Shown: positions 1-64,000 of the stretch, piece by piece
Numbering within the stretch: position 1 is the first letter of the stretch
Layout of the letters: every line of letters starts with the position of its first letter
Assembly (NCBI GenBank): GCA_049319825.1
Contig: JBMORT010000006.1
Span: forward strand, 16,012-80,011
Origin: Patescibacteria group bacterium
Lineage (GTDB): Bacteria; Patescibacteriota; Patescibacteriia; UBA11705; DATKZF01
Length of the DNA: 64,000 nt
Reading direction: 5' to 3'
Program-made: the position numbers and the translations under genes
Notes under the pieces: generated by a model
Told to the model about the DNA's origin: nothing
Seen by the model: only the letters and a program-made list of their open reading frames with translations
The model's database searches: none

Positions 1-15
1 TCCTTTTTTTGTTAG

Positions 16-100
16 GAATCCGCTTGAGCCCGCAAAAAAGATTTGTAAGCTCAAGTGGATTTGGGAGCAGATGTGAGTGCTCCCGCGGGTGAGATTGGAG
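16..100. repeat. ~85-nt structured direct repeat, copy 1 (two conserved stem-loops)
   Basis: About 90% identical to 566..648. Stems gcttgagc/gctcaagy and gggagca/tgctccc are conserved; one stem position changes u-a to u-g, which keeps the structure. It lies immediately 3' of the minus-strand gene 108..335. Confidence 0.6.
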
Positions 101-107
101 ATGTTTT

Positions 108-335
108 TTATCTCCAGCGGTAGGTGAGGTTTTTTTGGAAGGCCCTTTCGCGCTCGAATCGGTCTCGGAGCGCGGCGGGGTTGAAGAGGAATTCGGAAAT
201 GAGCGCTCCTTTGCAATCCGCGGGAACGACACCCCACAGACTGCGGAGCATGCGGACATCCTCCTTTCCCATGAATTTCTTGTAAAGCTTAAAGACCAGA
301 ACTCCGAAGAAAGCCGTCGTGATCAGAAAAAACAT
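108..335 (-). CDS. hypothetical small protein with N-terminal hydrophobic segment (75 aa)
   Basis: ORF with AAGGAGA 4-5 nt upstream of the ATG (read on the minus strand). N-terminus MFFLITTAFFGVLVF looks like a TM/signal anchor. Local GC is elevated. No recognisable family. Confidence 0.45.
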   Translation of the reverse strand: MFFLITTAFFGVLVFKLYKKFMGKEDVRMLRSLWGVVPADCKGALISEFLFNPAALRDRFERERAFQKNLTYRWR

Positions 336-359
336 GTTATTCTCCTTATTGGTTGTTTA

Positions 360-425
360 GCGGCACCGGTGGGAGTCGAACCCACGCTCATCCCCGACGA
401 CCGGTTGACCGGCCGGACTACCCGT
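360..425 (-). tRNA. tRNA-like 3' fragment (T-arm GTGGG-TTCGACT-CCCAC plus acceptor 3' strand); no matching 5' acceptor strand, so partial/pseudo
   Basis: Minus-strand read: ...gcgtgggttcgactcccaccggtgccgc. The T-loop consensus is clear, but no complementary 5' strand or D-arm was found upstream. Typical of an att-site remnant. Confidence 0.3.
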
Positions 426-451
426 CCTTTTTATGTCGGGCGATGCCGTAA

Positions 452-556
452 TTACGAATTTACGAATCTTTACAAATGTTACGAATGGTTACGAATTAAT
501 CTTTTTGGGCAATATGTAACAATTTGTAACATTTGTACCGATATGTAATTTGTAAC
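452..556. repeat. iteron-like phased arrays: five TTACGAAT copies (452-496) then five TGTAAC-like copies (515-556), spaced about 9-10 bp
   Basis: Direct octamer copies start at 452, 460, 470 (degenerate), 479 and 489. TGTAAC/TGTACC/TGTAAT start at 515, 525, 534, 544 and 551. The two arrays share a GTTAC/GTAAC half-site in opposite orientation. Confidence 0.55.
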
Positions 557-565
557 TTCATGAAT

Positions 566-648
566 GAATCCGCTTGAGCTCGCAAAAGATTTGTAAGCTC
601 GAGTGGATTTGGGAGCAGGTGTGAGTGCTCCCAAGGGTGGGGTTGATA
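566..648. repeat. ~85-nt structured direct repeat, copy 2
   Basis: See 16..100. It lies immediately 3' of the minus-strand gene 662..1003. Confidence 0.6.
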
Positions 649-661
649 GGTGGGAAGAATG

Positions 662-1003
662 TCACAGGACGTCGGAGGCCAAGATCAGGTCACCGACGTG
701 GTACTTGTCGCCGTGGGAGATGGCGACGATGTACCCGGCGCACTTCGGATCGAAGCACGCCACGACCGCGTAGCGGTGGGCCAAGTGGTGCGCGAGCACC
801 ATGGCCACCGGCAGGGCGGCGGGCCCGTTGGTCAGCGCCATGGCCCCGCCCATCTCGGACGAAGCCTCCAGCTCCTTGATGCGGGCCTCGGCGTCCCGGA
901 CAACGACGTCGGTCGTGGCCGGATCGGCGAATCCGATCTTGAAGAGGGTGGCGGGGGCGGCGCCGACGTTGACGTTCGAGGTCTCGATTCTGTAGGTGGC
1001 CAT
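662..1003 (-). CDS. hypothetical protein (113 aa), GC-rich island gene
   Basis: Clean ORF at about 65% GC against about 42% in the surrounding sequence. GAAAGGGGGG lies 6 nt upstream of the ATG. Size is compatible with a roadblock/LC7-like fold, but this is not established. Confidence 0.6.
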   Translation of the reverse strand: MATYRIETSNVNVGAAPATLFKIGFADPATTDVVVRDAEARIKELEASSEMGGAMALTNGPAALPVAMVLAHHLAHRYAVVACFDPKCAGYIVAISHGDKYHVGDLILASDVL

Positions 1004-1062
1004 GATAGCCCCCCTTTCTTTTTTCTAAAATTTAGCCGCTGTGTCCGCCGGCGGCATGGCGT

Positions 1063-1188
1063 CCCGGAGCTTCCCCGAGATATTACAGCCCGGTTTATAA
1101 CGGCGTGGGTTGGCCGCGATTTACTATTTGAAGCGACAATGTCCGCCTGTCGCTTTAGCGCTCCGGAACCGCCCCGGAGTATTACAGC
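1063..1188. promoter_or_regulatory. two direct repeats CCGGAG..CCCCG(A/G)..ATTACAGC (1063-1089 and 1163-1188) in the intergenic region upstream of gene 662..1003
   Basis: The repeats are about 100 bp apart and both end in ATTACAGC. They are positioned like operator or promoter elements for the minus-strand gene. Confidence 0.3.
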
Positions 1189-1222
1189 TCCTTTTTACGA
1201 CATGAGTTGGTCGGGCAGTACT

Positions 1223-1804
1223 TTATTCCTCGCAAGTCGCCAGCTTCACGAGGAGCTCGGCCAAAGCCCGAATGGTCGGGCGGCTCGCGATCGGTTCTCC
1301 TCGCTCGAGGTGATGAACCGAGCCGCGGGCAATGCCGTCCTCCCCGAGCCGGGGAACGGCATCGTCGCTTCCATGATAGTCACTCCAGATCTCGGCGACG
1401 ACCTTGATCCGGAGCCGCTCGCAGAAGACGCGCCACTCGGCGAACCGCGAGGTATCGCCGGCGAACAGAATGGCGTGGGTGGCGGAGGCGCAGATCGCCT
1501 CGTTCTCGACGCTGGGGATGCCACCGATATCCACCAGCGTCAGCGGGAGTTGACAGTTTTTCACCGAGTCCGCCACCCGCTGGACGAACTCGGGGGTGAA
1601 CTTGGCCTTATATGCCGCTTTGCAAGCGGCGGCCAAGGTGGGGTCGTGTTCAACAGTTTCCTGGAACCACGCCCCCTCACCGTCCGGGCAACCGGTGATT
1701 ACGTATGGATACGGAGCGCCCGGAATGCTCCGCACCGTGTCCTTGATTCCCTGCCGCAGGCAGGACTTGCCGCTTCGCGGCGGCCCACAAAGGACGACCT
1801 TCAT
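1223..1804 (-). CDS. P-loop NTPase (Walker A GPPRSGKS; CobU/CobP-like P-loop), 193 aa
   Basis: Starts MKVVLCGPPRSGKS, with AAGGAG 6 nt upstream of the ATG at 1804. The ORF track's extra 15 N-terminal residues are probably not translated. LVDIGGIPSVEN resembles the CobU NEVGMGIVPEN region. GC is about 65%. Confidence 0.6.
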   Translation of the reverse strand: MKVVLCGPPRSGKSCLRQGIKDTVRSIPGAPYPYVITGCPDGEGAWFQETVEHDPTLAAACKAAYKAKFTPEFVQRVADSVKNCQLPLTLVDIGGIPSVENEAICASATHAILFAGDTSRFAEWRVFCERLRIKVVAEIWSDYHGSDDAVPRLGEDGIARGSVHHLERGEPIASRPTIRALAELLVKLATCEE

Positions 1805-2329
1805 GGTTTTCTCCTTGCCCAGGCAGGGCGAGTTTTTGGGTAAAAGCACCCTTGCTAATTTTCTTACATATCTTATATATAAGAATGCTGGCAGCGGTAC
1901 TCATAAAAAAAGCGACTGAGAGACACTCCCTAATTGGCGATAATCCGCATTGTCTGCGGTTTCAGCGTCTTAGAGAGATCTCCCAATCGCATTTGACGAT
2001 CAGTATCCATCGCTTCATGAGGCATCTAAGCAGACCTCAGCTTATAGCCTTATCCAACAACCCATTTAGCAAACCCTTGTTTGCACGGATAGAAGTGATG
2101 TGCCATTTTACCGAACGGCTGCGGCTCTCTCCATTTATATTTAATAGGGTATTATATCATATTAACAATGTTTTGTCAATGGGTAATAGCAATTTATTGT
2201 CTAAATTTAGATAAAAAATCAGAAAATCGTGTATTTTTACATAAAGCAACATAATACAGTTATAAAATTGACTATATCGACGAAAACATGCTAAATTACG
2301 TATGTAATTAATAAAAATTCTACAAAAAT

Positions 2330-5300
2330 ATGAAATTCGCCGAAGACAGAAAGCAGTTTCCAGCCAGAGAGGAAGAAATCATGGAGTTTTGGAAAAAAGA
2401 AAAAATATTTGAAAAATCGGTCAGCGAGCGGCCTGAAGATAATGCTTATGTCTTTTACGACGGCCCGCCATTTGCCACCGGCCTGCCGCACTACGGTCAC
2501 ATCGTCGCCAGCACGCTCAAAGATATTTTTCCGCGCTACCAGACGATGAGAGGCCACCGCGTCGAGCGGCGCTGGGGCTGGGACTGCCATGGTCTGCCGA
2601 TTGAAAATTTGGTGGAAAAAGAGCTGAATTTAAATTCCCGAAAAGACATCGAAGAATACGGCATTGACAAATTCAGCGAAGCCTGCCGCTCCAAAGTTTT
2701 ATTGTACGCCAACGAATGGAAAAAAATAATTCCGCGGCTGGGACGCTGGGTGGAGATGGATGATGATTATAAAACCATGGATCCCCAGTTTATGGAATCG
2801 GTTTGGTGGGTATTTAAGAGTTTATACGACAAAAAATTTGTTTACGAAGGCTACAAGAGCATGCATATTTGTCCGAGATGTGAAACAACGCTATCAAATT
2901 TTGAGGTGACTCAGGGGTATGTTGATGTTTTTGATATTTCCGTTACTTGTAAATTTGAGCTTTGGGAAAAGATCGATGATCAGACCGCTTACCTTTTGGC
3001 TTGGACGACAACACCTTGGACCTTGCCGGGCAACGTGGCGCTGGCAGTCGGATCGCCAATTGATTATGCCATCTGGAAAATGACCTCGTTGAAAAACGGG
3101 CAGACAGAGCTGGTGATTTTCGCCAATGCGCTTGAGTCAAAAGTTTTAGGTTTTTTGCCCGGCTATAGCGAAGGGAATAAACAATTTGTTACCGAATTTC
3201 CGAAAATAAAAGGAAAATACAAATTTGAATTGATAAGGACGATTAAAGGCGTTGAGCTGGAAGGTAAAAAATACAAGCCCTTGTTTGATTATTTCGTTCA
3301 TGAAAATTTACCCAACAAGGAAAATCTTTATCAAGTGGTGACCGCTGATTTCGTTTCCACTGAGGAAGGCACTGGCGTGGTGCATATTGCTCCGGCTTTC
3401 GGCGAGGATGATTTGAATCTTGGCAATAAAAAAAATCTGTCTTTTATCCAGCATGTCACTCCGGACGGCAAGTTCATCGATTTGGTAAATGATTTCGCCG
3501 GAGAAGAGGTCAAGCCCAAGGGCGACCCGTCTTCGACCGATTCGAAAATTATCGGCTTGCTTGATGATCAGGGCAAGGTGTTTCAAACCGCCGAATATGA
3601 ACACAGCTACCCGCATTGTTGGCGTTGCGACACTCCGCTGTTAAATTACGCCACGTCTTCTTGGTTCGTAAAGGTGACCGATATTAAGGAAAGGATGATT
3701 GAACTTAATGAGAATATCAATTGGATGCCGGCGCATTTAAAGCATGGGAGATTCGGAAAATGGCTGGAAAACGCGCGGGACTGGTCCATTTCCAGGACTC
3801 GCTATTGGGGCAATCCGATGCCGGTTTGGAAATGCACCTGCGGCGAGGTCAAGGTGCTGGGATCGAAAGCGGAGCTTGAGGAGCTTAGCGGCCAGAAAAT
3901 CGACGATCTCCATAAACACGTCTTAGATAAAATAATGTTTCCATGTAAAAAATGCGGCGGCGCCATGCAAAGAATCCCCGAGGTTTTCGATTGCTGGATG
4001 GAAAGCGGTTCAATGCCTTACGCGCAGGTTCATTACCCTTTTGAAAATAAAGAAAAATTCGAGAAAAATTTTCCGGCTGAATTCATCGCCGAGGGTGTCG
4101 ATCAGACTCGCGCTTGGTTTTATGTGCTGCATATTTTAAGCTCCATGCTGTTTGACAGCAACTGTTTTAAAAATGTTGTCGTCAACGGCATTGTCCTGGC
4201 CGAGGACGGTCAGAAAATGGCCAAGTCAAAGAAAAATTATCCCGATCCGATGGCCGTTGTCGATAAATACGGCAGCGACGCTTTGAGATTTTACCTGATG
4301 AGTTCCCCTGTGGTGCGGGCCGAAGATTTACGATTCAGCGAAAAAGGTGTCGATGAGGTTTATAAAAAAGTAATATTACTGGCATTGAATGTTTTGTCTT
4401 TTTATAAGATGTACGAGCCGAAAAAAAAGGATCCGGGTTTTTTGAGCGAAGATATTTTGGATATTTGGATTGTCAGCAAATTAAATCAACTGATAAGCGA
4501 GGTCACCAAGCAGTTTGACGCCTATGACCTGAACAAGGCGCTTAAGCCAATGGCCGATTTCATCAATGATTTATCAACGTGGTATCTGCGGCGGAGCCGG
4601 GAGCGCATCAAAGGAGGAACTCCCGACGATAAAAACGCGGCGCTGCAAACGTTATATCAAGTTTTACTGACTTTTTCCAAGGTGATTGCGCCGGTGATGC
4701 CGTTTATGTCCGAGTTGATTTACGACCGAATCGGTGGAGAAAAAAAGTCCGTTCATCTGGAAGATTGGCCGCAGGCGGTTGATCGGTCGATCGACCGATC
4801 AGTGTTGCTGTCCATGGACAAAGTTAAGGAAATAGTGGAGATCGGATTGGCTATCAGACAAATGCAAAAAGTGAAGGTGCGCCAAGCGCTGCTTCGATTG
4901 CAATTAACATATAAAAAATTGGCCCCGGCCTACTTGGATATAATTAAAGATGAACTAAATGTGAAAAATATTGAAATTGTGGACGATTTAACCTATGGGG
5001 ATTCCTGGCGAACCATCGAGGATTCTTCCGAACAGGTGGCGCTGGACGTGGCCATCACTCCCGAATTGAAGAAGGAAGGATTAATGCGCGAGATAATACG
5101 CTCGATCAATAATTTGCGAAAGAATTCCGGGTTAACCATCAGCGATAAAGTAAACGTATATTTTCAAACAGCTAGCTCGGAATTGTCCGAGGTGCTGCAA
5201 GCGGAGGAATATAAAAATGAGATATTGAAAAAAACTATCGCCCAAGACATTATTTCGGGAAAAGGCGGCGCCATCGAAAACTTTTCGGCCGAGTTATCAA

Positions 5301-5341
5301 TCGACGGGCAATTGATTTGGTTCGGGCTGTCGAAAATTTAG
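2330..5341 (+). CDS. ileS: isoleucyl-tRNA synthetase, type 2 (archaeal/eukaryote-like, 1003 aa)
   Basis: N-terminus FPAREEEIMEFWKK, HIGH-class motif PHYGHIVAS and KMSKS motif KMAKSKKN. Length is typical of type-2 IleRS. Confidence 0.95.
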   Translation: MKFAEDRKQFPAREEEIMEFWKKEKIFEKSVSERPEDNAYVFYDGPPFATGLPHYGHIVASTLKDIFPRYQTMRGHRVERRWGWDCHGLPIENLVEKELNLNSRKDIEEYGIDKFSEACRSKVLLYANEWKKIIPRLGRWVEMDDDYKTMDPQFMESVWWVFKSLYDKKFVYEGYKSMHICPRCETTLSNFEVTQGYVDVFDISVTCKFELWEKIDDQTAYLLAWTTTPWTLPGNVALAVGSPIDYAIWKMTSLKNGQTELVIFANALESKVLGFLPGYSEGNKQFVTEFPKIKGKYKFELIRTIKGVELEGKKYKPLFDYFVHENLPNKENLYQVVTADFVSTEEGTGVVHIAPAFGEDDLNLGNKKNLSFIQHVTPDGKFIDLVNDFAGEEVKPKGDPSSTDSKIIGLLDDQGKVFQTAEYEHSYPHCWRCDTPLLNYATSSWFVKVTDIKERMIELNENINWMPAHLKHGRFGKWLENARDWSISRTRYWGNPMPVWKCTCGEVKVLGSKAELEELSGQKIDDLHKHVLDKIMFPCKKCGGAMQRIPEVFDCWMESGSMPYAQVHYPFENKEKFEKNFPAEFIAEGVDQTRAWFYVLHILSSMLFDSNCFKNVVVNGIVLAEDGQKMAKSKKNYPDPMAVVDKYGSDALRFYLMSSPVVRAEDLRFSEKGVDEVYKKVILLALNVLSFYKMYEPKKKDPGFLSEDILDIWIVSKLNQLISEVTKQFDAYDLNKALKPMADFINDLSTWYLRRSRERIKGGTPDDKNAALQTLYQVLLTFSKVIAPVMPFMSELIYDRIGGEKKSVHLEDWPQAVDRSIDRSVLLSMDKVKEIVEIGLAIRQMQKVKVRQALLRLQLTYKKLAPAYLDIIKDELNVKNIEIVDDLTYGDSWRTIEDSSEQVALDVAITPELKKEGLMREIIRSINNLRKNSGLTISDKVNVYFQTASSELSEVLQAEEYKNEILKKTIAQDIISGKGGAIENFSAELSIDGQLIWFGLSKI

Positions 5342-5467
5342 AAATTCGCCACATACTGTTCGCGACGAATGTTAGATATTAGAAATTGGTTTTATGTTTT
5401 TCCGGTTTTTATTTTCGAGGACCAATGTCGAGCTTCGAAATAAAGACTTTTTACACGTTATTATTCT

Positions 5468-6826
5468 ATGCATGCTACATACGATGTTGCCATCGTCGGA
5501 GCCGGACCGGCCGGCCTTTTTGCCGCGTTAAAATTAATCGAAAGCCGATCCGATTTATCGGTGGTTTTAATTGAAAAAGGGAAGAAAGTGATGGATCGTG
5601 ATCGAAAAAACGTGATGAATGGCGTGGGCGGAGCCGGCACTTTTTCCGACGGTAAAGTTCATTTTACTCCCGTTTTGAGCATGGAAAAGATGCTCAATTT
5701 TTATTCGCGGAGCGAGTACCAGGAATTTTTAGATGAAGTTGACCGGGTGCTCACCCGTTTTGGCGTCGACGCTCCTTATTATCCGAAAGATTTGGACGAA
5801 GCCAGACAGCTGGTTGACCGCTGCAAAAAAGAAAGCATTCATTTGTTTGTCAGGAAAACAAGGCACATCGGCTCCGACAAGCTGCCCGAGGTGATTAAAA
5901 ATTTCGAGGATTATCTCTTGAATAAGGGCGTGAAATTTTTAACCGATAGAGAAGTGCTGGAGCTGTTAGTGGAAAACAATGTTTGTCGCGGGGTCAGACT
6001 GACCAACGGTGAAACGATTGGCGCCGATCAAGTGATTGTCGCTCCCGGCCGGATCGGCGCCCAGTGGCTTCAAAATATATGTAAAAATTTGGGTTTAAAA
6101 TACGATTACGATAAAGCGTTGGTCGGGGTACGAGTGGAATTCCCACATGGAATAATCAAAGAACACGCGGAGCTTTTATACGAAACAATTTATCTGATGT
6201 ATACCAAAACATTTGATGATGCCATCAGAACATATTGCCCATGCTCTCGAGGGAAAGTGGCGGTTGAAAATTATGACGGATTCGTGTGCGTCAACGGCCA
6301 TTCAAATTCAAATTACGATTCTGAAAATTCCAACTTCGCTTTTCTGTCGGAAATCCGTTTGACCGAGCCGGTTGAGAATACGATTCAATACGCCAAATCA
6401 ATCGCTCAGCTGGCCAATACCATCGGCGGCGGCAAACCGATTTTGCAGCGTTTGGTCGACCTTCGGTCCGGCCGGAGAAGCACTTGGCAAAGAATTAATA
6501 AAAGTTATGTTCGGCCGAGTTTGACCGAGGTAACTCCGGGTGATATCTCCATGGCGCTGCCGGGGAGAATTGTCACCAATATTGTCGAAGGATTGGCAAT
6601 GCTGGCCAGAGTATTGCCCGGCGTAGATTCCGGGCACACATTATTGTATGCGCCGGAAATAAAGTTGACCTCATCAAAGATCGAAACGGATAAATATTTG
6701 GAGACCACCATTAAAAATTTATTCGTCGCCGGCGATGGAGCCGGCGTCTCCGGCAATATCACGGGCGCCGCTTCGACGGGCATAATGGCCGCTTTGGGTA
6801 TATTAAAAAAAATAAATGATCGCTAG
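5468..6826 (+). CDS. FAD-dependent oxidoreductase (COG2509-like NAD(FAD)-utilising dehydrogenase)
   Basis: N-terminal Rossmann motif DVAIVGAGPAGLFAAL and C-terminal GDGAGVSG motif; 452 aa. Confidence 0.75.
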   Translation: MHATYDVAIVGAGPAGLFAALKLIESRSDLSVVLIEKGKKVMDRDRKNVMNGVGGAGTFSDGKVHFTPVLSMEKMLNFYSRSEYQEFLDEVDRVLTRFGVDAPYYPKDLDEARQLVDRCKKESIHLFVRKTRHIGSDKLPEVIKNFEDYLLNKGVKFLTDREVLELLVENNVCRGVRLTNGETIGADQVIVAPGRIGAQWLQNICKNLGLKYDYDKALVGVRVEFPHGIIKEHAELLYETIYLMYTKTFDDAIRTYCPCSRGKVAVENYDGFVCVNGHSNSNYDSENSNFAFLSEIRLTEPVENTIQYAKSIAQLANTIGGGKPILQRLVDLRSGRRSTWQRINKSYVRPSLTEVTPGDISMALPGRIVTNIVEGLAMLARVLPGVDSGHTLLYAPEIKLTSSKIETDKYLETTIKNLFVAGDGAGVSGNITGAASTGIMAALGILKKINDR

Positions 6827-6890
6827 CCGGTGGCTCATTATTGTCAAATGCCGTGAAAATAATATTGCTGCGAATCGATCGCATGTCTTG

Positions 6891-6920
6891 TTGATACAAT
6901 TATTCGCCAATACCTACAAT
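6891..6920 (+). promoter_or_regulatory. sigma70-like promoter candidate (TTGATA, about 18 nt spacer, TACAAT)
   Basis: The -35 element is at 6891-6896 and the -10 at 6915-6920, about 35 nt upstream of the GTG start at 6955. Confidence 0.3.
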
Positions 6921-6954
6921 AAATCATTCAATTAAAACACACCGGAGGCCAGCA

Positions 6955-7195
6955 GTGTCAGATAAAGCCGATGGTCGATTTACCATGGATGCTTTTGGGA
7001 TTTTTGCGCCCAAAGTCATTTTGCCCGTACCTGATTGGAAAAATCGAAGCGGAAGTTACCTTGCAGGTTTCATCCGTTAATATGCGGGCAACCAACGAGG
7101 TTGCCGCTCGTCAATCGGCGCAGGATGTCGTGTCGCAGCTGATAAAGGACAAGGCAAAACAAACCCTTTGTCGGTACAAATCGGTTTTTTGTTGA
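6955..7195 (+). pseudogene. frameshifted paralogue of the small protein encoded at 7314..7526
   Basis: Frame 1 (GTG 6955, GGAGG 6 nt upstream) gives DGRFTMDAFGIFAPKVILPVPD. The +1 frame continues with EVTLQVSSVNMRATNEVAARQ...; both parts align with the downstream gene product. The shift sits at the A5 run near 7039-7043. Confidence 0.45.
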
Positions 7196-7225
7196 ATAAG
7201 TTCAGCTTGTATATTTGATTCGCCC

Positions 7226-7254
7226 CTTGACGAAAACGATAAATTAATATAGAA
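7226..7254 (+). promoter_or_regulatory. sigma70-like promoter candidate (TTGACG, 17 nt spacer, TAGAAT)
   Basis: The -35 element is at 7226-7231 and the -10 at 7249-7254, about 60 nt upstream of the ATG at 7314. Confidence 0.4.
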
Positions 7255-7313
7255 TTTTGTATTGAGACGCTCGGGTCATCGCCGTGATTTACAGGGAAAA
7301 AGGAGGAACAGAC

Positions 7314-7526
7314 ATGCCGATGACTAAGGAAGGCGATCGATTTGTTCTTGATGCGTTTGCCAAATTTTTCGAGATTGTTATGGTGCCGACAGTCTCGGGC
7401 GAAGTTCCGGTAAAGTTCAGCTTCCAGATCACTGCCGCAAGAGTCACCGCCGACAATCAGGCCGCGGCCAAGGAAATTGTGTCTGTGGCGCTGGCTAAGT
7501 TGCTCGCGAGCAAGGAACAAAGCTGA
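7314..7526 (+). CDS. small hypothetical protein (70 aa)
   Basis: AAAGGAGGAACAGAC precedes the ATG at 7314 and a rho-independent terminator follows. It is paralogous to the frameshifted upstream copy. Confidence 0.7.
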   Translation: MPMTKEGDRFVLDAFAKFFEIVMVPTVSGEVPVKFSFQITAARVTADNQAAAKEIVSVALAKLLASKEQS

Positions 7527-7530
7527 TTGA

Positions 7531-7560
7531 CCGCTTGTAATACAAAGCGGTTTTTTTTTA
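7531..7560 (+). terminator. rho-independent terminator
   Basis: ccgctt/aagcgg stem followed by a T9 run. Confidence 0.7.
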
Positions 7561-7650
7561 AAAAAATTAAATAAATTTGCGGCTGAACAATAAGTCGTTC
7601 AATCCACGCGATTATTTGAAAATAAAAAGAGCCGGTAATGACCAGCTCCA

Positions 7651-8733
7651 CTATGTTGTCAGAAACACGCAGTCTTCCGCCATTGCGGAAACATCCTCGA
7701 TGGAAAACGGCGGATTATAAAAATGAATAATGGCGCCGCTCGGATGCCTGAACGGGGGTCTTTCGGCATTTCGAATTTTTTCAGATAACTTTTGAAAGAG
7801 AGAGTCCAGCCCCCCGACGCGGCTGTCGTTGTGAACCAGGTTAATGGCAATGTCAGTTTCATAAGGATTGTCATGGTTTTTATAGCTGATGACGATCAAA
7901 TGAACCGCCGGCTGATCCGCGTCATCTTCGTAGAAGTTTCGTTTGACATGATGACGCGTTTCATCGTGATTATACGGACAGTTTGGAATGATAATCATGC
8001 GCACGCCATGCAGGGTCGTTTGAAATCGAGCGGATTTTTGTTCGCGAAAGTATTGAGCGAATTCATTGGCTTTGATTTCATCTCTCAGCAGGGATTCGAT
8101 ATTTAGCAGATTATGGCGCATCACCGCTTCGTCGTCGCCGGGCAGATTATGAATCACTTTGCTCAGCAGGTCCAAGCCGCCGCGATCGATAATGACCGTC
8201 AGCGGCACGTTGATTGTGCCATCGCGAAATGCTTTTCGCAGAACCTCAGCGTTGCCTCTTCTGAGTTTGGCCGTCGATTCATCCTCGGCGCCGATGGCGC
8301 TGGCCGAATCGCGGAAGATGGCCAATCTGAGCAGTCGGCGGTAGATTTGGCGATCGGGCGGAATGAACCTTTCGCCGCCCCAAAAATGCTTGACGACCAC
8401 TTCGGCCGCGCATGAGTAAGTCAGATCCCGATGGTGGTCGAAATGGCCATTCAGCGGATCGGTTTGGCCGCCGGTGTCGACATGAAAAATTTTCAATGTG
8501 CCATCAACCAAACCGCGTCGGATTCTTTCTTGTCGTTCCGCGCAACTGTCGGAATCAACATTGTATGCGTCTCCCTTGGGCACAAAAATAAATTCGATTC
8601 GCGGATCATTGATTTCCAGACCCAAACCTTTGATCAATAGATAGCAGGAAATGACATTGTCATCATCGAGATTGCGATGTGTGACAATGATAATCGTTAA
8701 TAAACCTGCTAAGCGGCTGTTTTCCTCGGTCAT
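7651..8733 (-). CDS. DHH-family phosphoesterase-like protein (360 aa)
   Basis: Motif I-like HRNLDDDNVIS (H-x-N-x-D-x-D-x3-S) and GHFDHH (the DHH motif). AAGGAG lies 6 nt upstream of the ATG. The C-terminal domain is divergent. Confidence 0.45.
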   Translation of the reverse strand: MTEENSRLAGLLTIIIVTHRNLDDDNVISCYLLIKGLGLEINDPRIEFIFVPKGDAYNVDSDSCAERQERIRRGLVDGTLKIFHVDTGGQTDPLNGHFDHHRDLTYSCAAEVVVKHFWGGERFIPPDRQIYRRLLRLAIFRDSASAIGAEDESTAKLRRGNAEVLRKAFRDGTINVPLTVIIDRGGLDLLSKVIHNLPGDDEAVMRHNLLNIESLLRDEIKANEFAQYFREQKSARFQTTLHGVRMIIIPNCPYNHDETRHHVKRNFYEDDADQPAVHLIVISYKNHDNPYETDIAINLVHNDSRVGGLDSLFQKLSEKIRNAERPPFRHPSGAIIHFYNPPFSIEDVSAMAEDCVFLTT

Positions 8734-8858
8734 CTGCTGCTCCTTTTTAGTCAGGGTTGCGTATCAGCATACTATTTTTAACATTGTTTGTCAATATTTG
8801 TTCCGTCCGACGCAGATTGGTTGATTTTACGAACGAATTATGCTAAATTTAGTTTAAT

Positions 8859-10184
8859 ATGAATGATCAATCAAGAAAACTTGAACTGCTTTCTCCAGCC
8901 GGAAATTTGGAAAAATTAAAAACCGCGTTCGCCTTTGGCGCGGACGCGGTTTATTGCGGCGTCCCGGATTTTTCGCTCCGGGTTCGAATCAATGAATTTG
9001 ATTTGAATAGTCTGAAAGAAGGAATTGAATATGCGCACGGCCTGGGCAAGAAAGTTTATATCACGGTCAATATATTCGCCCACAATTTTCATCTGCCTGA
9101 GATTGAAAAATATTTGCTTGAACTTAAAAAGATAAACCCGGATGCCCTGATTGTATCCGATCCCGGAGTCTTGGCTTTGATTAAAGAAACATGGCCGGAC
9201 GTGGAAATTCATTTGAGCACGCAGGCCAACTGCACCAATTGGCGGGCGGCCAAGTTCTGGTTTGATCATGGAATAAAAAGAATCATCCTTGGGCGCGAAG
9301 TTACTTTGGATCAGATCAAACAAATTCACGAAAAGGTTCCCCAAGTTGAATTGGAATGTTTCGTTCACGGAGCCATGTGCGTGTCGTATTCGGGCCGGTG
9401 CCTTTTGTCAAAATATTATATGGACAAAAGCGCGAATCTGGGAGACTGCGTGCAGCCGTGCCGCTGGAAATATGAGATAGGCAATAGGCCAGCCTGCGCC
9501 GAGGCTTCGGCTGGCAGGCAGGTGGGCAATGGTATTTTTGTTGAAGAAGTCAAGCGGCCCGGAGAATTGCTGGAGATGGATGAAGATGAGCACGGGACAT
9601 ATGTAATGAATTCCAAGGATTTATGTTTGCTTGAATATTTAAAAGAATTGGCTGATGCCGGAGTTTCTGGTTTTAAGATCGAAGGCCGGGCGAAGAGCGT
9701 TTATTATGTGGCCAATACTGCAAAAGTATATCGACAAGCAATTGACATGATTGATGATTGGGATGAAATTAAAGTTCAGGAATTAAAGAATGAATTAAAG
9801 AAAAATATTAATCGAGGATTCACGACCGGGTTTTTGTTTGGCAGAGATAATGCGGAGCAAAGGTATGAAAGCGGGCATGAGGCTTGCGAGTGGGAGTTCG
9901 TTGGAACAATTATAGGCAGTCGGCAAGAGGCGGCCTGCCTGACCGGCAGGCAGGTGGGCAATAGTGTAGCGGTGAGAGTGCACAATTGTTTGAGAGTCGG
10001 AGACGAAGTGGAATTGGTGGTGCCGGTTGGGGAAAATTTTACAATGAAGATAAGTGAGATGTTTGATGCCCGGACCGGCGAAGCCTTGAGCGAAGCTCAT
10101 GGCGGGCAAGATAAAGAAATTTTAATTCTAATTGAAAATCAATTGCCGGAATTTACAGTGTTGAGAAAAAAAGTTACAATCTAA
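8859..10184 (+). CDS. peptidase U32 family protein (collagenase-like, YhbU/RlhA-type)
   Basis: N-terminus LELLSPAGNLEKLKTAFAFGADAVYCG is typical of U32; 441 aa. Confidence 0.85.
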   Translation: MNDQSRKLELLSPAGNLEKLKTAFAFGADAVYCGVPDFSLRVRINEFDLNSLKEGIEYAHGLGKKVYITVNIFAHNFHLPEIEKYLLELKKINPDALIVSDPGVLALIKETWPDVEIHLSTQANCTNWRAAKFWFDHGIKRIILGREVTLDQIKQIHEKVPQVELECFVHGAMCVSYSGRCLLSKYYMDKSANLGDCVQPCRWKYEIGNRPACAEASAGRQVGNGIFVEEVKRPGELLEMDEDEHGTYVMNSKDLCLLEYLKELADAGVSGFKIEGRAKSVYYVANTAKVYRQAIDMIDDWDEIKVQELKNELKKNINRGFTTGFLFGRDNAEQRYESGHEACEWEFVGTIIGSRQEAACLTGRQVGNSVAVRVHNCLRVGDEVELVVPVGENFTMKISEMFDARTGEALSEAHGGQDKEILILIENQLPEFTVLRKKVTI

Positions 10185-10193
10185 TAAACCAAT

Positions 10194-10772
10194 ATGTTAA
10201 GCTTCATTCGCGGGACAATTAAAAATAAAGGCGAAAACTTCGTGATTTTAGAGAGAAATGACCTCGGTTATAAGATTTTCATCAATAAAAAACTGCTGGC
10301 AGACTTGAATTCAGGCGACCCGGCGGAATTTTATCTTTTCGAAAATATCAGAGAAGACGCTGATGATCTTTTCGGATTTTTGACTTTCGAAGAGCTCGGA
10401 CTTTTTGAAAAATTGATTTCGGTCAATGGCGTGGGCCCGAAAACCGCGCTCAATGTTTTTGCCGCGTACTCAGTGCCGCAAATTTTATCCGCCATTGCCA
10501 ATGGCCGGGCTGAGGTTTTCGATGAAGTTCCCGGTTTGGGCAAAAAAACCGCTGAGAGGATTGTTTTGGAATTAAAAAATAAAATTGAATATTTGGAAGG
10601 AGTGACGCCGGCTGAAGCGGGGCCGATTAATAATGATACTATTGAAGCGCTAATGACTTTGGGATACAGCAAGCAGCAGGCGCGCGAGGCGCTGAGCCAA
10701 GTTTCGAAAGACATAAAGGATTCGGGGGAGCAATTAAAGGCGGCGTTGAAGATATTAGGCGGTAGGCAGTAG
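10194..10772 (+). CDS. ruvA: Holliday junction DNA helicase subunit RuvA
   Basis: HhH motifs GVGPKTA and VPGLGKKTAERI; 192 aa with a C-terminal domain III. Confidence 0.9.
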   Translation: MLSFIRGTIKNKGENFVILERNDLGYKIFINKKLLADLNSGDPAEFYLFENIREDADDLFGFLTFEELGLFEKLISVNGVGPKTALNVFAAYSVPQILSAIANGRAEVFDEVPGLGKKTAERIVLELKNKIEYLEGVTPAEAGPINNDTIEALMTLGYSKQQAREALSQVSKDIKDSGEQLKAALKILGGRQ

Positions 10773-10906
10773 GGAGGAGGCAGTAGTATTATCGGAAGCT
10801 GGAAGTTGGGTTTGGGTGTGGAGGCTGGGTCGCTGGCGAATTTCGATAATAGGATTTTTTTAACTAAAAGCAGTATTATCAAAGAGATTTTTAAATTATC
10901 AATTTT

Positions 10907-11998
10907 ATGGTTGTCGCTGAATCAGCTGACATAGTTTCCTGGGAGGGTTTTAACCAGACTCTAAAGTCGGGTTCGCTTTTGCAATCCTGGAATTGGGGCG
11001 AATTTCAGAAAGAGAGGCAGCAAAAGATTTGGCGGCTGGAAGTTAAAGACGGCGAAAAGACTTTGGCGCAGATGTTTTTTTGGCAGCATCGGTATCTGAT
11101 CGGCCAGAATGGGCTTTATTGCCCGCGCGGGCCGGTGGTGACCGATGAGATTTTAAATGATCAAGAAAAATTAGCCGAGGTTTTGAAATTGCTTTTTGAT
11201 CGCGTCCGCCAAATAGCCAAAGAAAACAAAGCTTTGCTTTTTAGAATCGATCCCAATGTGATAATTGACCTTGGAAATGCGGCTGATAAGGATTTTTGGC
11301 GAAAAAATCTGGCAGTGGATGAAGAAAAAATTTGGCCGGATATTTTTGAAAAACAAGGTTTGAAAAAATCAAAGCGCGAAGTCCAGCCCGCGCATACCAT
11401 CATGCTCGATATTTCAAAGTCGGAAGAAGAATTGCTGGCTGATATGAATCAAAAGACCAGATATAACATCAGGCTGGCTGAGAAAAGGGGAGTCGAGATT
11501 ATTGAATCAAATGACGCCAAAGCCTTTTTCGAATTGCTCAAGCAAACCACTTCCCGCCAAAAGTTCGGCGCTTATCCGCTCAAGTATTTTGAAGATATTT
11601 TAAAATTTGATTTTTCGAAATTGTATTTGGCCAAGTACGCAGGCAAATTCATTGCCGGAATTTTGTGCGTGTATTATGGAAAGGTGGCCACATATCTTTT
11701 CGGCGCGTCCTCGGATGAGTATCGAAACGTCATGGCCCCGCATCTTTTGCAGTGGCGCGCGATCCTGGACGCGAAAAAAGCGGGATTTGATATTTATGAT
11801 TTTTGGGGAGCCGCGCCCGCGGAGTCGAAGGTCAAGCAAGAGCAGTCTTGGCAGGGCATTACCAGATTCAAGCAGGGCTTTAATCCGCTCCAGCCGATAT
11901 TTCAGTATTTGGGCTGTTATGAGATGGTTTTCCGGCCAGTAATGCTGAGAATTTGGGATTTGGGTTACAAGATGTACAAGATTTTGCGTACGAGATAG
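10907..11998 (+). CDS. FemAB-family aminoacyl-tRNA-dependent peptidoglycan transferase
   Basis: 363 aa with a Fem-like pattern. The C-terminus (...WDLGYKMYKILRTR) is encoded by the first copy of the downstream 63-bp tandem repeat. Confidence 0.75.
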   Translation: MVVAESADIVSWEGFNQTLKSGSLLQSWNWGEFQKERQQKIWRLEVKDGEKTLAQMFFWQHRYLIGQNGLYCPRGPVVTDEILNDQEKLAEVLKLLFDRVRQIAKENKALLFRIDPNVIIDLGNAADKDFWRKNLAVDEEKIWPDIFEKQGLKKSKREVQPAHTIMLDISKSEEELLADMNQKTRYNIRLAEKRGVEIIESNDAKAFFELLKQTTSRQKFGAYPLKYFEDILKFDFSKLYLAKYAGKFIAGILCVYYGKVATYLFGASSDEYRNVMAPHLLQWRAILDAKKAGFDIYDFWGAAPAESKVKQEQSWQGITRFKQGFNPLQPIFQYLGCYEMVFRPVMLRIWDLGYKMYKILRTR

Positions 11999-12133
11999 TA
12001 CCAGATAAAAGATGAACTATTTTTGGGTTACAAGATGTACAAGATTTGTCATACGAGATAGTACCAGATAAAAGATGAACTATTTTTGGGTTACAAGATG
12101 TACAAGATTTGTCATACGAGATAGTACCAGATA
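11962..12133. repeat. 63-bp tandem repeat, about 2.7 copies (gggttacaagatgtacaagattt...)
   Basis: Copies start at 11962, 12025 and 12088, and are near-identical. Copy 1 overlaps the femAB-like stop codon. Confidence 0.8.
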
Positions 12134-12298
12134 TTAATGAATCTACAAGATTAACCAGATCATTGTGCGAGATGATACAAGACATATTTAAGGATTTTGA
12201 TAATTTATACATCGTATCATCTGTTTCTTGTAAACCTTAGAATAATCAATTCCAATCTCGTAATATCTTGTATAGTAAATCTTGTAATCTTGTAAATT
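12134..12298. repeat. heptamer array: TACAAGA direct copies, then four inverted TCTTGTA copies (12226-12298)
   Basis: The same 7-mer that is embedded twice per 63-bp unit recurs here, in direct and then inverted orientation. Confidence 0.5.
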
Positions 12299-12386
12299 CA
12301 ATTTATGAAAAATTACTCCCGCAAAACAAATAAAAGACAAACCCGCTACCGCACTCCCAGCCGAGTAAAATCATACAGCTATCAAG

Positions 12387-12409
12387 ATCACCGTAAACGG
12401 TGATTTTTT
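12387..12409 (+). terminator. rho-independent terminator (atcaccg-taaa-cggtgat plus a T6 run)
   Basis: It probably ends the femAB-like transcript, after a roughly 400-nt repeat-rich 3' region. Confidence 0.5.
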
Positions 12410-12482
12410 GTCATTGATTTTGATATATTGTTTATTTTATCCCCATTTTTTTTTGACAAAAAATGATTATTCTTGTATTTCG

Positions 12483-12491
12483 TGGTATAAT
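12483..12491 (+). promoter_or_regulatory. extended -10 promoter candidate (TGgTATAAT)
   Basis: It lies 115 nt upstream of the ATG at 12606 in an AT-rich region. Confidence 0.25.
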
Positions 12492-12605
12492 TTTATTATC
12501 AAGAAAATCTTTGTGGATAATTTTTTTATATATCAATTAAGTGAGGAAATGCTGCTAGGTCCAACTATCGAGTGATATTTTTGTTTATAAAACCGACTTT
12601 GGATT

Positions 12606-13544
12606 ATGACATTGAATTCGAAGAAATTTAAATTCATTTTTGTAGTTGGGATCTGTTTTTTGGTAATTCTTTTCAATCAGTCGGTTTTTGCCATGCAAAG
12701 CAGCAATTACATTATCAATTGGGATTCGATCAATGCCGGCGGCAACGATAATTCCCAATCGGCAAATTACAAAGTTAGAGATACCTTGGGACAGCTCGGT
12801 CCGGGAAAAAGTGACAGCGCCAGTTATACGCTGCATGCCGGCTACCGGGTGCCTTTTGATGAGCCGCAAATTCTTTCTTTTTCGGTTAATGCGCAAAACG
12901 ATAACACCGAGGTTGCTTACAGCGCTTTCAGTTCGGCTAGCTTTACGGCAACCGTGGCCGATGCCAGCGGCTACGCTGCTGGCGATTACATCGCGGTCGT
13001 GGAAAATGTCGGGCCGAATCAAATGGTCGCCTCCGGCAGAATAATCGATGTCAGCGGCACCGTGCTGACGGTGGACAAATGGTCCGGTGATCAAGGATCA
13101 ATGAACGGCAGTCCGAGCGGCGGGGATGATTTCGTTTATAAACTGAATACACGATACATATCGCTGGATAAGCTGACCAGCGCGGCGGTCTCGACCGGCG
13201 TGGCCATGGCCGAGGTAACGACCAACGCTGTTAACGGCTATACCGTATACATTAAGGAAAATTACAATTTGCGATTAAACGGCGGACCGCGCGATATTGA
13301 CGACGTCCTTGATTCCGCGGTGACGGCGGGCAGTGAAGAGTATGGCATCGAAACTACGGGCGATCATGCCCAGGGAGCAAATGATTTTGCCATTACCGGC
13401 GTTGAGCAAGCGGTTTCCAGCCATACCGGCCAAGCGGCGCTGGAGCGGGTTAATATAATTTATAAAGCATCAATCAGCGCGACGCAAACCGCAGGCGGCG
13501 AGTATAGCCATACCACCAGCTATTACGCTATCGCGAATTTTTGA
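12606..13544 (+). CDS. secreted protein, surface-locus paralogue A (312 aa), C-terminus ...TSYYAIANF
   Basis: N-terminal signal peptide (KFKFIFVVGICFLVILFNQSVFA). The C-terminal roughly 130 aa are homologous to the 13896..14975 product, including the identical end motif. Confidence 0.85.
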   Translation: MTLNSKKFKFIFVVGICFLVILFNQSVFAMQSSNYIINWDSINAGGNDNSQSANYKVRDTLGQLGPGKSDSASYTLHAGYRVPFDEPQILSFSVNAQNDNTEVAYSAFSSASFTATVADASGYAAGDYIAVVENVGPNQMVASGRIIDVSGTVLTVDKWSGDQGSMNGSPSGGDDFVYKLNTRYISLDKLTSAAVSTGVAMAEVTTNAVNGYTVYIKENYNLRLNGGPRDIDDVLDSAVTAGSEEYGIETTGDHAQGANDFAITGVEQAVSSHTGQAALERVNIIYKASISATQTAGGEYSHTTSYYAIANF

Positions 13545-13895
13545 TGGGGGAGGATGTTATTTGGAAATTTGAAAATAGAAATTTGAAACGGAGGAAACTG
13601 AAAGATGAAATGAGAAGCTGAAGATTAGAAATTTGGTAATGGAAGATAATCGTCTGCGAAAATTTAATAAAATTAAATGCTATAAATTTCGATGTTATGG
13701 ATATGCTGATAGATGAGAAAATCGTATCTATCCGCGTGTTCGTAACCAATTTGTTCTTTGTTAAAATAAACAGCTAATTTATTCATAAATTAAAGGTCGA
13801 AGCTGTCAAACAAAATTCGGTTTCGAAACCGACTGGTCAGTCCCCGCTTGTCGTGGACTGATAAGTTAGAGAATTAAAAATTATTAATTAAAACT

Positions 13896-14975
13896 ATGTA
13901 CAGAAAAAGTATAATAATGTTGATTGTGGCATTGATTTTCAGCATGTCATATGTTGTTGTTTCTCCGACTGTAGCCAATGCTTCACACGGCGTGACAATG
14001 TATGCTGATCTCGTCGCCGACGGCGGCACCAATAACCCGTCTACCGTCACCACTCGACCGGAAATAGCCGCCAGCGCCACGGATGAAGTGTTCTTTGGTT
14101 ATGTAGCCGAGGATGAATCAGCCACCAATGAAACTGTGGAATTGACATTCCCGACCGGCTGGACAATCGCCACCAATTGCGCGACTCCGACCACCGATGC
14201 TGATGGCGATACCACCGCTGATGGCGCCGGCGTTGTCGCTGGTAACGTGTATACATACACTTTCACCACTTTGACGACAGCCGCTTCCACCACCGGTCTT
14301 GAATTCTGCGTCGTGGTTACCGCTCCGGCAACCGCAACTAATGCGCCAGTCTATTTGGACAGCATGGCGACCGGTGAAGCTGAATTTGGCGCCACCCTGC
14401 TTTACATTGAGGATGCCAATGACGTCAATGTCACCGCGTCCGTGGAAATCACTTTGGTCTTCGAAATTAGAGAAGGCGATGACACTGGCCTGATCAATTA
14501 CTGCTCTCTGGGCACATTGACCGGCTCCAGCGTAGCTACCTGCGATTATCGGTTGCACGTTGAAACCACCGCCAGCTCCGGTTATAACATCAGATTTAAA
14601 ACCGACGGTGATTTGAGAAAATCCGGCTCCGGCGATGTCGCCGATCCGGAGAACATCGACCGCATCACCGACGGCCTTGGTACTATCACCACCGCCAGCG
14701 CTGAGTCGTATGGCGTGGCGGTAACCGGCGGCAACTGCACCTATAATTCTGCCGCGGGCACTGAGGCGGGCATCTATACTACTGACGACTCTCCGTTGCC
14801 GGCGTTCGCGACAGGTGAAACCGCGCTATTTTCTTGCGGCGGTCCGAATATCCCGACTTATGCTGGTGATACCACCAACACGGTATTGATGGAGCATCGC
14901 GCCAAATCTGATGATGGTACCGGTTCCGGCACTTATCAGCAGATTGTCACCTACTACGTTATCGCTAATTTTTAA
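13896..14975 (+). CDS. secreted protein, surface-locus paralogue B (359 aa), C-terminus ...VTYYVIANF
   Basis: Signal peptide present, Thr/Ala-rich. The C-terminal domain (GYNIRFK...SYGVAVTGG...YYVIANF) is conserved with paralogue A. Confidence 0.85.
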   Translation: MYRKSIIMLIVALIFSMSYVVVSPTVANASHGVTMYADLVADGGTNNPSTVTTRPEIAASATDEVFFGYVAEDESATNETVELTFPTGWTIATNCATPTTDADGDTTADGAGVVAGNVYTYTFTTLTTAASTTGLEFCVVVTAPATATNAPVYLDSMATGEAEFGATLLYIEDANDVNVTASVEITLVFEIREGDDTGLINYCSLGTLTGSSVATCDYRLHVETTASSGYNIRFKTDGDLRKSGSGDVADPENIDRITDGLGTITTASAESYGVAVTGGNCTYNSAAGTEAGIYTTDDSPLPAFATGETALFSCGGPNIPTYAGDTTNTVLMEHRAKSDDGTGSGTYQQIVTYYVIANF

Positions 14976-14985
14976 AGTTAGCTTT

Positions 14986-15020
14986 GGTCCCGAATCCATT
15001 CGGGGCCAGCCGGTAATTTT
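14986..15020 (+). terminator. terminator-like hairpin (ggtcccgaa...ttcggggcc) with a weak T tract
   Basis: Hairpin followed by ...taatttt. Confidence 0.3.
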
Positions 15021-15111
15021 AAAGATTAAAGATGAATATTGAATATAAAAATGAAGGATTAGACTAACAATTACATATTTGGAGGGAGATTATTATTAAT
15101 AAAAAATTGTT

Positions 15112-16062
15112 ATGAAAACATTGAAAGTATTTTTGGTAATACTTTTATCGGTAATGTTTATGTCGCCCGGTTTGGGCCAGGCGCTGACCGTCATACCGCC
15201 GGTGCTGGACAGCATTGATGCTGAACCCGGAAAAACCTATCAGGGATCTTATGAGTTGTTTAATGAAACGGATGTAGCGCAAACCTATTATTTTAAGGCT
15301 CACAATTTCGTGGCCCGAGGCGAAGAGGGGGAATCGGATTTGCTCACGGATGAGGATCAACAAATCGGCTTAGCTTCATGGGTTAAATTAGACGAACCGC
15401 AGCTCGTATTGGTCGGGGGAGATAGAAAAAAAGTCAATTTTAAAATAGATGTTCCGGCCGACGCTGAGCCGGGAGGCCATTACGCGGCGATTTTCGCCAC
15501 CACCCAGCCGCCGTCAGAAGACGTTGGTTTGGGTGAAAATACCGGAGTGCTCTTACTGGTGACCGTCCCCGGCGACATTCGAGAGAACGCGGAGCTGGTT
15601 GAATTTTCGTTGGCCAGCGGAAAAAAGGTTTATAACCGGCCGCCGGTCGAGTTTTTAATCAGAATAAAAAATAATGGAAATGTTCATTTCAAGCCGTTAG
15701 GCGATATCAGCATCAGCGGCTGGGCCGGGGAAAAGGTTAAAGTTGATGCCAATCCCAAGCGGGGAAACGTCCTGCCAAAGAGCATCCGGGCACTTCATCC
15801 CGTATGGGCCGGTCCGGCTGAGCGCGGCGGATTCATGCAGGAATTGAAGAATGAATGGCATAATTTCGCCTTCGGCCGATATAACGCACACCTGGAAATG
15901 GAATGGGGCTCTAATAATGAAAAGTTCATCGGCAATGTGGCGTTTTGGGTTTTCCCGTGGCGGGTGATGTTGGTCGGGTTGATTATTTTGGTTTTATTGA
16001 TTTTATTGATTAGAGGATACAATAAAGCGATTATTAAGAAAGCGCAAAAGCAAAATAAATAG
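15112..16062 (+). CDS. cell-surface protein with signal peptide and C-terminal TM anchor plus basic tail (DUF916/DUF3324-like by pattern)
   Basis: Signal peptide, then LTVIPPVLDSIDAEPGKTYQGSYELFNETDVAQTYYFKAHNF (Ig-like beta-rich). C-terminal FWVFPWRVMLVGLIILVLLILLIRGYNKAIIKKAQKQNK forms a TM segment with a basic tail. Confidence 0.8.
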   Translation: MKTLKVFLVILLSVMFMSPGLGQALTVIPPVLDSIDAEPGKTYQGSYELFNETDVAQTYYFKAHNFVARGEEGESDLLTDEDQQIGLASWVKLDEPQLVLVGGDRKKVNFKIDVPADAEPGGHYAAIFATTQPPSEDVGLGENTGVLLLVTVPGDIRENAELVEFSLASGKKVYNRPPVEFLIRIKNNGNVHFKPLGDISISGWAGEKVKVDANPKRGNVLPKSIRALHPVWAGPAERGGFMQELKNEWHNFAFGRYNAHLEMEWGSNNEKFIGNVAFWVFPWRVMLVGLIILVLLILLIRGYNKAIIKKAQKQNK

Positions 16063-16075
16063 TTGATTGGTTATG

Positions 16076-16101
16076 GCTGACCGCCAGGGGTGGCGGTCAG
16101 C
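16076..16101 (+). promoter_or_regulatory. perfect 11-bp stem-loop (gctgaccgcca-gggg-tggcggtcagc) between the anchor gene and the giant gene
   Basis: Followed by an A-rich rather than T-rich tract, so it is not a canonical terminator. Possible attenuator or RNA-processing site. Confidence 0.35.
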
Positions 16102-16132
16102 AATAAAAAATTAATTATTAGGAGAATCTAGC

Positions 16133-19100
16133 TTGAAGAGTAGGCGGATTTCAAAACATTTGATGAATTCCCGAAATTCAAATTTCCACAAAACAAAGAA
16201 GACAAGGAACCGAAAGCTTGTTGTGTTTTTAATACTGGCAATGATTTTTAACTTGTCTTATTTTAATATTTCGTCAAAGCCGGCCGAGGCCGCGGCCAGC
16301 CAGTTCATCAATTATCAGGGCAAGCTGCTTGATACCAGCGGAATTGAGGTTGATAACGGTCAGTATCATGTTAGATTTAAAATGTACAATGCCGGAACCG
16401 GCGGCTCTCTGCTGTGGTCTGAAAGCTGGGATAACACCACTACTACGGCAACGGTCGATGCGGGATTATTCACTTTAAAATTGGGAGAAGTTAATCCTTT
16501 TCCGGCGACCTTGGATTTCCAAACAGAAAGCGAATACTGGTTGAGCGTGGAAATCGGCGGCTCCGGAGCGACGCCGACTTGGGATGGAGAGATGACGCCG
16601 AGAAAGGAAATTACCGCGGTGGCCTACGCGATGAACGCCGATAAACTTGACGGCAAGAGCGAGGAAGAGTTTGCCGATTTGAGCGAAGACGAAACGATCA
16701 CCGGGCAATACACGCATGACGTGGATGTATTTGACGGCGCGGCGTTAACGACAATTATCAACGCTTCAGACGATAACAGCGTGGACACTTTTTCTTCTTT
16801 GCAAGCCGACGCGGTGCAAAATTCCAATGACGGAGATAATTTATACGGCATATACGTCACGAATTTGCAGGGAACAGCCTCCACCGGCAATGAATACGCG
16901 ATATATCAAGCCGGCACCGGCTGGGATTACGGGTTGTATGTGGAAGATCAGGCGTATTTGGGACAAAATTTGCGCTTTAGCAGCAATTTCGATGTAAAGA
17001 ATACTATTATTGCCAGTGTGAATATAATGGATGTGCAGTCCATTGGAACGAACTCAATGGCTTTCCGAGTAATACCGGGCACAGCTCCCGCTTATTCGGC
17101 GCTGGGAGAAACGCAAGCTTCATTTTTCGAATTTCATCGAAATTCCAGCGGTACGGACAGAATGCTGCTGACTGCGCCGACCAATGCCACCAATGGCTAT
17201 CAATTTGTATCCTACGCCGCGCTTCCGGCGACTCCGGGGCCTTTCTCCTTCGGGTTTACCACCAGTTTGGCCGCGCCGCCGACTAAAGTCATGAATATTT
17301 TCAACACTGGGTCGGTTGGCATTAATACTTTTGGGCCGGATGCCAAGCTGGATGTGTTGGCCACATCTGGTGAGCAATTACGGCTGACATACACGGATGG
17401 TTCGGTTTATACCGGCTTCACCGTCAATTCGGACGGAGATTTGATTGTCGATGCCACCGGCAGTGATATTCGGCTCGCGACCGGAGATAATTTATGGGTC
17501 GCTTCATCGGCTGACATTGTGATTGGCAATACTTATCTAGGTGAATCTACCGCTCAGATCGATAGCGGCGCGTATAATGTGGGAGTGTATAACGGCAATT
17601 TAACATACTCGACCAATACGAATGTTCAGCAGGTGCTTGAAGATTTGGATACGGCGATTGGTTCCGCCGGCAGCAAATGGACGGATGCGGGAAGTTACAC
17701 TTATTTAACGGCTACGACCGATAATTTAGTAGTGGGTTCAAACGCGACGGCTGATGCTGAGTTATTTATGGACGTTGCTGATAAACGGTTACACATCGGC
17801 AGCGGATATATTGATTTCGATTTTACAGGTTCCGGCAACACGGCTGTCGGAGATGATTCTTTATATTCCATTACTAATGGTACCCATAATTCATCTATTG
17901 GTTATCAAGCCATGTACTATTTGACATCTGGCTATGACAATACGGCACTGGGATATCAGGCATTAAGAATAGACAGTTCCGGAACTGGAGGACAATCTTT
18001 TGGCAACACAGCCATTGGTAGTTTAGCTTTATCCAGTATTAATACATCCGCGGCTGTGTACAATACCGCTATCGGCGTTTCATCACTCCAGAATAATACG
18101 ACAGGTTTGGCAAATACTGCTATCGGTGCGTTAGCACTCGATTCAAATGTCATTGGTGCATCCAATGTCGCTTTAGGTTATTCAACACTTCAGGCGAATG
18201 TCAGCGGAGATTATAACGTAGCTTTAGGTGCAGAGGCACTAGACTCATTGACCTCTGCAGATGCTAATATTGCCATCGGTTACAAGGCTATGGATTCAAC
18301 AACGACTGGTCAGTATAACGTGGCATTAGGCCATCAATCTCTGCGAGCTAATATTAGCGCCGACTATTCTACAGCACTGGGCTATCAGGCGCTCTACAGC
18401 AATACGGCGTCGAATATCACAGCCGTGGGCGCGCAAGCCATGTACTCAAACGGCACGGGAACAGAAAATGTGGCGATGGGTTATCAATCACTATATTCAA
18501 ACGACTCAGGCGATCAGCACACAGCAATCGGCTATCAATCATTGTACTCATTATCGGCGAATGTGGATGATAATACAGCTGTTGGATACAGAGCAATGTA
18601 TTCGAATTTAGCTGGAGGTCAGAGCACAGCTATCGGTTCGCAGGCACTTTATAACGCGTTGGCGCCGGGCTACAGCACGGCAGTGGGCTACCAAGCTTTA
18701 TACGCGACCACGACCGGAGATTACAATATCGCCGTGGGAAACCAATCGATGGTAGCCAATACGACGGGCAGCGACAACGTCTCTATTGGAGTAAATGCGC
18801 TGGATTCAAACACTACGGGAAATTACAATATAGCGATCGGCCGCCAATCGCTGCAGGCAAACATTAGTGCCGACTATTCTACAGCACTGGGCTATCAGGC
18901 GCTCTACAGCAATACGGCGTCGAATATCACAGCCGTGGGCGCGCAAGCCATGTACTCAAACGGCACGGGAACAGAAAATGTGGCGATGGGTTATCAATCA
19001 CTATATTCAAACGACTCAGGCGATCAGCACACAGCAATCGGCTATCAATCATTGTACTCATTATCGGCGAATGTGGATGATAATACAGCTGTTGGATACA

Positions 19101-22100
19101 GAGCAATGTATTCGAATTTAGCTGGAGGTCAGAGCACAGCTATCGGTTCGCAGGCACTTTATAACGCGTTGGCGCCGGGCTACAGCACGGCAGTGGGCTA
19201 CCAAGCTTTATACGCGACCACGACCGGAGATTACAATATCGCCGTGGGAAACCAATCGATGGTAGCCAATACGACGGGCAGCGACAACGTCTCTATTGGA
19301 GTAAATGCGCTGGATTCAAACACTACGGGAAATTACAATATAGCGATCGGCCGCCAATCGCTGCAGGCAAACATTAGTGCCGACTATTCTACAGCACTGG
19401 GCTATCAGGCGCTCTACAGCAATACGGCGTCGAATATCACAGCCGTGGGCGCGCAAGCTTTATACTCTAATACATCTGGTACAGGAAACGCCGCTTTAGG
19501 GTACCAGTCTCTATATTCCAATACTTCGGGAAATAACAATTCCGCCTTTGGTTATCAGTCATTGTTCAGTCATGCCTCTGGTAATGATGGTAATACAGCA
19601 ATGGGATATCGTTCAATGTATTCAATGACCGCGGGAGCGTTAAATACATCAATCGGAACAGAGGCTTTATACAGCGCTTTAAGCACGTCGGGAAATGTGG
19701 CAATCGGTTATCGCGCTGGTTATTTTGAAACCGGAAACAATCGTTTATTTATTGATAACAATTCACGATCTGACGAAGCTACCGGAAGGGTAAGATCTTT
19801 AATTTATGGCGAATTTGCCTCTGCAACCGCCGATCAATTATTAAGAATAAACGGATTGACTCAAATTCAAGGTCATTTGATACCATACCAAGATAATTTT
19901 TATAATATCGGATCCGCAGATTACCGTTGGAATAATTTATATGTGGATGATGCTTATGTGTTAAAAGGAGCGACGAATATCAATTTAGAGTCCAGCGGCA
20001 CCCCAACAACATCTGGAGCATATGCTATTGGAGCCAATGATGAGTTTACATACTCAGATTCGACTAATGTTCAGGATGTTCTAGATGATTTGGATGCAGC
20101 ATTGGCTTCCGCCGGCAGCAAATGGACGGATGCGGGAGACTTCACTCACTTAACCTCAACAATCGATGACGTGGTGATCGGCGCGTCAACCACTGAAGAC
20201 GCGGTGTTCTGGTTTGATGTAACGGATAACGCGGAAAAGTTTTCAATTGACGCGTCATCGGACGCGCATACCACCGCCGCGCTTGATATTGATTTTCGCG
20301 GCGATGCCAATAATTTAAAAGTGGTTGATATATATGCCGGATCAGCCAGCGGTCTATCTGCCAATTCATTTCTGTTCGGACAATCAATTACTTTAGGATA
20401 TAACGCCGGTGACGCGGCGGGCACTTATCGAATCGCCAACAATGTTGACGTGAACGGCACTAACGCTACTTCAGATATAATTGGATACGCTTTTTTCGAT
20501 AATACTCAAACCGGACAAGATGGGTTATCCGGTGTCGGGTCGGCGACCGGAGCTTATTCGCTGATTTCTCATTCCGGCAGCGGCAGTTTGACCGGTTTTC
20601 AAAATTATTTGTGGCACACGGGCAGTGGCAGCGTTACCGGATTCGGCGGATCGACATCTAGTTCCGGCAGCGGCACAGTTTATGCCGCCAACCCGCAGGT
20701 TTATGGTTTGTCCGGATTTTCCGGTTCGCTTTACGGCTATCGAACATCCATGACCAACAGCAGCGGTTCTACACAGAACATGCTGGGTTTTGATATAAAT
20801 GTGACCAATAATGCCGGCGCTTCGGCCGACAGTTTATGGGGAGGCAAAATAACGGTAAAGGCTTCGGGGACGGAAGATACCGCCGCTTACGGATTGCAGG
20901 TGGTTTCCGATACTGATTTAATTGATAGTTTGATTAATTTGGCGGTCGTCAACGGCGGCTCGGCCGGTTATGGTTTTGATATGAATGGCGCGACAATCGC
21001 GACCGCGGATATCAGATTGTCCAACGGATCAACAATAGATAATCTGACATCAACGGTCGTTGCTTTCAGTGACGGTATCAGAATCGGAAACACTGCGGAC
21101 ACCACGGCCGGAAACATCCGCTGGTCCGGCGCGGATTTTGAGGGCTATAACGGCGCGGGTTGGCAGAGCCTGACATCCGGCGGCGGATCACTCTGGACAG
21201 ATGCCGGCACATACACTTACCTGACGGCCACGCAGGATGATTTGCTCGTCGGTTCAAGTAATAATGCCAGCCGGCCGCTTTATTTCGATGTCAGCAACAT
21301 GTCGCTGGAAATCGGATCGGGCGACACGTTAAACGCCCGGCTTTATATGTATTCGCAGGATGGGGATTCCGGATTGATCGAATATGCCGCTTCGGATCGA
21401 TTTGAATTTTACGATCAGATTTGGGTTCAGGGTTATATTGATTTCGATAACGCTTCCGCCGATACGGCTGTCGGTTACGTGGCTCTGAATTCCAATACCA
21501 CCGGCACCGATAATTCGGCTTTCGGTTACCAAGCGCTCGTCAGCAATACTACGGGTTCATATAATACCGGCATCGGCGCATCCTCATTGATCAGCAACAA
21601 CACCGGATTGGCTAATACGGCCTTGGGAGCTTCTTCATTGTTCTCCAATCAAGGAGGGTCGAATAATACCGCCATCGGCGTCAGCGCCTTATATTCGAAT
21701 GTTTCCGGTGCCAGCAATGTGGCGATCGGTTCCGGTGCTCTAGGTGCGAGCGTCGGAGAAGATTATAATGTGGCCATCGGCGCGGCCGCGCTGGCTAACA
21801 GTTCCGGCGGTACCGCCAACTCGGTAATCGGTTTTCAGAGTTTAACCAATAATATAATTGGAGATTATAATTCCGCCTTGGGTTATCGGTCTCTTTATAA
21901 TGCCACCGGCGATTATAATGTGGCTATCGGTTCTGACTCATTATTTTCGAACATTAACGGAGACAGCAATATCGCCATCGGCTCATACGCCGGATACCAT
22001 GAAACGGGCAGCAATACTTTATATATAGACTCTATTTATCGCTCTAATGAGGCTGATGGCCAGGTAAAGTCGCTAATCTATGGAGAATTCGCCTCAGCCA

Positions 22101-25100
22101 CAGCCGATCAATTGTTCCGAATTAACGGCAATATGGAGGTTCAGGGAAACCTGTCGCCATTGGCCGATGACGTTTATAATCTGGGCTCAGCCGATTCCAG
22201 ATGGGCGAATTTATATCTGGGCCCCGCGTCTTTATACATCGGTCAGAATGGTAATGATTATTCCATTTCTTATAACACCGGATCCAGCGCGTTGGTATTC
22301 AATGAGTCGGGAGCGGATCGGGACATCAGGATTGAAGGCGACACCGACACCAATCTGTTTTTCGTGAATGCCGGCAGCGACCGAATTGGCATTGGATTAA
22401 ATAATCCGGCGGAAAAATTGGAAGTCAGCGGCGCGATCAAGCTGGGAACAACTTCAAATACCAATGCCGGCACCATCCGCTGGACCGGCGCGGATTTTGA
22501 GGGCTATGACGGCGCGGGCTGGCAGAGCCTGACATCCGGCGGCGGATCCTTATGGACGGATGTTGGAGACTTCACTCACTTAACCTCGACAATCGACGAC
22601 GTCGTGATCGGATCAGACGCGACCGAAGACGCAGTATTTTGGTTTGATGTTACCGATGGGGCCGAAAAATTGACCATAGACGCTTCAAGCGATGCTCATT
22701 CATCCGCTGTCGCGTTCGACGTTAATTTTCGAGGGAGCGCGAACAATTTGAAAGCCGTGGATATTTACGCCGGTTCTTCAGCCGGGTTGACCGGCGCGTA
22801 TAATAATTTAATGGGACAAAACATCACCGTCGGTATAAATGCCGCGGATCAGGCCGGCACCATGCGCATCGGCAGCAACGTCAATATCGATGGCACCAAT
22901 GCCACCGCTGATGTTGTCGGCTATACTTTTTGGGATTTCGTTGACACCGGTCAAGGCGGCTTTACTGGCGTTGGATCGGCCACTGGGTTATATCCAATAA
23001 TGAATCATACCGGTAGCGGCAGTTTGTACGGAGTGAATAATTACTTAAGACATTCGGGATCGGGCAGTCTTTACGTTTCCGCCGCGCAAGCGCTGGGAGC
23101 CTCGGGATTCACCGGTTCCTTATACGGAAATTCATTGACCATGGTCAATCAAGCCGGGAGCAACGCGCAAAACATAATGGGGTTTGATCTTAATGTCACC
23201 AATTCGTCTTCGGCCACCGCAGACAGCGTTATCGGCGGCAAGATAACGGTCGACGCCTCCGGCGCGGAAGATATCGCGGCTTACGGATTGCAGGTAGTTT
23301 CCAAAAACGCGCTGGTAGACAGTTTTATCTATTTGGCGAGCCAAACCGGCGGCTCCGCCGGCTACGGCTTGGATATGAACGGCGCGACAATCGCCACCGC
23401 GGATATCAGATTGTCCGGCGGATCGACAATTGATAATTCGACGTCAACGATAATCGCTTTCAGCGACGGCATCAGAATCGGAAACACTGCGGACACCACG
23501 GCCGGAAACATCCGCTGGTCCGGCGCGGATTTTGAGGGCTATGACGGCGCGGGCTGGCAGAGCCTGACATCCGGCGGCGGATCCTTATGGACGGATGCCG
23601 GAGCGTTTACATATTTAACCGCCACCACCGATGACATGGTGGTCGGCTCGGCCGCCACTTCGGACGCGGAGCTGTGGTTTAATGTCAGCGGCAAGAGATT
23701 GACTATCGGATCGGGGTATGTTGATTTCGATTATGGAACCGGCACGGACAACGTGGGCATCGGCAGCAATACTTTAACGGCGATCACTACAGGAAGTTAC
23801 AATATCGGCATCGGCACCGGCGCCTTGCAGGCGGCGACGGATAATAATGGCCTGACCGCTGTCGGTTATCAGGCGTTATATACGAATTCATCGATCGGAA
23901 CAAATAATACCGCTGTTGGTTACAGAGCATTATATCTTAATAACGGCGGTGATTTTAACACCGCGCTTGGATACGAAGCGCTTGATGCCAATGTGAGCGG
24001 GTCAAATAGTGTGGCGATCGGGTACCGCGCGCTTACCAATAGCACCGGAAGCGGAAATGTGGCGGTCGGTTCCGAGGCGCTGTTATCCGCCGTCGGCTCA
24101 ACCAATATCGTCGCGATTGGATATGGCGCTGTTCAGGATCTCACATCGAACGGAGAAGTTGTCGGCGTAGGATATAATTCGCTGGCAAACGCGACTGGCG
24201 CCGGAAACACGGCAATTGGATACATCGCCGGACAAGGAAACGCCGCGTCGGCTACAGGGACGGCCAACACTGCTGTGGGCAGAGGCACATTATCGTCTTT
24301 TTCAACCGGAAATAATAATGTGGCTGTTGGGTATAACGCGTTGGATCAATTGAGTACCGGTACTTATAATATTGCCCTCGGCACCAATGCTTTGGGCGCG
24401 GCGGTGACCGGAAGCAATAACATTGCTATCGGCAACAGCTCATCACTCTTAAACACGTCCGGGATTGATAATATCGCTTTAGGATTTTTCGCGTTAAGCA
24501 CTAATACCGCAGGCCAGGGGAATGTCGGAATCGGACGCAATTCTTTAAGAAACGGCACTGGCAGTTATAATGTTGCGCTGGGCTATGAAGCTGGTTATCG
24601 GGAAACTGGCAGCAATACATTATATATAGATAATCAGGACAGAGGCAATGAAGCCTCTGGCGAGGCCGAATCCTTGATTTATGGCGTGTTTGATAATGTC
24701 GTGTCCAGTCAATTATTCAGGATAAATGCTCCAACGCAAGTTCAGGGAAACTTAATTCCATATCATGATAATGTTTATAATTTAGGCAGCCCAAGCAACC
24801 GCTGGAACAATATTTACACCGACAGAATGATTATGAGTTCCAATGCCGATCTCTATTTTGACGGCACCGATATTTTCTTCAGGAATTTTGAAACCAATGG
24901 AGACATCACCTTGGACGCGACCTCAACCGGCACCGGCAATGTCATTGTCGTCGCCGATAACTGGGCGGTCAACAGCAGCGGCAACATGTCCATTAACGGA
25001 GACATGACCGTGACCGGCGGAGATTTGAATCTTTCATCGGATATCCGGCTGCATGTCAGCGGCGATGATTTGCAGATTCAAAACGCTGCCACTGGCGGAG

Positions 25101-28100
25101 ATATATATTTGGATCCGACATACAACGGCTCCAGCGGATTCGTTTTTGTCAGCGGTGATTTGATGCCGGTTTACGATGATACTTTTGACATTGGATCCCC
25201 GGATCTGCGCTGGCAGGACGGATATTTTTCCGGGCAGGTTTATGTCGGCAATACATTAGAAATTTCAGATGATGGATTTTACGATACTGATAGCGCCATC
25301 GGTTTTTTCCCCGATGGACAGCTGACCAGAGGGTTGGCAATTACCGACGATGTGACTGTGGGTTTGGCTATTACCACCAATGCCAGCACAAATTTGACCA
25401 TTTTGCCAAACAACGCCGATTTGGACGTGCGTCCGACAGCTAATAGCACTGACTTTTTTCAAGTGCAAAATGCCGCCGGCACAGCGATATTTAACGTTGA
25501 CAGCTCCAATTCACGAGTCGGCATCAATACGGCCGCGCCGGATTACGCGCTGGATGTCGCCGGATCTGTCGGCATGGACGATTATATATATCATAACGGC
25601 GACAGCAATACGTATTTGGGATTTTCCGCGGACGATACGCTGGTGGTTTATTCTTATGGGGTGAAGTTGATGGAATATTACAGTTCCTCGGCTTTATCCA
25701 ATTCCGTCACCGGTAACCCCGATAACAATCGGGTGAACTTCGTTTGGGACGGGGACACCAACGACAGTCTATTCCGCATCGCCGCGCTTCAGGAGCAAAT
25801 CGGCATTGGCGCCACCGGCGGCGCGGCCAGCATGGACGGCAAGCTGGTCGTTTATCAGACAGCGACCGCTGATATATTTAATTTGTATGATGGGTCGGAT
25901 AATGTTTTCACGGTGACTGACGGCGGCAATGTCGGCATCAGGCAAACCTCGCCAGCCAGTGATTTTGAAATATTGTCAGACAACAGTACCACGGGCGCGA
26001 CAATGCAGCTCAGACGAAACGATGGCGCCGTGCTTGATGGAGATGATTTGGGATATTTGTATTTTTCAGGATTGGATAGCGGCGACACACTCAACGCCAC
26101 TGGCGCGTACATAAAAGCTGAGGCCACAGATACCTGGGGCGACGCATCCGATCCGGATGACGCGCCGACAGCTATGCATTTTTATACCCAAAACGACGGC
26201 ACTGGCAATAACATGACTTTCCCGATGATGACGATATATGAAGATATCGGCGTTGGCTTATTGCTTAACGGCAATTTGCCGCAGGCGACTTTTCACATGG
26301 AAACCAATAAAAACGGCTATGGCATCCGGATGGAAGAGTATCTCGGCGGCGGCGCCGGCGATTACTGGGAATGGGGAGTCAACGCCGCCGGTGATTTGAA
26401 TTGGAACGACAACGGCACGACCAGAATTTCATATAAAAACGGTGGCGATGTGGGCATCGGCACCAGCGGGCCCGGCGCTAAATTGGAGATTTATGATAAT
26501 GACGATGTCGGCGTGGCATTGGAAGTCAATAGCGACGAGTCGGATACGGCCGCGCAAAATGTTTTTCAAATCAGAACTGATTATAATGCCGCCGATGATT
26601 TGGTGTTTGTGGTCGATGCCGATGGCACGGTCCGAAACGATAATGGCACCTACACTACCGGCGCCGACTACGCGGAATATTTTTGGACAGCTGACATGAC
26701 TTTGGCCACGGCCGACGTGGTTTGCATCGATCCGACGCACAATAACGCGGTTTCCAAATGTTCCGGCGCCAATGACGCCAATATTTTGGGCGTTGTTTCC
26801 ACTAACCCGGCCTTCATCGGCAACGCGGGATCAAACTGGATATTTGACGGTGATCCGAATTATGTGATCATCGGTTTGGTCGGTCAAGTGCCGATTCGGG
26901 TCAGCAATGAAAACGGCCCGATCAGCGTTGGCGATTATTTAACGTCTTCGTCCACTCCGGGCGTGGCCATGAAAGCCGACCCCGGCAGCCCGACAGTCGG
27001 TATCGCCATCGAGCCGCTGACGGCGGGCGCCGGCATCATCAAAGTCGTGATTTCCAGAAATAACGGCAGCAATACTTTCTGGGCTGCCGGCAACAATGGC
27101 ATTTATCAAAACAATTTGCCAACGATTATCGGTCCGGATGCCGCTTTCAGCTATGTGCAGAGCGCGGCCGCCGGAGATCTGCAGATCGCCGATGATTTTG
27201 AAGCCAGAGGCGACGGCTATGTCGGCGCGAATATGATTGTCGGCGCTTCGACATCGGCCGCGGAGACATTGGCTAACGCCGGGTTTGCGATGAACGGCAA
27301 TGATTTGTTTGTGGCCGGCGATGCGGGCATTGAAGGCAATATTTATACTGACGGCTCGTTTATCGCCGGACCGGGTACCACCACTTACAGCGACGGCTCG
27401 ATTACTTCGACAAATACGATGACCATCACTTCAAATACCGGAGACCTGACGCTCGACTCTGGTTCCGGCACATTGAAGCTCGGCGCCGGCACGAATGCAA
27501 TATCAAATTCTGATGCGGGCGCAGATTTAACATTAAATTCGAACGGAGACATCAATTTCTTCAATTCAAATAATTCAATTGATTCCGGCGGCAATTTGAA
27601 TCTGGCCGGCGATATTAATATCGGCGGATCGCTAGTCGTTAATGATATGAGGCTGGGAGATATCGACATCGCTAACGGCGCAATAGCCAGCACGGGCGAT
27701 TTGACCATCGCTTCTGGCGCCAGCCAGGATCTGACGCTTGATTCCGATTCGGGAACGCTCAAGCTCGGCGCGGGCACCAATGAAATCTCCAATACTGACG
27801 CCAGCGCGGATCTGACCATCAAATCCGAAGGCAACATCAATTTCTTCGACGCCAATACATTCATTGATAAAGACGGGAACCTGACTCTGGCCGGCCAGCT
27901 GCAGGCGGCCATGGATGTTATCGCTCAGCAGAACGTGATTATAAAAAATCAGCTTGAGGTGGATCAAATCGCCGCTGATGATCGGCAAGAAATCACCGTC
28001 ATGGACGAGATGGTTTTTGAGCAGGGATTAAAGGTCTCGGCCAAAACGGACACGACAGTCGCCGGCACGCAAGTCAACGTCGCCGGATTCGGCAATGCCA

Positions 28101-31100
28101 ACAACCAGACATCGCGCGCGGCCGCGGTTTACAACGGCAAGCTTTATGTCGGCACATACAACACTTCAAACGGAGCCGGGCTTTGGGCATACGACGGTTC
28201 GAACTGGGCATCGGTTGATACTAACGGCTTTGGCAATGCCAACAATACTTCAATTAATTCAATGATCGCCTATGGCGGCGGTTTAATCGTGGGCACGAGA
28301 AATACGAACAAGGCCGAGGTTTGGATATGTGACGATACGGATACTTGCTCGCAGCAAAATTTAGGAGCGACTTTTGACGGTAATAACGACGCGGCGCAGG
28401 CAATGACCGTTTATAACGGCAAATTATTCATGGGCACGGACAATGCCATTGATAACAGTGAAATTTGGCAGTTTATCGACACCAATAATTGGTTAATGGC
28501 CGATAACACCAACGGGTTTTTAAGCACGTATCAAAATGACGCCTTGACGGCGCTGCTGAGCATTGGCTCACAGCTTAATAATGAAGGATTATTGGCCGGT
28601 ACCAAAAATAACAGCGGCGCGCAGATTTGGCGAAGAGGATCAAATTTCACCTGGACCAGAATCGATAATAGTTCATTCGGCGATATCAATAACGTGGAGG
28701 TGATGGCCATGACCGCATATAACGGTCAGGTGTTCGCCGCCACCAAAAATTCCAGCGGTTGTCGAGTTTATAAACAGCGAGAAGAAAGCACCAGCTGGGA
28801 CGCGGCCGGCAGCGCGGGATTGATAAATTCGGCCTATACCGAATGTCGTTCCATTGTCGTCTATAATGGCGATTTGTACGCATTATTAGGCAAGACTTCG
28901 GGCGCGGGCATGGCCGTGGCCAAATATAACGCTATGGCCAACAGCTGGTCCGCGGTTTATACCAATGCCAGCGACCTGGCCGGTTATTGGTTGCAAACAT
29001 TCGGCGAAAAGTTGTATTTTGCCGCTGAAAGCTCCGGTCAAGTGAAAGTATTTGAATATAATGAAAATAAGAATCTGTCCCAGTCGATTGAATTCATGGC
29101 CAATGGCGAAACGGCCGCCTTATACTTTAAATCCGACGCGGCCGGCGACGCCAATATCGGCCAGCAATCGGCGGGTGCGTTTATCATGACCCATACGTTG
29201 ATCACCAATTCCGGCGCTTATGACTTGGCCGAAGATTGGCCGACGGAAGACCCGGGGATCGAAGCCGGCGACGTGGTGGCCGTTGACCCGTTCAATAAAG
29301 CCCACGTGATCAAGGGTTCGAAAGATAACAGCGCGGTGGGCATAATTTCCACTGAACCGGGCTATATTTTGTCACAAAAAGCCGATGGTCGAATTTACCG
29401 TCCGGTGGCTTTGGCCGGCCGGGTACCGGTAAAAATAAGCAATGAAAACGGGCCGGTTAAGGCGGGAGATTTATTGACACCGGCGTCAATACCGGGTTAT
29501 GCGATGAAATTGATCGGATCCGGGCCGGTGATCGGCAAAGCTTTGGAAGATTACGATTTCAGCGCCGCCGGCGATTCGTACGAGGTATCCCAAGAATTGC
29601 AATCCGCGGCTCAGCAATTTGACGAAATCGCGGAAAATACGATGAAGCTGGTTGAAAATACGGAAGAAGTGGTCAGCTCTTTAAATCAGACCAAGCAAGA
29701 ATTATTGAGCATTGAAAATAATCAGGAATTAACAGCTCAAGAAAAAGACCAGTTGATCAATGAACTATCCGGGGAAATAGAAAATGTGGCGGTCGCTTTG
29801 GAAATAGATGATCAGGCCATTACCGACATCAGCGACAGCGCCGATATCGTTGATGTACAAAATCAAATAATTGAAAAGGCCCAGGAATTGGAGAATCAGG
29901 CGATGCAGGCGGAAATCGCCAAGAGCCAACTGATTCAGCCCATGGCCAAAGATCCGGGCAAGGGCAGAATTATGGCATTGGTGATGAACAGTTATTATTT
30001 TGAATCAACCGACGGCCAGACAGCCGGTCAATTGGCCGCTGGTTCGGCGGCCATCGATCCGCAATCTGTCGCGAGCGTTGACTTCGCTGAAATATTAACT
30101 GTTGCCGGCGATGGAGCGATTGAATTGGCCTCGAGCGTCAGAATATACGGCGATTTATATGTTAATGGCAATTTGGTGGTGACCGGCGATATCGATCTGG
30201 CGGGTAATTTAAAAATCGGAGATAAAATATATATATCCAATCAAATGTCCGGCACGGCGCTGATCGCCTCCGCGGACGCGACTGCGGTCGAAGTGAAGTT
30301 TGATACTCCATACGAAGAAATACCGAGAATCACCGTCACGCCGGAACTGCTGGGATTAACGGCCGATGAAAATATATTTGATGTTTGGGATGGTCGGTAC
30401 ATCATTACCGATAAATCGACTGAGGGATTTACCATTAATATCGCCAACGCGCTTTGCGTGTCCGCCGGCGCGTCAGCTGATGTTGTCGGTTGTCAGCATC
30501 ATTTAAGGTTTGATTGGGTGGCGTTTGGAGTTGTTTCCGATGAAGAATCGCTGGCGCAGATGGTCGAGATGACCGCCAAACCGGCCAGTACCGATAAAGA
30601 GCCGCCATCGATTGACCCTGCGGTCAAAGTAATCATTCGAAACGGCGCCAATTTAGACACCACCGATATCGGCAACAGCTTGATTGGCCTGGGATACGCT
30701 GTTTACAAAGGCGCCGACACGATCAGTTATTACTCCACCTCCAGAATATTGGTGCTGAATTCGCAGCTGTCGCCGTCCGTGCTCAACGAAATTAGGTTCT
30801 TAATCGGCGGTGAGATAGAGTACGCCTCAGCAGCCGGTGAATATGGCGATAGCGACGTGGTAATTTTCTTGGGAGAGGATTTAACCAAAGATGTGTTCAC
30901 CTACGATCAGCAGAAATTATTGGATTCAAATATAACCGACGAAATCCCACCGCTGCCCGCACCGATCGCCGAAACGGCGTCGAGCGACGACACGTTGTCC
31001 GAACAAGCGAATAACGATCAACCCATTCTCAGTGCGGCTGACGGGGCGGTTGAAGATGAAGAAACGCCGATCAATGTCGACGGTCAAATTTCGGATTCGA

Positions 31101-31159
31101 CAGTATCAGCCGAGTCGCAGCCCGAACCGGAAATAGTTGCTGTCCCCGTCGGTGAATAA
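16133..31159 (+). CDS. giant surface protein (5008 aa): N-terminal signal anchor, tail-fibre-like N-domain, three blocks of YadA-head-like beta-roll repeats, beta-propeller-like repeats, coiled coil
   Basis: Uninterrupted 15-kb ORF with a TTG start and AGGAGA 7 nt upstream. Repeats of the type NTAIGyxALxSNTTGxxN. A module ...SLIYGEF...RINGxxQVQGNL.P..D.YNLGS...RW.NLY occurs three times. YNGKLYVGT / NGFGNANN units are propeller-like. Confidence 0.9.
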   Translation: MKSRRISKHLMNSRNSNFHKTKKTRNRKLVVFLILAMIFNLSYFNISSKPAEAAASQFINYQGKLLDTSGIEVDNGQYHVRFKMYNAGTGGSLLWSESWDNTTTTATVDAGLFTLKLGEVNPFPATLDFQTESEYWLSVEIGGSGATPTWDGEMTPRKEITAVAYAMNADKLDGKSEEEFADLSEDETITGQYTHDVDVFDGAALTTIINASDDNSVDTFSSLQADAVQNSNDGDNLYGIYVTNLQGTASTGNEYAIYQAGTGWDYGLYVEDQAYLGQNLRFSSNFDVKNTIIASVNIMDVQSIGTNSMAFRVIPGTAPAYSALGETQASFFEFHRNSSGTDRMLLTAPTNATNGYQFVSYAALPATPGPFSFGFTTSLAAPPTKVMNIFNTGSVGINTFGPDAKLDVLATSGEQLRLTYTDGSVYTGFTVNSDGDLIVDATGSDIRLATGDNLWVASSADIVIGNTYLGESTAQIDSGAYNVGVYNGNLTYSTNTNVQQVLEDLDTAIGSAGSKWTDAGSYTYLTATTDNLVVGSNATADAELFMDVADKRLHIGSGYIDFDFTGSGNTAVGDDSLYSITNGTHNSSIGYQAMYYLTSGYDNTALGYQALRIDSSGTGGQSFGNTAIGSLALSSINTSAAVYNTAIGVSSLQNNTTGLANTAIGALALDSNVIGASNVALGYSTLQANVSGDYNVALGAEALDSLTSADANIAIGYKAMDSTTTGQYNVALGHQSLRANISADYSTALGYQALYSNTASNITAVGAQAMYSNGTGTENVAMGYQSLYSNDSGDQHTAIGYQSLYSLSANVDDNTAVGYRAMYSNLAGGQSTAIGSQALYNALAPGYSTAVGYQALYATTTGDYNIAVGNQSMVANTTGSDNVSIGVNALDSNTTGNYNIAIGRQSLQANISADYSTALGYQALYSNTASNITAVGAQAMYSNGTGTENVAMGYQSLYSNDSGDQHTAIGYQSLYSLSANVDDNTAVGYRAMYSNLAGGQSTAIGSQALYNALAPGYSTAVGYQALYATTTGDYNIAVGNQSMVANTTGSDNVSIGVNALDSNTTGNYNIAIGRQSLQANISADYSTALGYQALYSNTASNITAVGAQALYSNTSGTGNAALGYQSLYSNTSGNNNSAFGYQSLFSHASGNDGNTAMGYRSMYSMTAGALNTSIGTEALYSALSTSGNVAIGYRAGYFETGNNRLFIDNNSRSDEATGRVRSLIYGEFASATADQLLRINGLTQIQGHLIPYQDNFYNIGSADYRWNNLYVDDAYVLKGATNINLESSGTPTTSGAYAIGANDEFTYSDSTNVQDVLDDLDAALASAGSKWTDAGDFTHLTSTIDDVVIGASTTEDAVFWFDVTDNAEKFSIDASSDAHTTAALDIDFRGDANNLKVVDIYAGSASGLSANSFLFGQSITLGYNAGDAAGTYRIANNVDVNGTNATSDIIGYAFFDNTQTGQDGLSGVGSATGAYSLISHSGSGSLTGFQNYLWHTGSGSVTGFGGSTSSSGSGTVYAANPQVYGLSGFSGSLYGYRTSMTNSSGSTQNMLGFDINVTNNAGASADSLWGGKITVKASGTEDTAAYGLQVVSDTDLIDSLINLAVVNGGSAGYGFDMNGATIATADIRLSNGSTIDNLTSTVVAFSDGIRIGNTADTTAGNIRWSGADFEGYNGAGWQSLTSGGGSLWTDAGTYTYLTATQDDLLVGSSNNASRPLYFDVSNMSLEIGSGDTLNARLYMYSQDGDSGLIEYAASDRFEFYDQIWVQGYIDFDNASADTAVGYVALNSNTTGTDNSAFGYQALVSNTTGSYNTGIGASSLISNNTGLANTALGASSLFSNQGGSNNTAIGVSALYSNVSGASNVAIGSGALGASVGEDYNVAIGAAALANSSGGTANSVIGFQSLTNNIIGDYNSALGYRSLYNATGDYNVAIGSDSLFSNINGDSNIAIGSYAGYHETGSNTLYIDSIYRSNEADGQVKSLIYGEFASATADQLFRINGNMEVQGNLSPLADDVYNLGSADSRWANLYLGPASLYIGQNGNDYSISYNTGSSALVFNESGADRDIRIEGDTDTNLFFVNAGSDRIGIGLNNPAEKLEVSGAIKLGTTSNTNAGTIRWTGADFEGYDGAGWQSLTSGGGSLWTDVGDFTHLTSTIDDVVIGSDATEDAVFWFDVTDGAEKLTIDASSDAHSSAVAFDVNFRGSANNLKAVDIYAGSSAGLTGAYNNLMGQNITVGINAADQAGTMRIGSNVNIDGTNATADVVGYTFWDFVDTGQGGFTGVGSATGLYPIMNHTGSGSLYGVNNYLRHSGSGSLYVSAAQALGASGFTGSLYGNSLTMVNQAGSNAQNIMGFDLNVTNSSSATADSVIGGKITVDASGAEDIAAYGLQVVSKNALVDSFIYLASQTGGSAGYGLDMNGATIATADIRLSGGSTIDNSTSTIIAFSDGIRIGNTADTTAGNIRWSGADFEGYDGAGWQSLTSGGGSLWTDAGAFTYLTATTDDMVVGSAATSDAELWFNVSGKRLTIGSGYVDFDYGTGTDNVGIGSNTLTAITTGSYNIGIGTGALQAATDNNGLTAVGYQALYTNSSIGTNNTAVGYRALYLNNGGDFNTALGYEALDANVSGSNSVAIGYRALTNSTGSGNVAVGSEALLSAVGSTNIVAIGYGAVQDLTSNGEVVGVGYNSLANATGAGNTAIGYIAGQGNAASATGTANTAVGRGTLSSFSTGNNNVAVGYNALDQLSTGTYNIALGTNALGAAVTGSNNIAIGNSSSLLNTSGIDNIALGFFALSTNTAGQGNVGIGRNSLRNGTGSYNVALGYEAGYRETGSNTLYIDNQDRGNEASGEAESLIYGVFDNVVSSQLFRINAPTQVQGNLIPYHDNVYNLGSPSNRWNNIYTDRMIMSSNADLYFDGTDIFFRNFETNGDITLDATSTGTGNVIVVADNWAVNSSGNMSINGDMTVTGGDLNLSSDIRLHVSGDDLQIQNAATGGDIYLDPTYNGSSGFVFVSGDLMPVYDDTFDIGSPDLRWQDGYFSGQVYVGNTLEISDDGFYDTDSAIGFFPDGQLTRGLAITDDVTVGLAITTNASTNLTILPNNADLDVRPTANSTDFFQVQNAAGTAIFNVDSSNSRVGINTAAPDYALDVAGSVGMDDYIYHNGDSNTYLGFSADDTLVVYSYGVKLMEYYSSSALSNSVTGNPDNNRVNFVWDGDTNDSLFRIAALQEQIGIGATGGAASMDGKLVVYQTATADIFNLYDGSDNVFTVTDGGNVGIRQTSPASDFEILSDNSTTGATMQLRRNDGAVLDGDDLGYLYFSGLDSGDTLNATGAYIKAEATDTWGDASDPDDAPTAMHFYTQNDGTGNNMTFPMMTIYEDIGVGLLLNGNLPQATFHMETNKNGYGIRMEEYLGGGAGDYWEWGVNAAGDLNWNDNGTTRISYKNGGDVGIGTSGPGAKLEIYDNDDVGVALEVNSDESDTAAQNVFQIRTDYNAADDLVFVVDADGTVRNDNGTYTTGADYAEYFWTADMTLATADVVCIDPTHNNAVSKCSGANDANILGVVSTNPAFIGNAGSNWIFDGDPNYVIIGLVGQVPIRVSNENGPISVGDYLTSSSTPGVAMKADPGSPTVGIAIEPLTAGAGIIKVVISRNNGSNTFWAAGNNGIYQNNLPTIIGPDAAFSYVQSAAAGDLQIADDFEARGDGYVGANMIVGASTSAAETLANAGFAMNGNDLFVAGDAGIEGNIYTDGSFIAGPGTTTYSDGSITSTNTMTITSNTGDLTLDSGSGTLKLGAGTNAISNSDAGADLTLNSNGDINFFNSNNSIDSGGNLNLAGDINIGGSLVVNDMRLGDIDIANGAIASTGDLTIASGASQDLTLDSDSGTLKLGAGTNEISNTDASADLTIKSEGNINFFDANTFIDKDGNLTLAGQLQAAMDVIAQQNVIIKNQLEVDQIAADDRQEITVMDEMVFEQGLKVSAKTDTTVAGTQVNVAGFGNANNQTSRAAAVYNGKLYVGTYNTSNGAGLWAYDGSNWASVDTNGFGNANNTSINSMIAYGGGLIVGTRNTNKAEVWICDDTDTCSQQNLGATFDGNNDAAQAMTVYNGKLFMGTDNAIDNSEIWQFIDTNNWLMADNTNGFLSTYQNDALTALLSIGSQLNNEGLLAGTKNNSGAQIWRRGSNFTWTRIDNSSFGDINNVEVMAMTAYNGQVFAATKNSSGCRVYKQREESTSWDAAGSAGLINSAYTECRSIVVYNGDLYALLGKTSGAGMAVAKYNAMANSWSAVYTNASDLAGYWLQTFGEKLYFAAESSGQVKVFEYNENKNLSQSIEFMANGETAALYFKSDAAGDANIGQQSAGAFIMTHTLITNSGAYDLAEDWPTEDPGIEAGDVVAVDPFNKAHVIKGSKDNSAVGIISTEPGYILSQKADGRIYRPVALAGRVPVKISNENGPVKAGDLLTPASIPGYAMKLIGSGPVIGKALEDYDFSAAGDSYEVSQELQSAAQQFDEIAENTMKLVENTEEVVSSLNQTKQELLSIENNQELTAQEKDQLINELSGEIENVAVALEIDDQAITDISDSADIVDVQNQIIEKAQELENQAMQAEIAKSQLIQPMAKDPGKGRIMALVMNSYYFESTDGQTAGQLAAGSAAIDPQSVASVDFAEILTVAGDGAIELASSVRIYGDLYVNGNLVVTGDIDLAGNLKIGDKIYISNQMSGTALIASADATAVEVKFDTPYEEIPRITVTPELLGLTADENIFDVWDGRYIITDKSTEGFTINIANALCVSAGASADVVGCQHHLRFDWVAFGVVSDEESLAQMVEMTAKPASTDKEPPSIDPAVKVIIRNGANLDTTDIGNSLIGLGYAVYKGADTISYYSTSRILVLNSQLSPSVLNEIRFLIGGEIEYASAAGEYGDSDVVIFLGEDLTKDVFTYDQQKLLDSNITDEIPPLPAPIAETASSDDTLSEQANNDQPILSAADGAVEDEETPINVDGQISDSTVSAESQPEPEIVAVPVGE
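18353..19450. repeat. 510-bp tandem duplication inside the giant gene (2 full copies plus a partial, about 99.8% identical)
   Basis: Copies start at 18353, 18863 and 19373 with a single mismatch (agcgcc/agtgcc). They encode identical 170-aa beta-roll segments. Confidence 0.9.
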
Positions 31160-31214
31160 CTGGTTTGCATGGAAATATTTTATCAGTTAAAATGGTATTA
31201 CTTAAAAATAAAAT

Positions 31215-31661
31215 ATGAATATTATGCCACAAAAAGAAATGGGCTCCATGCCGAAGAAATCAAATTCCAAGGTAATAATGATTTTGATTTTGGTGGTATT
31301 GATTATCGCGGCCGGAGCATTGTATTTTTTCGTTTATCGAAAAGGAATCAACAAATCGGACTATCAAGCGATTTTCTTATCGAACGGCCAAGTTTATTTC
31401 GGCAAAGTGACCAACAAAAACGCCGGCTATGTCGTGATGAAAGACATTTATTATTTGCAGCTCAAACAGCCATTGCAGGAGCAAACCGAACAGCAGCAGA
31501 ATTCACCCGATTTGATATTGATTAAGCTGGGCAATGAACTTCACGGACCAATGGATCGCATGGAAATCAATAGGAATCATGTGCTGTTCATTGAAGATTT
31601 GAAAGATGATTCAAAAGTGGTAACGGCCATAATGGAATACAAGGCCAGCGAACAGCAATAA
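31215..31661 (+). CDS. hypothetical membrane-anchored protein (148 aa)
   Basis: Single TM segment (VIMILILVVLIIAAGALYFFVY). It sits immediately downstream of the giant gene with no intervening terminator. Confidence 0.65.
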   Translation: MNIMPQKEMGSMPKKSNSKVIMILILVVLIIAAGALYFFVYRKGINKSDYQAIFLSNGQVYFGKVTNKNAGYVVMKDIYYLQLKQPLQEQTEQQQNSPDLILIKLGNELHGPMDRMEINRNHVLFIEDLKDDSKVVTAIMEYKASEQQ

Positions 31662-31687
31662 TCACCGCGCATAAATAAATTCGGGAA

Positions 31688-31718
31688 CCCCTCAAAATAG
31701 TATGAGGGGTTTTATTTT
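31688..31718 (+). terminator. rho-independent terminator (cccctca...tgagggg plus a T run)
   Basis: Overlaps the annotated comEC start codon. Confidence 0.6.
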
Positions 31719-33231
31719 AAAACAATTTACCAAAAGCAAAATATTTTATGCGGCGATTACCGCCTTTATTTTCGGTGTCGGTTTAGCCAGTTTGAATGCG
31801 CGAATAATATTTTTTTGTTTTTTAGCATTAGTGTCATTATTTTTTATTATTTTCAAACCACGCGTCTTATTTTTAATAATGATATTAGGGCTGGCCGGGG
31901 GATATTACTGGCTGAATCATTCTGTCCCCGAAAATATCGCGGAGAATATAAATTTTTATAATGAGCAAAATGTTATTTTCGAAGGGATCATTTCCGAAGA
32001 GGTCGACTTAAGGTCTGATCATCAGAAGTTAACTATCGAAGTTCAAAAAGTTGCCAGCCGGGGAGTTAGCGGCAGAGTTTTAGTTAAAATCGAGCTTTTC
32101 CCGTCATATGAATACGGGCAAAAGTTGCGTGTTGAATGCTTTTTGCGCCAGCCGGGCAAGATAGAAGATTTTGATTATGGCCGATATCTGTCAAGATATG
32201 ATATTTATTCCACCTGCTATAATCCTGACATTGAAATTTTGGCAAGCAATCAAGGCAATTTGATCAAAAATTCTTTATTGAAAATAAAAAAATTTTGTTT
32301 GGGAAAAATCAATAAAATTTTGCCAGAGCCTCACGCGTCCTTTATGGCCGGCTTATTGCTTGGCGTTAGAAAAGGCATTCCTCCCGATATCATGGAAGCG
32401 TTTAACCGAACAGGCGTGACTCACATTATCGCTGTTTCAGGATATAATATTACGATTATCGCTGTCGCTTTGATGAACTTATTAAAATCGCTGTCCAGCA
32501 GCAGAAAAAAGTCAGTTTATTTCGCCTGCACTGGAATAATAATTTTTGTATTTTTATGCGGCGCGTCAGCAGCGGTTCTTCGCGCCGCTGTTATGGGCAT
32601 TGTCGCCTTGCTGGCCAAGCAGGCGGGCAGAAAAACCAATGTGATTTATATTCTGATCCTGACAATATTTATAATGCTGTTGATGAACCCAAGGATATTG
32701 ATTTTTGACGTTGGATTTCAGCTGTCTTTTTTGGCCACTGCCGGGTTGATTTATCTATCAAAGCCGATTGAGAAGTTTTTAAAATTTTTACCAACTTTTT
32801 TCGGCCTGCGCGAGAATTTTTCGACAACCATGGCCGCCATTATTTCAACAACGCCTTTAATAATGTATAATTTTGGTAGGATATCGCTAATCGCGCCTTT
32901 GGCAAATATAATGATTTTATCCGTAATTCCGATCGCCATGTTCTGGGGCTTTGCCGGGCTGGTGTTATCTCTAATTTCCGTCACGGCGGCTCAAATTTTC
33001 AGCTGGCTGACGTGGCTGATACTGGAGTATATTATTAGAGTGATCGAGGCGCTGTCAAATTTGAGCTGGGCGGCGCTAGATGTTGAATTTGGGTTGGTTT
33101 CAGTCGCGGTAACATATTGTGCGGTATTCACAGTTATTTATCTAATCACGAGAAAGGCGCGAGGACGATGCGCCCTTTTGAGTCGAGATCAGTCAGCGCG
33201 CGCAAGCTTTTCATCCGGTGCAACCATATGA
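31702..33231 (+). CDS. comEC: ComEC/Rec2-family competence protein, membrane channel part (DUF4131 plus competence domain)
   Basis: Polytopic membrane protein with the motif GVTHIIAVSGYNITII; 509 aa. The stop overlaps the next start as ATGA. Confidence 0.8.
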   Translation: MRGFILKQFTKSKIFYAAITAFIFGVGLASLNARIIFFCFLALVSLFFIIFKPRVLFLIMILGLAGGYYWLNHSVPENIAENINFYNEQNVIFEGIISEEVDLRSDHQKLTIEVQKVASRGVSGRVLVKIELFPSYEYGQKLRVECFLRQPGKIEDFDYGRYLSRYDIYSTCYNPDIEILASNQGNLIKNSLLKIKKFCLGKINKILPEPHASFMAGLLLGVRKGIPPDIMEAFNRTGVTHIIAVSGYNITIIAVALMNLLKSLSSSRKKSVYFACTGIIIFVFLCGASAAVLRAAVMGIVALLAKQAGRKTNVIYILILTIFIMLLMNPRILIFDVGFQLSFLATAGLIYLSKPIEKFLKFLPTFFGLRENFSTTMAAIISTTPLIMYNFGRISLIAPLANIMILSVIPIAMFWGFAGLVLSLISVTAAQIFSWLTWLILEYIIRVIEALSNLSWAALDVEFGLVSVAVTYCAVFTVIYLITRKARGRCALLSRDQSARASFSSGATI

Positions 33232-34130
33232 CAGATAAAAAATTATTTAAAATCATATCGAGCATTTTGGCCGCGGTCATCGTGTTAATCGGAATTGTGG
33301 TCAATCAAGAATTATCCGGAATAAATTTGGGCCATCAGGCGTCAATCCCCGCGGAGCAAAGATTGGAAATCGATTTTTTAAATATCGGACAAGGTGATTC
33401 GATATTGATTAAAACCCCGCATAATCAGAAAATATTGATTGATGGCGGTCCGGACATGTCCATTCTCGATCAGCTTGGTAAAAACATGGTTTTCTTTGAT
33501 AAAAATATTGACGTGATGATATTAACGCATCCGCATGCCGATCATGTCAGCGGATTGGTTGAAGTTCTCAAACGTTATGATGTGGGCAGAATATATTATA
33601 CCGGCGTGGCGCATACTTCGCCGGCGTTCTTGGAGTGGCTCGACGCGATCAAGCAAAGCGGCGCACCGCTGCATATTGTCAGCGGGCAAAAGTCGCTGGA
33701 ATTCGCAGACGGCGTCAATTTGGAATTTATTTATCCCCTTGAAGACATTGCCGAAAAGCAGTTTGACGAGCTGAATAACAGCTCGATCGTCTGCAAAGTC
33801 ACTTATAAAAATAAAAAGTTTTTATTCGTGGGCGATGCCGAGGCCGCGGTCGAGAAGGCGCTGATCGATTCGGCGGTTGACCTGCGCTCGGACGTGCTTA
33901 AGGTCGGGCACCACGGCAGTGCCACCTCGTCGACCGAGGAATTTTTGACAGCGGTGGATCCGGAGTACGCGGTCGTTCAGGTCGGCCAGGACAATGAATT
34001 CGGCCATCCTAGTTTAACAGTCATTCGGCGGCTGGAAAGACTGGGCATAGAAATATTCAGCAATGATTTGAATGGTCAGGTTTCGGTGTTTTCGGATGGA
34101 GATAATATTGAAATCGTTACGGAAAAATGA
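33228..34130 (+). CDS. MBL-fold metallo-hydrolase, a ComEC C-terminal-domain homologue encoded as a separate gene with its own N-terminal TM
   Basis: HPHADH metal-binding motif and MTDKKLFKIISSILAAVIVLIGIV TM segment. ATGA overlap with comEC. Confidence 0.75.
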   Translation: MTDKKLFKIISSILAAVIVLIGIVVNQELSGINLGHQASIPAEQRLEIDFLNIGQGDSILIKTPHNQKILIDGGPDMSILDQLGKNMVFFDKNIDVMILTHPHADHVSGLVEVLKRYDVGRIYYTGVAHTSPAFLEWLDAIKQSGAPLHIVSGQKSLEFADGVNLEFIYPLEDIAEKQFDELNNSSIVCKVTYKNKKFLFVGDAEAAVEKALIDSAVDLRSDVLKVGHHGSATSSTEEFLTAVDPEYAVVQVGQDNEFGHPSLTVIRRLERLGIEIFSNDLNGQVSVFSDGDNIEIVTEK

Positions 34131-34140
34131 GGTGGGATTT

Positions 34141-34215
34141 CCGGTGTGCCATTTCCCAATGGACGTAGGAACACAAAATTTTGTGTTCCTACGCTCAGGA
34201 AATCCCCTGTCATTT
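34141..34215. repeat. 75-nt extended inverted repeat (outer gggatttcc/ggaaatccc arms, inner perfect 14-bp gtaggaacacaaaa/ttttgtgttcctac)
   Basis: Hairpin with no T tract, between the MBL gene and ndk. Confidence 0.5.
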
Positions 34216-34273
34216 ACAAAATCATTTTTTTTCGTTATAATATTTATGATTTTATCAATAAATTTGAAATTTT

Positions 34274-34849
34274 ATGACAGAAAGATCCCTAGTATTAATC
34301 AAACCTGACGGCGTCGAGCGCGCGTTAATTGGTGAAATATTGTCCAGATTCGAGCGTTGCGGACTTAAAGTCATCGGTTTGAAAATGGTGCGGGCAACCA
34401 AAGAGTTGGCCGGAGAACATTATGCCGACGATAAGGACTGGTTAACCAGTGTGGGCGAAAAAGCATTGGCATCCGCGGAAAAAAGGGGAGAAAAATTATC
34501 TGAAACTGCGATGGAAATCGGCCAGCGGGTCAGAAATCAATTGATGGATTACATTGTCATGGCTCCGGTGGTCGCGATGTGCATCGAAGGCCACAATGCG
34601 GTGGCCAAGATCAGAAAGCTGGTCGGCGGCACCAATCCTCAGGATGACGAGCCGGGCACGATTCGCGGAGATTATTCCATAGATTCTTATGTTTTGTCCG
34701 ATAATTCCGGAAGGCCGATTCAGAATTTAATTCATGCGTCAGGAGCGGTTGATGAAGCTCAAAGAGAGATTAAGATATGGTTCGCGGAGAAAGAATTGTT
34801 TGATTGGCGGCGAGTTGACGAAGATTTGATTTATCGAAATGTCCAATAA
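34274..34849 (+). CDS. ndk: nucleoside diphosphate kinase
   Basis: LVLIKPDGV N-terminal motif and NLIHASGAVDEAQREIKIWF (active-site His region). Confidence 0.85.
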   Translation: MTERSLVLIKPDGVERALIGEILSRFERCGLKVIGLKMVRATKELAGEHYADDKDWLTSVGEKALASAEKRGEKLSETAMEIGQRVRNQLMDYIVMAPVVAMCIEGHNAVAKIRKLVGGTNPQDDEPGTIRGDYSIDSYVLSDNSGRPIQNLIHASGAVDEAQREIKIWFAEKELFDWRRVDEDLIYRNVQ

Positions 34850-35002
34850 ATTATAAAAAATGGGAAAATCGAGAAATTCCCGTTTTTTTATTATATAATG
34901 ATAGTAGGGAGAGGGAATTAGTCCACGGCTTGACACAAGCCTTTATTTGGGCTATAATTCAAGGTTATTTGACAACAACCCCGAATTCAAAAGGAGTGGC
35001 CG

Positions 35003-36100
35003 ATGAATATCAATCGCGTGATTTGGTTGTGCGGCCTGCTGATTGGCTGCGGCACAAAGGCTGATGACATTTCACTGGTTTCCCATGATATTGACGCATC
35101 CACGGCGGCACCGGATATGCTGGAGACAGCTATTCCCGAAACCGATGCCGCAGCGGGCGATGATTCAAACATTGATGAGGCTTTTGATGATGTTGACTCC
35201 GGCGCCTACTCCGACGACGATTCGTCGGGCATCGAATCCGACGGAATTGATATTGAGCCGTCCCTGGACAGTCATGTTGATTTGAGCACCGACTCGTCTG
35301 TCGGCGATTATGACATTGACGGTGACGCGCCGATTACCGAAGTCGAGGTCCATGTCAATACGTGGCCGGATGGCGCAGATGTCTTCATCGACGGATCGCC
35401 TGCCGGCATGACACCGCTTGACGTTACTCTGTCGTTTGGCCTATATCAGTTTCGCTTTGAAAAGGAGAATTATTTTCCGGTATCCTCGATTTACGAGGTG
35501 ACACATTCTACGGTTGAGATCGTAGAAATACTGCAAGCGTTGCCCAAAATTCAGGTTACCTTTACCTCGGGCATTCCACAGGAGCCGGAAATCGAGGTGC
35601 ATATCGACAGCTGGACGAATGAATCGTTTTTTACTCCATTCACTTTCGAATTCGAAGCGAATTCGAACCACATGATTTTTTGCGAAAAAGACGGTTATGG
35701 CGATAAAAGCTTTGCGGTCAATGTCGGGGAAGAAGATTTCGACTTCGAGCCGATCGTCTTGGTCCCGCTGAGCTACGAAGATTACTGCGGCTGGATCAGC
35801 GGTGAGGCGGAATTCGTCGAAGGTACCGTGCCGCCGACACCGAATGTCAACCTCGAAGTTGATATCTACAATGACCATTGCGATGTCTGGGGGCTGACAC
35901 CTCCGAGTCCGGCGGGTGTCGCCCTGTACGGTGAATATGAGTCTCAGGTTTTTCAGCAGCTGCGCATCAGCTGCCCGAGTGATCAACTGTGCAAGTTCAT
36001 CCAGTGCTGGGCCATTCCCGATGTCCGGATTTTGGATTGTACCTATCGGGACGCCGAAAACGTCCAGCAATCCATTGTTTGGCACGTGATCGATCCTTAG
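35003..36100 (+). CDS. acidic lipoprotein with a PEGA-like domain (365 aa)
   Basis: Lipobox LLIGC. The WPDGADVFIDGSPAGMTPLDV segment is PEGA-like. AAGGAG lies 7 nt upstream. Local GC is about 50%. Confidence 0.6.
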   Translation: MNINRVIWLCGLLIGCGTKADDISLVSHDIDASTAAPDMLETAIPETDAAAGDDSNIDEAFDDVDSGAYSDDDSSGIESDGIDIEPSLDSHVDLSTDSSVGDYDIDGDAPITEVEVHVNTWPDGADVFIDGSPAGMTPLDVTLSFGLYQFRFEKENYFPVSSIYEVTHSTVEIVEILQALPKIQVTFTSGIPQEPEIEVHIDSWTNESFFTPFTFEFEANSNHMIFCEKDGYGDKSFAVNVGEEDFDFEPIVLVPLSYEDYCGWISGEAEFVEGTVPPTPNVNLEVDIYNDHCDVWGLTPPSPAGVALYGEYESQVFQQLRISCPSDQLCKFIQCWAIPDVRILDCTYRDAENVQQSIVWHVIDP

Positions 36101-36183
36101 TTCAATACTAAGGATTTTTTATTTGCAATTATTCTATTTTTTTGTAATATTGAAATTAGGAGACTTCATCAAGGAGCAAATAA

Positions 36184-36840
36184 ATGAAGACGACCGTTGG
36201 CGCTCTAATCGGCTTAATGATTGTGGGGAGCTGTTCGGTGAACAGCAACAAGCGACCGCGGGTCGATGTGGTGTCTGTCAATTCCGAATACGACGCATTT
36301 AGCGATTGGGCTCTTGCCAATGCATCTACACCGGCAGCGGCCGATGCTAATACGACATCGGGTGAACACGACAGTTGTACTGAAAATGAGTCCGAATCGG
36401 TTGAGATCTTCATTGAATCCGCGCATGAGTACATCGATGTCAGCGTGGATGGCGTTCGGTTCGGAGTTATTGCCGCCGGATCTTCAATCATGGTCAGCTT
36501 AGGCGCTCATCAATTCGATTTCAGGCAGGAAATTTGCTATCCGCGGCGTCTGGAGGTTTGCGTCGATACCGCTGGTCAGCGGATATTCGCGGAGCTGGAA
36601 AAAATTCCGGAACTGAACGTTCGAGTGCTCAGCCGGCCATCGGGAATCGAGGTTTGCTTCAGCACGGATCAGTGTCAGGAATACACGCCGATCGAAAAGA
36701 CGATCTGGGCCGGCAATTATGATGTTTTTGCCATTTATAATGGCGAAATCCGCTCGAAAACGCTGGAAATAAACGGTCGTGACGGAGACGAAATAGAATT
36801 GTTCATTGATTTTGACGATATGCAAACCTTCAGTCATTGA
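36184..36840 (+). CDS. lipoprotein, hypothetical (218 aa)
   Basis: Lipobox MIVGSCS with AAGGAG 7 nt upstream. Cys-containing and acidic. Confidence 0.6.
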   Translation: MKTTVGALIGLMIVGSCSVNSNKRPRVDVVSVNSEYDAFSDWALANASTPAAADANTTSGEHDSCTENESESVEIFIESAHEYIDVSVDGVRFGVIAAGSSIMVSLGAHQFDFRQEICYPRRLEVCVDTAGQRIFAELEKIPELNVRVLSRPSGIEVCFSTDQCQEYTPIEKTIWAGNYDVFAIYNGEIRSKTLEINGRDGDEIELFIDFDDMQTFSH

Positions 36841-36919
36841 ACTGGGGGTTTTTAAAATCGCCTTGACATCGTCCGATATATTTTTTACAATATGAAAATG
36901 CTTTTATCGGAGGGGGGGC

Positions 36920-37738
36920 ATGATCATTCAGCAAGCGTTGTTTGAAGAGATGGCTGTCGATTTTTTGATGATGTTGATGCTTGGCGGGGAATTCGAGAAA
37001 ATGCGTCCCGAAGAAATCAATGATTTGCTTAACAGAATCAGAAAAGATATCGACCTGCAGCTGGCCGTGTGGATTTCGAGCGACAAACCCTGCGACAAAG
37101 CCACTGAACTGAGCTGTGACGCTTCAAAACAAGATTGCGTGGCCGGTCATTGTCCATTTAAAATTTTTGGTGAAGAATACGCGGCCGTTTTCTCCACGAA
37201 GCTTAATAGATTGATTCATCGGCTGCGAAAGAAATATTTGTTTGAGTGGAATCTGATTCGAAAAAAGTCGGATGAAACCAAGAATGATAATTGGACCAGC
37301 CAGGATTGGTGGTTTGATTTTTTCGAGGATCACAAAAAAGAATTGGCGGTCAAATTGGATCGAAAGGCGGTCACCGGCGTACTTTCGCAGTCTTTCTCTG
37401 TCTTTTCCGCCGATCAAGACCGATCGGTTTTTTGGCGGATAAAAACCAGAAAGCGCCGAGACGGCCAAGTGGTCTTTAATGTTTCGTTCACCAATGATTT
37501 TTTGCAAAAATGGCCGGCATCGATTCAGGATGAATTGCTGGCGCTGAGTTCTCCGATGCGCCCGGCCGTTGAAATTATTCCCCTGATCCGGCATTGTGCG
37601 CACTGGCTGGCAACTGAAATGAAAATTAGGGATCGAGCGATCAAAAAGCGGCTTCGGCAGAAAAAAAAGCGCGAAAAACGGGCTAGTCTGATGAAAAAAC
37701 TCAAGCCGCGTTCGGTCGCGCGCCGCCAGAGAAAATAA
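36920..37738 (+). CDS. hypothetical protein with a basic C-terminal tail (272 aa)
   Basis: GGAGGGGGGG RBS and a C-terminal KKRLRQKKKREKR stretch. Confidence 0.55.
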   Translation: MIIQQALFEEMAVDFLMMLMLGGEFEKMRPEEINDLLNRIRKDIDLQLAVWISSDKPCDKATELSCDASKQDCVAGHCPFKIFGEEYAAVFSTKLNRLIHRLRKKYLFEWNLIRKKSDETKNDNWTSQDWWFDFFEDHKKELAVKLDRKAVTGVLSQSFSVFSADQDRSVFWRIKTRKRRDGQVVFNVSFTNDFLQKWPASIQDELLALSSPMRPAVEIIPLIRHCAHWLATEMKIRDRAIKKRLRQKKKREKRASLMKKLKPRSVARRQRK

Positions 37739-37741
37739 TAA

Positions 37742-37767
37742 AATCCAATACATGATTGGATTTTTTT
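37742..37767. terminator. candidate bidirectional rho-independent terminator between convergent genes
   Basis: aatccaat-acatg-attggatt hairpin followed by a T7 run. Confidence 0.55.
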
Positions 37768-37810
37768 AATAAAATTTATTTTACCAGGTTCATTGCGCAA
37801 TTTAGAATAA

Positions 37811-39391
37811 TTATTCTATTTTTTCCCGTAACAAGCGGTGATATTTAATGGCAAACCGATGCGCCTCGTCCCTGATTTTTTGCAGCAGTTTAAGCGCCGG
37901 GTCGTTTTTAGGCCAGCGTCGAGGGCTATTTTCGTCTGGTAAATATACTTCTTCGTTTCTTTTGGCCAAAGCGATGATCGGGATTTTCAGCCCCAGATTT
38001 TCAAGCTCATCCAGCGCCGCCGATAGCTGAGCCGGTCCGCCGTCAATCAAAATTAAATCCGGTAATGACGATTTTTCTCTTTGCAGCCGATGGTATCGCC
38101 GGCCAACAATTTCCGCCATCATGGCGAAATCATCCTGGCCCGCGATCGTTTTGATTTTAAATCTGCGATAATTATTTTTATCCGGTTGGCCGCTGAAAAA
38201 ATTAACCATGGCGCCAACCGTAAATTTGGGACCGATATTGGAAATATCAAAGCATTCTATTCGATACGGAATTTTATCGAGATTGAGCTTGTCGCGGAGA
38301 TTGATCAGGGTCTTTTCATTTTCAGACAAGTTTTCCAGCAAATTGGTGTAAACCAAATTAAGCAATTCTTTTTTTGTGCCTTTTTCGGGGACAGTGATAA
38401 TAACTTTTGTCTTTCTGATTTTAGAAAGATATTCTGCCACCAATTTCTGATCTTCGATTTTGTTCGGAATAATTATTTCCTGAGGAATTTCTTCGTAGAA
38501 GTAATACTGTTTGATAAAAGTGCCCGGGCCGCCAATCATATTGGTAAAAGTGAATTGTTTGCGGCCGGAAATGACGCCTTTATTGATATTGAACAGCTGA
38601 ATCATTATTTGGTTGCCCCGTTCGATATAATTGATAATGTCCTGATTTATTTTTTTGGTAATTTCCACTTTTTGTTTTTCCCGAATCGCCCGCAGAGCGT
38701 CGATTTGATCTTTTATAATTTGCGCCCGTTCATATTCCCGCTTATCGGACAGAAAATTCATTTCCTTATTCAATTTTTCGATCAACGGCTTGGTTTTTCC
38801 CTTGAGCAGCATTTTTACATTTTGGACTTTTTTTTCATACTCTGTTTTTGAAATCAAGCCTTCGCACGGGCCGTCGCAGGTGCCGATGTGATATGACAGA
38901 CAAACTTTTTTCGGCAGCTTTTTGCAGGTGCGCAGCTGGAACAGGCGATTGGCGATAGACATCAGATTTCTTCTGACCGCAGCGTCTGTGTATGGCCCGA
39001 AATATTGTCCTTCTTTTGTTTTTAATCGCGTGGACACCAATCGGGGAAATTCGTCCTCAGTGATTTTAATATAAGCATAGCGCAGTGATTCTTTAAGATC
39101 GATGTTGAATTTTGGTTGATGCGTTCGAATGAGCTTGGCTTCGAGCAGCAGCGCTTCGACCTCGGTGTCGGTAATTATAAAATCAATATCAGCGATATTT
39201 TTAACTAAAAGCTTGGTTTTATAATCCAGCTGCTTTTTGGCAAAATAAGAGGCCACCCGTTTTCGAATATTTTTGGCTTTACCGATGTAAATAATATTTC
39301 CGGATTTATTTTTCATTAAATAGCAGCCTGGATTGGTTGGCAATTTTTTTGTTGGTGTTATGTTTGACATATTGATTGAATTGACATACAA
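37811..39391 (-). CDS. uvrC: excinuclease ABC subunit C
   Basis: GIY-YIG N-terminus (GCYLMKNKSGNIIYIGKAKNIRKRVASYF); 526 aa. Confidence 0.9.
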   Translation of the reverse strand: MYVNSINMSNITPTKKLPTNPGCYLMKNKSGNIIYIGKAKNIRKRVASYFAKKQLDYKTKLLVKNIADIDFIITDTEVEALLLEAKLIRTHQPKFNIDLKESLRYAYIKITEDEFPRLVSTRLKTKEGQYFGPYTDAAVRRNLMSIANRLFQLRTCKKLPKKVCLSYHIGTCDGPCEGLISKTEYEKKVQNVKMLLKGKTKPLIEKLNKEMNFLSDKREYERAQIIKDQIDALRAIREKQKVEITKKINQDIINYIERGNQIMIQLFNINKGVISGRKQFTFTNMIGGPGTFIKQYYFYEEIPQEIIIPNKIEDQKLVAEYLSKIRKTKVIITVPEKGTKKELLNLVYTNLLENLSENEKTLINLRDKLNLDKIPYRIECFDISNIGPKFTVGAMVNFFSGQPDKNNYRRFKIKTIAGQDDFAMMAEIVGRRYHRLQREKSSLPDLILIDGGPAQLSAALDELENLGLKIPIIALAKRNEEVYLPDENSPRRWPKNDPALKLLQKIRDEAHRFAIKYHRLLREKIE

Positions 39392-39422
39392 TAACGAAAC
39401 TCATTGATAAAGGGGGGAAGAG

Positions 39423-39911
39423 ATGGCGCAGAGAATTCTATTTTTCAAGGATATTGACGCCGACACGATCTCTGATTTAATCGCACAGATCGAATCGAGA
39501 GAATCGGATGACGTGGAAATGCTGCTGGACAGTTGCGGTGGGAGTGTGACTCCGGCGCTTTCCTTCCATTCATATGTCAGGCAATCGGGAATCAGATTGA
39601 ATATTTCAGTGATCGGTTGGTGTTATTCGGCAGCGTTGATGATGTTTTGCGCCGGATCTGTCCGGAGGGCCAGCAGAACGGCAAGCTTTCTTTTACATCC
39701 CGTTCGTAAGCTGTTCGAAGGCACATTCACCGCCGAGCAACTGCAAAAAGAAGTTGAGGAATTGAGACGGCTTGATATTATCATGCGTGAAATTTTCACC
39801 GACACAGTTAAAAGAAAGAGGGGAGAGATCACCAGCTATTTCAAACAAACGACGATTTTGGATGCAGTCACCGCATATCGCATGGGATTGCTTACCGAAA
39901 AACCATTTTGA
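39423..39911 (+). CDS. ClpP-like (S14-fold) serine peptidase, short form (162 aa)
   Basis: SCGGSVTPALSF..., GWCYSAALMMFCAG (Ser retained) and FLLHPV (His retained) align with the ClpP catalytic regions. The protein is N- and C-terminally truncated compared with canonical ClpP. Confidence 0.5.
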   Translation: MAQRILFFKDIDADTISDLIAQIESRESDDVEMLLDSCGGSVTPALSFHSYVRQSGIRLNISVIGWCYSAALMMFCAGSVRRASRTASFLLHPVRKLFEGTFTAEQLQKEVEELRRLDIIMREIFTDTVKRKRGEITSYFKQTTILDAVTAYRMGLLTEKPF

Positions 39912-40108
39912 TCCCAGTCAATGCCCGCTCTATCCCGGCGGGATTAATTGGACGTCCGGAGCTTGTCATATTTTTTCAGCGGTTGTATATTATTCTTCGG
40001 CGGGTGCGGCTTGGCTGGCACGCCCGATCGCGGCCCGTGCTAGGCCAAAGTCAAGCACGGGCCGCATTTTGAAAGACCACGGCCAATGCCTTTTACACAG
40101 ACCTAACT

Positions 40109-40142
40109 GTCATAGCAGTGGGTCTTTTTTTTAATTCGAATG
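40109..40142 (+). terminator. rho-independent terminator (agaccta...tgggtct plus a T8 run)
   Basis: It ends a roughly 230-nt GC-rich hairpin-rich region downstream of the clpP-like gene. Confidence 0.5.
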
Positions 40143-40304
40143 GCTTTATACTGGTCGGTCGCTACGGAGCTACTGATATTCTACGGATATTACTGATATT
40201 TATTCATGCCCGCAATTTATAATCCGGATACGGGATTCAGAATCCAGGATTTAGGATTTCGAGCTTCGACACCGCAGCCGCAAACTTTGGAATTGTTTCA
40301 TGTT

Positions 40305-43142
40305 TTATGAGCCAGGATGCAAAATTTTATTCAAATATTTTCCCGTATAACTCTTGGCGTGCCGCGCAATTTTTTCCGGCGTGCCCTTGGCGATTACCAG
40401 GCCGCCGCGCTCGCCGCCTTCCGGACCGAGATCGATGATGTAATCCGCGGTTTTAATAACATCGAGATTGTGTTCGATGACGACCACGGTATTGCCCTTC
40501 TCCACCAGTCGATTTAAAACTGCCAGTAATTTATTGATATCGTCAAAATGCAGGCCGGTGGTCGGCTCGTCTAAGATATAAAGAGTGTCTCCCGTGGCTC
40601 GCTTGGACAATTCTTTGGTTAATTTAATCCTCTGCGCTTCGCCGCCGGATAAAGTGGTCGCGCTCTGACCCAAAGTAATATAGCCCAAGCCGACATCCTG
40701 CAAAGTCTGCAGCTTGTTTTTTATGCGGGGGATGTGTTTGAAAAATTCCAAGGCCTGATTGACGGTCATGGCCAGCACGTCGGCGATGTTTTTGCCTTTA
40801 TAAAATATTTCCAGCGTTTCGGAATTGAACCTGGTGCCGCGGCATTTTTCGCATTCGACGAAGACGTCGGGCAGAAAATGCATTTCGATTTTAATCAGGC
40901 CGCCGCCTTCGCAGTTTTCGCACCGGCCGCCGGGTACGTTAAAGCTGAATCGGCCCGGTCGGTAGCCGCGCGCTTTGGCTTCGGGCGTGGCCGCGAAAAG
41001 ATCGCGAATGGCATTGTAAACTTCAATATAGGTTGCCGGGTTTGAGCGCGGGGTGCGGCCGATCGGCGACTGATCGATATTGACGACTTTATTGATGTTT
41101 TCCAGGCCGGTTATTTTTTTGTGCCTGCCCGCCTTTGCCGCTGCCCGGTAGAATTTTTGCGCCAGGGCGCGATACAGGGTCTGATCAATGAGTGAGCTTT
41201 TGCCGCTGCCCGACACGCCGGTGACGCAAACAAGAATTCCGGTCGGAATATCAACATCGATATTTTTTAAGTTATTTTCACTGGCCCCTTCAATGGTCAA
41301 AAAACCCGTCGGCACCCGTCTTTCGGTCGGTACTGGTATTTTCTTTTTCCCATTAAGATAATCGGCGGTCAAGCTGTCCGGGCATTTTAACAATTCTTTA
41401 AATGTGCCGCTGCAGACCACTTTGCCGCCGAGCACGCCGGCGCCCGGTCCGAGATCGACCACCCAATCGGCGTGGCGCATGGTTTCTTCATCGTGTTCGA
41501 CCACGATTAATGTATTGCCCACGTCGCGCAGGTCGCGCAGAGTTTTTATCAGTTTTTGATTGTCACGCTGGTGCAGTCCGATCGAAGGTTCGTCCAAAAT
41601 GTACATAACGCCGCGCAGCTCTGAGCCGATTTGGGTGGCCAGCCTGATTCGCTGGCCTTCGCCGCCGGATAGCGTGGCGGCGCTGCGGTCCAATGTCAAA
41701 TAATCAAGCCCGACATTGACTAAAAATTGCAGCCGATTTTTTATCTCCTTTAATATCGGCTGGGCGATGCTTTCTTTTGATTTTGATAATTTCAATTTTT
41801 GAACCAAGGTAATTGAATCGGAAATCGATTGAGCGGAAAATTCAATGATATTTTTGCCCTCGATCGTGACCGCCAAGCTTTCCGGCCGCAATCTTTTGCC
41901 GCCGCAGACCGGGCAATCGCCGGCTCGCATGTATTTCATTATTTCCTCGCGCCGGCTTTCAGATTCGGTTTCCTGCAGGTTGCGTTCGAGTTGATTAATG
42001 ACGCCTTCGAATCGTCCGGTGTATTCATACATCGCGTCAGACGATTTTGATTGATAGGAAAAATCAATGTCTTCGTCTGTTCCGTTGAGCAAAATATCGA
42101 TAAACCATTTCGGCAGTTGTTTAACCGGTTTTTTAGTGCTCAAACCAAAGTGCTTAACCACGCTTTTTAAGCTTTGGGCGCGCCAGCCTTCATAAGTCGA
42201 TCGCCATGGCGCGATGGCGCCTTCATCGATAGACAAATCTTTATTGGGAATAATCAAATCCGGGTCAAAGCTTTGCGATGCGCCCAGGCCATGGCATTCG
42301 GGACAAGCGCCGAAAGGCGAGTTAAACGAAAACATCCGCGGCTGAAGCTCCTCGAAGCTGATGCCGCAGTCTGTGCAGGCGTTTTTTTGCGAAAATATTT
42401 TTTCAGTTTTGTCCGGCATGATAACTAAAATAGAGCCGTCGCTTTCCTCAGAGGCTTTTTCCGCCGCATCGTATATTCTGGTTTTCGCCTCGGGCTTGAT
42501 GACTATTCGATCGATTATCAGTTCAACGCTGTGATTTTGATATTTTTTCAGCTTGATCTTGTTTTTATCGGCCAGCTCATATTCTCGGCCGTCCACCCGG
42601 ACGCGGGCATAGCCTTTTTTAAAAAGTTTATCGAAAAGCTTTTCAAAGGTTCCTTTTTGGCCGCGAATGATCGGCGACAAAATTTGGATTTTGCTGTTTG
42701 GCTTAAGCGCGAGCAGCTGATTGGTGATATCTTCGATCGACTGGGAGGAAATGAGATTACCGCATTTGGGGCAGTGAGGCACGCCGATTCGGGCGTAAAG
42801 CAAGCGAAGATAATCATATATTTCAGTGATCGTGCCCACTGTGGACCGCGGATTTTTGGAAACGGTTTTTTGTTCGATGGAAATGGCCGGTGACAGGCCT
42901 TTGATCGAGTCGACGTCCGGCTTGGACATCACGCCTAAAAACTGCCGGGCATAAGCTGACAGGCTTTCGACATAGCGTCTTTGGCCTTCGGCATAGATGG
43001 TGTCAAAGGCGAGAGATGATTTGCCCGAGCCGGATAGGCCGGTGATGACAATGAATTTATCCAATGGCAAATCAAGGTCAATGTTTTTGAGGTTATGTTC
43101 GCGCGCGCCGCGGATGATTAATTTGTCTGGATTGTTATTCAT
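40305..43142 (-). CDS. uvrA: excinuclease ABC subunit A
   Basis: Starts [54 protein letters not shown]; 945 aa with two ABC modules. Confidence 0.95.
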
Positions 43143-43162
43143 AGATGTTATAATGATGATAT

Positions 43163-43963
43163 ATGAAAAATTTTAAGCCTTTTCCAAAAAGATATTATAC
43201 CGAATACGGAATTTATTTCAATACGGCCAATGTTGACGGCAGGTTTCCTTTTTTTAAGGAAGAAATTTTTTGCGAATTAATGATTGAGGAGTTGAAATTG
43301 GTTAAAGAAATATATCAATGCAAAATATTCGGTTTTCTGATCAATTATGACCATAATCATTTTTTGATCCAGCATGCGGATGTGGGGGAGAGGAATATAT
43401 CTAAAGTAATGAAGAGTTTGAAGAGGAATTTTTCGCAGAATTCAAATAAAATTATGGGATTTACGCCTTTGTTACCCATCGGAGAAACGACTCATACCTT
43501 TCAGGTAAAAATGAATACCCCACCGATAACGTCAGACGTCCCACTGGTAACGCCGAATTCGAATTCGGCGTTACCAGTGGGGGAACCGGCGGATTCGAAT
43601 TCGGCGTTACCAGTGGGGGAACCGGCGGATGGCCAGGAGGAGCGATCGGCGGGGAATCAAGAGAGAAGCTGCTCTCCATTACCGGATTGATTGCGAAAAA
43701 GAAAAAAAGAGCTGGATACTTTTATTCTTAATAAACGCCAGGAATTCATCAATAAATACGGCAAAGACCAAATCATCTTTCCCAAATTCAAATGGCAACA
43801 CCGCTTTCACGACCACCGCGTCCGCGATGAAAACGATTTGGCGGATAAAATGGAATACATTGATATTAATCCTAGCAAGCATGGAATTGTTAAACCAGGC
43901 GAAAGGTACAAATATTGCTCAACGCATTATAAATATGATTTTATTGACGAATTGCCTTTTTAG
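43163..43963 (+). pseudogene. IS200/RAYT-like HUH tyrosine transposase reading frame, interrupted by an in-frame TGA (43688-43690) and a roughly 300-bp in-frame insertion
   Basis: N-part INYDHNHFLIQH...SKVMKSLKRNFS (HuH motif). C-part FKWQHRFHDHRVRDENDLADKMEYIDINPSKHGIVKPGERYKYCS (catalytic Tyr region). Both parts are in the same frame. Standard TGA stops are used elsewhere in the window. Confidence 0.55.
43541..43630. repeat. perfect 40-bp palindrome (ccactggtaacgccgaattc|gaattcggcgttaccagtgg) plus a 36-bp tandem duplication, inside the transposase frame
   Basis: The palindrome spans 43541-43580. The unit gaattcggcgttaccagtgggggaaccggcggat(tc) is duplicated at 43561-43630 and encodes NSALPVGEPAD twice. 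Confidence 0.85.
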
Positions 43964-44031
43964 AAATATGTCAGTTTATTAAATTATATCACATTTTTAA
44001 AGTAAAAACCGCTCAACGTGGTTGGCGGATA

Positions 44032-45027
44032 TTAATAATTAGTTTGAAGCGTAAAAGAAAATCCTAATTTGTTTTCTTCACAGTCGGCAATGAAATTTTC
44101 AAGTCTTTCATGTTTGAGGTTAATATAAACAGCCCTATACCTGTGACAGCAGCTTGGGCTGGCTATCGGACCATTAAAACCCTTGGATGTACTGCTTTCA
44201 GGGTAAAATCCAAATGCAAATTGTGGACAAAATACTCCGTCCCACAGAATCCTGGGCAATCTGAAAAACCAGATTGAAACATTTTTTTGCTGATCGCGCG
44301 GAATTTGCCTTAGTATTTCATCAGGTTCTGCTTGAAGCAGCGTGCCGAAATTAAAGTCTAGGCCCACACTTCGCTGGTAATAATCTTCTGCGCTGACAAA
44401 ACCATATTTTGAAAAGTTCTCCCAATTCAACGAAATAGTTCTATCAAGAACCGTATTTTCGAAGACCACACTTTTCCTAATAATTTTTTCTGTCAGCCGG
44501 GTTTTTTTGTACAGTTCAACCAGCTTCCTGATACGCATTTCCAAATCCATCTCCAAAAATTCATAATCACCGGGGAAAAATTCCTTCAAATCCTCAGCGC
44601 TGATTGCTGAGCGTAAGAATTTGATCATTGCCAAAGCGCGCGGGAAGTCATGGATCATCAGAGTGAAAGGCAAGCTTTGATCCAGCGGGACTGTCTCGCC
44701 ATTGAAAAAGAAAGTAGGCTCAGTCAGAGCCCTTTGCAATTCGGTATATGCCGACCAATATCCTTTCTTTCGAAGTTTTGCAAGCAAATTTCCCATTACC
44801 AGCAGATCAGTCGATCGCTGCTGCCACTGGGAATTGAAATTTGTCGGAGAATTGGCATCAGTAACCATTTTGAAAAAAGATGCTGGATCCAGCAGCTCCT
44901 TTAATTTTCCTCTCAGACGATGAAAGGCTCGGTTACCGGTCAGTTTTTGTCTGAGGAAAGCGGCTTGCTCTCCCTGGCTTTGCACACTGGCTTCGGGCAC
45001 TTGGTCGGTCATGTTAGACCTCCTCAT
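44032..45027 (-). CDS. hypothetical protein (331 aa)
   Basis: Clean ORF with no recognised motif. It lies with the transposase remnant between uvrA and uvrB. Confidence 0.55.
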   Translation of the reverse strand: MRRSNMTDQVPEASVQSQGEQAAFLRQKLTGNRAFHRLRGKLKELLDPASFFKMVTDANSPTNFNSQWQQRSTDLLVMGNLLAKLRKKGYWSAYTELQRALTEPTFFFNGETVPLDQSLPFTLMIHDFPRALAMIKFLRSAISAEDLKEFFPGDYEFLEMDLEMRIRKLVELYKKTRLTEKIIRKSVVFENTVLDRTISLNWENFSKYGFVSAEDYYQRSVGLDFNFGTLLQAEPDEILRQIPRDQQKNVSIWFFRLPRILWDGVFCPQFAFGFYPESSTSKGFNGPIASPSCCHRYRAVYINLKHERLENFIADCEENKLGFSFTLQTNY

Positions 45028-45163
45028 CCGAAGACGCTCCCTTGCGGGATGCGCGATGCGACTTTCAGATCAGACTGCCTGACCTGAGAGCTGCCTCTTG
45101 CGAGGCGATTCGCTTTGTTAAGGTGCGTCGGATTATATTATCAGTGTTTGATTTGTTTGTCAA

Positions 45164-47107
45164 TTACATGATTTTTTTACTTAATTTATCAATTTTATCT
45201 CGATACTCTATTGCTTTCTCAAAATCCAGATTCTCAGCGGCCAGACGCATCTTCTGCTCGAGCTCGACCAATTTATTTTTCATATCTTCTTCTTCCATTA
45301 AATCAACTTCGGCTTCCTCTTGTTCAGTAACGATTTCTTCATTTAATGATTTGAAAACGGTTTGGGGTTTGATTTTATGCTTTTGATTATATTCGAACTG
45401 GATCTGCCGCCGTCTTTCAGTCTCGTCGATCGCTTCTTTTATGCTGTCGGTTCGCCGGTCGGCAAACATGATCACTTTGGAATTGACATTTCTTGACGCC
45501 CGGCCGATCGTTTGAATTAAGCTTCTGGCATTTCTTAAAAATCCTTCTGAATCCGCATCCATTATGGCCACCAGGCTGACTTCGGGAATATCGAGGCCTT
45601 CGCGCAGCAGATTAATGCCCACTAAAACATCATATTTTCTTTTTCTTAAATCCAAAATAATTTTCGATCGCTTAAAAGTATCGATTTCGCTGTGCAGATA
45701 AACGGTTTTATACCCGCGCTCTTTCAGATACTTGGCCAGATTTTCAGACATTCTCTTGGTTAGCGTGGTGATTAAAACTCTTTCTCCTCTCCGAATGACC
45801 TTATCGATTTCTTTTTTCAAAACATCGATTTGATTTTCAGTCGGATGGATTTCAATATTAGGATCGAGCAGGCCGGTGGGCCTGATGATTTGCTCGACGA
45901 CTTTTTTGCCGTTTAAAAATTCATAATCGCCTGGAGTGGCAGACACGAATACCGCGTGCTTTAAATATTTTTCAAATTCATCGAAGCTCAGCGGCCGGTT
46001 ATCATAGGCGCTTTGCATCCGGAAGCCATGCTCGATCAGATTTTTTTTCCTTGACCGGTCGCCCGCGCGCATGGCGCGAACTTGTGGCAGTGAAAGATGG
46101 CTTTCGTCAATGAAAAAGAGCCAGTCGTCTTTATGCGCGTAATTGAAAAAGTCGAGCAGGCAAAAAGGCGGCTCGCCTGATTGGCGGTTATCAAAATATA
46201 AAGAATAATTTTCAATGCCATTGCAGTAGCCGAGCTCGCGGATCATTTCCAAATCATACTCGGTTCTTTGCTTGAGGCGATGGGCTTCGATCGGCCCGAG
46301 GCTTGGCAATGTCTGCCGCAGTTCTTTTTCAATGCCTTTGAGCGCTTCTTTCATGTAGTCTTCATAAATCAAGTATGGCGTGGCCGGGAAAATGGAAATT
46401 TTTTCAAACTCTTTGAGCTTCTTTCCGGAAATCGGATTATATAATGACAATTTTTCGATCTCATCGCCCGAAAATTCAATGCGGTACACATTTTCCGACA
46501 GGCCTTGCATCACATCCATGACGTCCCCCTTGATTCGGAATCGGCCGTTCTTGAGCTCGGTGTCATTTCTTTCAAATTGAATTTTTACCAGCAGCTTGGC
46601 CGCTTCTGGCGGAGAAATTTTTTGTTTCAATTTTAATTCCAAAGCGCTCTGCGCGAAAAGCTCCGGCCGGCCGAAGCCATAGATGCAAGAAACCGAAGCG
46701 ACCACGATCACATCTTTTCTGGTGAGGACCGATGCGGCCGCCTGCAGGCGCAGCTGGTCGATTCGTTCATTGACCTTGGAATCTTTTTCAATATAGGTAT
46801 CGGTTTGAGGGATATAGCTTTCCGGCTGATAGTAGTCATAGTAGGAGACGAAGTAATTGACTGAATTTTCAGGAAAGAATGATTGAAATTCATTGTAAAG
46901 CTGTGCGGCCAGAGTCTTATTCGGCGCCAATACCAAAGTCGGCTTTTGCAGATTTTGGATCACCTGAGCCATGGTAAAAGTTTTGCCGGAGCCGGTGACC
47001 CCGAGCAAAGTCTGGTTGGGATATTTTTTATAGCCCTTGACCAGCTTTTCAATGGCCTGCGGCTGGTCGCCTTTGGGCTGAAATTTTGATTTTATTTGAA
47101 AATCCAT
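45164..47107 (-). CDS. uvrB: excinuclease ABC subunit B
   Basis: Starts QPKGDQPQAIEKLVKGYKKYPNQTLLGVTGSGKTF, with the C-terminal UVR motif; 647 aa. Confidence 0.95.
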   Translation of the reverse strand: MDFQIKSKFQPKGDQPQAIEKLVKGYKKYPNQTLLGVTGSGKTFTMAQVIQNLQKPTLVLAPNKTLAAQLYNEFQSFFPENSVNYFVSYYDYYQPESYIPQTDTYIEKDSKVNERIDQLRLQAAASVLTRKDVIVVASVSCIYGFGRPELFAQSALELKLKQKISPPEAAKLLVKIQFERNDTELKNGRFRIKGDVMDVMQGLSENVYRIEFSGDEIEKLSLYNPISGKKLKEFEKISIFPATPYLIYEDYMKEALKGIEKELRQTLPSLGPIEAHRLKQRTEYDLEMIRELGYCNGIENYSLYFDNRQSGEPPFCLLDFFNYAHKDDWLFFIDESHLSLPQVRAMRAGDRSRKKNLIEHGFRMQSAYDNRPLSFDEFEKYLKHAVFVSATPGDYEFLNGKKVVEQIIRPTGLLDPNIEIHPTENQIDVLKKEIDKVIRRGERVLITTLTKRMSENLAKYLKERGYKTVYLHSEIDTFKRSKIILDLRKRKYDVLVGINLLREGLDIPEVSLVAIMDADSEGFLRNARSLIQTIGRASRNVNSKVIMFADRRTDSIKEAIDETERRRQIQFEYNQKHKIKPQTVFKSLNEEIVTEQEEAEVDLMEEEDMKNKLVELEQKMRLAAENLDFEKAIEYRDKIDKLSKKIM

Positions 47108-47164
47108 ATCATTTGCCCTTTATTGTATCAAAAAAAGCGTTATCATTCAATTATTGGCAATGAT

Positions 47165-47193
47165 TTGCTGGGAAAATCATAAAATGCTATAAT
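47165..47193 (+). promoter_or_regulatory. sigma70-like promoter (TTGCTG, 17 nt spacer, TATAAT)
   Basis: The -35 element is at 47165-47170 and the -10 at 47188-47193. It faces away from uvrB and would transcribe the structured leader. Confidence 0.45.
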
Positions 47194-47261
47194 AAAGTAG
47201 CTTCACCGATAGACTGGTATAAATTTCGGGACAACTTTATTTCTAGGGAGGCTCATATCGC

Positions 47262-47343
47262 CCTGCTCCGTGGAGTAGTGGCTGCGGCCACCCACCTGGC
47301 GTAGAGCCGGAATTTCGCCAGTTGAAGGTGGAGTTTTGTTTGG
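47262..47343 (+). promoter_or_regulatory. GC-rich structured leader: hairpin gtggc-tgcg-gccac, then a long hairpin (ctggcg...cgccag / ccacc...ggtgg) followed by a U-rich tract. Candidate attenuator or riboswitch expression platform
   Basis: Terminator-like structure about 35 nt upstream of the ATG at 47378, in an otherwise AT-rich leader. Confidence 0.35.
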
Positions 47344-47377
47344 ATTAAACAATAATATATTTTTAAACTATTATTTT

Positions 47378-49186
47378 ATGGCAAATAATGATTCTCTCCT
47401 CGATAACCGCAAAGTTTTTTTGTATGTGTTGATTTCAATTTTAGTACTATTGGTTATCACCAATTGTGTTACGCTTTATTTTTTTATCACCAAAAGAGGT
47501 TCGCAGCCGGTGTTTGAGAAAAAGTCGCCAATGGCGATCGATCAAGTCTCGCCCACAGCGGACGTAGATTCAATGGCCACGCCGGATGCGAGCGAGTCGG
47601 TGTTAAACAATGAAGTGGTATCCGACGGCATGACCACCACCGAGAATGTGGATGTGGCGTGGTATGACGTCAGTTCTCTAAAAAATATCGGTGCGAAAGG
47701 TTTTTTTGGAGATAATTATGATGCGGTATTAAAAAAAGTCACCTCGAATTCAAAAATTGAAACGGCTTATAATAAAGACGCCATTGATAACTCGGAGTAT
47801 TTTAAAATCGGGAAGATTATCAGCGGCTCCTATAAAGATAAAGAGCTGTATTTGATATCGCCAATGATCGAAATGGCTCCCACTCAGTTTTTTCGGGTAA
47901 TTAAGAATGGCGATCAATATGTGGTATTATCCAAATATTCCGCGGAACTTTTCGGATTATATCTTTCCGTTTATACGGTTAATGACATGATCACCATCCG
48001 CAATCTGGAAACGCCTAATACGATCGGAATTCCAAACTCCTCCGTAAATTTGATCAAAGCCAATGCCGAGCGGTATTTGATGTTCCAAACCATTGAATCT
48101 TCGTCTTTAACCAAACTTTTCGAATATGCTCGTGGTCAGTATGTTTATAAGTATCATGTCTCTGAATTTGAAGTCTGCTTTTTAGCCATCGCTTCGGATG
48201 GAACCGTAAGAGAATATGAATTCGATATTTTAGGCGGAAGAAAATTAGGAGCCGAAGCTGCTCAGCTGCCCATTGTTTGGTCAAGTGGCGCTTCAAACAA
48301 ATATGAATTTTATAAGGGCAGCATCGGCGGTTGCGGTGTCGGGCGTTGTTATAACTACCCGGACAGTCTGACTGCAAACGATTTGGTCAAATCCGGAGTG
48401 CTTTCCGGAAAATATGATGTTTTTGAATTAAGGGAAGGCGCCTTGCTGAGCGACGGTGTATCTTATTTGCGCAGAATGTACGATGATTATTACCCCGGAT
48501 ATGATTCGGCGACCGACACAGCTTTGGAAAAAATACCTTACGAAACATTTATCAAGGAGCACCCGGTTATTTTCTGGAAAGATCCTTTCGGTGGTTATGC
48601 TGAATTTAGAAACATGAGTTTCATTCCCGCAGTCGAATGCGGTAAGCCGGTGATCTACCTGTATCCCGAAAAAGAAATGGATGTGACTGTAAAAGTTAAT
48701 CCTAATGGCGGATTCTCAGTCACTGAACCTGCGTATAATGGCGGCTGGCTGGTAAAAGCCACGCCAGAAGGAAATCTGTTCAATTATGCCGATAAAAAAT
48801 ATTATCCGTATCTGTTCTGGGAAGGCAAAGGCATGTTTTATCAGCGGCCGCAGCAAGGTTTTGTAGTGGCGAAAAAGGATGTTGAAAAATTTCTTTGGGA
48901 TAAATTGGCCCTGCTTGGATTAAATGAGAATGAATCAGCTGAATTCATCGAATTCTGGCTGCCGAGAATGCAAAATCGAAATTATTATTTCATCACTTTT
49001 GTGCCCCAGTCTCAGTTTGACCGGCTGGCGCCGCTTAGCGTCAGTCCGAAGCCGGATACGGTGATTCGCGTATTTATGGATTATGAAGGATTGGATCACC
49101 CGGTCAAAGTAGCTGCCCAAAAGATTGCCACTCCGGAGAGAAACGGCTTTACCGTGGTCGAATGGGGCGGTGCGCTGCATCAATAA
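47378..49186 (+). CDS. hypothetical membrane-anchored (N-terminal TM) extracytoplasmic protein (about 602 aa)
   Basis: ATG start at MANNDSLL. The ORF track's TTG at 47336 lies inside the terminator U tract. TM segment VFLYVLISILVLLVITNCVTLYFFI. No recognised domain. Confidence 0.65.
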   Translation: MANNDSLLDNRKVFLYVLISILVLLVITNCVTLYFFITKRGSQPVFEKKSPMAIDQVSPTADVDSMATPDASESVLNNEVVSDGMTTTENVDVAWYDVSSLKNIGAKGFFGDNYDAVLKKVTSNSKIETAYNKDAIDNSEYFKIGKIISGSYKDKELYLISPMIEMAPTQFFRVIKNGDQYVVLSKYSAELFGLYLSVYTVNDMITIRNLETPNTIGIPNSSVNLIKANAERYLMFQTIESSSLTKLFEYARGQYVYKYHVSEFEVCFLAIASDGTVREYEFDILGGRKLGAEAAQLPIVWSSGASNKYEFYKGSIGGCGVGRCYNYPDSLTANDLVKSGVLSGKYDVFELREGALLSDGVSYLRRMYDDYYPGYDSATDTALEKIPYETFIKEHPVIFWKDPFGGYAEFRNMSFIPAVECGKPVIYLYPEKEMDVTVKVNPNGGFSVTEPAYNGGWLVKATPEGNLFNYADKKYYPYLFWEGKGMFYQRPQQGFVVAKKDVEKFLWDKLALLGLNENESAEFIEFWLPRMQNRNYYFITFVPQSQFDRLAPLSVSPKPDTVIRVFMDYEGLDHPVKVAAQKIATPERNGFTVVEWGGALHQ

Positions 49187-50068
49187 ATGAAACCAAATTT
49201 TTTCAAAATAATTTTAGTGCCGGTGATCCTGCTTGTTTTAATTCAAGCAGGATTGCTGTTAATTTTAATATGCAAAGATCGGGAAGCTGTTGATTATGAT
49301 ACGGTGCACTTTTCGTTTATCAATGATAAAAAATTTTTCGATCAAGCTTACGAGCAGGCTGCCGATCAGGTCAGCAATCCGCCAGGCCGCATATATGCGG
49401 GAATCGTTCCGCATCATTTGATAGTCAAAGATAAGATTGCCGCGTTTTTTATCGGGCTGGAAAAGTTTGATTATGATACGGTCATTTTAATCGGTCCGAA
49501 TCATTATAATGCTGGCAATGCCAGAAGAATAGCTTCCGGCGCTGCTTGGAGTACCCCGTACGGCGTACTGGAGCCGGATTTGGAATTGATTGAAAAAATT
49601 ACCGGCGTCACCAGGGTCGCTATTGACGAATCCCCATTTGATGATGAGCACAGCATCTCAGGAATTGTGCCGTTTATTAAAAAAAGCTTGCCCGATGCCA
49701 AAGTCGTGCCGATTATCGTTAAGGATACTGTCAGCGCCAGCGAAGCCGAGTCATTGGCTGAAGTGATTTTTAATTTTGTCGATCCGGAAAAAACTTTAAT
49801 CTTGGTCAGCATTGATTTTTCGCATGATAAAACAGCTGAACCGGCTGACATCGATGATGAGATTAGCAATGAAGCGATTTTAAATGCGGATTTTGAGAAA
49901 ATATACAGTCTGGAGCTCGACTCTCGACCATCGGTTTATTTTATGGTAAGCTATTTACGGCTATTGGGAAAGAGCGAGGCAGAGCGAATTTTCCATACCA
50001 ATTCCGGCAAAATGCTCGGCAAGCCGAGTGAGCCGACCACCAGCCATCAAGTCTTTTACTTTTATTAA
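49187..50068 (+). CDS. MEMO1/AmmeMemoRadiSam-system-protein-B-like protein with N-terminal TM
   Basis: GIVPHHLIVKD...LIGPNHY pattern; 293 aa. Confidence 0.5.
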   Translation: MKPNFFKIILVPVILLVLIQAGLLLILICKDREAVDYDTVHFSFINDKKFFDQAYEQAADQVSNPPGRIYAGIVPHHLIVKDKIAAFFIGLEKFDYDTVILIGPNHYNAGNARRIASGAAWSTPYGVLEPDLELIEKITGVTRVAIDESPFDDEHSISGIVPFIKKSLPDAKVVPIIVKDTVSASEAESLAEVIFNFVDPEKTLILVSIDFSHDKTAEPADIDDEISNEAILNADFEKIYSLELDSRPSVYFMVSYLRLLGKSEAERIFHTNSGKMLGKPSEPTTSHQVFYFY

Positions 50069-50117
50069 GTTCATCAAATCCCTAGTTTCCTGTTTCTATA
50101 TCCCAATTTCAATTTCA

Positions 50118-50193
50118 CGGGGCGTAGCGCAGTTGGTAGCGCGCAGCGTTCGGGACGCTGAGGCCGCTGGTTCAAGTCCAGTCGCCCCGACCA
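50118..50193 (+). tRNA. tRNA-Pro (anticodon CGG)
   Basis: Cloverleaf: acceptor cggggcg/cgccccg, D-stem gcgc, anticodon loop ttCGGga, T-loop ttcaagt, CCA encoded; 76 nt. Confidence 0.9.
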
Positions 50194-50218
50194 TTCTTCG
50201 CTCGATAGAGCGAAGAAT
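50193..50218. other. perfect 11-bp hairpin (attcttcgctc-gata-gagcgaagaat) abutting the tRNA-Pro 3' end, with no U tract
   Basis: It is the first of several AGCGAAG(G/A)-containing repeats in 50194-50560. Confidence 0.5.
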
Positions 50219-50634
50219 GTCCTTCGACTTGTCCTCCGAAGCTCAAAAGAGCGAAGGAGGAAGCTTCAGCGAAGAAGGACCGGTAGACTAGTTTATGCTG
50301 CTTTTATCGGAGCGAGCTTCGAATGGCGCGGCCATATAAAAGAGGAAGCTATTGCGAAGAACGACAAGATTATCATGGAACACGTAACACATAGCACATA
50401 ACACATAACATGGCAGAAATACGATAAACGAAAAACGAGATTAGGCAGCAGGCAGTAGCTTGTCGCGTTAATATTGCCTATTGCCTTTCGTATCTCGCCT
50501 GCCAACCGTAGCCGTAGCGAAGGCTGGTGTTTCGTCTTTCAACTGTAAACTTGTTTCTGAATCGTCCGTCATTTGACAGCGTTTTTTTGTCGATTAAAAT
50601 ACGATATTGGCAATTACCAGAAAGGAGATGGTAG

Positions 50635-51159
50635 ATGAAGATAGTCGCCATTGTTATGGGCTATGGTTGTCATCTGAGCGCTGGCCTGAAAGCCTATTTG
50701 GACGTGGTGGTGAATTTTGCCAAATATAACCAGCTGGTCGCGATCATTTGCAGTGGCGGCTTTACGAATCAAAAAAGCGCTCCCGGCATCAGCGAGGCGA
50801 GCGTGCTGGCCGGCTATTTACGGCATTGCGGGGTTTTCCAGCCCATATACCTCGACGAATCAGCCAGAACTACGTCTGAGAATCTTTACGGCGCCCGAAG
50901 GGTCATGGCGGAAAAGAGTCTGAGGCCGGACAGGATCGTCATATTCTGCGATACGGCCCGGGCCATGAAAGTCAGGATTCTGGCCAGGCTGATTTTGGGA
51001 AATTGGCCATTGATCATTACCTATGATTTGAGTAAAAGAAAAGTTGAGTGGTTGAAGCAAACGATGATCGCGACCCCGCTTGACGTGGCCGGCATGGCCA
51101 TTCCGGAGATTAGGCGGGCGATGTTGCGGCGAAGGCAAAAATTTATGGCGAAAAGCTAA
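50635..51159 (+). CDS. DUF218 (YdcF/ElyC/SanA-like) domain protein
   Basis: ICSGGFTNQKSAPGISEASVLAGYL...TTSENL pattern, with AAAGGAG RBS; 174 aa. Confidence 0.7.
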   Translation: MKIVAIVMGYGCHLSAGLKAYLDVVVNFAKYNQLVAIICSGGFTNQKSAPGISEASVLAGYLRHCGVFQPIYLDESARTTSENLYGARRVMAEKSLRPDRIVIFCDTARAMKVRILARLILGNWPLIITYDLSKRKVEWLKQTMIATPLDVAGMAIPEIRRAMLRRRQKFMAKS

Positions 51160-51192
51160 AGGCTTACGATAAAATCACGGGCCTTTTATTAT

Positions 51193-52236
51193 ATGGTTAT
51201 AACCACAAACATTATGTCCAATAAAATCATTGAAAAATATTTCAGCCAGGCGAATTTTGCTGACAGGGAAGAAGAAGTTCTGCGTCAAGTGCTTACGGAA
51301 ACGGGTTTTAAGATTGAAAAAGAAATTTTCCGCGGTGTCATTTACAAAAAAGAAAAAGTGGGCAGCTTGATTTATAAAGGTGAATATCAGGGGCGGCCGG
51401 CTGTGTTAAAGCTTCAGGGATTAAAACCAGAAGTCGAAGAAGCGGAAATTTTAAAAAGGTTTCTCGATCAAAACGGCAGCGCCAAAGTTCGGGTGCCGGC
51501 TCTTTACGCTTCTCAAGGATGGGATGAAGCTACGGGGTATTGTTATTTGATCACTGAATATATTGACGCCCCGAAGATTTTTGAAATGCCTTTCGCCAGC
51601 AATGAGGAGACGAGAGACTTTGCCGATTTTTATCAGGAATACAGAACTTCCGTTTTGACCAAACCATGGCTCGAGTCGGAGAGTTTGGACGCGGTTAAGT
51701 TTTCAATGGATAGGGTGGAAAATTGGCAAAAAATTTCAGAATCAGTCAGCCGATTAAAGAAGGAAGACTATGAGCCATATTTAGAGAAGTATAAAGAATT
51801 AGCGGCAAAGCATTTCGCGTCAGTGCCCATGGTTTTTTCTCACGGCCATCTGACGGCCGATGACATTTATAAAATGCCCAATGGGCAATATGTCATTTTG
51901 TCGAATTTGTTTTGGTCATATCGGCCCGAGTGGTATGATTTGGCGTTTAATATTTGGGCGTGTTTGCTTAAAATCAGAGACGTTAATTACAGTTTTGAAG
52001 AAATGATTGAATACGTGAATAAATGGCTCGATGTTTATAGACAGATTCCTGTTGTTAAACTAGATCCTGATTTTGAAAGGAAAATGCGCGTTTTGCTTTT
52101 GGAAAGAACCATGGGCTCAATTTTAGTTGATTTGGGCGCTGGAGATTTTTATGGCGAAGAGAAAAACAAAAAATACTTTGATCATTTATTAAAACTTCAT
52201 CAGCGGTTTTTTAATTATTTAGCCGAAAAGCTTTAA
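51193..52236 (+). CDS. phosphotransferase-family (APH/choline-kinase-like) protein kinase fold
   Basis: FSHGHLTADDIY (Brenner-like catalytic motif); 347 aa. Confidence 0.55.
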   Translation: MVITTNIMSNKIIEKYFSQANFADREEEVLRQVLTETGFKIEKEIFRGVIYKKEKVGSLIYKGEYQGRPAVLKLQGLKPEVEEAEILKRFLDQNGSAKVRVPALYASQGWDEATGYCYLITEYIDAPKIFEMPFASNEETRDFADFYQEYRTSVLTKPWLESESLDAVKFSMDRVENWQKISESVSRLKKEDYEPYLEKYKELAAKHFASVPMVFSHGHLTADDIYKMPNGQYVILSNLFWSYRPEWYDLAFNIWACLLKIRDVNYSFEEMIEYVNKWLDVYRQIPVVKLDPDFERKMRVLLLERTMGSILVDLGAGDFYGEEKNKKYFDHLLKLHQRFFNYLAEKL

Positions 52237-52246
52237 AAAAATAACA

Positions 52247-52283
52247 CCGCCGAACAAGTAGATTGTCCGGCGGTTTTTTTTGA
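52247..52283. terminator. rho-independent terminator (accgccg...cggcggt plus a T9 run); possibly bidirectional
   Basis: Lies between convergent genes. Confidence 0.65.
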
Positions 52284-52312
52284 TTAATGTTGAGGATGGA
52301 GGTGGAAGTGGG

Positions 52313-52633
52313 TTAGTCGTCGGTGGGATCGAAGTCCTTCATGTCCTTTCTGGCTGCCAGCCAGAGAATGGCCAGGGAGAGGAAGGCTGTGATGGCGAAG
52401 GGGATGGCGAGGTTGAGGAGGGCCAGGCCGGCGCCGTAGATGTTCGGCATGGTATTGGTTCCCATGCCCAACGCCGGGGCCAGCCAATGGATCCATCCGA
52501 TGCAGAAGCCCACGAAAAGGGCGGGGAAGAAGCCGATCGACAGCCATGCCGCCAGCTTGACCGGCAGCATTTTCTTGAAAGCCTCGAGCATTTTTTCCAG
52601 GCCACAGGTCAGCATCTCGTTCAGATATTTCAT
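52313..52633 (-). CDS. small hypothetical membrane protein (106 aa), local GC about 58%
   Basis: Start at MKYLNEML with AAGGA 8 nt upstream. Three or four TM helices, and an acidic C-terminus. Confidence 0.55.
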   Translation of the reverse strand: MKYLNEMLTCGLEKMLEAFKKMLPVKLAAWLSIGFFPALFVGFCIGWIHWLAPALGMGTNTMPNIYGAGLALLNLAIPFAITAFLSLAILWLAARKDMKDFDPTDD

Positions 52634-52872
52634 TGTGTCCATCCTTGTCGAAGTTGAATGATGCCGAGTAGCCACCTGCTCTCGTTTTTAGCTGATTTTA
52701 TTGCTAAAAAACAGATAAAAACCAAAGCAGATTTTTAAATCATATAACATTATATCATTAAAATTTATTTTGTCAATGAAATAAATTATTTTTTCGCTAA
52801 AATTAGTTATTTAATATATTGCGCTAAATTTTATAAAATAGTATAATATGGCTATAATAAATAAGATTTTTT

Positions 52873-53304
52873 ATGCAAATTCAATCTCCGTCCTTTTCTC
52901 AAGACCGGCCCATTCCGTCAAAATTCACTTGCGACGGTGAAAACATTAACCCTGAATTATTAATTGCTGATGTCCCTGAAAATGCCCTGAGTTTGGCATT
53001 GATCTTCGATGACCCGGATTCGCCCAGCGGCACTTGGACTCACTGGACAGTGTGGAACATTGATCCGAAGATTTCAAGTATTGCGGAAAACTCGATTCCA
53101 GGAATAGAAGGCGTAACGAGTTTCGGCGATGTCAAATACGGCGGCCCTTGCCCGGGATCCGGCGAGCATCGCTATGTATTTAAGCTTTATGCCTTGGATG
53201 CCAAGCTTGAACTGGAATCAGGCGCTGATGTTAATGCTCTTTTAAAATCAATGGAAGGGCATATCTTGGAGCAGGCAGAGGTGATGGGAGTGTACGCACG
53301 GTAA
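52873..53304 (+). CDS. YbhB/YbcL-family PEBP (Raf-kinase-inhibitor-like) protein
   Basis: LIFDDPDSPSGTWTHWTVWNI...GEHRYVFKLYALD motifs. Confidence 0.8.
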   Translation: MQIQSPSFSQDRPIPSKFTCDGENINPELLIADVPENALSLALIFDDPDSPSGTWTHWTVWNIDPKISSIAENSIPGIEGVTSFGDVKYGGPCPGSGEHRYVFKLYALDAKLELESGADVNALLKSMEGHILEQAEVMGVYAR

Positions 53305-53447
53305 ATTCTAAATCCGAATCCCTCGACTACGCTCAAGACAAATATCGAAATTCAAAACAATATTTAAATTCCAAATAGGGTTTTTGAAGAATTGAGATTT
53401 CGATATTAGGATTTGTTTAGAATTTAGGGTTTAGATATTAGATTTTT

Positions 53448-54608
53448 ATGAAACGAGGCATCGCCACCTTTACTTTAGACACCGGCAAGTGCCCGAAATG
53501 GCTTTTCGAGCGCATGGTTAAGCTTGGCCGGGAAATGTCCGAAGTGCTGGTGGCTGAATACGGGCCTGATGAATTTATAAAAAGAATGGCTGATCCGGTT
53601 TGGTTTCAATCTTTGGGAACTGTTTTAGCTTTTGATTGGAACGCCAGCGGCCTGACGACCATTTTAACGGCCGCGCTCAAAGAAGCGATTCGCGGCCAGG
53701 AAGAGCAGCTGGGTGTTTTTATTTGCGGCGGCAAAGGCAAGACGTCGAGAAAAACTCCGGAACAAATTACGAATTGGGGCTGGCGGCTGAGATTGCCCAA
53801 GCAGCATACGGAAAATCTGGTTTACAATTCGCGCATGAGCGCCAAAGTGGACAGCTCTTTGATTCAGGACGGCTATCAAATTTACCATCACACTTTCTTT
53901 TTTTCAAAAAATGGCGCCTGGACAGTGGTTCAGCAAGGCATGAATCAGGAAACTCAGTCCGCCCGGCGCTACCACTGGCATTCGGATAATGTTAAAGACT
54001 TGATCGTCGAACCGCACACCGGCATCGCTTCGCAGCTTTTTGATACAACGGATAAGACATTGAATATGACCGCGCAAAAGTCTGACCAGAGCCGCAATCT
54101 TTCCATTGAAATGGTCAATTCCAGCTTTCAAACAGTGATGAAAGATATTCAGCTGCTCAGGAAGCATTCTTCAAGCCTGTCTCAGATGTTGGGTTTAAAA
54201 AAAGGCCAGCAGGAATTCACTTTTTTGAATTTGGAAGACAGAGAGTTTCGATCTCATCCGGTAATTTTTGAAGATTTTTCAAAGAGCAAATATCTGGAAA
54301 AAATTTTATGGCAGGTGTGCGACCAGAAGCCGGAAAGTTACGAGAAATTTTTGGCCATGGAAGGTGTCGGTCCGAAAACGGTCAGAGCCTTGGCTTTGGT
54401 GGGCGAGGTGATTTACGGAGCAGATCCTTCGTATGAAGATCCGGCGCGCTACAGCTTCGCCCATGGCGGCAAAGACAGCACGCCATATCCGGTTGATTGC
54501 GATACTTTTGACCAGAGCATTGAAATTTTGCGCCGCGCCGTGCAAAAGACCAAGCTTGACGCTTCAGAAAAAAATAAAGCGGTTAAAAGATTGATTAATG
54601 CGAAATAA
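53448..54608 (+). CDS. DUF763-domain protein
   Basis: N-terminus GIATFTLDTGKCPKWLFERMVKLGREM matches the DUF763 signature; 386 aa. Confidence 0.6.
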   Translation: MKRGIATFTLDTGKCPKWLFERMVKLGREMSEVLVAEYGPDEFIKRMADPVWFQSLGTVLAFDWNASGLTTILTAALKEAIRGQEEQLGVFICGGKGKTSRKTPEQITNWGWRLRLPKQHTENLVYNSRMSAKVDSSLIQDGYQIYHHTFFFSKNGAWTVVQQGMNQETQSARRYHWHSDNVKDLIVEPHTGIASQLFDTTDKTLNMTAQKSDQSRNLSIEMVNSSFQTVMKDIQLLRKHSSSLSQMLGLKKGQQEFTFLNLEDREFRSHPVIFEDFSKSKYLEKILWQVCDQKPESYEKFLAMEGVGPKTVRALALVGEVIYGADPSYEDPARYSFAHGGKDSTPYPVDCDTFDQSIEILRRAVQKTKLDASEKNKAVKRLINAK

Positions 54609-54637
54609 AAAAACCGCGAAAAGTGTTTCGCGGACAA

Positions 54638-54850
54638 TTAAAATATTTCTTTGGGCTTTCCCGGCACTTGCGTGTGCTCTTCGATTTCGCGAAGCCGCTC
54701 AGCCAGGGCCAGGCATCTTGAATTTCTGCATGTTTTGAGATGATTGATGATTTCCTCATGAGAAACAGTATCTCCGCCAAGCGGAATGCGTTTAAATGCA
54801 TTGGCTTTTATCAGATTTTGAAATTGTTCGATAACTGTGCAGGATACCAT
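54638..54850 (-). CDS. small hypothetical Cys-containing protein (70 aa)
   Basis: AAGGAGG lies 5 nt upstream of the ATG (MVSCTVIEQF...). Confidence 0.5.
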   Translation of the reverse strand: MVSCTVIEQFQNLIKANAFKRIPLGGDTVSHEEIINHLKTCRNSRCLALAERLREIEEHTQVPGKPKEIF

Positions 54851-55165
54851 GTGTCCTCCTTGTGCCTCGCTTATTATTTGCATATAATATTATATAAGTA
54901 ACGGATAAATGTCAAAGGTTATCAAGTAGCATGTGAATTTAGCTTGTAGGTGGTAGCTTGTAGGATATGGTAGGGATACGTTAACGAAATTCGTTATGTC
55001 GAAATTCGATTCTCATGTTTCATTTCTCGTTCTCAACAATCAGCAATTAACAATTAACAATTAACCTCGTAACGTCGTAACCTCATAACATCTTAACCAT
55101 TTTTCCTTCTAACGCCTTTAATGTATTTAACGTATTTAATCTTTAACGCATTTAACGCACACCAT

Positions 55166-55783
55166 ATGAAAATTATTTTTGCCACTCACAACCAAGGCAA
55201 AGTCAAAGAAATGAAAGAGATTTTAAATGATTCAAAGATCTTTTTTGAAATAATTACCTTAGACGAGGCCGGCATTAAAGATGAAATTGTTGAAGACGGC
55301 AAAACAATTGAAGATAATGCCTTGAAAAAGGCCAGAGAAATTTCCAAAAAGACAGGCGAGTGGGCGATCGGAGAAGACTCCGGTATTTTTATTACCGCGC
55401 TCGACGGTCTGCCCGGAGTGAAGACCGCGCGCTGGGGAGATGAAGACGGAATTAACCATGAACGTTTATATGAGTATTGCCTTGATCAAATGATCAATGT
55501 CCCCGCCGGAAAAAGGCAGGCATCTTTTGAAACAGCGTTGGCTTTGGTGTCTCCCGACGGGAATGAATGGATGTTTAAAGGTCAAATTGACGGGGTGATC
55601 GCCGAGCAGCCAAAGGGCGAGCCGCGGTCGGGTCTGCCTTATGACATGGTATTTATTCCCGAAGGATATGAAACCACCTTCGCGGAGATGACTGACGAAG
55701 AAAAAAACGCCTTGAGCCACCGGGGAAAAGCATTCAGGGACTTTGCTAAATTTTTAAAGATAAAAGGTTCTTTATTAAAATAA
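55166..55783 (+). CDS. rdgB: non-canonical purine NTP pyrophosphatase (RdgB/HAM1 family)
   Basis: MKIIFATHNQGKVKE N-terminus and SHRGKAF C-terminal motif. Confidence 0.85.
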   Translation: MKIIFATHNQGKVKEMKEILNDSKIFFEIITLDEAGIKDEIVEDGKTIEDNALKKAREISKKTGEWAIGEDSGIFITALDGLPGVKTARWGDEDGINHERLYEYCLDQMINVPAGKRQASFETALALVSPDGNEWMFKGQIDGVIAEQPKGEPRSGLPYDMVFIPEGYETTFAEMTDEEKNALSHRGKAFRDFAKFLKIKGSLLK

Positions 55784-55784
55784 T

Positions 55785-56255
55785 ATGAAAATCAAAATCA
55801 ATTATTTTTTAATCCCGCTTATCGTGCTGGCTGTTTCTGTTATCGGCAGCTTTTTAACCAGTTCGGGAATGGATTGGTATGATACGATAAATCTGCCGTC
55901 ATTCACGCCGCCGGGTTCAGTAATCGGCGCTGTCTGGACAGTGATTTTTATTCTCAGCGCCATCTCAGCCTTGATCGTTTGGAACAAAACAAAGCATGAT
56001 AATATTTTTCGAGTTATTGTCGTTGTGTTTTTAATCAATGCTTTTTTAAATGTATTATGGAGCGCGCTATATTTTAATCAGCAGATGATTTTTGAATCGT
56101 TAATAGAAATTTTTGTATTGAATGTTACGAACTTGGCTCTGATAATATTGATTTGGTTCAGATCAAAGGCGGCAGCTATTTTGTTAATGCCTTATTTTGG
56201 CTGGGTAAGTTTCGCCTCATATTTGTTATTCAACATTTGGCAGCTTAACCGATAA
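55785..56255 (+). CDS. TspO/MBR family tryptophan-rich sensory protein
   Basis: Five-TM protein with W...LN..W.ALYFN pattern; 156 aa. Confidence 0.8.
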   Translation: MKIKINYFLIPLIVLAVSVIGSFLTSSGMDWYDTINLPSFTPPGSVIGAVWTVIFILSAISALIVWNKTKHDNIFRVIVVVFLINAFLNVLWSALYFNQQMIFESLIEIFVLNVTNLALIILIWFRSKAAAILLMPYFGWVSFASYLLFNIWQLNR

Positions 56256-56299
56256 CTGTTATAATAATAAAAAGCAATATAAATAATTAATCGGAAATT

Positions 56300-56518
56300 A
56301 TGAAAAAGATGAACGCTTTGGATTGGATTGCTCTGATTTTAACCGTCGTCGGCGGTTTGAATTGGGGTTTGGTCGGCGTTTTCAAGTTTGACTTGGTGGC
56401 GACGATTTTTGGGGGGGCGGAAGCGCTTCTTGCCAGAATCGTTTACACTCTTGTCGGCATCGCGGCCATTTATTTGATCATTGCCGCTGCGGCCAAATCT
56501 GGCAAGCAGCAGATGTAA
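56300..56518 (+). CDS. DUF378 small membrane protein
   Basis: GGLNWGLVGVFKFDLVATIFGG signature. Confidence 0.7.
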   Translation: MKKMNALDWIALILTVVGGLNWGLVGVFKFDLVATIFGGAEALLARIVYTLVGIAAIYLIIAAAAKSGKQQM

Positions 56519-56534
56519 TCCATTCAATCCCGGG

Positions 56535-56565
56535 GAAGCGGCACTTTTGCCGCTTCTTTTATTTT
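56535..56565 (+). terminator. rho-independent terminator (gaagcggca-cttt-tgccgcttc plus a T run)
   Basis: 9-bp perfect stem. Confidence 0.7.
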
Positions 56566-56590
56566 AAAAGTTGAAGTAAAATATCAGTAT

Positions 56591-57943
56591 ATGATGGAAA
56601 AAAGAGTCAGACAATTAAATAAAAATGACTATCGAAAAGGCCCGATAGTTTATTGGATGTCCAGAGATCAAAGAGCGGCTGACAATTGGGCGATTTTATT
56701 CTCACAAAAATTGGCTAAAGAAAAAAATGTACCAATGGCCGTTGTTTTTTGTTTAGTGCCGGCATATTTAGGCGCGACCATCCGGCAATACGGTTTTATG
56801 CTCAAAGGCTTAAAAGAAGTTGAGTTGAATTTGAAAAAGAAAAAAATCCCATTTTATCTTTTAGAGGGAGATCCTGTGATTGAAATTTCGAAATTTGTGA
56901 AAAATTATAAAATTGGAGCGCTGGTATCTGATTTTGATCCTCTTAAGATTAAGTTAAAATGGAAAAATGATGTTAAAAAACGAATTGATGTGCCTTTTTT
57001 TGAAGTTGACGCGCACAATATCGTGCCCGTCTGGGAAGCATCGCCCAAACAGGAGTTCGGTGCATATACTATTCGACCGAAAATAAAAAAGTTGCTACCG
57101 GTTTTTTTGCATCAATTTCCGGCGGTTAAAAAGCAGACGATCAATTGGCCGCATCCGGTTAAAAAAATTGTTTGGAATCGATTAAAGTTGAATATTGACC
57201 ATGAAATGAAAGAAGCTGACTGGATTGAGCCGGGCGAAGCGGCCGCGAAGAGATCATTGAATCATTTTATAAAAAATAAACTCAGCGATTATTCCGCTGC
57301 TCGAAACGACCCGACCCGAGACGGCCAGTCAAATTTATCGCCCTACCTTCATTTCGGACAGCTGTCAGCACAGCGGGTGGCGATGGAAGTGGCAAAGGCA
57401 AAGGTTGCAAGTGAAAAGTTTAAAGCGGAATTTTTAGAAGAGCTGATTGTCAGAAGGGAATTGGCGGATAATTTTTGTTTTTACAATGGAAAATATGATC
57501 GGTTTGAAGGTTTTCCTGCTTGGGCGAAAAAGACGCTGAATTTGCACCGAAGAGACAAAAGGCAATTTGTATATTCGAGGGGCATTTTTGAAAAAGCCAA
57601 AACTCATGATGATCTGTGGAACGCAGCGCAAATGGAAATGGTCAAGCGAGGCAAAATGCACGGTTATCTGCGGATGTACTGGGCGAAAAAGATTCTGGAG
57701 TGGTCGAAAACTCCGGAACAGGCGCTGCGACTCGCCGTATATTTGAATGACAAATACGAGCTTGATGGCCGCGATCCCAATGGCTATACCGGAATCGCCT
57801 GGTCGATCGGCGGCGTGCATGATCGGGCTTGGGGCGAGCGGCCGATATTTGGCAAAATCCGATTTATGAGCTATAATGGGGCGAAGTCGAAGTTTGATGT
57901 AAAAAAGTATATTGGAATGGTTGAAAAAAATATTGATGGCTGA
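56591..57943 (+). CDS. phr: deoxyribodipyrimidine (CPD) photolyase, class II
   Basis: [21 protein letters not shown]-terminus is characteristic of class II; 450 aa. Confidence 0.8.
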
Positions 57944-58009
57944 TTGTTAATCGTTGATTCAAGTTACCTGTTGCGTGCCAGGTGATCCAAGGCGCATGCT
58001 TCATGACTA

Positions 58010-58085
58010 AGGGCTGATAGCTCAGTTGGTAGAGCGCTGCGTTCGCATCGCAGAGGTCAGGGGTTCGACTCCCCTTCAGTCCACC
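58010..58085 (+). tRNA. tRNA-Ala (anticodon CGC), with the G3:U70 identity pair
   Basis: Acceptor gggctga/tcagtcc, anticodon loop ttCGCat, T-loop ttcgact, CCA encoded. Confidence 0.95.
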
Positions 58086-58225
58086 AGCCTTCGCCCTGAG
58101 CGAGTCGAAGGGCAATGGCCTGTCCGCCGAAGCGACTGCGTAGGCGGGCTGGCAGGCCAGCGCATTTTTAAGCCCATTAAAATTATAAATTGTTTCATGA
58201 TCCATGCTACATGTTATATGAAAAG

Positions 58226-58312
58226 GCCGGAGTGGTGAAATTGGTATACACGCAGCGTTCAGGTCGCTGTGAGCGCAAGCTCATGGAGGTTCGAGTCCTC
58301 TCTCCGGCACCA
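58226..58312 (+). tRNA. tRNA-Leu (anticodon CAG), long variable arm
   Basis: Acceptor gccggag/ctccggc, 3-bp D-stem, anticodon loop ttCAGgt, 15-nt variable arm, CCA encoded; 87 nt. Confidence 0.9.
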
Positions 58313-58513
58313 GCCTTCGCGCCAGCGAAGCCTGTCGTTCGTAGCTTTAGGGAAGAACGACCGAATTAAAAAAAGACTCATTTGAGTTTTGTTTTTTTTT
58401 GGGAACAAATTCAATACTTTTATCAAATAACTTTGCGGTGGCCACTCACTTGATTTGTCTGGGGAATTGTGATAAAAATGAAAGTCGGAAAATGAAGGAA
58501 AAAGGAGGCTGAC

Positions 58514-59902
58514 ATGGGAGACATGGGACGGAGCGCTGGCAAGCAAAATTTACGTTCGAGAAAGTTCAAGAAAAGCCAGCGCAGGATAAGGCTGGAATTG
58601 CTTCAGCGGCACTTCATGAACATGAGGTTTACTGCTAGAGAGCTTTTTGAAGTTGCTGAAGGCGAATTTAAAGCGCTGCCTAACGTTGGTCAATTCCTGG
58701 CAGAGGAACTCGTCAAGGGCACGGTCAGGCAACCTGAGGCAGGGCTGTTTGTGCTCGTGTCTGCCGCCGCCGAGTTCGAAGCCATGGATGCTTCGGCTAA
58801 TGGCGGGCGGCATTATCAGGATCCCGGTGTCCGCCGGGTCATTGACGAAGAAGATTCCAGGAACGCGTTGAAAGAGTTTTTCCTGCTTCTTTCATCCGCA
58901 GAAAGAGCTTTTACGATCAGAGAGCTGCAGGCAAGTGGCCAATTTTTTCGGCAGTACACCGTCTCAGCCATTGGTGACTGGCTGGTTAAGCGTAATGAAA
59001 TCGAAAGACTGGGCAACGGATCTTACCGGCTGACTCGGAGCGGTCGCAAAGCCTGGGCAAAGTACATCACCAAAATCAATGCCGAGCCCGCAGGAACTGC
59101 TATCGGAGAGCCGGCGGCAATGCCGGAGACAGTCGCCATCACTGTGGCACAGCCGGAGACGCGGCCAGCAGCCTCGCCAGAAACGGTCGAACTTCCGGCG
59201 GTCACTTCTTTGCCTATTTTGACCGGTCCCAGAAAGCTTGTCTGGACAGACAGACCGGAAAATCAGGACAAGATACTTTTAGCCATGGCTAGAGTGGCCG
59301 AGAAAAGGCAAAGCTATATTCAGCTCGGAATCCCCGCGCCGAATCTGAGCGGCAGCGCGGGCTGGCGATGCCTGTTTGATTTTTTGTCAGCGCCGGATCG
59401 TCCCAGTTATAAGGCTGTTTGCATCGGCTATCGAAAGCTCGAGGCTCGGGGAATGCTTGAATATATTGATAAAAACACCCTGAAGCGTTGGCTGATCACC
59501 GAAGCTGGCTGGAAGCTGATTAAATCCTTCCGTGAAAAAGCAGAGCCTGAGCCGGTTGAAACAAAAGCTACTGAAGTGCAGACAGAGCCGGTCACTGAAA
59601 AAGAAGTTGAAGCCGAGCCGGCCGCTCCAGAGCCGCCCGTCTCGAGAGATTTCGACATTTCGCTGCCGCCCACTTCTGCAGTGGTCTCGGCTAGCATCAA
59701 GTCGCTGCAAAAGCATCGCGACGCAGCGCTTGAATCGCTCCGGGCCGCGCAAGAAAATCTGGATGCCGCACTGCTGGCCGAAGGAGCTCATTGCGCGACA
59801 AGCATTGTGGACTCTTTGAAAAAGATTGGCTTTCACAGAAATATGCGCCTGTTGTCTCTTCTTCTGGCGCTGGAAATTGACAAAGACCGAAACGCTGAGT
59901 AA
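58514..59902 (+). CDS. hypothetical protein with two winged-helix-like segments separated by a Pro/Glu-rich linker (462 aa)
   Basis: AAGGAGG RBS. wH-like ...FTIRELQASGQFFRQYTVSAIGDWLVKRNEIERLGNGSYRLT and ...YRKLEARGMLEYIDKNTLKRWLITEAGWKLI. GC is about 55%. Confidence 0.6.
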   Translation: MGDMGRSAGKQNLRSRKFKKSQRRIRLELLQRHFMNMRFTARELFEVAEGEFKALPNVGQFLAEELVKGTVRQPEAGLFVLVSAAAEFEAMDASANGGRHYQDPGVRRVIDEEDSRNALKEFFLLLSSAERAFTIRELQASGQFFRQYTVSAIGDWLVKRNEIERLGNGSYRLTRSGRKAWAKYITKINAEPAGTAIGEPAAMPETVAITVAQPETRPAASPETVELPAVTSLPILTGPRKLVWTDRPENQDKILLAMARVAEKRQSYIQLGIPAPNLSGSAGWRCLFDFLSAPDRPSYKAVCIGYRKLEARGMLEYIDKNTLKRWLITEAGWKLIKSFREKAEPEPVETKATEVQTEPVTEKEVEAEPAAPEPPVSRDFDISLPPTSAVVSASIKSLQKHRDAALESLRAAQENLDAALLAEGAHCATSIVDSLKKIGFHRNMRLLSLLLALEIDKDRNAE

Positions 59903-60031
59903 TATCTCGGTGTTTTTTTAATGTTGTGCCCGCGATTCATTGAAAAAATATGTCGATTATAGTTTTTTACTTGACATTATCCGTTAATAAGATAAAATAA
60001 AGCGTTCCGGCAACCAGGAAGGGGTAACGAG

Positions 60032-60445
60032 ATGGAACCAGACATGATGATAGTCAGCAATGAAAACGATTCCTCGGTCAAAGCGATTATTAAAGCCCGG
60101 CGGTTGATCGATCGACACGCCCGGGCGATTTTGCGGAACAATCCTTCTTGGGAAGATTTAAAATTCGTGATCGAGTACGCCGGACAATATCAAGTCAAGG
60201 CCGCAAGAATTGCCATGAAAAAATTTCCGGATAATTACGAAGTGCTTCGGTTTATTATTCTGCGGGTACCGGAGCTGAAAGATCGCTGCGGCCGCATATT
60301 GCTTGCTTGGCCGTCGCTTTGCACTATCGGACACAAATTGATTTTAAAACACGTGCCCAACCTGCGAAAGCAGGCCGCACGCGGATTAAGACAATTTCAG
60401 CTGACCGGTCTGGATCGGCAGGCGGTTGATCGCTACGATATTTAA
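60032..60445 (+). CDS. hypothetical protein (137 aa)
   Basis: GGAAGGGG RBS, with a terminator downstream. Confidence 0.55.
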   Translation: MEPDMMIVSNENDSSVKAIIKARRLIDRHARAILRNNPSWEDLKFVIEYAGQYQVKAARIAMKKFPDNYEVLRFIILRVPELKDRCGRILLAWPSLCTIGHKLILKHVPNLRKQAARGLRQFQLTGLDRQAVDRYDI

Positions 60446-60453
60446 TTTGAAAA

Positions 60454-60484
60454 AGCACTGAAAAATTCAGTGCTTATTTTATTG
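60454..60484 (+). terminator. rho-independent terminator (agcactgaa-aaa-ttcagtgct plus a T-rich tract)
   Basis: 9-bp perfect stem. Confidence 0.6.
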
Positions 60485-60805
60485 TGTTCATTGGAATTCA
60501 AATTACGCTTTGTTCATTCGGCTCAAGCATTTGGTGCAAATTTTTATGCGCTTGCCGCCGATTTTTTTGGTTTGAAGATTCGGCAGCTGCCTGGTTTTGG
60601 TAATTTGCATCGAATGGCTTCTTTTTATCATCACTTTCGGCCCTTTGCCGCATATTTCGCAGGATTTCATATATTATGATATGGTTAGTAGTTAAACATC
60701 GGTCATTGGGGAATAGATTTTTCCCAATTATTATGGAATAATGATACGTGACTTTGTAAATAAATTATGGAAAAATTTTAGCACATATGATAAAATAAAG
60801 CAAGT

Positions 60806-61447
60806 ATGATGTTATCATTATTATTCCAACAACCAATATTATTCATTGCCTGGGCCGCGGCCATCATTATCGGCATTACCATCCACGAATTCAGCCATGC
60901 TCTAGCCGGAGTCTGGCAGGGAGATCCAACGGCCAAAGTCAGCGGTCGGCTAACTTTAAATCCGTTGGCCCATTTGAGCGGCGTCGGTTTTATCATGCTG
61001 CTGTTAGTGGGGTTTGGTTGGGGAAAGCCGGTTCCATTTAATCCGTATAATTTGAAAAGCAAGCGCTGGGGGCCGTCAATCATCTCCCTGGCCGGTCCGG
61101 CTTCAAATTTAATCATGGCGGTGTCGGCCGGCGGCATATTGAAGACGCTGGTGACATACACCGATTTGCCATCAGAAAATTTATTATTGCAATTCTTAAA
61201 TTTATTGGTAATAATAAGCTTGGTATTGATGATATTCAATTTGATTCCGATCCCGCCGCTTGACGGCTCAAAGGTCTTGTTTTCCGTTCTCGATGCGCCC
61301 AAATACAGCCACTTTAAAACATGGCTGTCGGTTAAAGGGCCGTTAGTGCTGGTTTCCGTCATATTTTTAGACTATTTGTTCAATGTCAACTTGTTCGGTG
61401 GCCTTTTTCAGCTGATTATCAACAGTGTCTATAAATTCATTTATTAA
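60806..61447 (+). CDS. site-2-protease-family (M50-like) membrane zinc metalloprotease
   Basis: HEFSHAL HExxH motif in a TM segment, and a second motif LIPIPPLDG; 213 aa. Confidence 0.7.
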   Translation: MMLSLLFQQPILFIAWAAAIIIGITIHEFSHALAGVWQGDPTAKVSGRLTLNPLAHLSGVGFIMLLLVGFGWGKPVPFNPYNLKSKRWGPSIISLAGPASNLIMAVSAGGILKTLVTYTDLPSENLLLQFLNLLVIISLVLMIFNLIPIPPLDGSKVLFSVLDAPKYSHFKTWLSVKGPLVLVSVIFLDYLFNVNLFGGLFQLIINSVYKFIY

Positions 61448-61454
61448 TAAAATT

Positions 61455-61757
61455 ATGGTGGAAAAATTTGAAAGTGAAAACATCGATTTAGCGGCTCTGC
61501 TTGACGCTTACATCGCCCGGTATGTAAAAGGGGAAGTCAGTCAGGAAAGATTAGCCGAGCTGAAAGCCAAATGGCAGGAAGCGGCCAAACTGACTTTGGC
61601 TGAACTTGAAGCGAAAAAAGTGATCGACTTGGAGCTGGTCAAAATGGTTAAATTCATCAATCAGTCAGACAGACCATCCGCGCCCAGGCCGGCTGGTGCC
61701 GCCGCGCTCGAGGTGCCGGGAGAATTTTCGGTATCACCAAAGAAAAAAGCTGCCTAG
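61455..61757 (+). CDS. hypothetical protein (100 aa)
   Basis: ORF downstream of the M50-like gene. Start chosen at MVEKFESEN, after the upstream stop. Confidence 0.4.
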   Translation: MVEKFESENIDLAALLDAYIARYVKGEVSQERLAELKAKWQEAAKLTLAELEAKKVIDLELVKMVKFINQSDRPSAPRPAGAAALEVPGEFSVSPKKKAA

Positions 61758-61772
61758 GTTTAGGTAGCTTTA

Positions 61773-62084
61773 TCAACACTCACTGACTTTGGCCATGTTT
61801 AGGCATTGAGTGATGCCTAAAGTGGTATGCTCGAGCACCGTCAGTTTGATTTGGTTGTTGTCGAGCTGGAGCAGCTGGTATGTAAAGAATCCCAGCCGCC
61901 ACTCCCAGGACCGAAAGTACAAATGAAGCGGATATTCCGCGGTATGGTAAATGATCAGCTCGGCTAGGCGCCGGTCGTTAATGTCCGTCAATTTTTCAAG
62001 TAAATATTCAAATTGGCGCTCTGCGGACAGCCGATTGAGTCGATGTAGCCGGGCAATCAGCTGTCGTTTTTTTTCCTGATCCAT
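61773..62084 (-). CDS. hypothetical protein (103 aa)
   Basis: G-rich RBS; no recognised motif. Confidence 0.45.
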   Translation of the reverse strand: MDQEKKRQLIARLHRLNRLSAERQFEYLLEKLTDINDRRLAELIIYHTAEYPLHLYFRSWEWRLGFFTYQLLQLDNNQIKLTVLEHTTLGITQCLNMAKVSEC

Positions 62085-62325
62085 GCCTCCCCCTGTCCAG
62101 CAGCTGTTTTAGGGATTATGCAAGTTTAAGCATAAATGAAATTTTTGTCAAGGTTTGGGGACAATTTACCAAAGCATGCTTGACGTTGAAGAATAATAAT
62201 GCTAAAGTCTGGTTAGATATTTTATTTAGTAATGGAGTAATTGTTACTCTGTTTTTTATACAACTCGATGCAAATATGCTCCTGGGCATTGCTCCGGGCA
62301 GGTATATTAACATCGACATATTCGT

Positions 62326-62745
62326 ATGGCGAGAATTAGTCAATTAGTAAAAAAGAAAAAAAGGCTGACCAAAGCAAAAAAGTCGAAGACCCCGGCGCTG
62401 CAGACAGTCTTTAATACGTTGCGACGAAAGAGAACCATCTTATCGGAGGGATCTCCTTTTAAGCGTGGCGTATGCTTGAAAGTAACCACCATGACGCCGA
62501 AAAAGCCAAACTCGGCTCTGCGAAAAATCGCTCGTGTCCGTTTATCCAACGGCAACGAAGTAACCGCGTATATTCCGGGCGAGGGGCATAATCTTCAGGA
62601 GCACTCGATCGTCCTGTTGCGCGGCGGCAGAGTTAAAGATCTGCCGGGTGTTCGCTATCACGTCGTTCGCGGAGTTTACGATACGGTCGGCGTGGACGGT
62701 CGCAAGCAAAGCCGTTCGAAATATGGAGCTAAAGTAGGAAAATAA
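62326..62745 (+). CDS. rpsL: 30S ribosomal protein S12, with an N-terminal basic insertion of about 15 aa
   Basis: [10 protein letters not shown]...[16 protein letters not shown]...[14 protein letters not shown]...QSRSKYGAK. Confidence 0.9.
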
Positions 62746-62821
62746 TATATCCCTTAATTTCTCCGCCAAGGGCGGATCCGCCTCCGGCGGATAATTTCCA
62801 ATTCCCATTTTCCCAATTTAT

Positions 62822-63313
62822 ATGAGAGGCAAAAAAGCACCAAAGAGAAAACTTAAACCAGATGCCAAACACGGCAATATTCACGTGGCTAAATTTATCA
62901 ATTATATCATGAAAGCCGGCAAGAAATCAGTGGCCGAATCCGTTGTCTACGGCAGTTTTGAAATTATTGATCAATCTATAAAAAAGGGGCAGGTCGGTAA
63001 AGAATTCAAAACCTCGCTTGATGTTTTTGAGACGGCCATAAAGAATATCATGCCGCAGATAGAAGTTAGAGGAAAAAGAATCGGCGGCGGCAATTATCAA
63101 ATTCCGTATCCCGTGCGCGGCGATCGTAAATATTCGCTGGCTTTTCGCTGGATAATCGAAGCGGCGAAAAATAAAAAAGGCAAATCGATGGCTGAAAAAT
63201 TAGCCAATGAATATATCGCCGCCATTAAAAACGAAGGCGACGCCATCAAAAAGAAAAATGACGTGCAGAAAATGGCCGAGGCCAATCGAGCTTTTGCACA
63301 TTTCGCCCGTTAA
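62822..63313 (+). CDS. rpsG: 30S ribosomal protein S7
   Basis: Canonical S7 sequence; its position after rpsL is the conserved one. Confidence 0.9.
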   Translation: MRGKKAPKRKLKPDAKHGNIHVAKFINYIMKAGKKSVAESVVYGSFEIIDQSIKKGQVGKEFKTSLDVFETAIKNIMPQIEVRGKRIGGGNYQIPYPVRGDRKYSLAFRWIIEAAKNKKGKSMAEKLANEYIAAIKNEGDAIKKKNDVQKMAEANRAFAHFAR

Positions 63314-63459
63314 CGCGGACTGCCGCGGATTTGTTGCGGTCGTCCTCGCCCGTTTCATTGTTTGCCTGTTTGAAATTTACCTCTCCACCAATTTATTGAT
63401 CCGGAAAAATTTCCGCTATTAATTAAATTTTTCCTTTTTTATTTTATTTTTACTCTTTT

Positions 63460-64000
63460 ATGCCCAGAGAATATTCTTTAGAAAAAACCAAAAATATCGG
63501 AATTATCGCTCACATTGATGCCGGAAAAACCACGGTCACCGAGCGAATTTTATTTTACACCGGAAAAAAACATAAAATCGGTGAAGTTCATGAGGGGGAA
63601 GCGGAAATGGATTGGATGGATCAGGAAAGAGAGCGCGGTATCACCATCACTTCCGCGGCCACCACATGTTTTTGGAAGAATGTCAGAATCAACATCATCG
63701 ACACTCCTGGACACGTTGATTTTACCGCCGAAGTCGAACGCTCGCTCCGCGTTTTGGATGGCGGCGTTGTCGTTTTCGATGGCGTGGCCGGCGTGGAGCC
63801 GCAATCGGAAACCGTATGGCATCAAGCTGATAAATATAAGGTGCCACGATTGGCGTTCATCAATAAAATGGATCGCATGGGCGCGGATTTTGATGCTGAC
63901 GTCCGATCCATTCATGAAAGATTGACAAAAAGCGCTTTCCCGATTCAGCTGCCGATCGGCGCGGCCGAAACTTTTAAAGGCATCATCGATTTATTCGATA
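63460..64000 (+). CDS. fusA: elongation factor G, 5' part (the window ends inside the gene)
   Basis: [46 protein letters not shown]...DTPGHVDF. The ORF track missed it because no stop codon falls in the window; its 63515 ORF is in the wrong frame. Confidence 0.9.

Follow-up and report, generated by a model that had tools for sequence, protein, structure and literature searches.

How ultra-small, host-dependent Patescibacteria recognize and hold their partner cells is poorly understood, and their giant surface proteins are usually annotated as "hypothetical." In epibiotic CPR bacteria, giant envelope proteins and a fibrous surface have been proposed to mediate host attachment (PMC8080830, PMC11809585). 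A 64-kb stretch of a metagenome-assembled Patescibacteria chromosome (hereafter the window; all coordinates refer to it) carries one gene of 15 kb, which raises the question of what the encoded protein is made of and what it might do at the cell surface. Our analysis indicates that it is probably a Sec-exported, very long, and most likely homotrimeric surface fiber, built from bacteriophage tail-fiber and tailspike parts. Judging from its sequence, its purpose is most likely attachment to other cells.

An intact giant gene in a conserved neighborhood

The fiber gene and its closest neighbors are arranged as follows.

12606-13544, + strand: u1, secreted protein ending YY(A/V)IANF
13896-14975, + strand: u2, secreted protein ending YY(A/V)IANF
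15112-16062, + strand: u3, secreted protein with a signal peptide and a C-terminal membrane anchor
16133..31159, + strand: giant fiber gene, 5008 aa, single ORF; TTG start, alternative starts at ATG codon 11 and GTG codon 31
18329..19458, + strand: recent tandem duplication in repeat block 1; unit of 510 nt = 170 aa = ten repeats
31215..31661, + strand: small protein of 148 aa with an N-terminal membrane anchor, directly downstream of the fiber gene; 70-72% identity in both syntenic loci

A preliminary description of this DNA reported one uninterrupted ORF of 15,027 nt and 5008 aa, and ORF scanning and translation bore this out. The TTG start is preceded by AGGAG at 8-9 nt, the window contains zero N, and the other frames within 16133..31159 hold no ORF of >175 aa. 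The public call of the gene (P0176, 4978 aa) begins at GTG codon 31, a start that would strip the basic n-region from the protein.

Near-identical DNA repeats of the kind that short-read assemblers can misjoin were found inside the ORF. In a DNA self-comparison, ORF nt 2197-2816 and 2707-3326 were 98.7% identical across 620 nt (92% at the protein level), and further repeats shared 82-89% identity across 100-440 nt. An assembly artifact, either a chimera or a product of collapsed or expanded repeats, is nevertheless very improbable. The frame stays open through all 15,027 nt, and the ortholog P0207, assembled separately from another sample (JGI 3300022699), is collinear with fiber aa 3383-4998 at 54% identity and shares the N-terminus. 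In addition, P0207 and P0001 are both placed in the identical gene order. Real doubt attaches only to how many times the 510-nt unit is repeated, which an assembly from short reads could misjudge.

The order u1-u2-u3-fiber-small ORF-ComEC recurs in two other genomes, so that u1-u2-u3 are syntenic with the fiber gene in three genomes, and u1 and u3 adjoin fiber genes elsewhere too. The u3 protein has weak matches to the peptidoglycan-binding domain of WxL-interacting proteins, and u1-u3 may be accessory or docking proteins for the fiber. The positional orthologs in the two other genomes are 2037 and 3764 aa long, and the C-terminal arrangement of the 3764-aa protein matches that of the 5008-aa fiber. 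These different lengths at one locus indicate, at the level of sequence, that the gene grows by duplicating modules. The flanking proteins correspond to NCBI MFZ5365010-031 ("Patescibacteria group bacterium") on a 365-kb contig, in agreement with the ultra-small, episymbiont-type lineage that had been proposed for the organism.

The N-terminus defines a large family

Three features make up the N-terminal part of the protein.

16133..16291, + strand: signal peptide (aa 1-53); basic n-region, hydrophobic helix at aa 25-44, then AEA|AAS
16292..16702, + strand: N-terminal domain defining the family (aa 54-190); beta-sandwich plus a helix bearing NADKLDG
16703..17809, + strand: beta-rich region (aa 191-559); low model confidence, fold not recognized; GINTFGPDAKLDV motif and first "...SKWTDAG" junction motif

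The N-terminus had been described as a basic signal anchor. The basic residues and the hydrophobic helix are present, but the helix is followed by AEA|AAS, which conforms to the -3/-1 rule, and homologs have AxA at the equivalent position, directly ahead of the conserved INYQGK start. These features suggest that a cleavable Sec signal peptide is likelier than an anchor.

The signal peptide is directly followed by a domain of ~135 aa of the INYQGK type, as in an unnamed Patescibacteria family. AlphaFold2 was run as two monomer models with mean pLDDT of 54-58, which are confident only in this N-terminal domain (pLDDT 87-98) and moderately so in chaperone domain 2 and the lectin region described below. 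Of 171 homologs collected, 84 have the domain at the N-terminus. A search at E≤1e-10 recovered it from 46,968 cluster representatives, whose lengths are in many cases 3000-7453 aa. Among the 150 best of these, it mostly lies within the first ~50 residues, with about ten proteins carrying it internally. No Pfam, PDB, or phage relative of the domain was found, and aa 55-196 had no tblastn match among 50,697 phage records. The suggested link of NADKLDG (aa 168) to phage collar and fiber proteins was thus not reproduced. The suggestion that the architecture may be novel holds only in part, given the ~47,000 clusters with the N-terminal domain and the 3764-aa ortholog with a matching C-terminal arrangement. 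No published description of this fiber family was found in the literature searched.

These observations also bear on whether the gene belongs to a phage or prophage and encodes a tail fiber, rather than being cellular. Nearly all recognizable modules have their best characterized relatives in phages, as that reading would predict. It is, however, close to refuted. The neighbors within the 64-kb window are housekeeping genes (IleRS, RuvA, FemAB, ComEC, NDK, and UvrABC), with no capsid, portal, terminase, integrase, or other phage gene among them; synteny of the locus extends over three genomes; no phage match was obtained for the N-terminal domain; and a Sec signal peptide is needless for virion proteins, which are assembled in the cytoplasm.

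A probable stalk of phage tail-spike-like repeats

Repeat blocks, junction modules, and large modules of ~450 aa alternate along the stalk.

17810..19732, + strand: repeat block 1 (aa 560-1200); ~37 repeats of 17 aa (NxAxGyxALxsNtxGxx), phage tail-spike-like
19730..19948, + strand: 70-aa junction module 1; LFIDNN...YNIGSADYRWNNLY, resembling the C-terminal stalk part of Pfam End_tail_spike; RW motif at aa 1260
20000..21232, + strand: ~450-aa module copy 1 (aa ~1290-1700); ends AGNIRWSGADFEGYNGAGWQSL; G/S/T-rich, fold not recognized
21425..22012, + strand: repeat block 2 (aa 1765-1960); 17-aa repeats
22010..22222, + strand: 70-aa junction module 2; RW motif at aa 2018
22223..23632, + strand: short linker with the third IRW...EGY motif (aa 2115), then ~450-aa module copy 2 (aa 2141-2500)
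23690..24622, + strand: repeat block 3 (aa 2520-2830); 17-aa repeats
24620..24823, + strand: 70-aa junction module 3; RW motif at aa 2885; best End_tail_spike match
24824..26569, + strand: beta-rich stalk region (aa 2898-3479); fourth RW motif (aa 3021), several "NVGIG...KLEV" motifs; 31% identity to P0207

The three G/N/A/S/T-rich blocks of the preliminary description were located at aa ~560-1200, ~1765-1960, and ~2520-2830; the measured period is 17 aa in every block, not the 14-20 residues given there. The blocks match phage tail spike and virion structural families (PHROG 6002, 23837, and 4636; E 1e-108 to 1e-30). Values for aa 1-1200 were 6e-108, 4e-97, and 2e-85, and blocks 2 and 3 matched more weakly. 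By tblastn, the repeats matched 112 phage records, with 32-43% identity to phage tail proteins. One such relative, SPO1 gp2.52, has NxAxGxxAL-type repeats that run directly into an S74 chaperone domain, and 17-residue repeats of this type are common to the fiber, gp2.52, and other phage tail proteins.

The repeats had previously been likened to YadA heads and autotransporter beta-rolls. In common with YadA and Hia, the protein is long and repetitive, is probably a trimeric adhesion fiber, and combines a coiled coil with beta-roll-like repeats rich in Asn, Gly, and Ala. Two distant homologs (P0016 and P0110) have a precomputed YadA_head match. That the protein is a trimeric autotransporter or an RTX-type beta-roll adhesin, as this composition might suggest, is nonetheless scarcely credible. 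No segment of it matched YadA_head, YadA_anchor, or HemolysinCabind/RTX models at E≤0.1, nor PF03895, PF05658, or PF05662 at that threshold, and RTX GGxGxD nonapeptide repeats (PF00353) gave no match. The period is 17 residues as opposed to 14 or 9. The YadA type was rejected because the C-terminal membrane anchor, a beta-barrel, is absent. A single membrane bounds the CPR cells studied to date (PMC8080830), and the organism is presumed to be monoderm.

Each block is followed by a 70-aa module, as previously noted, with GS...RW..(L/I)Y at aa 1260, 2018, and 2885; a fourth copy, unlisted until now, lies at aa 3021. Junction module 3 scored 40.7 bits against End_tail_spike (PF12219; cut-off 25), but only over positions 128-153 of 160. 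Across the RW junction modules, positions ~106-155 of 160 were matched, that is, the stalk end, leaving the sialidase propeller uncovered. Compared with S74-type spikes such as K1F endosialidase and SPO1 gp2.52, the fiber has neither an S74 domain nor a sialidase propeller, and its repeats are split into three blocks by large intervening modules that are unmatched in phages.

The ~450-aa module does occur in two divergent copies (aa 1328-1700 versus 2138-2498, 55-75% identical), as it does in ortholog P0001, but its end motif IRW(S/T)GADFEGY is found three times (aa 1662, 2115, and 2460) rather than twice. No fold could be assigned to roughly 40% of the protein, namely to aa 191-559, the 450-aa modules, and aa 2898-3479.

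Two internal domains of the chaperone/autocleavage type

Downstream of the stalk, two related domains were identified.

26570..27127, + strand: chaperone/autocleavage domain 1 (aa 3480-3665); motif DYAE; predicted cut A3511|D3512; D3512 codon starts at 26666
29165..29587, + strand: chaperone/autocleavage domain 2 (aa 4345-4485); motif DLAE; predicted cut Y4363|D4364; D4364 codon starts at 29222

The two VP(I/V)(R/K)(V/I)SNENGP modules listed in the preliminary description (aa 3499-3627 and 4355-4472) are 35-40% identical to each other (E 4e-19). What had gone unrecognized is that these VPI(K/R)VSNENGP modules are Peptidase_G2 intramolecular-chaperone autocleavage domains of the type found in the phi29 gp12 pre-neck appendage (PF11962; 3GQ7, 3GQH, 3SUC, and 6QZ9). 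Domain 1 scored 38.5 bits against PF11962 (cut-off 25; E 1e-9; best stretch aa 3495-3567). Domain 2 alone had no Pfam match, and a type-B module copy from a homolog scored 16.8 bits on PF11962. A profile of 25 module copies matched phi29 gp12 (6qz9, E 7e-6; 3gqh, E 6e-5; also 3suc) as well as the PBCV-1 fiber protein and the Dpo31 tailspike chaperone domain.

In the profile alignment, the D of GADYAEYF aligns with D692 of the full-length 6qz9 chain (D692-F-A-E695) and with residue 1 of 3gqh, a C-terminal fragment of 163 residues. D3512-Y-A-E3515 and D4364-L-A-E4367 are thus in register with S691|D692...E695 of gp12. The D, A, and E columns are invariant or near-invariant over the module copies, and D-A-E is invariant in A2 (domain 2). 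With this D-x-A-E motif lying on the gp12 cleavage site in the alignment, self-cleavage is predicted to occur at A3511|D3512 and Y4363|D4364. Autocleavage of gp12 requires ATP, and there is no ATP outside the cell, a point against this course for an exported fiber. When the monomer model of aa 4340-5008 (mean pLDDT 54; domain 2, 65-86) was searched with Foldseek, 3gqh_A was matched with probability 0.99, E 0.018, and TM 0.31 on the target.

As in gp12, the chaperone domain is placed after a beta-solenoid stalk. In contrast to gp12, the fiber gene is cellular and its product is Sec-exported and six times longer, with two internal copies of the domain instead of one C-terminal copy. In phage spikes the domain is C-terminal, and in the gp12 type it is expected to be discarded after folding. 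The two fiber domains are followed by ~1350 and ~520 residues, among them the propeller-like, coiled-coil, lectin-like, and LytR_C-like parts; most homologs have 150-500 residues beyond the last chaperone copy. If both domains cut, the putative binding modules would be detached from the stalk. The chaperone subtype was found at 231 loci in genomes representing species; of the 80 loci listed, almost all belong to Patescibacteria. Some family members have S74 in place of the G2 domain.

Candidate binding modules in the distal third

The remainder of the protein consists of the following features.

27170..28012, + strand: beta-solenoid-like segment (aa 3680-3960); two ~95-aa internal repeats, "DLTLDSGSGTLKLGAGTN"; 71% identity to P0207
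28055..29137, + strand: propeller-like region (aa ~3975-4335); six to seven ~47-aa YNGxLY(V/A)GT units
29591..29932, + strand: acidic coiled coil (aa 4487-4600); 3.5-residue periodicity, modeled helices
30074..30532, + strand: short beta-helix cap and H-type-lectin-like domain (aa ~4648-4800); sub-threshold Pfam H_lectin, Foldseek
30620..30892, + strand: LytR_C-like domain (aa ~4830-4920); orthologous segment near cut-off; beta-alpha-beta elements modeled at low confidence
30893..31156, + strand: acidic, proline-containing, disordered C-terminal tail (aa 4921-5008)

Every module on the earlier list was found in the protein, and its picture of a giant, modular, fiber-like protein with tail-fiber-like, propeller-like, and coiled-coil parts was upheld. 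Six ~47-aa YNGxLY units lie between aa 4000 and 4300, and the unit is also regular in homologs. The region at aa 3960-4340 scored 31.8 bits against Pfam DUF6242 (cut-off 29) and had no PDB sequence relative; a beta-propeller fold is suggested for aa ~3975-4335 by its sequence. In the coiled coil, hydrophobicity power was 107 at period 3.5 compared with ≤33 at other periods, and AlphaFold2 modeled long helices.

H_lectin (PF09458) scored 21.3 bits at aa ~4718-4770, below the cut-off of 24, consistent with the 17.9-20.7 bits of two homologs. Foldseek matched the region to discoidin II and Helix pomatia agglutinin (2vm9, 2ccv, and 4q56) with probability 1.0 and E 0.009-0.02, a fold-level match with a TM of ~0.5 on the target at moderate model confidence. 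Known H-type lectins bind sugars as trimers. A lectin-like domain is kept behind the last chaperone domain in ~28 homologs.

Phage depolymerase spikes suggest another function, in which the protein would be a secreted tailspike-like enzyme or enzyme carrier that degrades the capsule or wall of a partner for predation or feeding, with a glycanase or lyase site in the beta-solenoid; phi29 gp12 itself is a spike that carries an enzyme. The top structural match of the C-terminal model was the phi297 tailspike (Foldseek, E 1e-4), an End_tail_spike match is present, and relatives carry Beta_helix/NosD, pectinesterase, or K1-lyase_C domains (P0045, P0091, P0105, P0096, P0112, and P0133). We nevertheless regard this function as unlikely, since Pfam, NCBIfam, PHROGs, and PDB sequence searches identified no catalytic domain in the fiber protein and the End_tail_spike match is confined to the stalk end of the model, with the sialidase propeller not included.

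The extreme C-terminus is relevant to the orientation of the fiber. The orthologous segment of P0207 (39% identical) scored 21.6 bits on LytR_C (PF13399), just under the cut-off of 22.2, over positions 1-85 of 86, whereas the fiber protein's own segment at aa ~4830-4920 had no PF13399 match. A LytR_C-like domain with a Pro/acidic tail could place the C-terminus in the wall of the producing cell, reversing the topology proposed below. The protein might then be a structural part of the producer's own envelope, such as a fibrous coat, spacer, or S-layer-like element tethered by these C-terminal parts, with no role in partner recognition. The weak peptidoglycan-binding match of u3 would fit, as would the fibrous coat seen between CPR cells in Vampirococcus (PMC8080830). 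However, lectin-like and propeller-like modules are more typical of ligand recognition, and the extremes of length and module turnover (2037, 3764, and 5008 aa) are, we infer, usual under diversifying host-interaction pressure; a purely structural role is accordingly judged quite unlikely.

Proposed assembly of the fiber and its relation to known systems

For the preferred reading, an attachment fiber, we propose a course of five steps. The protein would be exported by Sec, with the signal peptide probably removed after Ala53, and the mature N-terminal beta-sandwich would attach the fiber to the cell envelope, with the co-encoded u1-u3 as possible docking partners. Outside the cell, the chaperone domains (aa 3480-3665 and 4345-4485) would trimerize and serve as templates on which the beta-solenoid or triple-beta stalk ahead of them folds, as in phage spikes; this stalk would comprise the three 17-residue repeat blocks, the junction modules, and the 450-aa modules. 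Self-cleavage at the two predicted sites may follow. The beta-propeller-like module, the coiled coil, and the trimer-type H-lectin-like domain make the distal third the likely location of the binding parts, and from these we propose that the fiber most likely binds glycans on the surface of a partner or host cell. Finally, its length would be tuned by gain and loss of repeats and of whole modules.

A more far-reaching version, which we consider doubtful, is a self-processing "polyprotein" fiber. Two cuts would yield three trimeric pieces: a stalk of ~3460 aa; a chaperone, solenoid, and propeller piece of ~850 aa; and a chaperone, coiled-coil, lectin, and LytR_C piece of ~645 aa. The fiber would then represent an undescribed and very large family of Patescibacteria, with clusters numbering in the tens of thousands, its own docking domain, and accessory genes u1-u3. 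Such fibers would serve as the main host-attachment organelle of episymbionts, domesticated wholesale from phage receptor-binding proteins.

The giant envelope proteins reported for Vampirococcus lugosii (1392-4163 aa) and for Patescibacterium danicum (FhaB-like, 4939 and 6025 aa) share with the fiber the phylum-level lineage, the size class, the proposed attachment role, and the lack of full-length homologs. The published descriptions differ from the fiber: the papers on these organisms name WD40, PKD, integrin, fibronectin, or FhaB domains, and phage-type chaperone domains, an INYQGK N-terminal domain, and an H-lectin tip are unmentioned in them. Myelin regulatory factor (MYRF) is a membrane-associated protein of cells in which a chaperone domain from phage tailspikes has been adopted for trimerization and self-cleavage (PMC3742443, PMC8326128). 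MYRF is eukaryotic, its domain is of the S74 type, and its cleavage frees a transcription factor; the likeness to the fiber is conceptual and not one of homology.

The locus supplies a testable anatomy, with phage receptor-binding-protein parts, predicted cut residues, and a candidate glycan-binding tip, in addition to the family-defining N-terminal domain of a very large family and a conserved gene neighborhood. The progression from 2037 to 3764 to 5008 residues at one locus across related genomes offers a natural case of duplication tuning the length and content of a fiber. If the predicted cleavage is true, the fiber would be a bacterial counterpart of MYRF, a phage tailspike chaperone domesticated by a cell, and a source of self-trimerizing, self-processing scaffolds.

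Gene structure and translational start of the giant fiber protein

One uninterrupted ORF of 5008 codons occupies positions 16133..31159 (+) of the window. It begins with TTG, with AGGAG 8-9 nt upstream, and no competing ORF of >175 aa was present in any other frame across the 15 kb. The window contains no ambiguous bases. Promoter and terminator scans around the gene returned nothing informative. G, A, S, N, T, and D predominate in the product, which has only eight Cys residues (residues are numbered here from the TTG start). A public gene call, P0176 (4978 aa), was considered as an independent full-length orthologue and rejected: its sequence is identical, with the start placed on a GTG at codon 31 (window 16223), 30 codons 3' of the TTG. 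The TTG (or an ATG at codon 11) was preferred because initiation at the GTG would leave the signal peptide without its basic n-region. Homologues retain this positively charged region, and the deposited protein therefore probably lacks its true N-terminus.

AEA|AAS comes after a hydrophobic helix (aa 25-44), and homologues have AxA at the same place, directly before a conserved INYQGK strand. These features point to a cleaved signal peptide rather than the basic signal anchor proposed in the preliminary description. The modules listed there were all found, at or close to the positions originally assigned, with the changes in copy number and period given below.

Two internal domains resemble the phi29 gp12 chaperone

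The key finding is the assignment of the paired 'VPxxVSNENGP' module as a chaperone domain, with copy 1 at aa 3480-3665 and copy 2 at aa 4345-4485. Copy 1 scored 38.5 bits against Pfam Peptidase_G2 ('IMC autoproteolytic cleavage domain'; cut-off 25). A profile of 25 module copies searched against the PDB matched phi29 gp12 (6qz9, 3gqh, and 3suc), a PBCV-1 fiber protein, and the Dpo31 tailspike chaperone domain. AlphaFold2 modeled aa 4340-5008 with a mean pLDDT of 54 and values of 65-86 in copy 2; Foldseek matches of this model included the phi297 tailspike (E 1e-4) and, with probability 0.99, 3gqh. An S74-type chaperone was considered for the window protein and rejected.

In the profile alignment, gp12 W-S691-D692-F-A-E695-Y-F sits on the family motif G-A-D-Y-A-E-Y-F, and 3gqh, the crystallized 163-residue C-terminal fragment, starts exactly at the Asp of this motif. 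The numbering of the gp12 cleavage site is presumed from PDB chain lengths and the alignment. The D, A, and E of the motif are invariant or nearly so across the aligned module copies. The window protein carries D3512-Y-A-E and D4364-L-A-E, and because these D-x-A-E motifs align with the gp12 site, cuts are predicted at A3511|D3512 and Y4363|D4364.

Repeat blocks and junction modules of the putative stalk

The three repeat blocks matched PHROG 'tail spike protein' and 'virion structural protein' families (E 1e-108 to 1e-30) and showed 32-43% identity to tail proteins of 112 phages by tblastn. In SPO1 gp2.52, the same NxAxGxxAL..N..G repeats immediately precede an S74 chaperone domain with S|DxRxK. 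The blocks matched no YadA or RTX model, so readings as a YadA-type trimeric autotransporter or an RTX protein were rejected, and the YadA-head-like beta-roll first suggested gives way to phage tail families. The repeat length, originally put at 14-20 residues, is a sharp 17-residue period in all three blocks (autocorrelation 0.27-0.40 at lag 17).

The 70-aa modules, initially counted as three, are present with four GS...RW..Y junction motifs (aa 1260, 2018, 2885, and 3021). They match Pfam End_tail_spike, which models the endosialidase stalk, above cut-off but with partial coverage, in its last third. Likewise, the motif that ends the ~450-aa module, IRW(S/T)GADFEGY, was confirmed and occurs three times (aa 1662, 2115, and 2460) rather than twice. 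A 510-nt unit, equal to ten of the 17-aa repeats, is tandemly duplicated with 98.7% identical DNA (ORF nt 2197-2816 vs 2707-3326); on sequence grounds, this is a very recent duplication and the latest expansion step of the locus.

A widespread N-terminal domain

The N-domain (aa 54-190; window 16292-16702) was modeled as a beta-sandwich with a helix carrying NADKLDG (pLDDT 87-98). No relatives were found in Pfam, NCBIfam, PHROG, PDB sequence or profile searches, or a phage collection (tblastn). Fold searches of the PDB and BFVD gave generic beta-sandwich matches only, led by the Wzt carbohydrate-binding domain (probability 0.97, E 0.04), and no fold family was assigned. Among 50%-identity cluster representatives, the N-domain profile matched 85,947 at E<=1e-3, a count probably inflated because the profile includes signal-peptide columns, 46,968 at E<=1e-10, and 6,272 at E<=1e-30. 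The best 150 representatives include proteins of 3000-7453 aa. The N-domain is a candidate new domain family.

Region between and beyond the chaperone domains

Between the chaperone copies lies an internally repeated, solenoid-like stretch (aa 3680-3960), followed by six to seven YNGxLY units of ~47 aa that scored 31.8 bits against Pfam DUF6242 (cut-off 29). A profile search of the PDB found no significant relatives of this second region, and its blade-like periodicity suggests a propeller fold. After copy 2, a coiled coil (aa 4487-4600) was recognized by 3.5-residue periodicity and by helices in the AlphaFold2 model. Beyond it are a short beta-helix and an H-type-lectin-like domain, which scored 21.3 bits against the Pfam H-lectin model, below the cut-off of 24, as homologues also do, and which Foldseek matched to discoidin II and snail agglutinins with probability 1.0. 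A LytR_C-like domain was detected just below threshold in the orthologue P0207 only (21.6 vs 22.2 bits, full model length), and the C-terminal tail of the giant protein is disordered and acidic.

A homologue search with aa 4600-5008 returned nothing at E<=1e-3; conservation of the C-terminal domain was shown by local BLAST against homologues already collected. PDB sequence searches with both protein halves gave nothing at E<=1, and an NCBIfam search of the giant protein gave no match. About 40% of the chain is without a fold assignment.

Orthologous loci and change in fiber length

Two separately assembled metagenomic contigs, L001 and L085, have the gene order of the window, with flanking proteins 47-76% identical. 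The common core is u1-u2-u3 (three secreted-protein genes), the fiber gene, a small membrane protein, ComEC, and MBL. L001 additionally has FemAB upstream and NDK downstream, like the window; the L085 contig stops after the MBL gene and has a 1571-aa gene upstream of u1, not FemAB.

The fiber is 2037 aa in L001 (P0001), 3764 aa in L085 (P0207), and 5008 aa in the window. P0001 has only one chaperone domain and one repeat block, together with the N-domain, two 450-aa modules, and the same C-terminal domain. Over aa 3383-4998, the window protein and P0207 are collinear at 54% identity, a span that runs chaperone, solenoid, propeller, chaperone, coiled coil, lectin, and LytR_C. The unusual C-terminal arrangement is therefore real and not an assembly chimera. 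The comparison also shows that the propeller cassette is an insertion between the two chaperone types, which in most relatives adjoin each other, and that the locus grows by duplicating modules and repeats.

Genomic neighborhood

Neighbors of the fiber gene occupy the following positions in the window.

12606-13544: u1, directly upstream group; secreted, no Pfam family, C-terminal YY(A/V)IANF
13896-14975: u2, directly upstream group; secreted, no Pfam family, C-terminal YY(A/V)IANF
15112-16062: u3, directly upstream group; secreted, no Pfam family, signal peptide, C-terminal membrane anchor with basic tail
31215-31661: 148-aa protein between the fiber gene and ComEC, one N-terminal membrane helix
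31702-34130: ComEC as two overlapping ORFs, DUF4131 and Competence, then a metallo-beta-lactamase domain

The rest of the window consists of housekeeping genes (IleRS, U32 peptidase, RuvA, FemAB, the split ComEC, NDK, UvrA/B/C, photolyase, Ham1, and similar) and three tRNAs. Four of the flanking proteins match NCBI MFZ5365010, -020, -023, and -031 exactly; these records come from a 365,354-bp contig in a 'Patescibacteria group bacterium' MAG. No phage genes were found in the 64-kb window, and with this housekeeping context, a prophage origin was rejected. The ComEC split is probably genuine and not a frameshift error because L001 and L085 both show it.

The u1-u2-u3 genes are syntenic with the fiber gene in three genomes, and u1/u3 pairs also adjoin fiber genes in otherwise different contexts. 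Homologues of u3 occurred in nine and those of u1 in six of 84 loci, 79 of which had been fetched via the chaperone domain. Sub-threshold matches to PF06030 ('WxL-interacting protein, peptidoglycan-binding domain') were found for u3 and a 29%-identical homologue (E 0.05 and 0.006, respectively). The set is reminiscent of the WxL/DUF916 surface-complex clusters of Gram-positive bacteria. The 148-aa protein is 70-72% identical in both syntenic loci, and distant copies lie in four other loci, within about 10 kb downstream of chaperone-bearing fiber genes.

Three further ORFs have little or no annotation. The one at 35003-36100 encodes a protein with a PEGA domain; those at 47336-49186 and 58514-59902 encode proteins of 616 and 462 aa without Pfam matches, the former conserved in L001 at 68% identity.

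Distribution across Patescibacteria

Homologues are large (roughly 900-2800 aa), come from many Patescibacteria classes, and cover the query patchily, as module shuffling would give. The N-domain directly follows the signal peptide in 84 of 171 collected proteins. A second recurrent feature is the presence, 150-500 residues from the C-terminus, of one or two G2-type modules, which often form a tandem pair ~260 aa apart; some members have S74 in place of G2. In databases, most of these proteins are named 'hypothetical protein' and a few 'tail fiber domain-containing protein'.

A pattern scan of species-representative genomes, based on a tighter five-sequence alignment, located the chaperone subtype at 231 loci; of the 80 listed, nearly all belong to Patescibacteria bins and a few are labeled otherwise. 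When such genomes were scanned with the C-terminal third, no close relative turned up. Several contigs with the module (L007, L013, L018, L027, and others) come from bins labeled 'uncultured Gammaproteobacteria' (TPA assemblies); these labels may be wrong, or the module may be present outside Patescibacteria. At another locus (L003, 1-21000), a 2255-aa fiber homologue (P0034) directly follows a 5298-aa protein. A few kb away is a diversity-generating retroelement with a reverse transcriptase, a pair of bAvd genes, and a target protein of the Lcl_C type. No such retroelement is present in the window.

Proposed fiber and its relation to known systems

By analogy with phage spikes, the chaperone domains would trimerize, nucleate folding of the preceding stalk, and then cut at the conserved Asp. 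H-type lectins and coiled coils of this kind form trimers in known cases. We therefore favor a homotrimeric, Sec-exported fiber whose distal modules would bind glycans on another cell, each functional step of which we infer. Such a fiber fits proposals for giant CPR envelope proteins (PMC8080830, PMC11809585).

If both internal chaperone domains cut, the propeller and lectin units would part from the stalk unless held non-covalently. Cleavage of gp12 is ATP-dependent, and ATP is not known to be available extracellularly. With its LytR_C-like domain and Pro/acidic tail, the C-terminal rather than the N-terminal end may sit in the wall of the producer.

Self-chaperoning tailspikes of the phi29 gp12 class are the nearest characterized system by function and homology. 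In that class, the chaperone domain is C-terminal and discarded, whereas the copies in the window protein are internal and the protein is not viral. Nor does it belong to the trimeric autotransporters. In the literature searched, no paper linked Patescibacteria with tail-fiber, tailspike, endosialidase, or H-type lectin, and none mentioned Peptidase_G2 or PF11962. What appears to be new is a cell-encoded, exported giant fiber that would re-use parts of phage receptor-binding proteins and has two predicted internal autocleavage modules. The suggestion that the architecture might be novel is only partly borne out: the protein is not a one-off but belongs to a very large family that has no name. 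Giant fibrous adhesins are expected in Patescibacteria; the present analysis gives this one a concrete, testable anatomy and places it in a large family of biological relevance.

Follow-up and report, generated by a model that had tools for sequence, protein, structure and literature searches.

In streptococci, the Alp proteins (alpha C, Rib and R28) carry identical in-frame tandem repeats of 237-246 bp, the number of which sets protein size (PMC7098570). In BadA, recombination between repeats alters fibre length among isolates, a change that only long reads reveal (PMC8859334). The locus considered here is a giant gene in a window of 64,000 nucleotides (the whole stretch of DNA that was analysed) from a Patescibacteria group bacterium. 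It resembles alpha C and R28 in that its head-to-tail units, 510 bp long in this case, are identical in DNA, in frame, and affect length only, in a protein that is at the surface in streptococci and putatively so here. However, the Alp proteins have the Rib domain and an LPXTG anchor, while the giant protein belongs to another fold and family, and a motif scan of it found no LPxTG. Many copies with documented variation between strains and within hosts are characteristic of the Alp proteins; the present locus has two, in a single metagenome-assembled genome (MAG).

The likeness to BadA and other trimeric autotransporter adhesins is that of a giant, fibrous, adhesin-like protein made of repeated modules, and the core of the repeat, N-[ST]-A-[IV]-G, resembles the YadA-head motif. 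Unlike in BadA, the period is 17 rather than 14 residues, YadA_anchor has no Pfam match in the whole giant protein or in pieces of it, and YadA_head (PF05658) stays below its cut-off (13.5 bits against 25) and is seen in array 3 only, with none in array 1, so the label of trimeric autotransporter was rejected. Some homologues are labelled “trimeric autotransporter adhesin” by JGI. The phylum Patescibacteria is generally described as being without an outer membrane. RTX proteins share with this one short tandem repeats rich in Gly and Asn, with predicted stacked short beta-strands, but their nonapeptide GGxGxDxUx is absent here, where the period is 17 residues. The original prediction had called the duplicated segment a beta-roll, and in the RTX sense this name has to be given up: a search for GG.G.D returned 0 matches, HemolysinCabind (PF00353) has no match at E<=1, the weak YadA_head signal lies in another array, and the repeat is of phage type.

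By its sequence, the repeat of array 1 is a phage-type fibre repeat of 17 residues, found in phage, giant-virus and bacterial “tail fiber domain-containing” proteins, those of Bacteroidota among them. Its consensus was derived from 61 sequences, and a protein search places 7,525 proteins in the same 17-residue repeat family at E<=1e-10, with 35-47% identity. Matches to PHROG tail-spike and virion-protein families (phrog_6002, phrog_23837, and phrog_4636) have E values of 1e-88 to 1e-113, and a structure-model search of BFVD gives 104 matches at E<=1e-3, to Peptidase_S74 fibre proteins of phages and giant viruses. The AlphaFold monomer model is of moderate confidence (pLDDT 74.9). In the PDB, no solved structure matches the repeat; single-sequence and profile searches reach only the C-terminal chaperone of the homologues. 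Some members of the tail-fibre family also have higher-order tandem duplications. Among the matches listed, all homologues are 558-990 aa long with one array and, in most, an S74 domain, whereas the protein here has 5,008 aa, three arrays, and five modules. Although the homologues do carry Peptidase_S74 (PF13884), Pfam finds no match to it in the giant protein, which has only a Peptidase_G2 IMC match in its long C-terminal part (35.2 bits against a cut-off of 25, approximately 26615-26833). Its neighbourhood is also unlike theirs, being chromosomal and of housekeeping character, and no mobile-element, prophage, recombinase, or retroelement genes were found within the window.

The product of 5,008 aa from the TTG start, which has AGGAG 8 nt ahead of it, is likely the true protein; other starts are ATG at 16163 and ATG at 16241. 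The N-terminus runs from basic to hydrophobic residues and then to AEA-AAS, resembling a signal peptide when judged by eye, and the upstream neighbour has similarity to WxLIP_PGBD at a sub-threshold level only. The protein may be secreted or surface-located, and it may form a trimeric fibre. Five “WTDxG” modules are accompanied in it by three arrays built of 17-residue repeats, and every array is closed by a neck of the form “LxIDN ... SLIYGxF ... RWxNxY.” The opposite strand of the duplicated tract has no ORF that reaches 60 aa. A literature search on SRR32167788 and PF26696 found no paper. The features of the gene and of array 1 are collected in Table 1.

Table 1. Position and composition of the giant gene, its first repeat array, and the units within that array (numbering of the window)
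Feature	Position	Strand	Description
Giant gene	16133..31159	+	5,008 codons; TTG start; open throughout
Array 1	17837..19744	+	38 tandem repeats of 16-18 residues each; residues 569-1204; consensus NTAxGxxALxxNTTGxx
Old unit A	18291..18800	+	first 68 bp 68% identical to B and C; positions 69-510 identical to B
Perfectly periodic tract	18359..19458	+	1,100 bp with a period of 510 bp (2.16 copies); copies differ by 0 mismatches
80-bp patch common to A, B, and C	18359..18438, 18869-18948, 19379-19458	+	inferred crossover zone
Unit B, chimeric (new)	18801..19310	+	positions 1-148 identical to C; positions 69-510 identical to A
Old unit C (last)	19311..19744	+	first 148 bp identical to B; runs into neck
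Neck closing array 1	19742..19942	+	RLFIDN ... SLIYGEF ... RWNNLY; same element ends arrays 2 and 3

When the sequence is compared with itself at an offset of 510, positions 18359-18948 equal 18869-19458 with 0 mismatches in 590 bp, and the periodic tract that results is the sole perfect long repeat within the window. In a megablast self-comparison, 18329-18948 and 18839-19458 are 98.7% identical, while the remaining internal repeats of the giant gene have identities of 70-89% each. Tandem Repeats Finder missed the 510-bp repeat because its maximum period is 500. A chance origin of the match can be excluded, since identity at other 51-bp multiples inside the array, used as a control, is only 0.31-0.45. 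The ORF is uninterrupted throughout, and the unit, in which 18359 falls on a first codon position, corresponds to 170 codons. Units beginning at 18353 and differing by one transition had been predicted, and this difference is confirmed as C/T at 18358 versus 18868; the third copy, said to diverge after about 80 bp, does so where the match ends at 19459, 86 bp past 19373. The further claim of a very recent, in-frame duplication of 170 aa within the giant gene is upheld by the same perfect identity, codon count, and open frame. To judge from the identity of the copies, the duplication must be very recent. The differences checked at the left boundary (18352 and 18358) are synonymous (aat/aac and agc/agt), which fits truly old paralogous sequence abutting new identity.

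We consider it probable that a 510-bp unit in array 1 of this giant, putatively secreted, tail-fibre-like Patescibacteria protein was really duplicated in tandem, in frame and very recently. The 510-bp unit comprises ten repeats of the 17-residue type, with lengths in unit B of 17, 16, 17, 17, and 18 residues followed by five of 17, and the pattern 16-17-17-18 is common to units A, B, and C. An older 510-bp periodicity is kept in the flanks, at 68% identity upstream and approximately 60% downstream, where unit C after its position 148 continues for approximately 200 bp at about 60% identity to A and B before fading to background near the neck. This diverged periodicity, together with the common length pattern, indicates that the locus had been duplicated in this register before. 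The array would thus have started with A followed directly by C, 510-bp units that had already diverged. A crossover within the 80-bp stretch in which A and C are identical, either through misaligned homologous recombination of sister chromosomes or through slippage during replication, would then have given the product A-B-C, whose middle unit has the head of C and the tail of A. Such a chimera is the expected outcome of one unequal crossover or slippage, and either may have been the mechanism. The tract measures 2 x 510 bp plus 80 bp because A, B, and C all share the 80-bp patch without a difference. From one event alone, 2 x 510 bp and no more would be expected, and the 80 bp observed in addition speak against it; for A and C to have had a perfect patch of 80 bp amid approximately 60-68% identity, a conversion beforehand or another event is required.

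The same three units could also have arisen by concerted evolution at constant copy number, in which old A, B, and C were homogenised by two conversion tracts (A/B at positions 69-510 and B/C at positions 1-148). The two events that this takes equal the number in the crossover model with a pre-existing 80-bp patch, and the old 510-bp periodicity shows that units have long coexisted at the locus. However, the two tracts would have to be long (442 and 148 bp) and perfectly abutting or overlapping, between partners of about 60-68% identity. Identity in this range makes a poor substrate for homologous recombination. One crossover explains the chimera more simply, and homogenisation at constant copy number is accordingly very unlikely.

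The recent duplication depends on a copy number read from one MAG contig, which traverses the 510-bp loop twice. On both sides of the tract, an independent k=31 Logan assembly of SRR32167788 agrees with the window at 100% identity, but it fails to cross the repeats of the gene. It stops at 17691 and resumes at 23568, and the ends of its contigs coincide exactly with 31-mers that are repeated in the window. The true number of units might then be one (an arrangement U-R-x-R-D, with 590 bp) or more than two, or polishing might have made differing copies identical. Perfect identity extends over 590 bp, more than any k-mer in usual use; the genome was assembled from a metagenome, and the 80-bp remainder has the appearance of a loop with a shared node of 80 bp. 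Tandem repeats are moreover a documented cause of wrong repeat numbers, but in assemblies of short reads the error usually reported for identical repeats is collapse, which counts too few, rather than an extra traversal, which counts too many (PMC6868369), and a true count of one is for this reason the less likely form of assembly error. Other repeats, of 72-82 bp, are resolved in the same 365-kb contig, the locus has undergone an earlier duplication in this register, and higher-order repeats are frequent among family members. We therefore regard an assembly error as unlikely, though with a chance that has to be taken seriously.

Higher-order repeats in homologues include one of 303 bp in 4.0 copies at 95% identity (L006), and other family members have repeat offsets of 207 and 741 bp at approximately 90% identity. 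These repeats are diverged (89-95%) and so cannot be assembly artefacts. Giant homologues were reached through the upstream neighbour gene, since protein searches with the repeat region and with the N-terminus listed none of at least 1,000 aa; those same searches gave nothing above 47% identity across the region. Against GTDB species genomes, the N-terminal domain has matches of only 30-34%, and in JGI metagenomes neither a close relative by the N-terminal domain nor a match to an exact 32-mer of the unit was found. The closest relative found is a species whose neighbour gene is 75% identical. The syntenic orthologues have 2,037 aa, 3,764 aa, and at least 2,889 aa (the last ended by a contig end) compared with 5,008 aa here; their N- and C-termini are conserved while the centre is unrelated or rearranged. 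Given the homologues with higher-order repeats and the range of orthologue sizes with differing centres, gain of repeats is natural in this gene. Within the three orthologues, identity between internal repeats is 72-93% throughout, with no perfect pair. Beside these values the copy described here would be unusually young, which speaks against reading it as a real, very recent duplication.

The strongly different centre of the orthologous gene among relatives also bears on whether the locus undergoes programmed, fast-switching phase or antigenic variation, with repeat number selected for evasion or host switching. In a fibre that is probably exposed at the surface, long identical repeats offer recombination a good substrate, and length variation of an analogous kind is known in Alp/R28 proteins and BadA (PMC7098570, PMC8859334). 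However, there are two full copies only, the neighbourhood contains no recombinase, retroelement, or silent cassette, and the divergence of the orthologue repeats argues for rare events over continual homogenising turnover. Because the 510-bp unit is in frame, its gain or loss changes length only and cannot switch the gene on or off. Programmed variation is thus extremely improbable, and the phase variation raised in the original prediction fails in the on/off sense, as a unit of this length cannot shift the frame, while a change in protein length is its natural consequence. A simple-sequence contingency locus, with slipped-strand mispairing of units of 1-9 nt, was likewise rejected for a unit of 510 nt.

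If the duplication is real, the fibre shaft would have gained ten repeats, from the 28 that array 1 has without the duplicated unit to the present 38, with the frame and terminal domains unchanged. The gain would be approximately 5 nm, supposing a geometry in which one repeat is one beta-solenoid rung at about 0.48 nm. Further recombination between the identical 510-bp units may raise or lower the copy number over time and so produce length variants. One could go further and picture the central shaft of this conserved, syntenic gene as an organ of tunable length in an episymbiotic Patescibacteria cell. Cells with different fibre lengths would then coexist in the population, the architecture of the host-cell surface would select among these lengths, and the duplication would be a snapshot of ongoing expansion and contraction; this is doubtful and is offered as speculation.

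Copy number in repeat genes of this kind is not trustworthy from a MAG alone, and if the assembly has it right, the locus reveals no new mechanism but an ordinary in-frame duplication of known type. The locus, with sizes from 2,037 to 5,008 residues among relatives, would be a concrete and cheap target for the study of fibre-length variation within a population. If real, the duplication would be a time-stamped case of the growth of a giant fibre in host-dependent, ultra-small bacteria by unequal recombination of higher-order blocks.

A self-comparison of the window, shifted by 510 bp, matches 18359-18948 to 18869-19458 with no mismatch over 590 bp, and this match defines a periodic tract of 1,100 bp, or 2.16 copies, within a giant gene for a fibre-like protein. 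The near-perfect 510-bp tandem duplication of the original prediction is confirmed, as are its details: counted from 18353, the sole difference is a C/T transition (18358 versus 18868), and the match of the third copy, predicted to diverge after about 80 bp, ends at 19459, 86 bp past 19373. The unit is 170 codons long and the reading frame stays open, so that the in-frame duplication of 170 amino acids stands, and with 590 identical bp its interpretation as recent was right. No ORF of at least 60 aa was found on the strand opposite the tract. By Megablast of the window against itself, the tract is the only long repeat above 97% identity besides a 63-bp minisatellite, and the remaining internal repeats of the giant gene have 70-89% identity. 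Tandem Repeats Finder, which is limited to periods of up to 500, missed the repeat for that reason alone. Within the first repeat array (array 1), other multiples of 51 bp give an identity of 0.31-0.45, which excludes a chance origin of the 510-bp match.

Coordinates of the tract, the giant gene, its relatives and other features (window positions unless a locus is named)
Feature	Location	Detail
Giant gene	16133-31159 (+)	5,008 codons
Array 1	17837-19744	residues 569-1204; 38 tandem repeats of 16-18 residues
Periodic tract	18359-19458	period 510 bp
Unit A	18291-18800	
Unit B	18801-19310	
Unit C	19311 onward	
Peptidase_G2 IMC match	~26615-26833	residue ~3510; GADYAEYF
Second, similar motif	~29216	residue 4362; AYDLAEDW
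Cluster upstream of giant gene	12606-16062	three proteins without assigned function, ~311, 360-376 and 316-329 aa
Cluster downstream of giant gene	31215-31661	one protein, ~140 aa
Cluster in related Patescibacteria	L011 7895-17587; L013 5102-18434	
Orthologue comparison regions	16133-31159 vs L010 1750-10416, L011 10994-17107, L013 8565-18434	
63-bp tandem repeat	11959-12133	2.8 copies, 97%; 3' end of FemAB-family gene (10907-11998) and just beyond
36-bp perfect tandem repeat	43557-43630	2.1 copies; overlaps the palindrome
42-bp perfect palindrome	43540-43581	with the 36-bp repeat (43540-43630) within ORF 43163-43690, just upstream of divergent uvrA
ComEC, two overlapping ORFs	31702-34130	DUF4131 and Competence domains, then metallo-beta-lactamase domain
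Identical ComEC split	L011 17629-19984	
397-aa ORF	650-1843	no Pfam match; 208-aa ORF overlaps on opposite strand

For run SRR32167788, the Logan k=31 assembly has contigs that match window positions 12104-17691 and 23568-41506 at 100% identity. The contig ends at 17691 and 23568 and the start at 12104 coincide exactly with 31-mers repeated in the window, so this assembly agrees with the window and is uninformative on the 510-bp tract; Logan contig L001 begins exactly at the last repeated 31-mer of the 63-bp repeat. A wrong copy number in the window's own MAG contig, the assembly artefact allowed for in the original prediction, is possible but rather unlikely: this contig crosses the 510-bp loop twice, which assemblers do only given supporting pairs, depth or long reads, and short-read assemblies that err on identical repeats are usually reported to count too few (PMC6868369). 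The existence of at least two identical units is fairly probable.

On either side of the perfect tract an older 510-bp periodicity persists. Over its first 68 bp, unit A has 68% identity to B and C, B and C have about 60% identity over about 200 bp beyond 18948/19458, and all three units have a 16-17-17-18 pattern of repeat lengths. B is identical to C over unit positions 1-148 and to A over 69-510, and an 80-bp patch (69-148) is identical across all three. Judged from sequence, this mixed make-up of B is the product expected if A and C underwent a single unequal crossover or slippage within the patch, an event that would have converted A-C into A-B-C and expanded array 1 from 28 to 38 repeats; pure gene conversion as the source of the identical units is highly improbable. 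A single event gives 2 x 510 bp and the tract holds 80 bp more; this excess requires A and C to have been identical there already, amid sequence of 60-68% identity. Its possible sources are an earlier short gene conversion, heteroduplex extension as the crossover took place, repeated expansion and contraction, or the assembler's loop traversal.

The 510-bp unit comprises exactly ten repeats (16, 17, 17, 18 and six of 17 residues) with the consensus NTAxGxxALxxNTTGxx from 61 family members. The segment had been called a beta-roll, which does not hold in the RTX sense, since the giant protein has neither a GGxGxD motif nor a HemolysinCabind match; it is instead a phage-type fibre repeat. YadA_head reaches 13.5 bits (cut-off 25) only in an array other than array 1, and YadA_anchor has no match in the giant protein. 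Array 1 matches PHROG "virion structural protein" and "tail spike protein" families (E 1e-88 to 1e-113), and 7,525 proteins match the repeat region at E<=1e-10. The best of these have 35-47% identity and 558-990 aa, most with a C-terminal Peptidase_S74 chaperone; the matches listed include none of at least 1,000 aa, nor the query's own giant product or its Logan fragments. Names include "tail fiber domain-containing protein" and, in JGI, "trimeric autotransporter adhesin." An AlphaFold model of residues 657-1222 (pLDDT 74.9) is solenoid-like, with a short strand about every 17 residues. Foldseek found no significant match among solved structures (best E 1.7); predicted viral proteins gave 104 at E<=1e-3, the top ones being Peptidase_S74/intramolecular-chaperone fibre proteins from phages and giant viruses. 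PDB sequence and profile searches matched the chaperone domain of the homologues, never the repeat.

The giant gene starts with TTG, 8 nt after AGGAG, and the N-terminus of its product appears signal-peptide-like by eye. The protein has five WTDxG-initiated modules (residues 516, 1331, 1688, 2141, and 2486), an End_tail_spike match, and three repeat arrays (about 38, 11, and 17 repeats) that all end in a common neck, LxIDN ... SLIYGxF ... RWxNxY. The Peptidase_G2 match (35 bits, cut-off 25) and the similar motif about 850 residues further on, with a YNGKLY-type repeat run between them, suggest that the polypeptide may be cut autoproteolytically, as in phage appendage proteins. The neighbours are housekeeping genes (IleRS, peptidase U32, RuvA, FemAB, ComEC, NDK, UvrABC, ClpP, S7), and the 64-kb window contains no prophage or mobile element. 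Related Patescibacteria keep the cluster around the giant gene, and its proteins may serve to anchor or assemble the fibre. The 316-aa upstream protein scores 14 bits, below the 27.3 cut-off, against the WxL-interacting-protein peptidoglycan-binding domain; some of its homologues are DUF916 in NCBI naming. ComEC is split in L011 as well, so the split is no sequencing error but a conserved feature, either of gene arrangement or as a frameshift site. Positions 1-2000 of the window have a GC content of 0.56, versus 0.40-0.52 elsewhere.

Repeat gain also occurs in relatives. Among 120 listed homologues scanned in 60-residue windows at >=85% identity, eight have tandem stretches, three of them near-perfect (P0002, P0104, P0114). 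At the DNA level, one locus (L006) has 4.0 copies of 303 bp at 95% identity, and L007 to L009 have copies offset by 207 and 741 bp with about 90% identity; with copies diverged in DNA, these duplications cannot be assembly artefacts. Syntenic orthologues, reached in three other assemblies through the 316-aa neighbour, have 2,037 aa (complete, with genes between peptidase U32 and NDK ordered as in the window), 3,764 aa, and, for one truncated where its contig ends, at least 2,889 aa, versus 5,008 aa. Conservation covers residues 14-280 (36-69% identity) and about 3400-4600 (59-67%), while the centres, including array 1, are largely unrelated, and L010, the closest relative found, has no counterpart of array 1. 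Internal repeats of the three orthologues have 72-93% identity, none perfect. Variable length and diverged higher-order repeats indicate a central shaft that lengthens and shortens in the course of evolution; its most recent gain would be the 510-bp duplication.

Phase variation, also proposed originally, is not upheld, since a unit that preserves the frame offers no on/off switching of the gene. The closest known cases include streptococcal Alp/R28 proteins, whose size depends on how many identical repeats they have (PMC7098570), and BadA of Bartonella, with domain arrays reshuffled between isolates, visible only by long reads (PMC8859334). This kind of event is already well known, and the tract adds one further example. 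With two identical 510-bp units to act on, homologous recombination could occur again, so that length variation, as originally suggested, is plausible. Gain or loss of this in-frame unit can alter only fibre length and repeat-borne epitopes. A beta-solenoid rung is about 0.48 nm; if one repeat is one rung, ten repeats would make the fibre about 5 nm longer.

Follow-up and report, generated by a model that had tools for sequence, protein, structure and literature searches.

A probably vertically inherited RAYT gene of a Patescibacteria bacterium that appears to carry its subfamily's own REP-like palindrome in frame

Binding and nicking of hairpins by TnpAREP proteins have been demonstrated biochemically for the enzymes of E. 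coli, Stenotrophomonas and Marinomonas. Single copy number and vertical inheritance are features of RAYT genes (Bertels et al. 2017), and an E. coli REP turned into a perfect palindrome is impaired in its processing (PMC8266576). REPs that lie within tnpAREP genes were described for subclass 2.4 (RAYT Group 4) by Quentin, Siguier, Chandler and Fichant (2018, BMC Genomics 19:475, PMC6006769), and in-frame intragenic REPs are on record for uvrA, uvrB and recB, together with the Rickettsia RPEs (Di Nocera et al. 2013, PMC3733652). Here we analysed a RAYT-like gene within a 64,000-nucleotide stretch of DNA from a Patescibacteria group bacterium (the window). Our preferred reading, to which we give a probability of roughly 0.7, is that this is a vertically inherited RAYT gene carrying in frame the REP-like "double-foot" palindrome of its own subfamily, which would be the cognate hairpin of the enzyme, and that an in-frame TGA in the window copy is probably a recent inactivation. 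No system of a new kind comes to light at this locus, intragenic REPs in tnpAREP genes being already described (Quentin et al. 2018). The parts of the gene lie in the window as follows.

43163..43687, plus strand: N-terminal HUH half and linker of the RAYT-like gene, 175 codons (open reading frame list and translation)
43352..43360, plus strand: HuH motif H64-N65-H66 (sequence; alignments A1 and A4)
43463..43774, plus strand: variable linker, delimited by anchor mapping
43540..43581, no strand: perfect zero-loop palindrome of 42 bp with GTAA...TTAC feet, the intragenic REP-like element of the subfamily
43557..43630, plus strand: exact tandem duplication of period 36 (12 codons), 2.1 copies with 100% match by TRF; repeat family D1
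43688..43690, plus strand: in-frame TGA that splits the RAYT-like gene, inside a 69-nt stretch missing from the ortholog
43691..43963, plus strand: C-terminal Tyr half, 90 codons, with a TTG straight after the TGA and a terminal TAG

An earlier sequence-only reading of this DNA had placed both transposase halves in one frame broken by a single TGA at 43688, and translation bore this out: 43163-43966 reads as 175 codons, the TGA, 90 codons and a TAG at 43961-43963 in a single frame throughout. The coding order in the frame 43163-43963 is HUH half, 312-nt linker and Tyr half, and the translation contains the peptide PLVTPNSNSALPVGEPADSNSALPVGEPAD. The HuH region and the C-terminal catalytic region named in that reading were also found, the former as H64-N65-H66 and the latter as WQHRFHDH and EYIDINP; in the C-terminal half W35-Q36 lies at 43793-43798 and the catalytic Tyr of EYIDINP at 43856-43858. 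H64 was invariant and H66 nearly invariant in the A1 and A4 alignments. The middle residue of the motif is an atypical Asn in the window, where the family consensus has Phe (H-F-H) and the ortholog Cys (H-C-H). NCBI annotates 43163..43687 as hypothetical protein ACOZBH_02425, an exact match to P0001.

For profile scoring the two halves were joined with the TGA read as X. The NCBIfam profile NF047646 (REP_Tyr_transpos) then scored 88.4 bits (E = 3.9e-25, cut-off 80), the match falling in two stretches because of the linker, and Pfam Y1_Tnp scored 20.9, slightly under its gathering cut-off of 23. The sole PDB sequence match was TnpAREP 4ER8 (E = 6e-10), the Tyr half aligning with its residues 91-135. 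The ortholog P0002, which is intact and 218 aa long, gave an AlphaFold2 model of pLDDT 86 whose top PDB match in Foldseek was again 4ER8_A (E = 1.1e-6, target-normalised TM-score 0.68). The HuH motif, the W-Q strand and the Tyr in the Y-x-x-x-N-P helix all occupy invariant A4 columns. By sequence and by model, the gene is of the RAYT/TnpAREP type of HUH/Y1 enzymes, which are nuclease-ligases of single-stranded DNA, and the profile, the 4ER8 alignment and the Foldseek match uphold the earlier identification of a RAYT/IS200-like HUH transposase. Alignment with intact RAYTs had been proposed for defining the insertion boundaries; the conserved anchors were mapped 312 nt apart in the window and 168 nt apart in the ortholog. 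The linker runs from a helix matching, in the alignment, the one with which E. coli TnpAREP binds REPs, to the beta-strand bearing W-Q, and its insertion point by sequence alignment is between E. coli TnpAREP residues 86 and 91; its variable part (residues about 100-129 of the P0002 model) has pLDDT 45-56. For annotation, this means that ACOZBH_02425 and the next 90-codon ORF are the two halves of one RAYT gene, and that the "low-complexity" middle of the gene is a translated DNA palindrome and no protein domain.

Of the 35 long ORFs of the window, 6 are terminated by TGA and none, not even one of 5014 aa, contains it internally; we therefore take the genetic code to be standard, and recoding of the TGA (code 4 or 25, selenocysteine) was rejected on the same observations. 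A programmed frameshift or read-through was also rejected: both halves are in one frame, and an A-rich run past the stop and a weak downstream A-U stem were unconvincing. Decay fits better than a programmed event because the disruptions found in relatives are of mixed type, frameshifts as well as stops. As assembled, the gene does not have the uninterrupted ORF expected of a RAYT and would give a 175-aa HUH-only product, the 90-aa Tyr half being made at best through re-initiation at the adjacent TTG. Compared with P0002, residues 1-100 of the HUH half are 78% identical with a dN/dS of 0.11, and the Tyr half is 71% identical with a dN/dS of 0.15. The Tyr half past the TGA thus appears to be still under purifying selection in this pairwise comparison, which cannot reveal a short period of relaxed constraint. 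With the Tyr half free of decay at these ratios, either the stop arose recently, or the gene tolerates it, or the assembly is wrong here. On the strength of the similar ratios upstream and downstream we judge it probably recent, and a very recent inactivation is most likely.

It is conceivable, if doubtful, that the organism has an intact gene and that the TGA, perhaps along with the 36-bp duplication, arose by misassembly or a wrong consensus call, or belongs to a minority strain in the MAG. The undecayed Tyr half with all catalytic residues in place would agree with this, the stop lies 58 nt past the repeat/palindrome region, which is error-prone for short-read assembly, and a single assembly carries the window sequence. 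However, consensus assemblies rarely hold substitution errors, the NCBI annotation likewise ends the protein at the TGA, and about a tenth of the sampled family members are truly disrupted (a stop or frameshift in or after the linker in 29 of 266 proteins), with the same frameshift seen in two independent samples (L033 and L034).

The palindrome reads CCCACTGGTAACGCCGAATTC followed directly by GAATTCGGCGTTACCAGTGGG and is 100% complementary with no loop; the sequence-only reading was right to call it perfect, but its length is 42 bp rather than 40. The arm of the window palindrome is GGTAACGCCGAATTC. The 21-nt arm is present three times in the window, every copy at the 43540-43630 site, and was absent from 100 window shuffles; no degenerate arm copies besides these three exact ones were found in the linker (ungapped, up to 7 mismatches). 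The 36-bp tandem duplication, also reported earlier and reproduced by TRF, copies the stretch from the palindrome centre through the right arm to 15 nt beyond it, and gives the left arm a second pairing partner. Folded as single-stranded DNA, 43520-43640 reaches -46.2 kcal/mol (z = -9.1), with the left arm paired to the second right arm. As its repeat units are exact, the duplication is regarded as young. Together with about 108 further nt it accounts for the ~144 nt by which the linker exceeds that of the ortholog, an excess specific to the window lineage, and the remaining linker length is a family-wide feature. The insert of about 300 bp proposed earlier corresponds in size to the linker, but only those ~144 nt can count as lineage-specific, the ortholog already having 168 nt. 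An Rfam scan of the whole window returned three tRNAs only and no known RNA family in the linker.

The neighbours of the gene are listed next.

40305..43142, minus strand: uvrA, read away from the RAYT gene, the two start codons being 20 nt apart; conserved neighbour
43194..43221, minus strand: sigma-70-like promoter match (TTGAAA, 16 nt, TATAAT; 11/12), from a consensus scan only and with no functional evidence
44032..45027, minus strand: 331-aa ORF ACOZBH_02435, between the RAYT gene and uvrB
45164..47107, minus strand: uvrB, conserved neighbour, 87% identical in L001

The coordinates confirm that the element sits between uvrA and uvrB with a 331-aa gene, as had been reported. The promoter match falls within the 5' end of the RAYT ORF and points at uvrA. 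The 331-aa ORF has no Pfam or NCBIfam match and, apart from itself, one homolog (73% identical); it is missing at the ortholog locus (no tblastn match in L001), where the RAYT gene terminates within the 3' end of uvrB. P0002 occupies the same uvrA/uvrB position, and the order uvrC-uvrA-gene-uvrB is common to the window and to the P0002 locus in four independent assemblies (L001, L002, L003 and L014), in which UvrA is 86% identical. Only one RAYT copy was found in the 64 kb, with no tnpB and no second transposase copy, and the uvrA/uvrB synteny is kept in this relative at a synonymous divergence (dS) of about 1.1. Because this synteny persists in a relative with 86% identical UvrA, the gene can be said to behave as domesticated and vertically inherited, in keeping with the domesticated RAYT that had been suggested. 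An autonomous IS200/IS605 element was rejected as an explanation, given the subthreshold Y1_Tnp score, the lack of tnpB and of a second copy in the window, and the conserved position.

P0002 has a palindrome at the same site. All 20 of 20 pairs are Watson-Crick in both genomes, and the six pairs that differ are all compensated; the counterpart of the arm in GCA_964411255.1 is GGTAACGACGAATCC. The palindrome is identical in the ortholog across the four independent assemblies, and an assembly artefact was rejected on this account. We extended the comparison to a subfamily alignment of 32 distinct loci from Patescibacteria and Cloacimonadota. A near-perfect zero-loop palindrome was present in the linker of all 32 aligned loci (35 with three checked later), and its codon phase was identical in the 32. 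Paired cells amounted to 87.5%, compared with 65% in shuffles and 33-44% with the partners slid, a percentage inflated by choosing the best palindrome per linker for the covariation alignment, which leaves the phase and positional result unaffected. Both-sided changes were seen in 17 of 20 pairs, and the inner 14 pairs comprised 433 Watson-Crick cells, with G-T in 4 more and some other mismatch in 11. The peptides encoded by the palindrome at this one position include EGDIGQCRLR, EGAIRESRLR, EGEDDHPRLQ, SESDNNYCRFQ and PLVTPNSNSALPVG. A protein-level repeat motif was rejected, since the peptide varies freely and the DNA dyad is kept. The feet (A3 columns 7-10 and 31-34) are GAAG...CTTC at most loci; the window and L001 have GTAA...TTAC instead, and L016 and L038 have GTAG...CTAC. 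The arms diverge more slowly than synonymous sites (12/40 nt against a pS of about 0.6). Loop length among family members ranges from 18 to 97 residues, and arm-level tandem arrays also occur in L015, L016, L018, P0024, P0030 and P0042.

These comparisons show a palindrome acquired once, in the ancestor of the Patescibacteria/Cloacimonadota subfamily, and kept since as a perfect DNA dyad by compensatory changes while the encoded peptide drifted freely. The sequence-only reading had instead seen a hairpin newly inserted into the transposase gene, and had thought a frame-preserving mobile insertion unusual, although in-frame REPs in genes were already published (PMC3733652; Quentin et al. 2018). 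The palindrome is REP-like, RAYTs act on such hairpins, and the window linker is 144 nt longer than that of the ortholog and holds an exact duplication; nevertheless, we consider it extremely improbable that a mobile REP- or MITE-like hairpin recently entered the window gene and kept the frame by chance. In the syntenic ortholog, at a dS of about 1.1, the palindrome already occupies this site and its differences are compensated, all 32 aligned loci carry it in one codon phase, and the 64 kb hold no donor copy. Since the place is shared with the ortholog and the phase with all 32 loci, we conclude that the element is not a recent insertion and dates to the origin of the subfamily. The fixed site, the single codon phase, the compensated changes and the persistence without flanking copies likewise argue that it was maintained and not repeatedly inserted.

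We also considered that the palindrome might be conserved for a role in the mRNA, its stem limiting expression of a potentially harmful nuclease, for instance by attracting RNase III or slowing translation, much as a hairpin controls IS200 tnpA. In length the stem would suffice for RNase III, and the linker RNA folds at -100.5 kcal/mol (z = -5.5). REP hairpins that lower RAYT expression were discussed by Di Nocera et al. (2013, PMC3733652). Even so, such a role seems improbable. G-U pairs are nearly missing, with 4 among the 448 inner cells against 11 mismatches of other kinds, and the two central pairs, which cannot pair in a hairpin and would be of no use in an RNA one, are complementary at all 32 loci and show 13 double changes apiece. 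Identical palindromes also occur in non-transcribed or intergenic flanks. The scarcity of G-U, the paired centre and the intergenic copies together indicate a dyad at the DNA level.

Flanking palindromes of this type were seen in L017, L029, L018, L036, L037, L038, L023, L005, L007 and L074, and in relatives such palindromes also occur close by. Internal and flanking arms agreed at 12.8 of 14 positions within a locus and at 9.0 of 14 between loci (permutation p < 5e-5). The palindrome is accordingly classed as REP-like on its sequence, as had been suggested before, and the flanking copies in many relatives display the classical REPtron layout. Putative cognate REPs that flank the gene and populate the genome were found in many relatives and not in the 64-kb window. 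Here the search for further copies that the sequence-only reading had called for came back empty: the window held none, flanking or elsewhere, at up to 5 mismatches in 19 (chance-level matches only at 5), nor did it contain a family of REP-like repeats. Neither a related palindrome copy nor a REP-like family was seen in the 12.6 kb surrounding the ortholog, and the 19-nt arm gave only five single chance matches, in unrelated taxa, in a genome-contig collection without the source genome. The palindrome does not recur in unrelated genes of the 64 kb in the manner of RPEs. A type I-B CRISPR repeat, CTTTGAATTAATTGTCCAACAGAACAAGGATTGAAAC, was compared with the palindrome and found to be unrelated. 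In the absence of another copy in the 64 kb or the 12.6 kb, calling the element a cognate REP in the window lineage rests on analogy with the relatives.

Perfection of the dyad could reflect template-switch repair and not functional selection. Template switching is well established as a mutational route by which quasi-palindromes are corrected, and the palindrome might be a selfish passenger that the gene tolerates and the enzyme does not use, kept perfect by intramolecular template switching or by gene conversion with extragenic copies. The disordered loop of 18 to 97 residues and its unconstrained peptide would suit a passenger, and Quentin et al. (2018, PMC6006769) likewise propose little effect on the protein. 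We nonetheless regard this as unlikely, because the palindrome is kept in about eight lineages without a related donor copy in their ~12-kb flanks (the window, L001, L021, L026, L028, L040, L042 and L077), because it was lost in none of the 35 inspected full-length loci with a linker, despite evidently frequent in-frame deletions in the loop, and because the 12/40 nt of arm change is slower than that of synonymous sites.

We therefore return to the reading of a vertically inherited RAYT gene with its own REP-like element. The palindrome lies in frame within a predicted disordered surface loop that leads from the equivalent of the REP-binding helix to the strand before the catalytic-Tyr helix. 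By analogy with characterised enzymes, it may be the cognate hairpin, bound and nicked once extruded from single-stranded DNA. The intragenic copy could survive because the loop tolerates the palindrome and because enzyme and substrate are always inherited together, and it may serve as a cis autoregulation site. It would also make the loop prone to mutation, in the form of frameshifts, stops and tandem duplication of arms. In the window copy the loop has grown by 144 nt, including the exact 36-bp duplication, and has also acquired the TGA.

A further-reaching version can be offered only tentatively: the palindrome would be a cis element, fixed long ago and indispensable, of a separate Patescibacteria/Cloacimonadota RAYT lineage with loop and motifs unlike those of subclass 2.4, a protected master copy of the substrate and/or an autoregulatory site, kept as a perfect dyad even where all extragenic REPs are lost. 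Were this true, one REPtron sub-clade would have settled stably in type I-B cas operons, with cas3 on one side and cas1 on the other. For RAYT/REP biology, the published oddity of REPs in tnpAREP genes is extended to candidate-phyla bacteria, and the single fixed site and phase, the compensation and the persistence without flanking copies add an evolutionary picture. Whether and why an enzyme bears its own substrate inside its own gene is a question open to test with one protein and a few oligonucleotides.

Among known systems, the TnpA proteins of IS200/IS605 elements (IS608, ISDra2) share the HUH/Y1 fold (Foldseek E about 1e-4) and recognise DNA hairpins in single-stranded DNA, as a RAYT would. 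Unlike these elements, the window gene lacks tnpB, multi-copy behaviour and a subterminal pair of left-end and right-end hairpins, falls below the Y1_Tnp threshold (20.9 vs 23) and keeps a syntenic position between genomes. E. coli TnpAREP with its REP/BIME (4ER8) is the best match in sequence and structure, with a shared HuH, W-Q and Y-x-x-x-N-P core, and is likewise a single-copy domesticated gene tied to palindromic repeats. However, it has ~4 residues where the subfamily has 40-110, and its REPs are imperfect, bulged, extragenic and headed by a 5' GTAG, whereas the palindrome of the window is perfect and intragenic. Characterised TnpAREP enzymes cut bulged or looped REPs (PMC8266576), in contrast to the perfect, zero-loop dyad of the window. 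The intragenic REPs and RPEs (PMC3733652) are similar as short in-frame palindromic repeats in apparently functional genes, where they add 20-80 residues to tolerant regions and may stand in tandem or in groups. They form multi-copy families whose sites are lineage-specific and spread across many unrelated genes, uvrA, uvrB and recB being notable examples, whereas here one element occupies one fixed site in the gene of its presumed mobilising enzyme, conserved across phyla, with no other copy in the 64 kb.

A further likeness is to subclass 2.4 (PMC6006769). There, too, REPs are found within the reading frame of the RAYT, the length heterogeneity of the genes stems from short DNA repeats, and REPs flank the gene as well, which here is seen in relatives; the REPs of subclass 2.4 are long and have a "double foot", a form that the present palindrome appears to share. 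A tblastn search of plasmids with P0004 for reference sequences of subclass 2.4 gave no match. The motifs are NH[IFV]H and YIxNNP in subclass 2.4, DHFH and YTMYN in the present subfamily, and DHNH and YIDINP in the window; the feet are GT[AG]G...C[TC]AC there and mostly GAAG...CTTC here, with GTAA...TTAC in the window; and the hosts are Cyanobacteria and Bacteroidetes there, Patescibacteria and Cloacimonadota here. The variable insert of subclass 2.4, as we read its published description, is in the beta3/alphaC loop, whereas here it follows the alphaC-equivalent helix (E. coli 86-91). Since the element is present in every member examined and in one codon phase, it appears here to be ancestral and not, as in subclass 2.4, a set of insertions. 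The gene of the window is a further case of the intragenic REPs known from subclass 2.4, possibly with a different loop.

The RAYT gene between uvrA and uvrB runs in one frame across the following features of the window:

43163-43963 (+), RAYT frame 1: 175 codons, TGA at 43688-43690, 90 codons, TAG at 43961-43963
43540-43581, perfect zero-loop palindrome of 42 bp, between the HUH and Tyr parts
43557-43630, exact 36-bp tandem duplication, between the HUH and Tyr parts

In translation the HuH motif (H64-N65-H66) precedes the TGA, and both WQHRFHDH and the Tyr of EYIDINP follow it; besides the palindrome and the duplication, 69 nt more, holding the TGA, separate the two parts. The feature is real and had been correctly spotted by the sequence-only reading, since the frame, its in-frame TGA, the palindrome and the duplication are all present at these coordinates; the palindrome is perfect as described, its length being 42 bp rather than 40 bp. 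Within the 64-kb window the palindrome arm is confined to this region, shuffles of the window yielded 0, and the DNA fold of the region (-46.2 kcal/mol, z = -9.1) lies well beyond that of shuffled sequence.

Read as one, the two halves score 88.4 bits with NCBIfam REP_Tyr_transpos (cut-off 80), and the window protein falls slightly under the Pfam Y1_Tnp threshold. The sole match of the family profile among PDB sequences was E. coli TnpAREP (4ER8), of which residues 5-86 align with the first half and 91-135 with the second; because the matches end at 86 and resume at 91, the insert takes the place of ∼4 E. coli residues. This family-specific insert maps past the K82-containing helix with which E. 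coli TnpAREP contacts the REP stem (PMC8266576). The N-terminal ORF of the window is NCBI ACOZBH_02425, from a 365-kb contig of a Patescibacteria MAG, and has an intact homolog of 218 aa, P0002, which occurs in the same uvrC-uvrA-gene-uvrB order in 4 independent assemblies. Foldseek with the AlphaFold2 model of P0002 (pLDDT 86) returned 4ER8_A first, then IS200/IS605 TnpA structures. This model predicts disorder for the variable linker segment (residues ∼100-129, pLDDT 45-56), which is followed by a subfamily-specific helix (residues 130-151). The protein has the RAYT fold, its catalytic core is intact, and its disordered loop accepts variable length.

UvrA and UvrB of the window and of the P0002 locus are 86-87% identical, and the synonymous divergence of the two RAYT genes is ∼1.1. 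Alignment of their DNA revealed a perfect palindrome at the matching position in the ortholog. When the palindromes are centre-aligned, Watson-Crick pairs number 20/20 in each, and the 6 pairs that differ are altered on both sides in 6/6 cases. The view that the palindrome was a recent insertion into the gene must therefore be abandoned. What the window has gained over the ortholog is 39 nt 5' of the palindrome and 105 nt 3' of it, the latter containing the 36-bp duplication and the TGA.

A metagenome scan that used the family alignment as query yielded 60 loci. A palindrome of ∼24-42 bp, perfect or near-perfect, is present in every distinct full-length linker-bearing subfamily locus (the 32 aligned loci, and L074-L076, which were examined subsequently); it lies shortly 3' of the conserved NKI(M/L)G(F/Y) motif, nearly always lacks a loop, and has the consensus CCGAAGGCGACATTGG|CCAATGTCGCCTTCGG. 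Linker-less, more classical RAYT-like matches are without it. The subfamily amounts to ∼192 clusters at 50% identity (E <= 1e-30), annotated 'transposase' or 'RayT', with hosts in Patescibacteria (Peregrinibacteria, Falkowbacteria) and Cloacimonadota. In the centre-aligned set 87.5% of cells are paired, a percentage inflated by choosing the best palindrome per linker (position, phase and the window-ortholog comparison are unaffected), versus 65% when shuffled and 33-44% with slid partners; 17 of 20 pairs show changes on both sides. Of the cells in the inner 14 pairs, 433 are Watson-Crick, 4 are G-T and 11 are other mismatches; complementarity of the two central pairs, which a hairpin could not form, holds in 32/32 loci. 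The peptide over the palindrome is wholly different between loci (EGDIGQCRLR, EGAIRESRLR, EGEDDHPRLQ and others). Since pairing is kept even at the central pairs, G-T is scarce and the peptide changes, the alignments indicate that what is conserved is a DNA dyad rather than a peptide or just an RNA stem.

The codon phase of the palindrome is identical in 32/32 loci, although alternative phases would be open in 16-23 of them, which points to a single ancestral acquisition. L034 and L055 appear as phase exceptions in the counts; their genes are frameshifted, and the phase agrees with the half on one side. The centre of the window palindrome, GAATTCGAATTC, is seen again in a distant member, L077 (GAAGGCGCGAATTC|GAATTCGCGCCTTC, encoding EGANSNSRLH). 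The dyad is ancient, phase-fixed and maintained via compensated change. Drawing on the biochemistry of TnpAREP from E. coli, Stenotrophomonas and Marinomonas, we suggest that it would be the enzyme's hairpin substrate or its binding site on single-stranded DNA; lying within the ORF, it would be inherited together with the enzyme and may permit control in cis. The main rival, a functionless passenger whose perfection is upheld by template switching, is a less probable reading, weakened by the universal retention of the element and by the slow and always compensated change of the dyad.

Many relatives have further palindromes of this type directly 5' and 3' of the gene and also elsewhere on the contig, as in two metagenome loci:

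L017, palindromes at 4197, 4564 (internal) and 4905
L029, palindromes at 1950, 2289 (internal), 2644 and 3352

Further loci with such palindromes outside the gene are L018, L036, L037, L038, L023, L005, L007 and L074. The layout in these relatives is a classical REPtron (a RAYT gene with flanking cognate REPs) plus one extra REP within the ORF. Internal arms agree with flanking arms of their own locus at 12.8/14 positions versus 9.0/14 for other loci (p < 5e-5). The description of the palindrome as REP-like was right, given these surrounding copies and the likeness of their arms. The feet of the arms (G[ATG]A[GA]...[CT]T[TAC]C in the subfamily; GTAG...CTAC in L016 and L038; GTAA...TTAC in the window) appear to correspond to the 'double foot' type. 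No further palindrome copy was found in the window, in L001 (the ortholog locus) or in several other loci with ∼12 kb of flank, and there the internal copy persists without neighbouring copies. A separate element of the window resembles a double-foot REP:

34164-34193, perfect 30-bp zero-loop palindrome, CGTAGGAACACAAAA|TTTTGTGTTCCTACG, with GTAG...CTAC feet

It is intergenic, 3' of an unannotated gene ending at 34130, contained in a longer, imperfect inverted repeat (GGGATTTCC...GGAAATCCC) and single-copy in the 64 kb; its stem has no sequence in common with the intragenic palindrome.

TGA is an ordinary stop in the window's genome. Compared with the ortholog, dN/dS is 0.11 5' of the stop and 0.15 3' of it, and the catalytic residues of the split gene are all intact. 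The likeliest reading is that the gene was very recently inactivated, to which we assign a probability of about one half; an assembly or strain artefact is distinctly less probable, and a tolerated split of the gene is an alternative. A TTG lies directly 3' of the TGA, and re-initiation there is no more than conceivable. The linker is a weak point of the gene, since 29 of 266 sampled family proteins end or frameshift in or after it, with the same frameshift in two samples (L033 and L034). Tandem expansions at the arm level occur in several members. In family proteins P0207, P0243, P0257, P0261 and others the tail after the linker is a +1 translation of the Tyr half (...NSNGKNH.TTI...), so the family shows recurrent frameshifts within the palindrome region or immediately past it.

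One sub-clade of the RAYT subfamily is embedded in cas operons of type I, with cas1 invariably the next gene downstream, and several of the operons carry a gene of the '23S rRNA intervening sequence protein' family (PF05635) between cas1 and cas2:

L004 5001-5675, RAYT gene
L005 5001-5777, RAYT gene
L007 3739-4374 (L008 same), RAYT gene
L074 7001-7669, RAYT gene
L075 7001-7621, RAYT gene
L076 7001-7582, RAYT gene
L004 6782-7150, PF05635 gene
L005 6741-7166, PF05635 gene
L074 8848-9213, PF05635 gene
L074 8763-8846 and 9529-9668, purine-rich 14-nt unit, AGTGAGAGGTGAGG, repeated in tandem on both sides of the PF05635 and cas2 genes

The RAYT gene is preceded by cas3 in 5 loci and by cas4 in L005; 4 operons are I-B-like (Cas6b, Cas8b/TM1802, Cas7, Cas5, Cas3) and L005 is of the DevR/DevT type. 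REP-like palindromes cluster around the RAYT gene and between cas1 and cas2, and the CRISPR repeat of these loci is unrelated to them. As L007, L075 and L076 have one repeat in common, few independent events may underlie this placement. We found no literature description of a RAYT sub-clade in cas operons.

Other features of the window are:

44032-45027 (-), 331-aa ORF ACOZBH_02435, between the RAYT gene and uvrB
43194-43221 (-), near-consensus sigma-70 promoter match (TTGAAA, 16 nt, TATAAT; 11/12), toward uvrA
16115-31159 (+), giant protein gene, one ORF of 5014 codons
457-551, 41-nt inverted repeat, 78% complementary, 13-nt spacer, overlapping the end of a 151-aa ORF

ACOZBH_02435 gave no domain match; among 5.8 billion proteins its 1 homolog besides itself is 73% identical and comes from a contig of 1.3 kb. 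The ortholog locus lacks this ORF, and there the RAYT gene and the 3' end of uvrB overlap. The promoter match lies inside the RAYT ORF, no more than 60 nt from its start; with only 20 nt between the divergent uvrA and RAYT start codons, the control regions of the two genes must overlap or be shared. The 457-551 repeat is composed of repeated TTACGAAT/TTACAAAT-like units.

A REP inside a RAYT gene is a published class of phenomenon: TnpAREP genes of subclass 2.4 (RAYT Group 4) can have REPs inserted within the gene, and these REPs are long and double-footed, with length heterogeneity explained by short DNA repeats (Quentin et al. 2018, PMC6006769). In-frame REPs are also known in other genes, including uvrA and uvrB, as are Rickettsia RPEs (Di Nocera et al. 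2013). By published description rather than sequence comparison, the present subfamily is set apart from subclass 2.4 by its signature motifs (DHFH / YTMYN, DHNH / YIDINP in the window, versus NH[IFV]H / YIxNNP), by its hosts and, on one reading of the nomenclature of Quentin et al. 2018, by the loop that bears the insert. The element is occasional in subclass 2.4, whereas in the present subfamily it is universal and phase-fixed.
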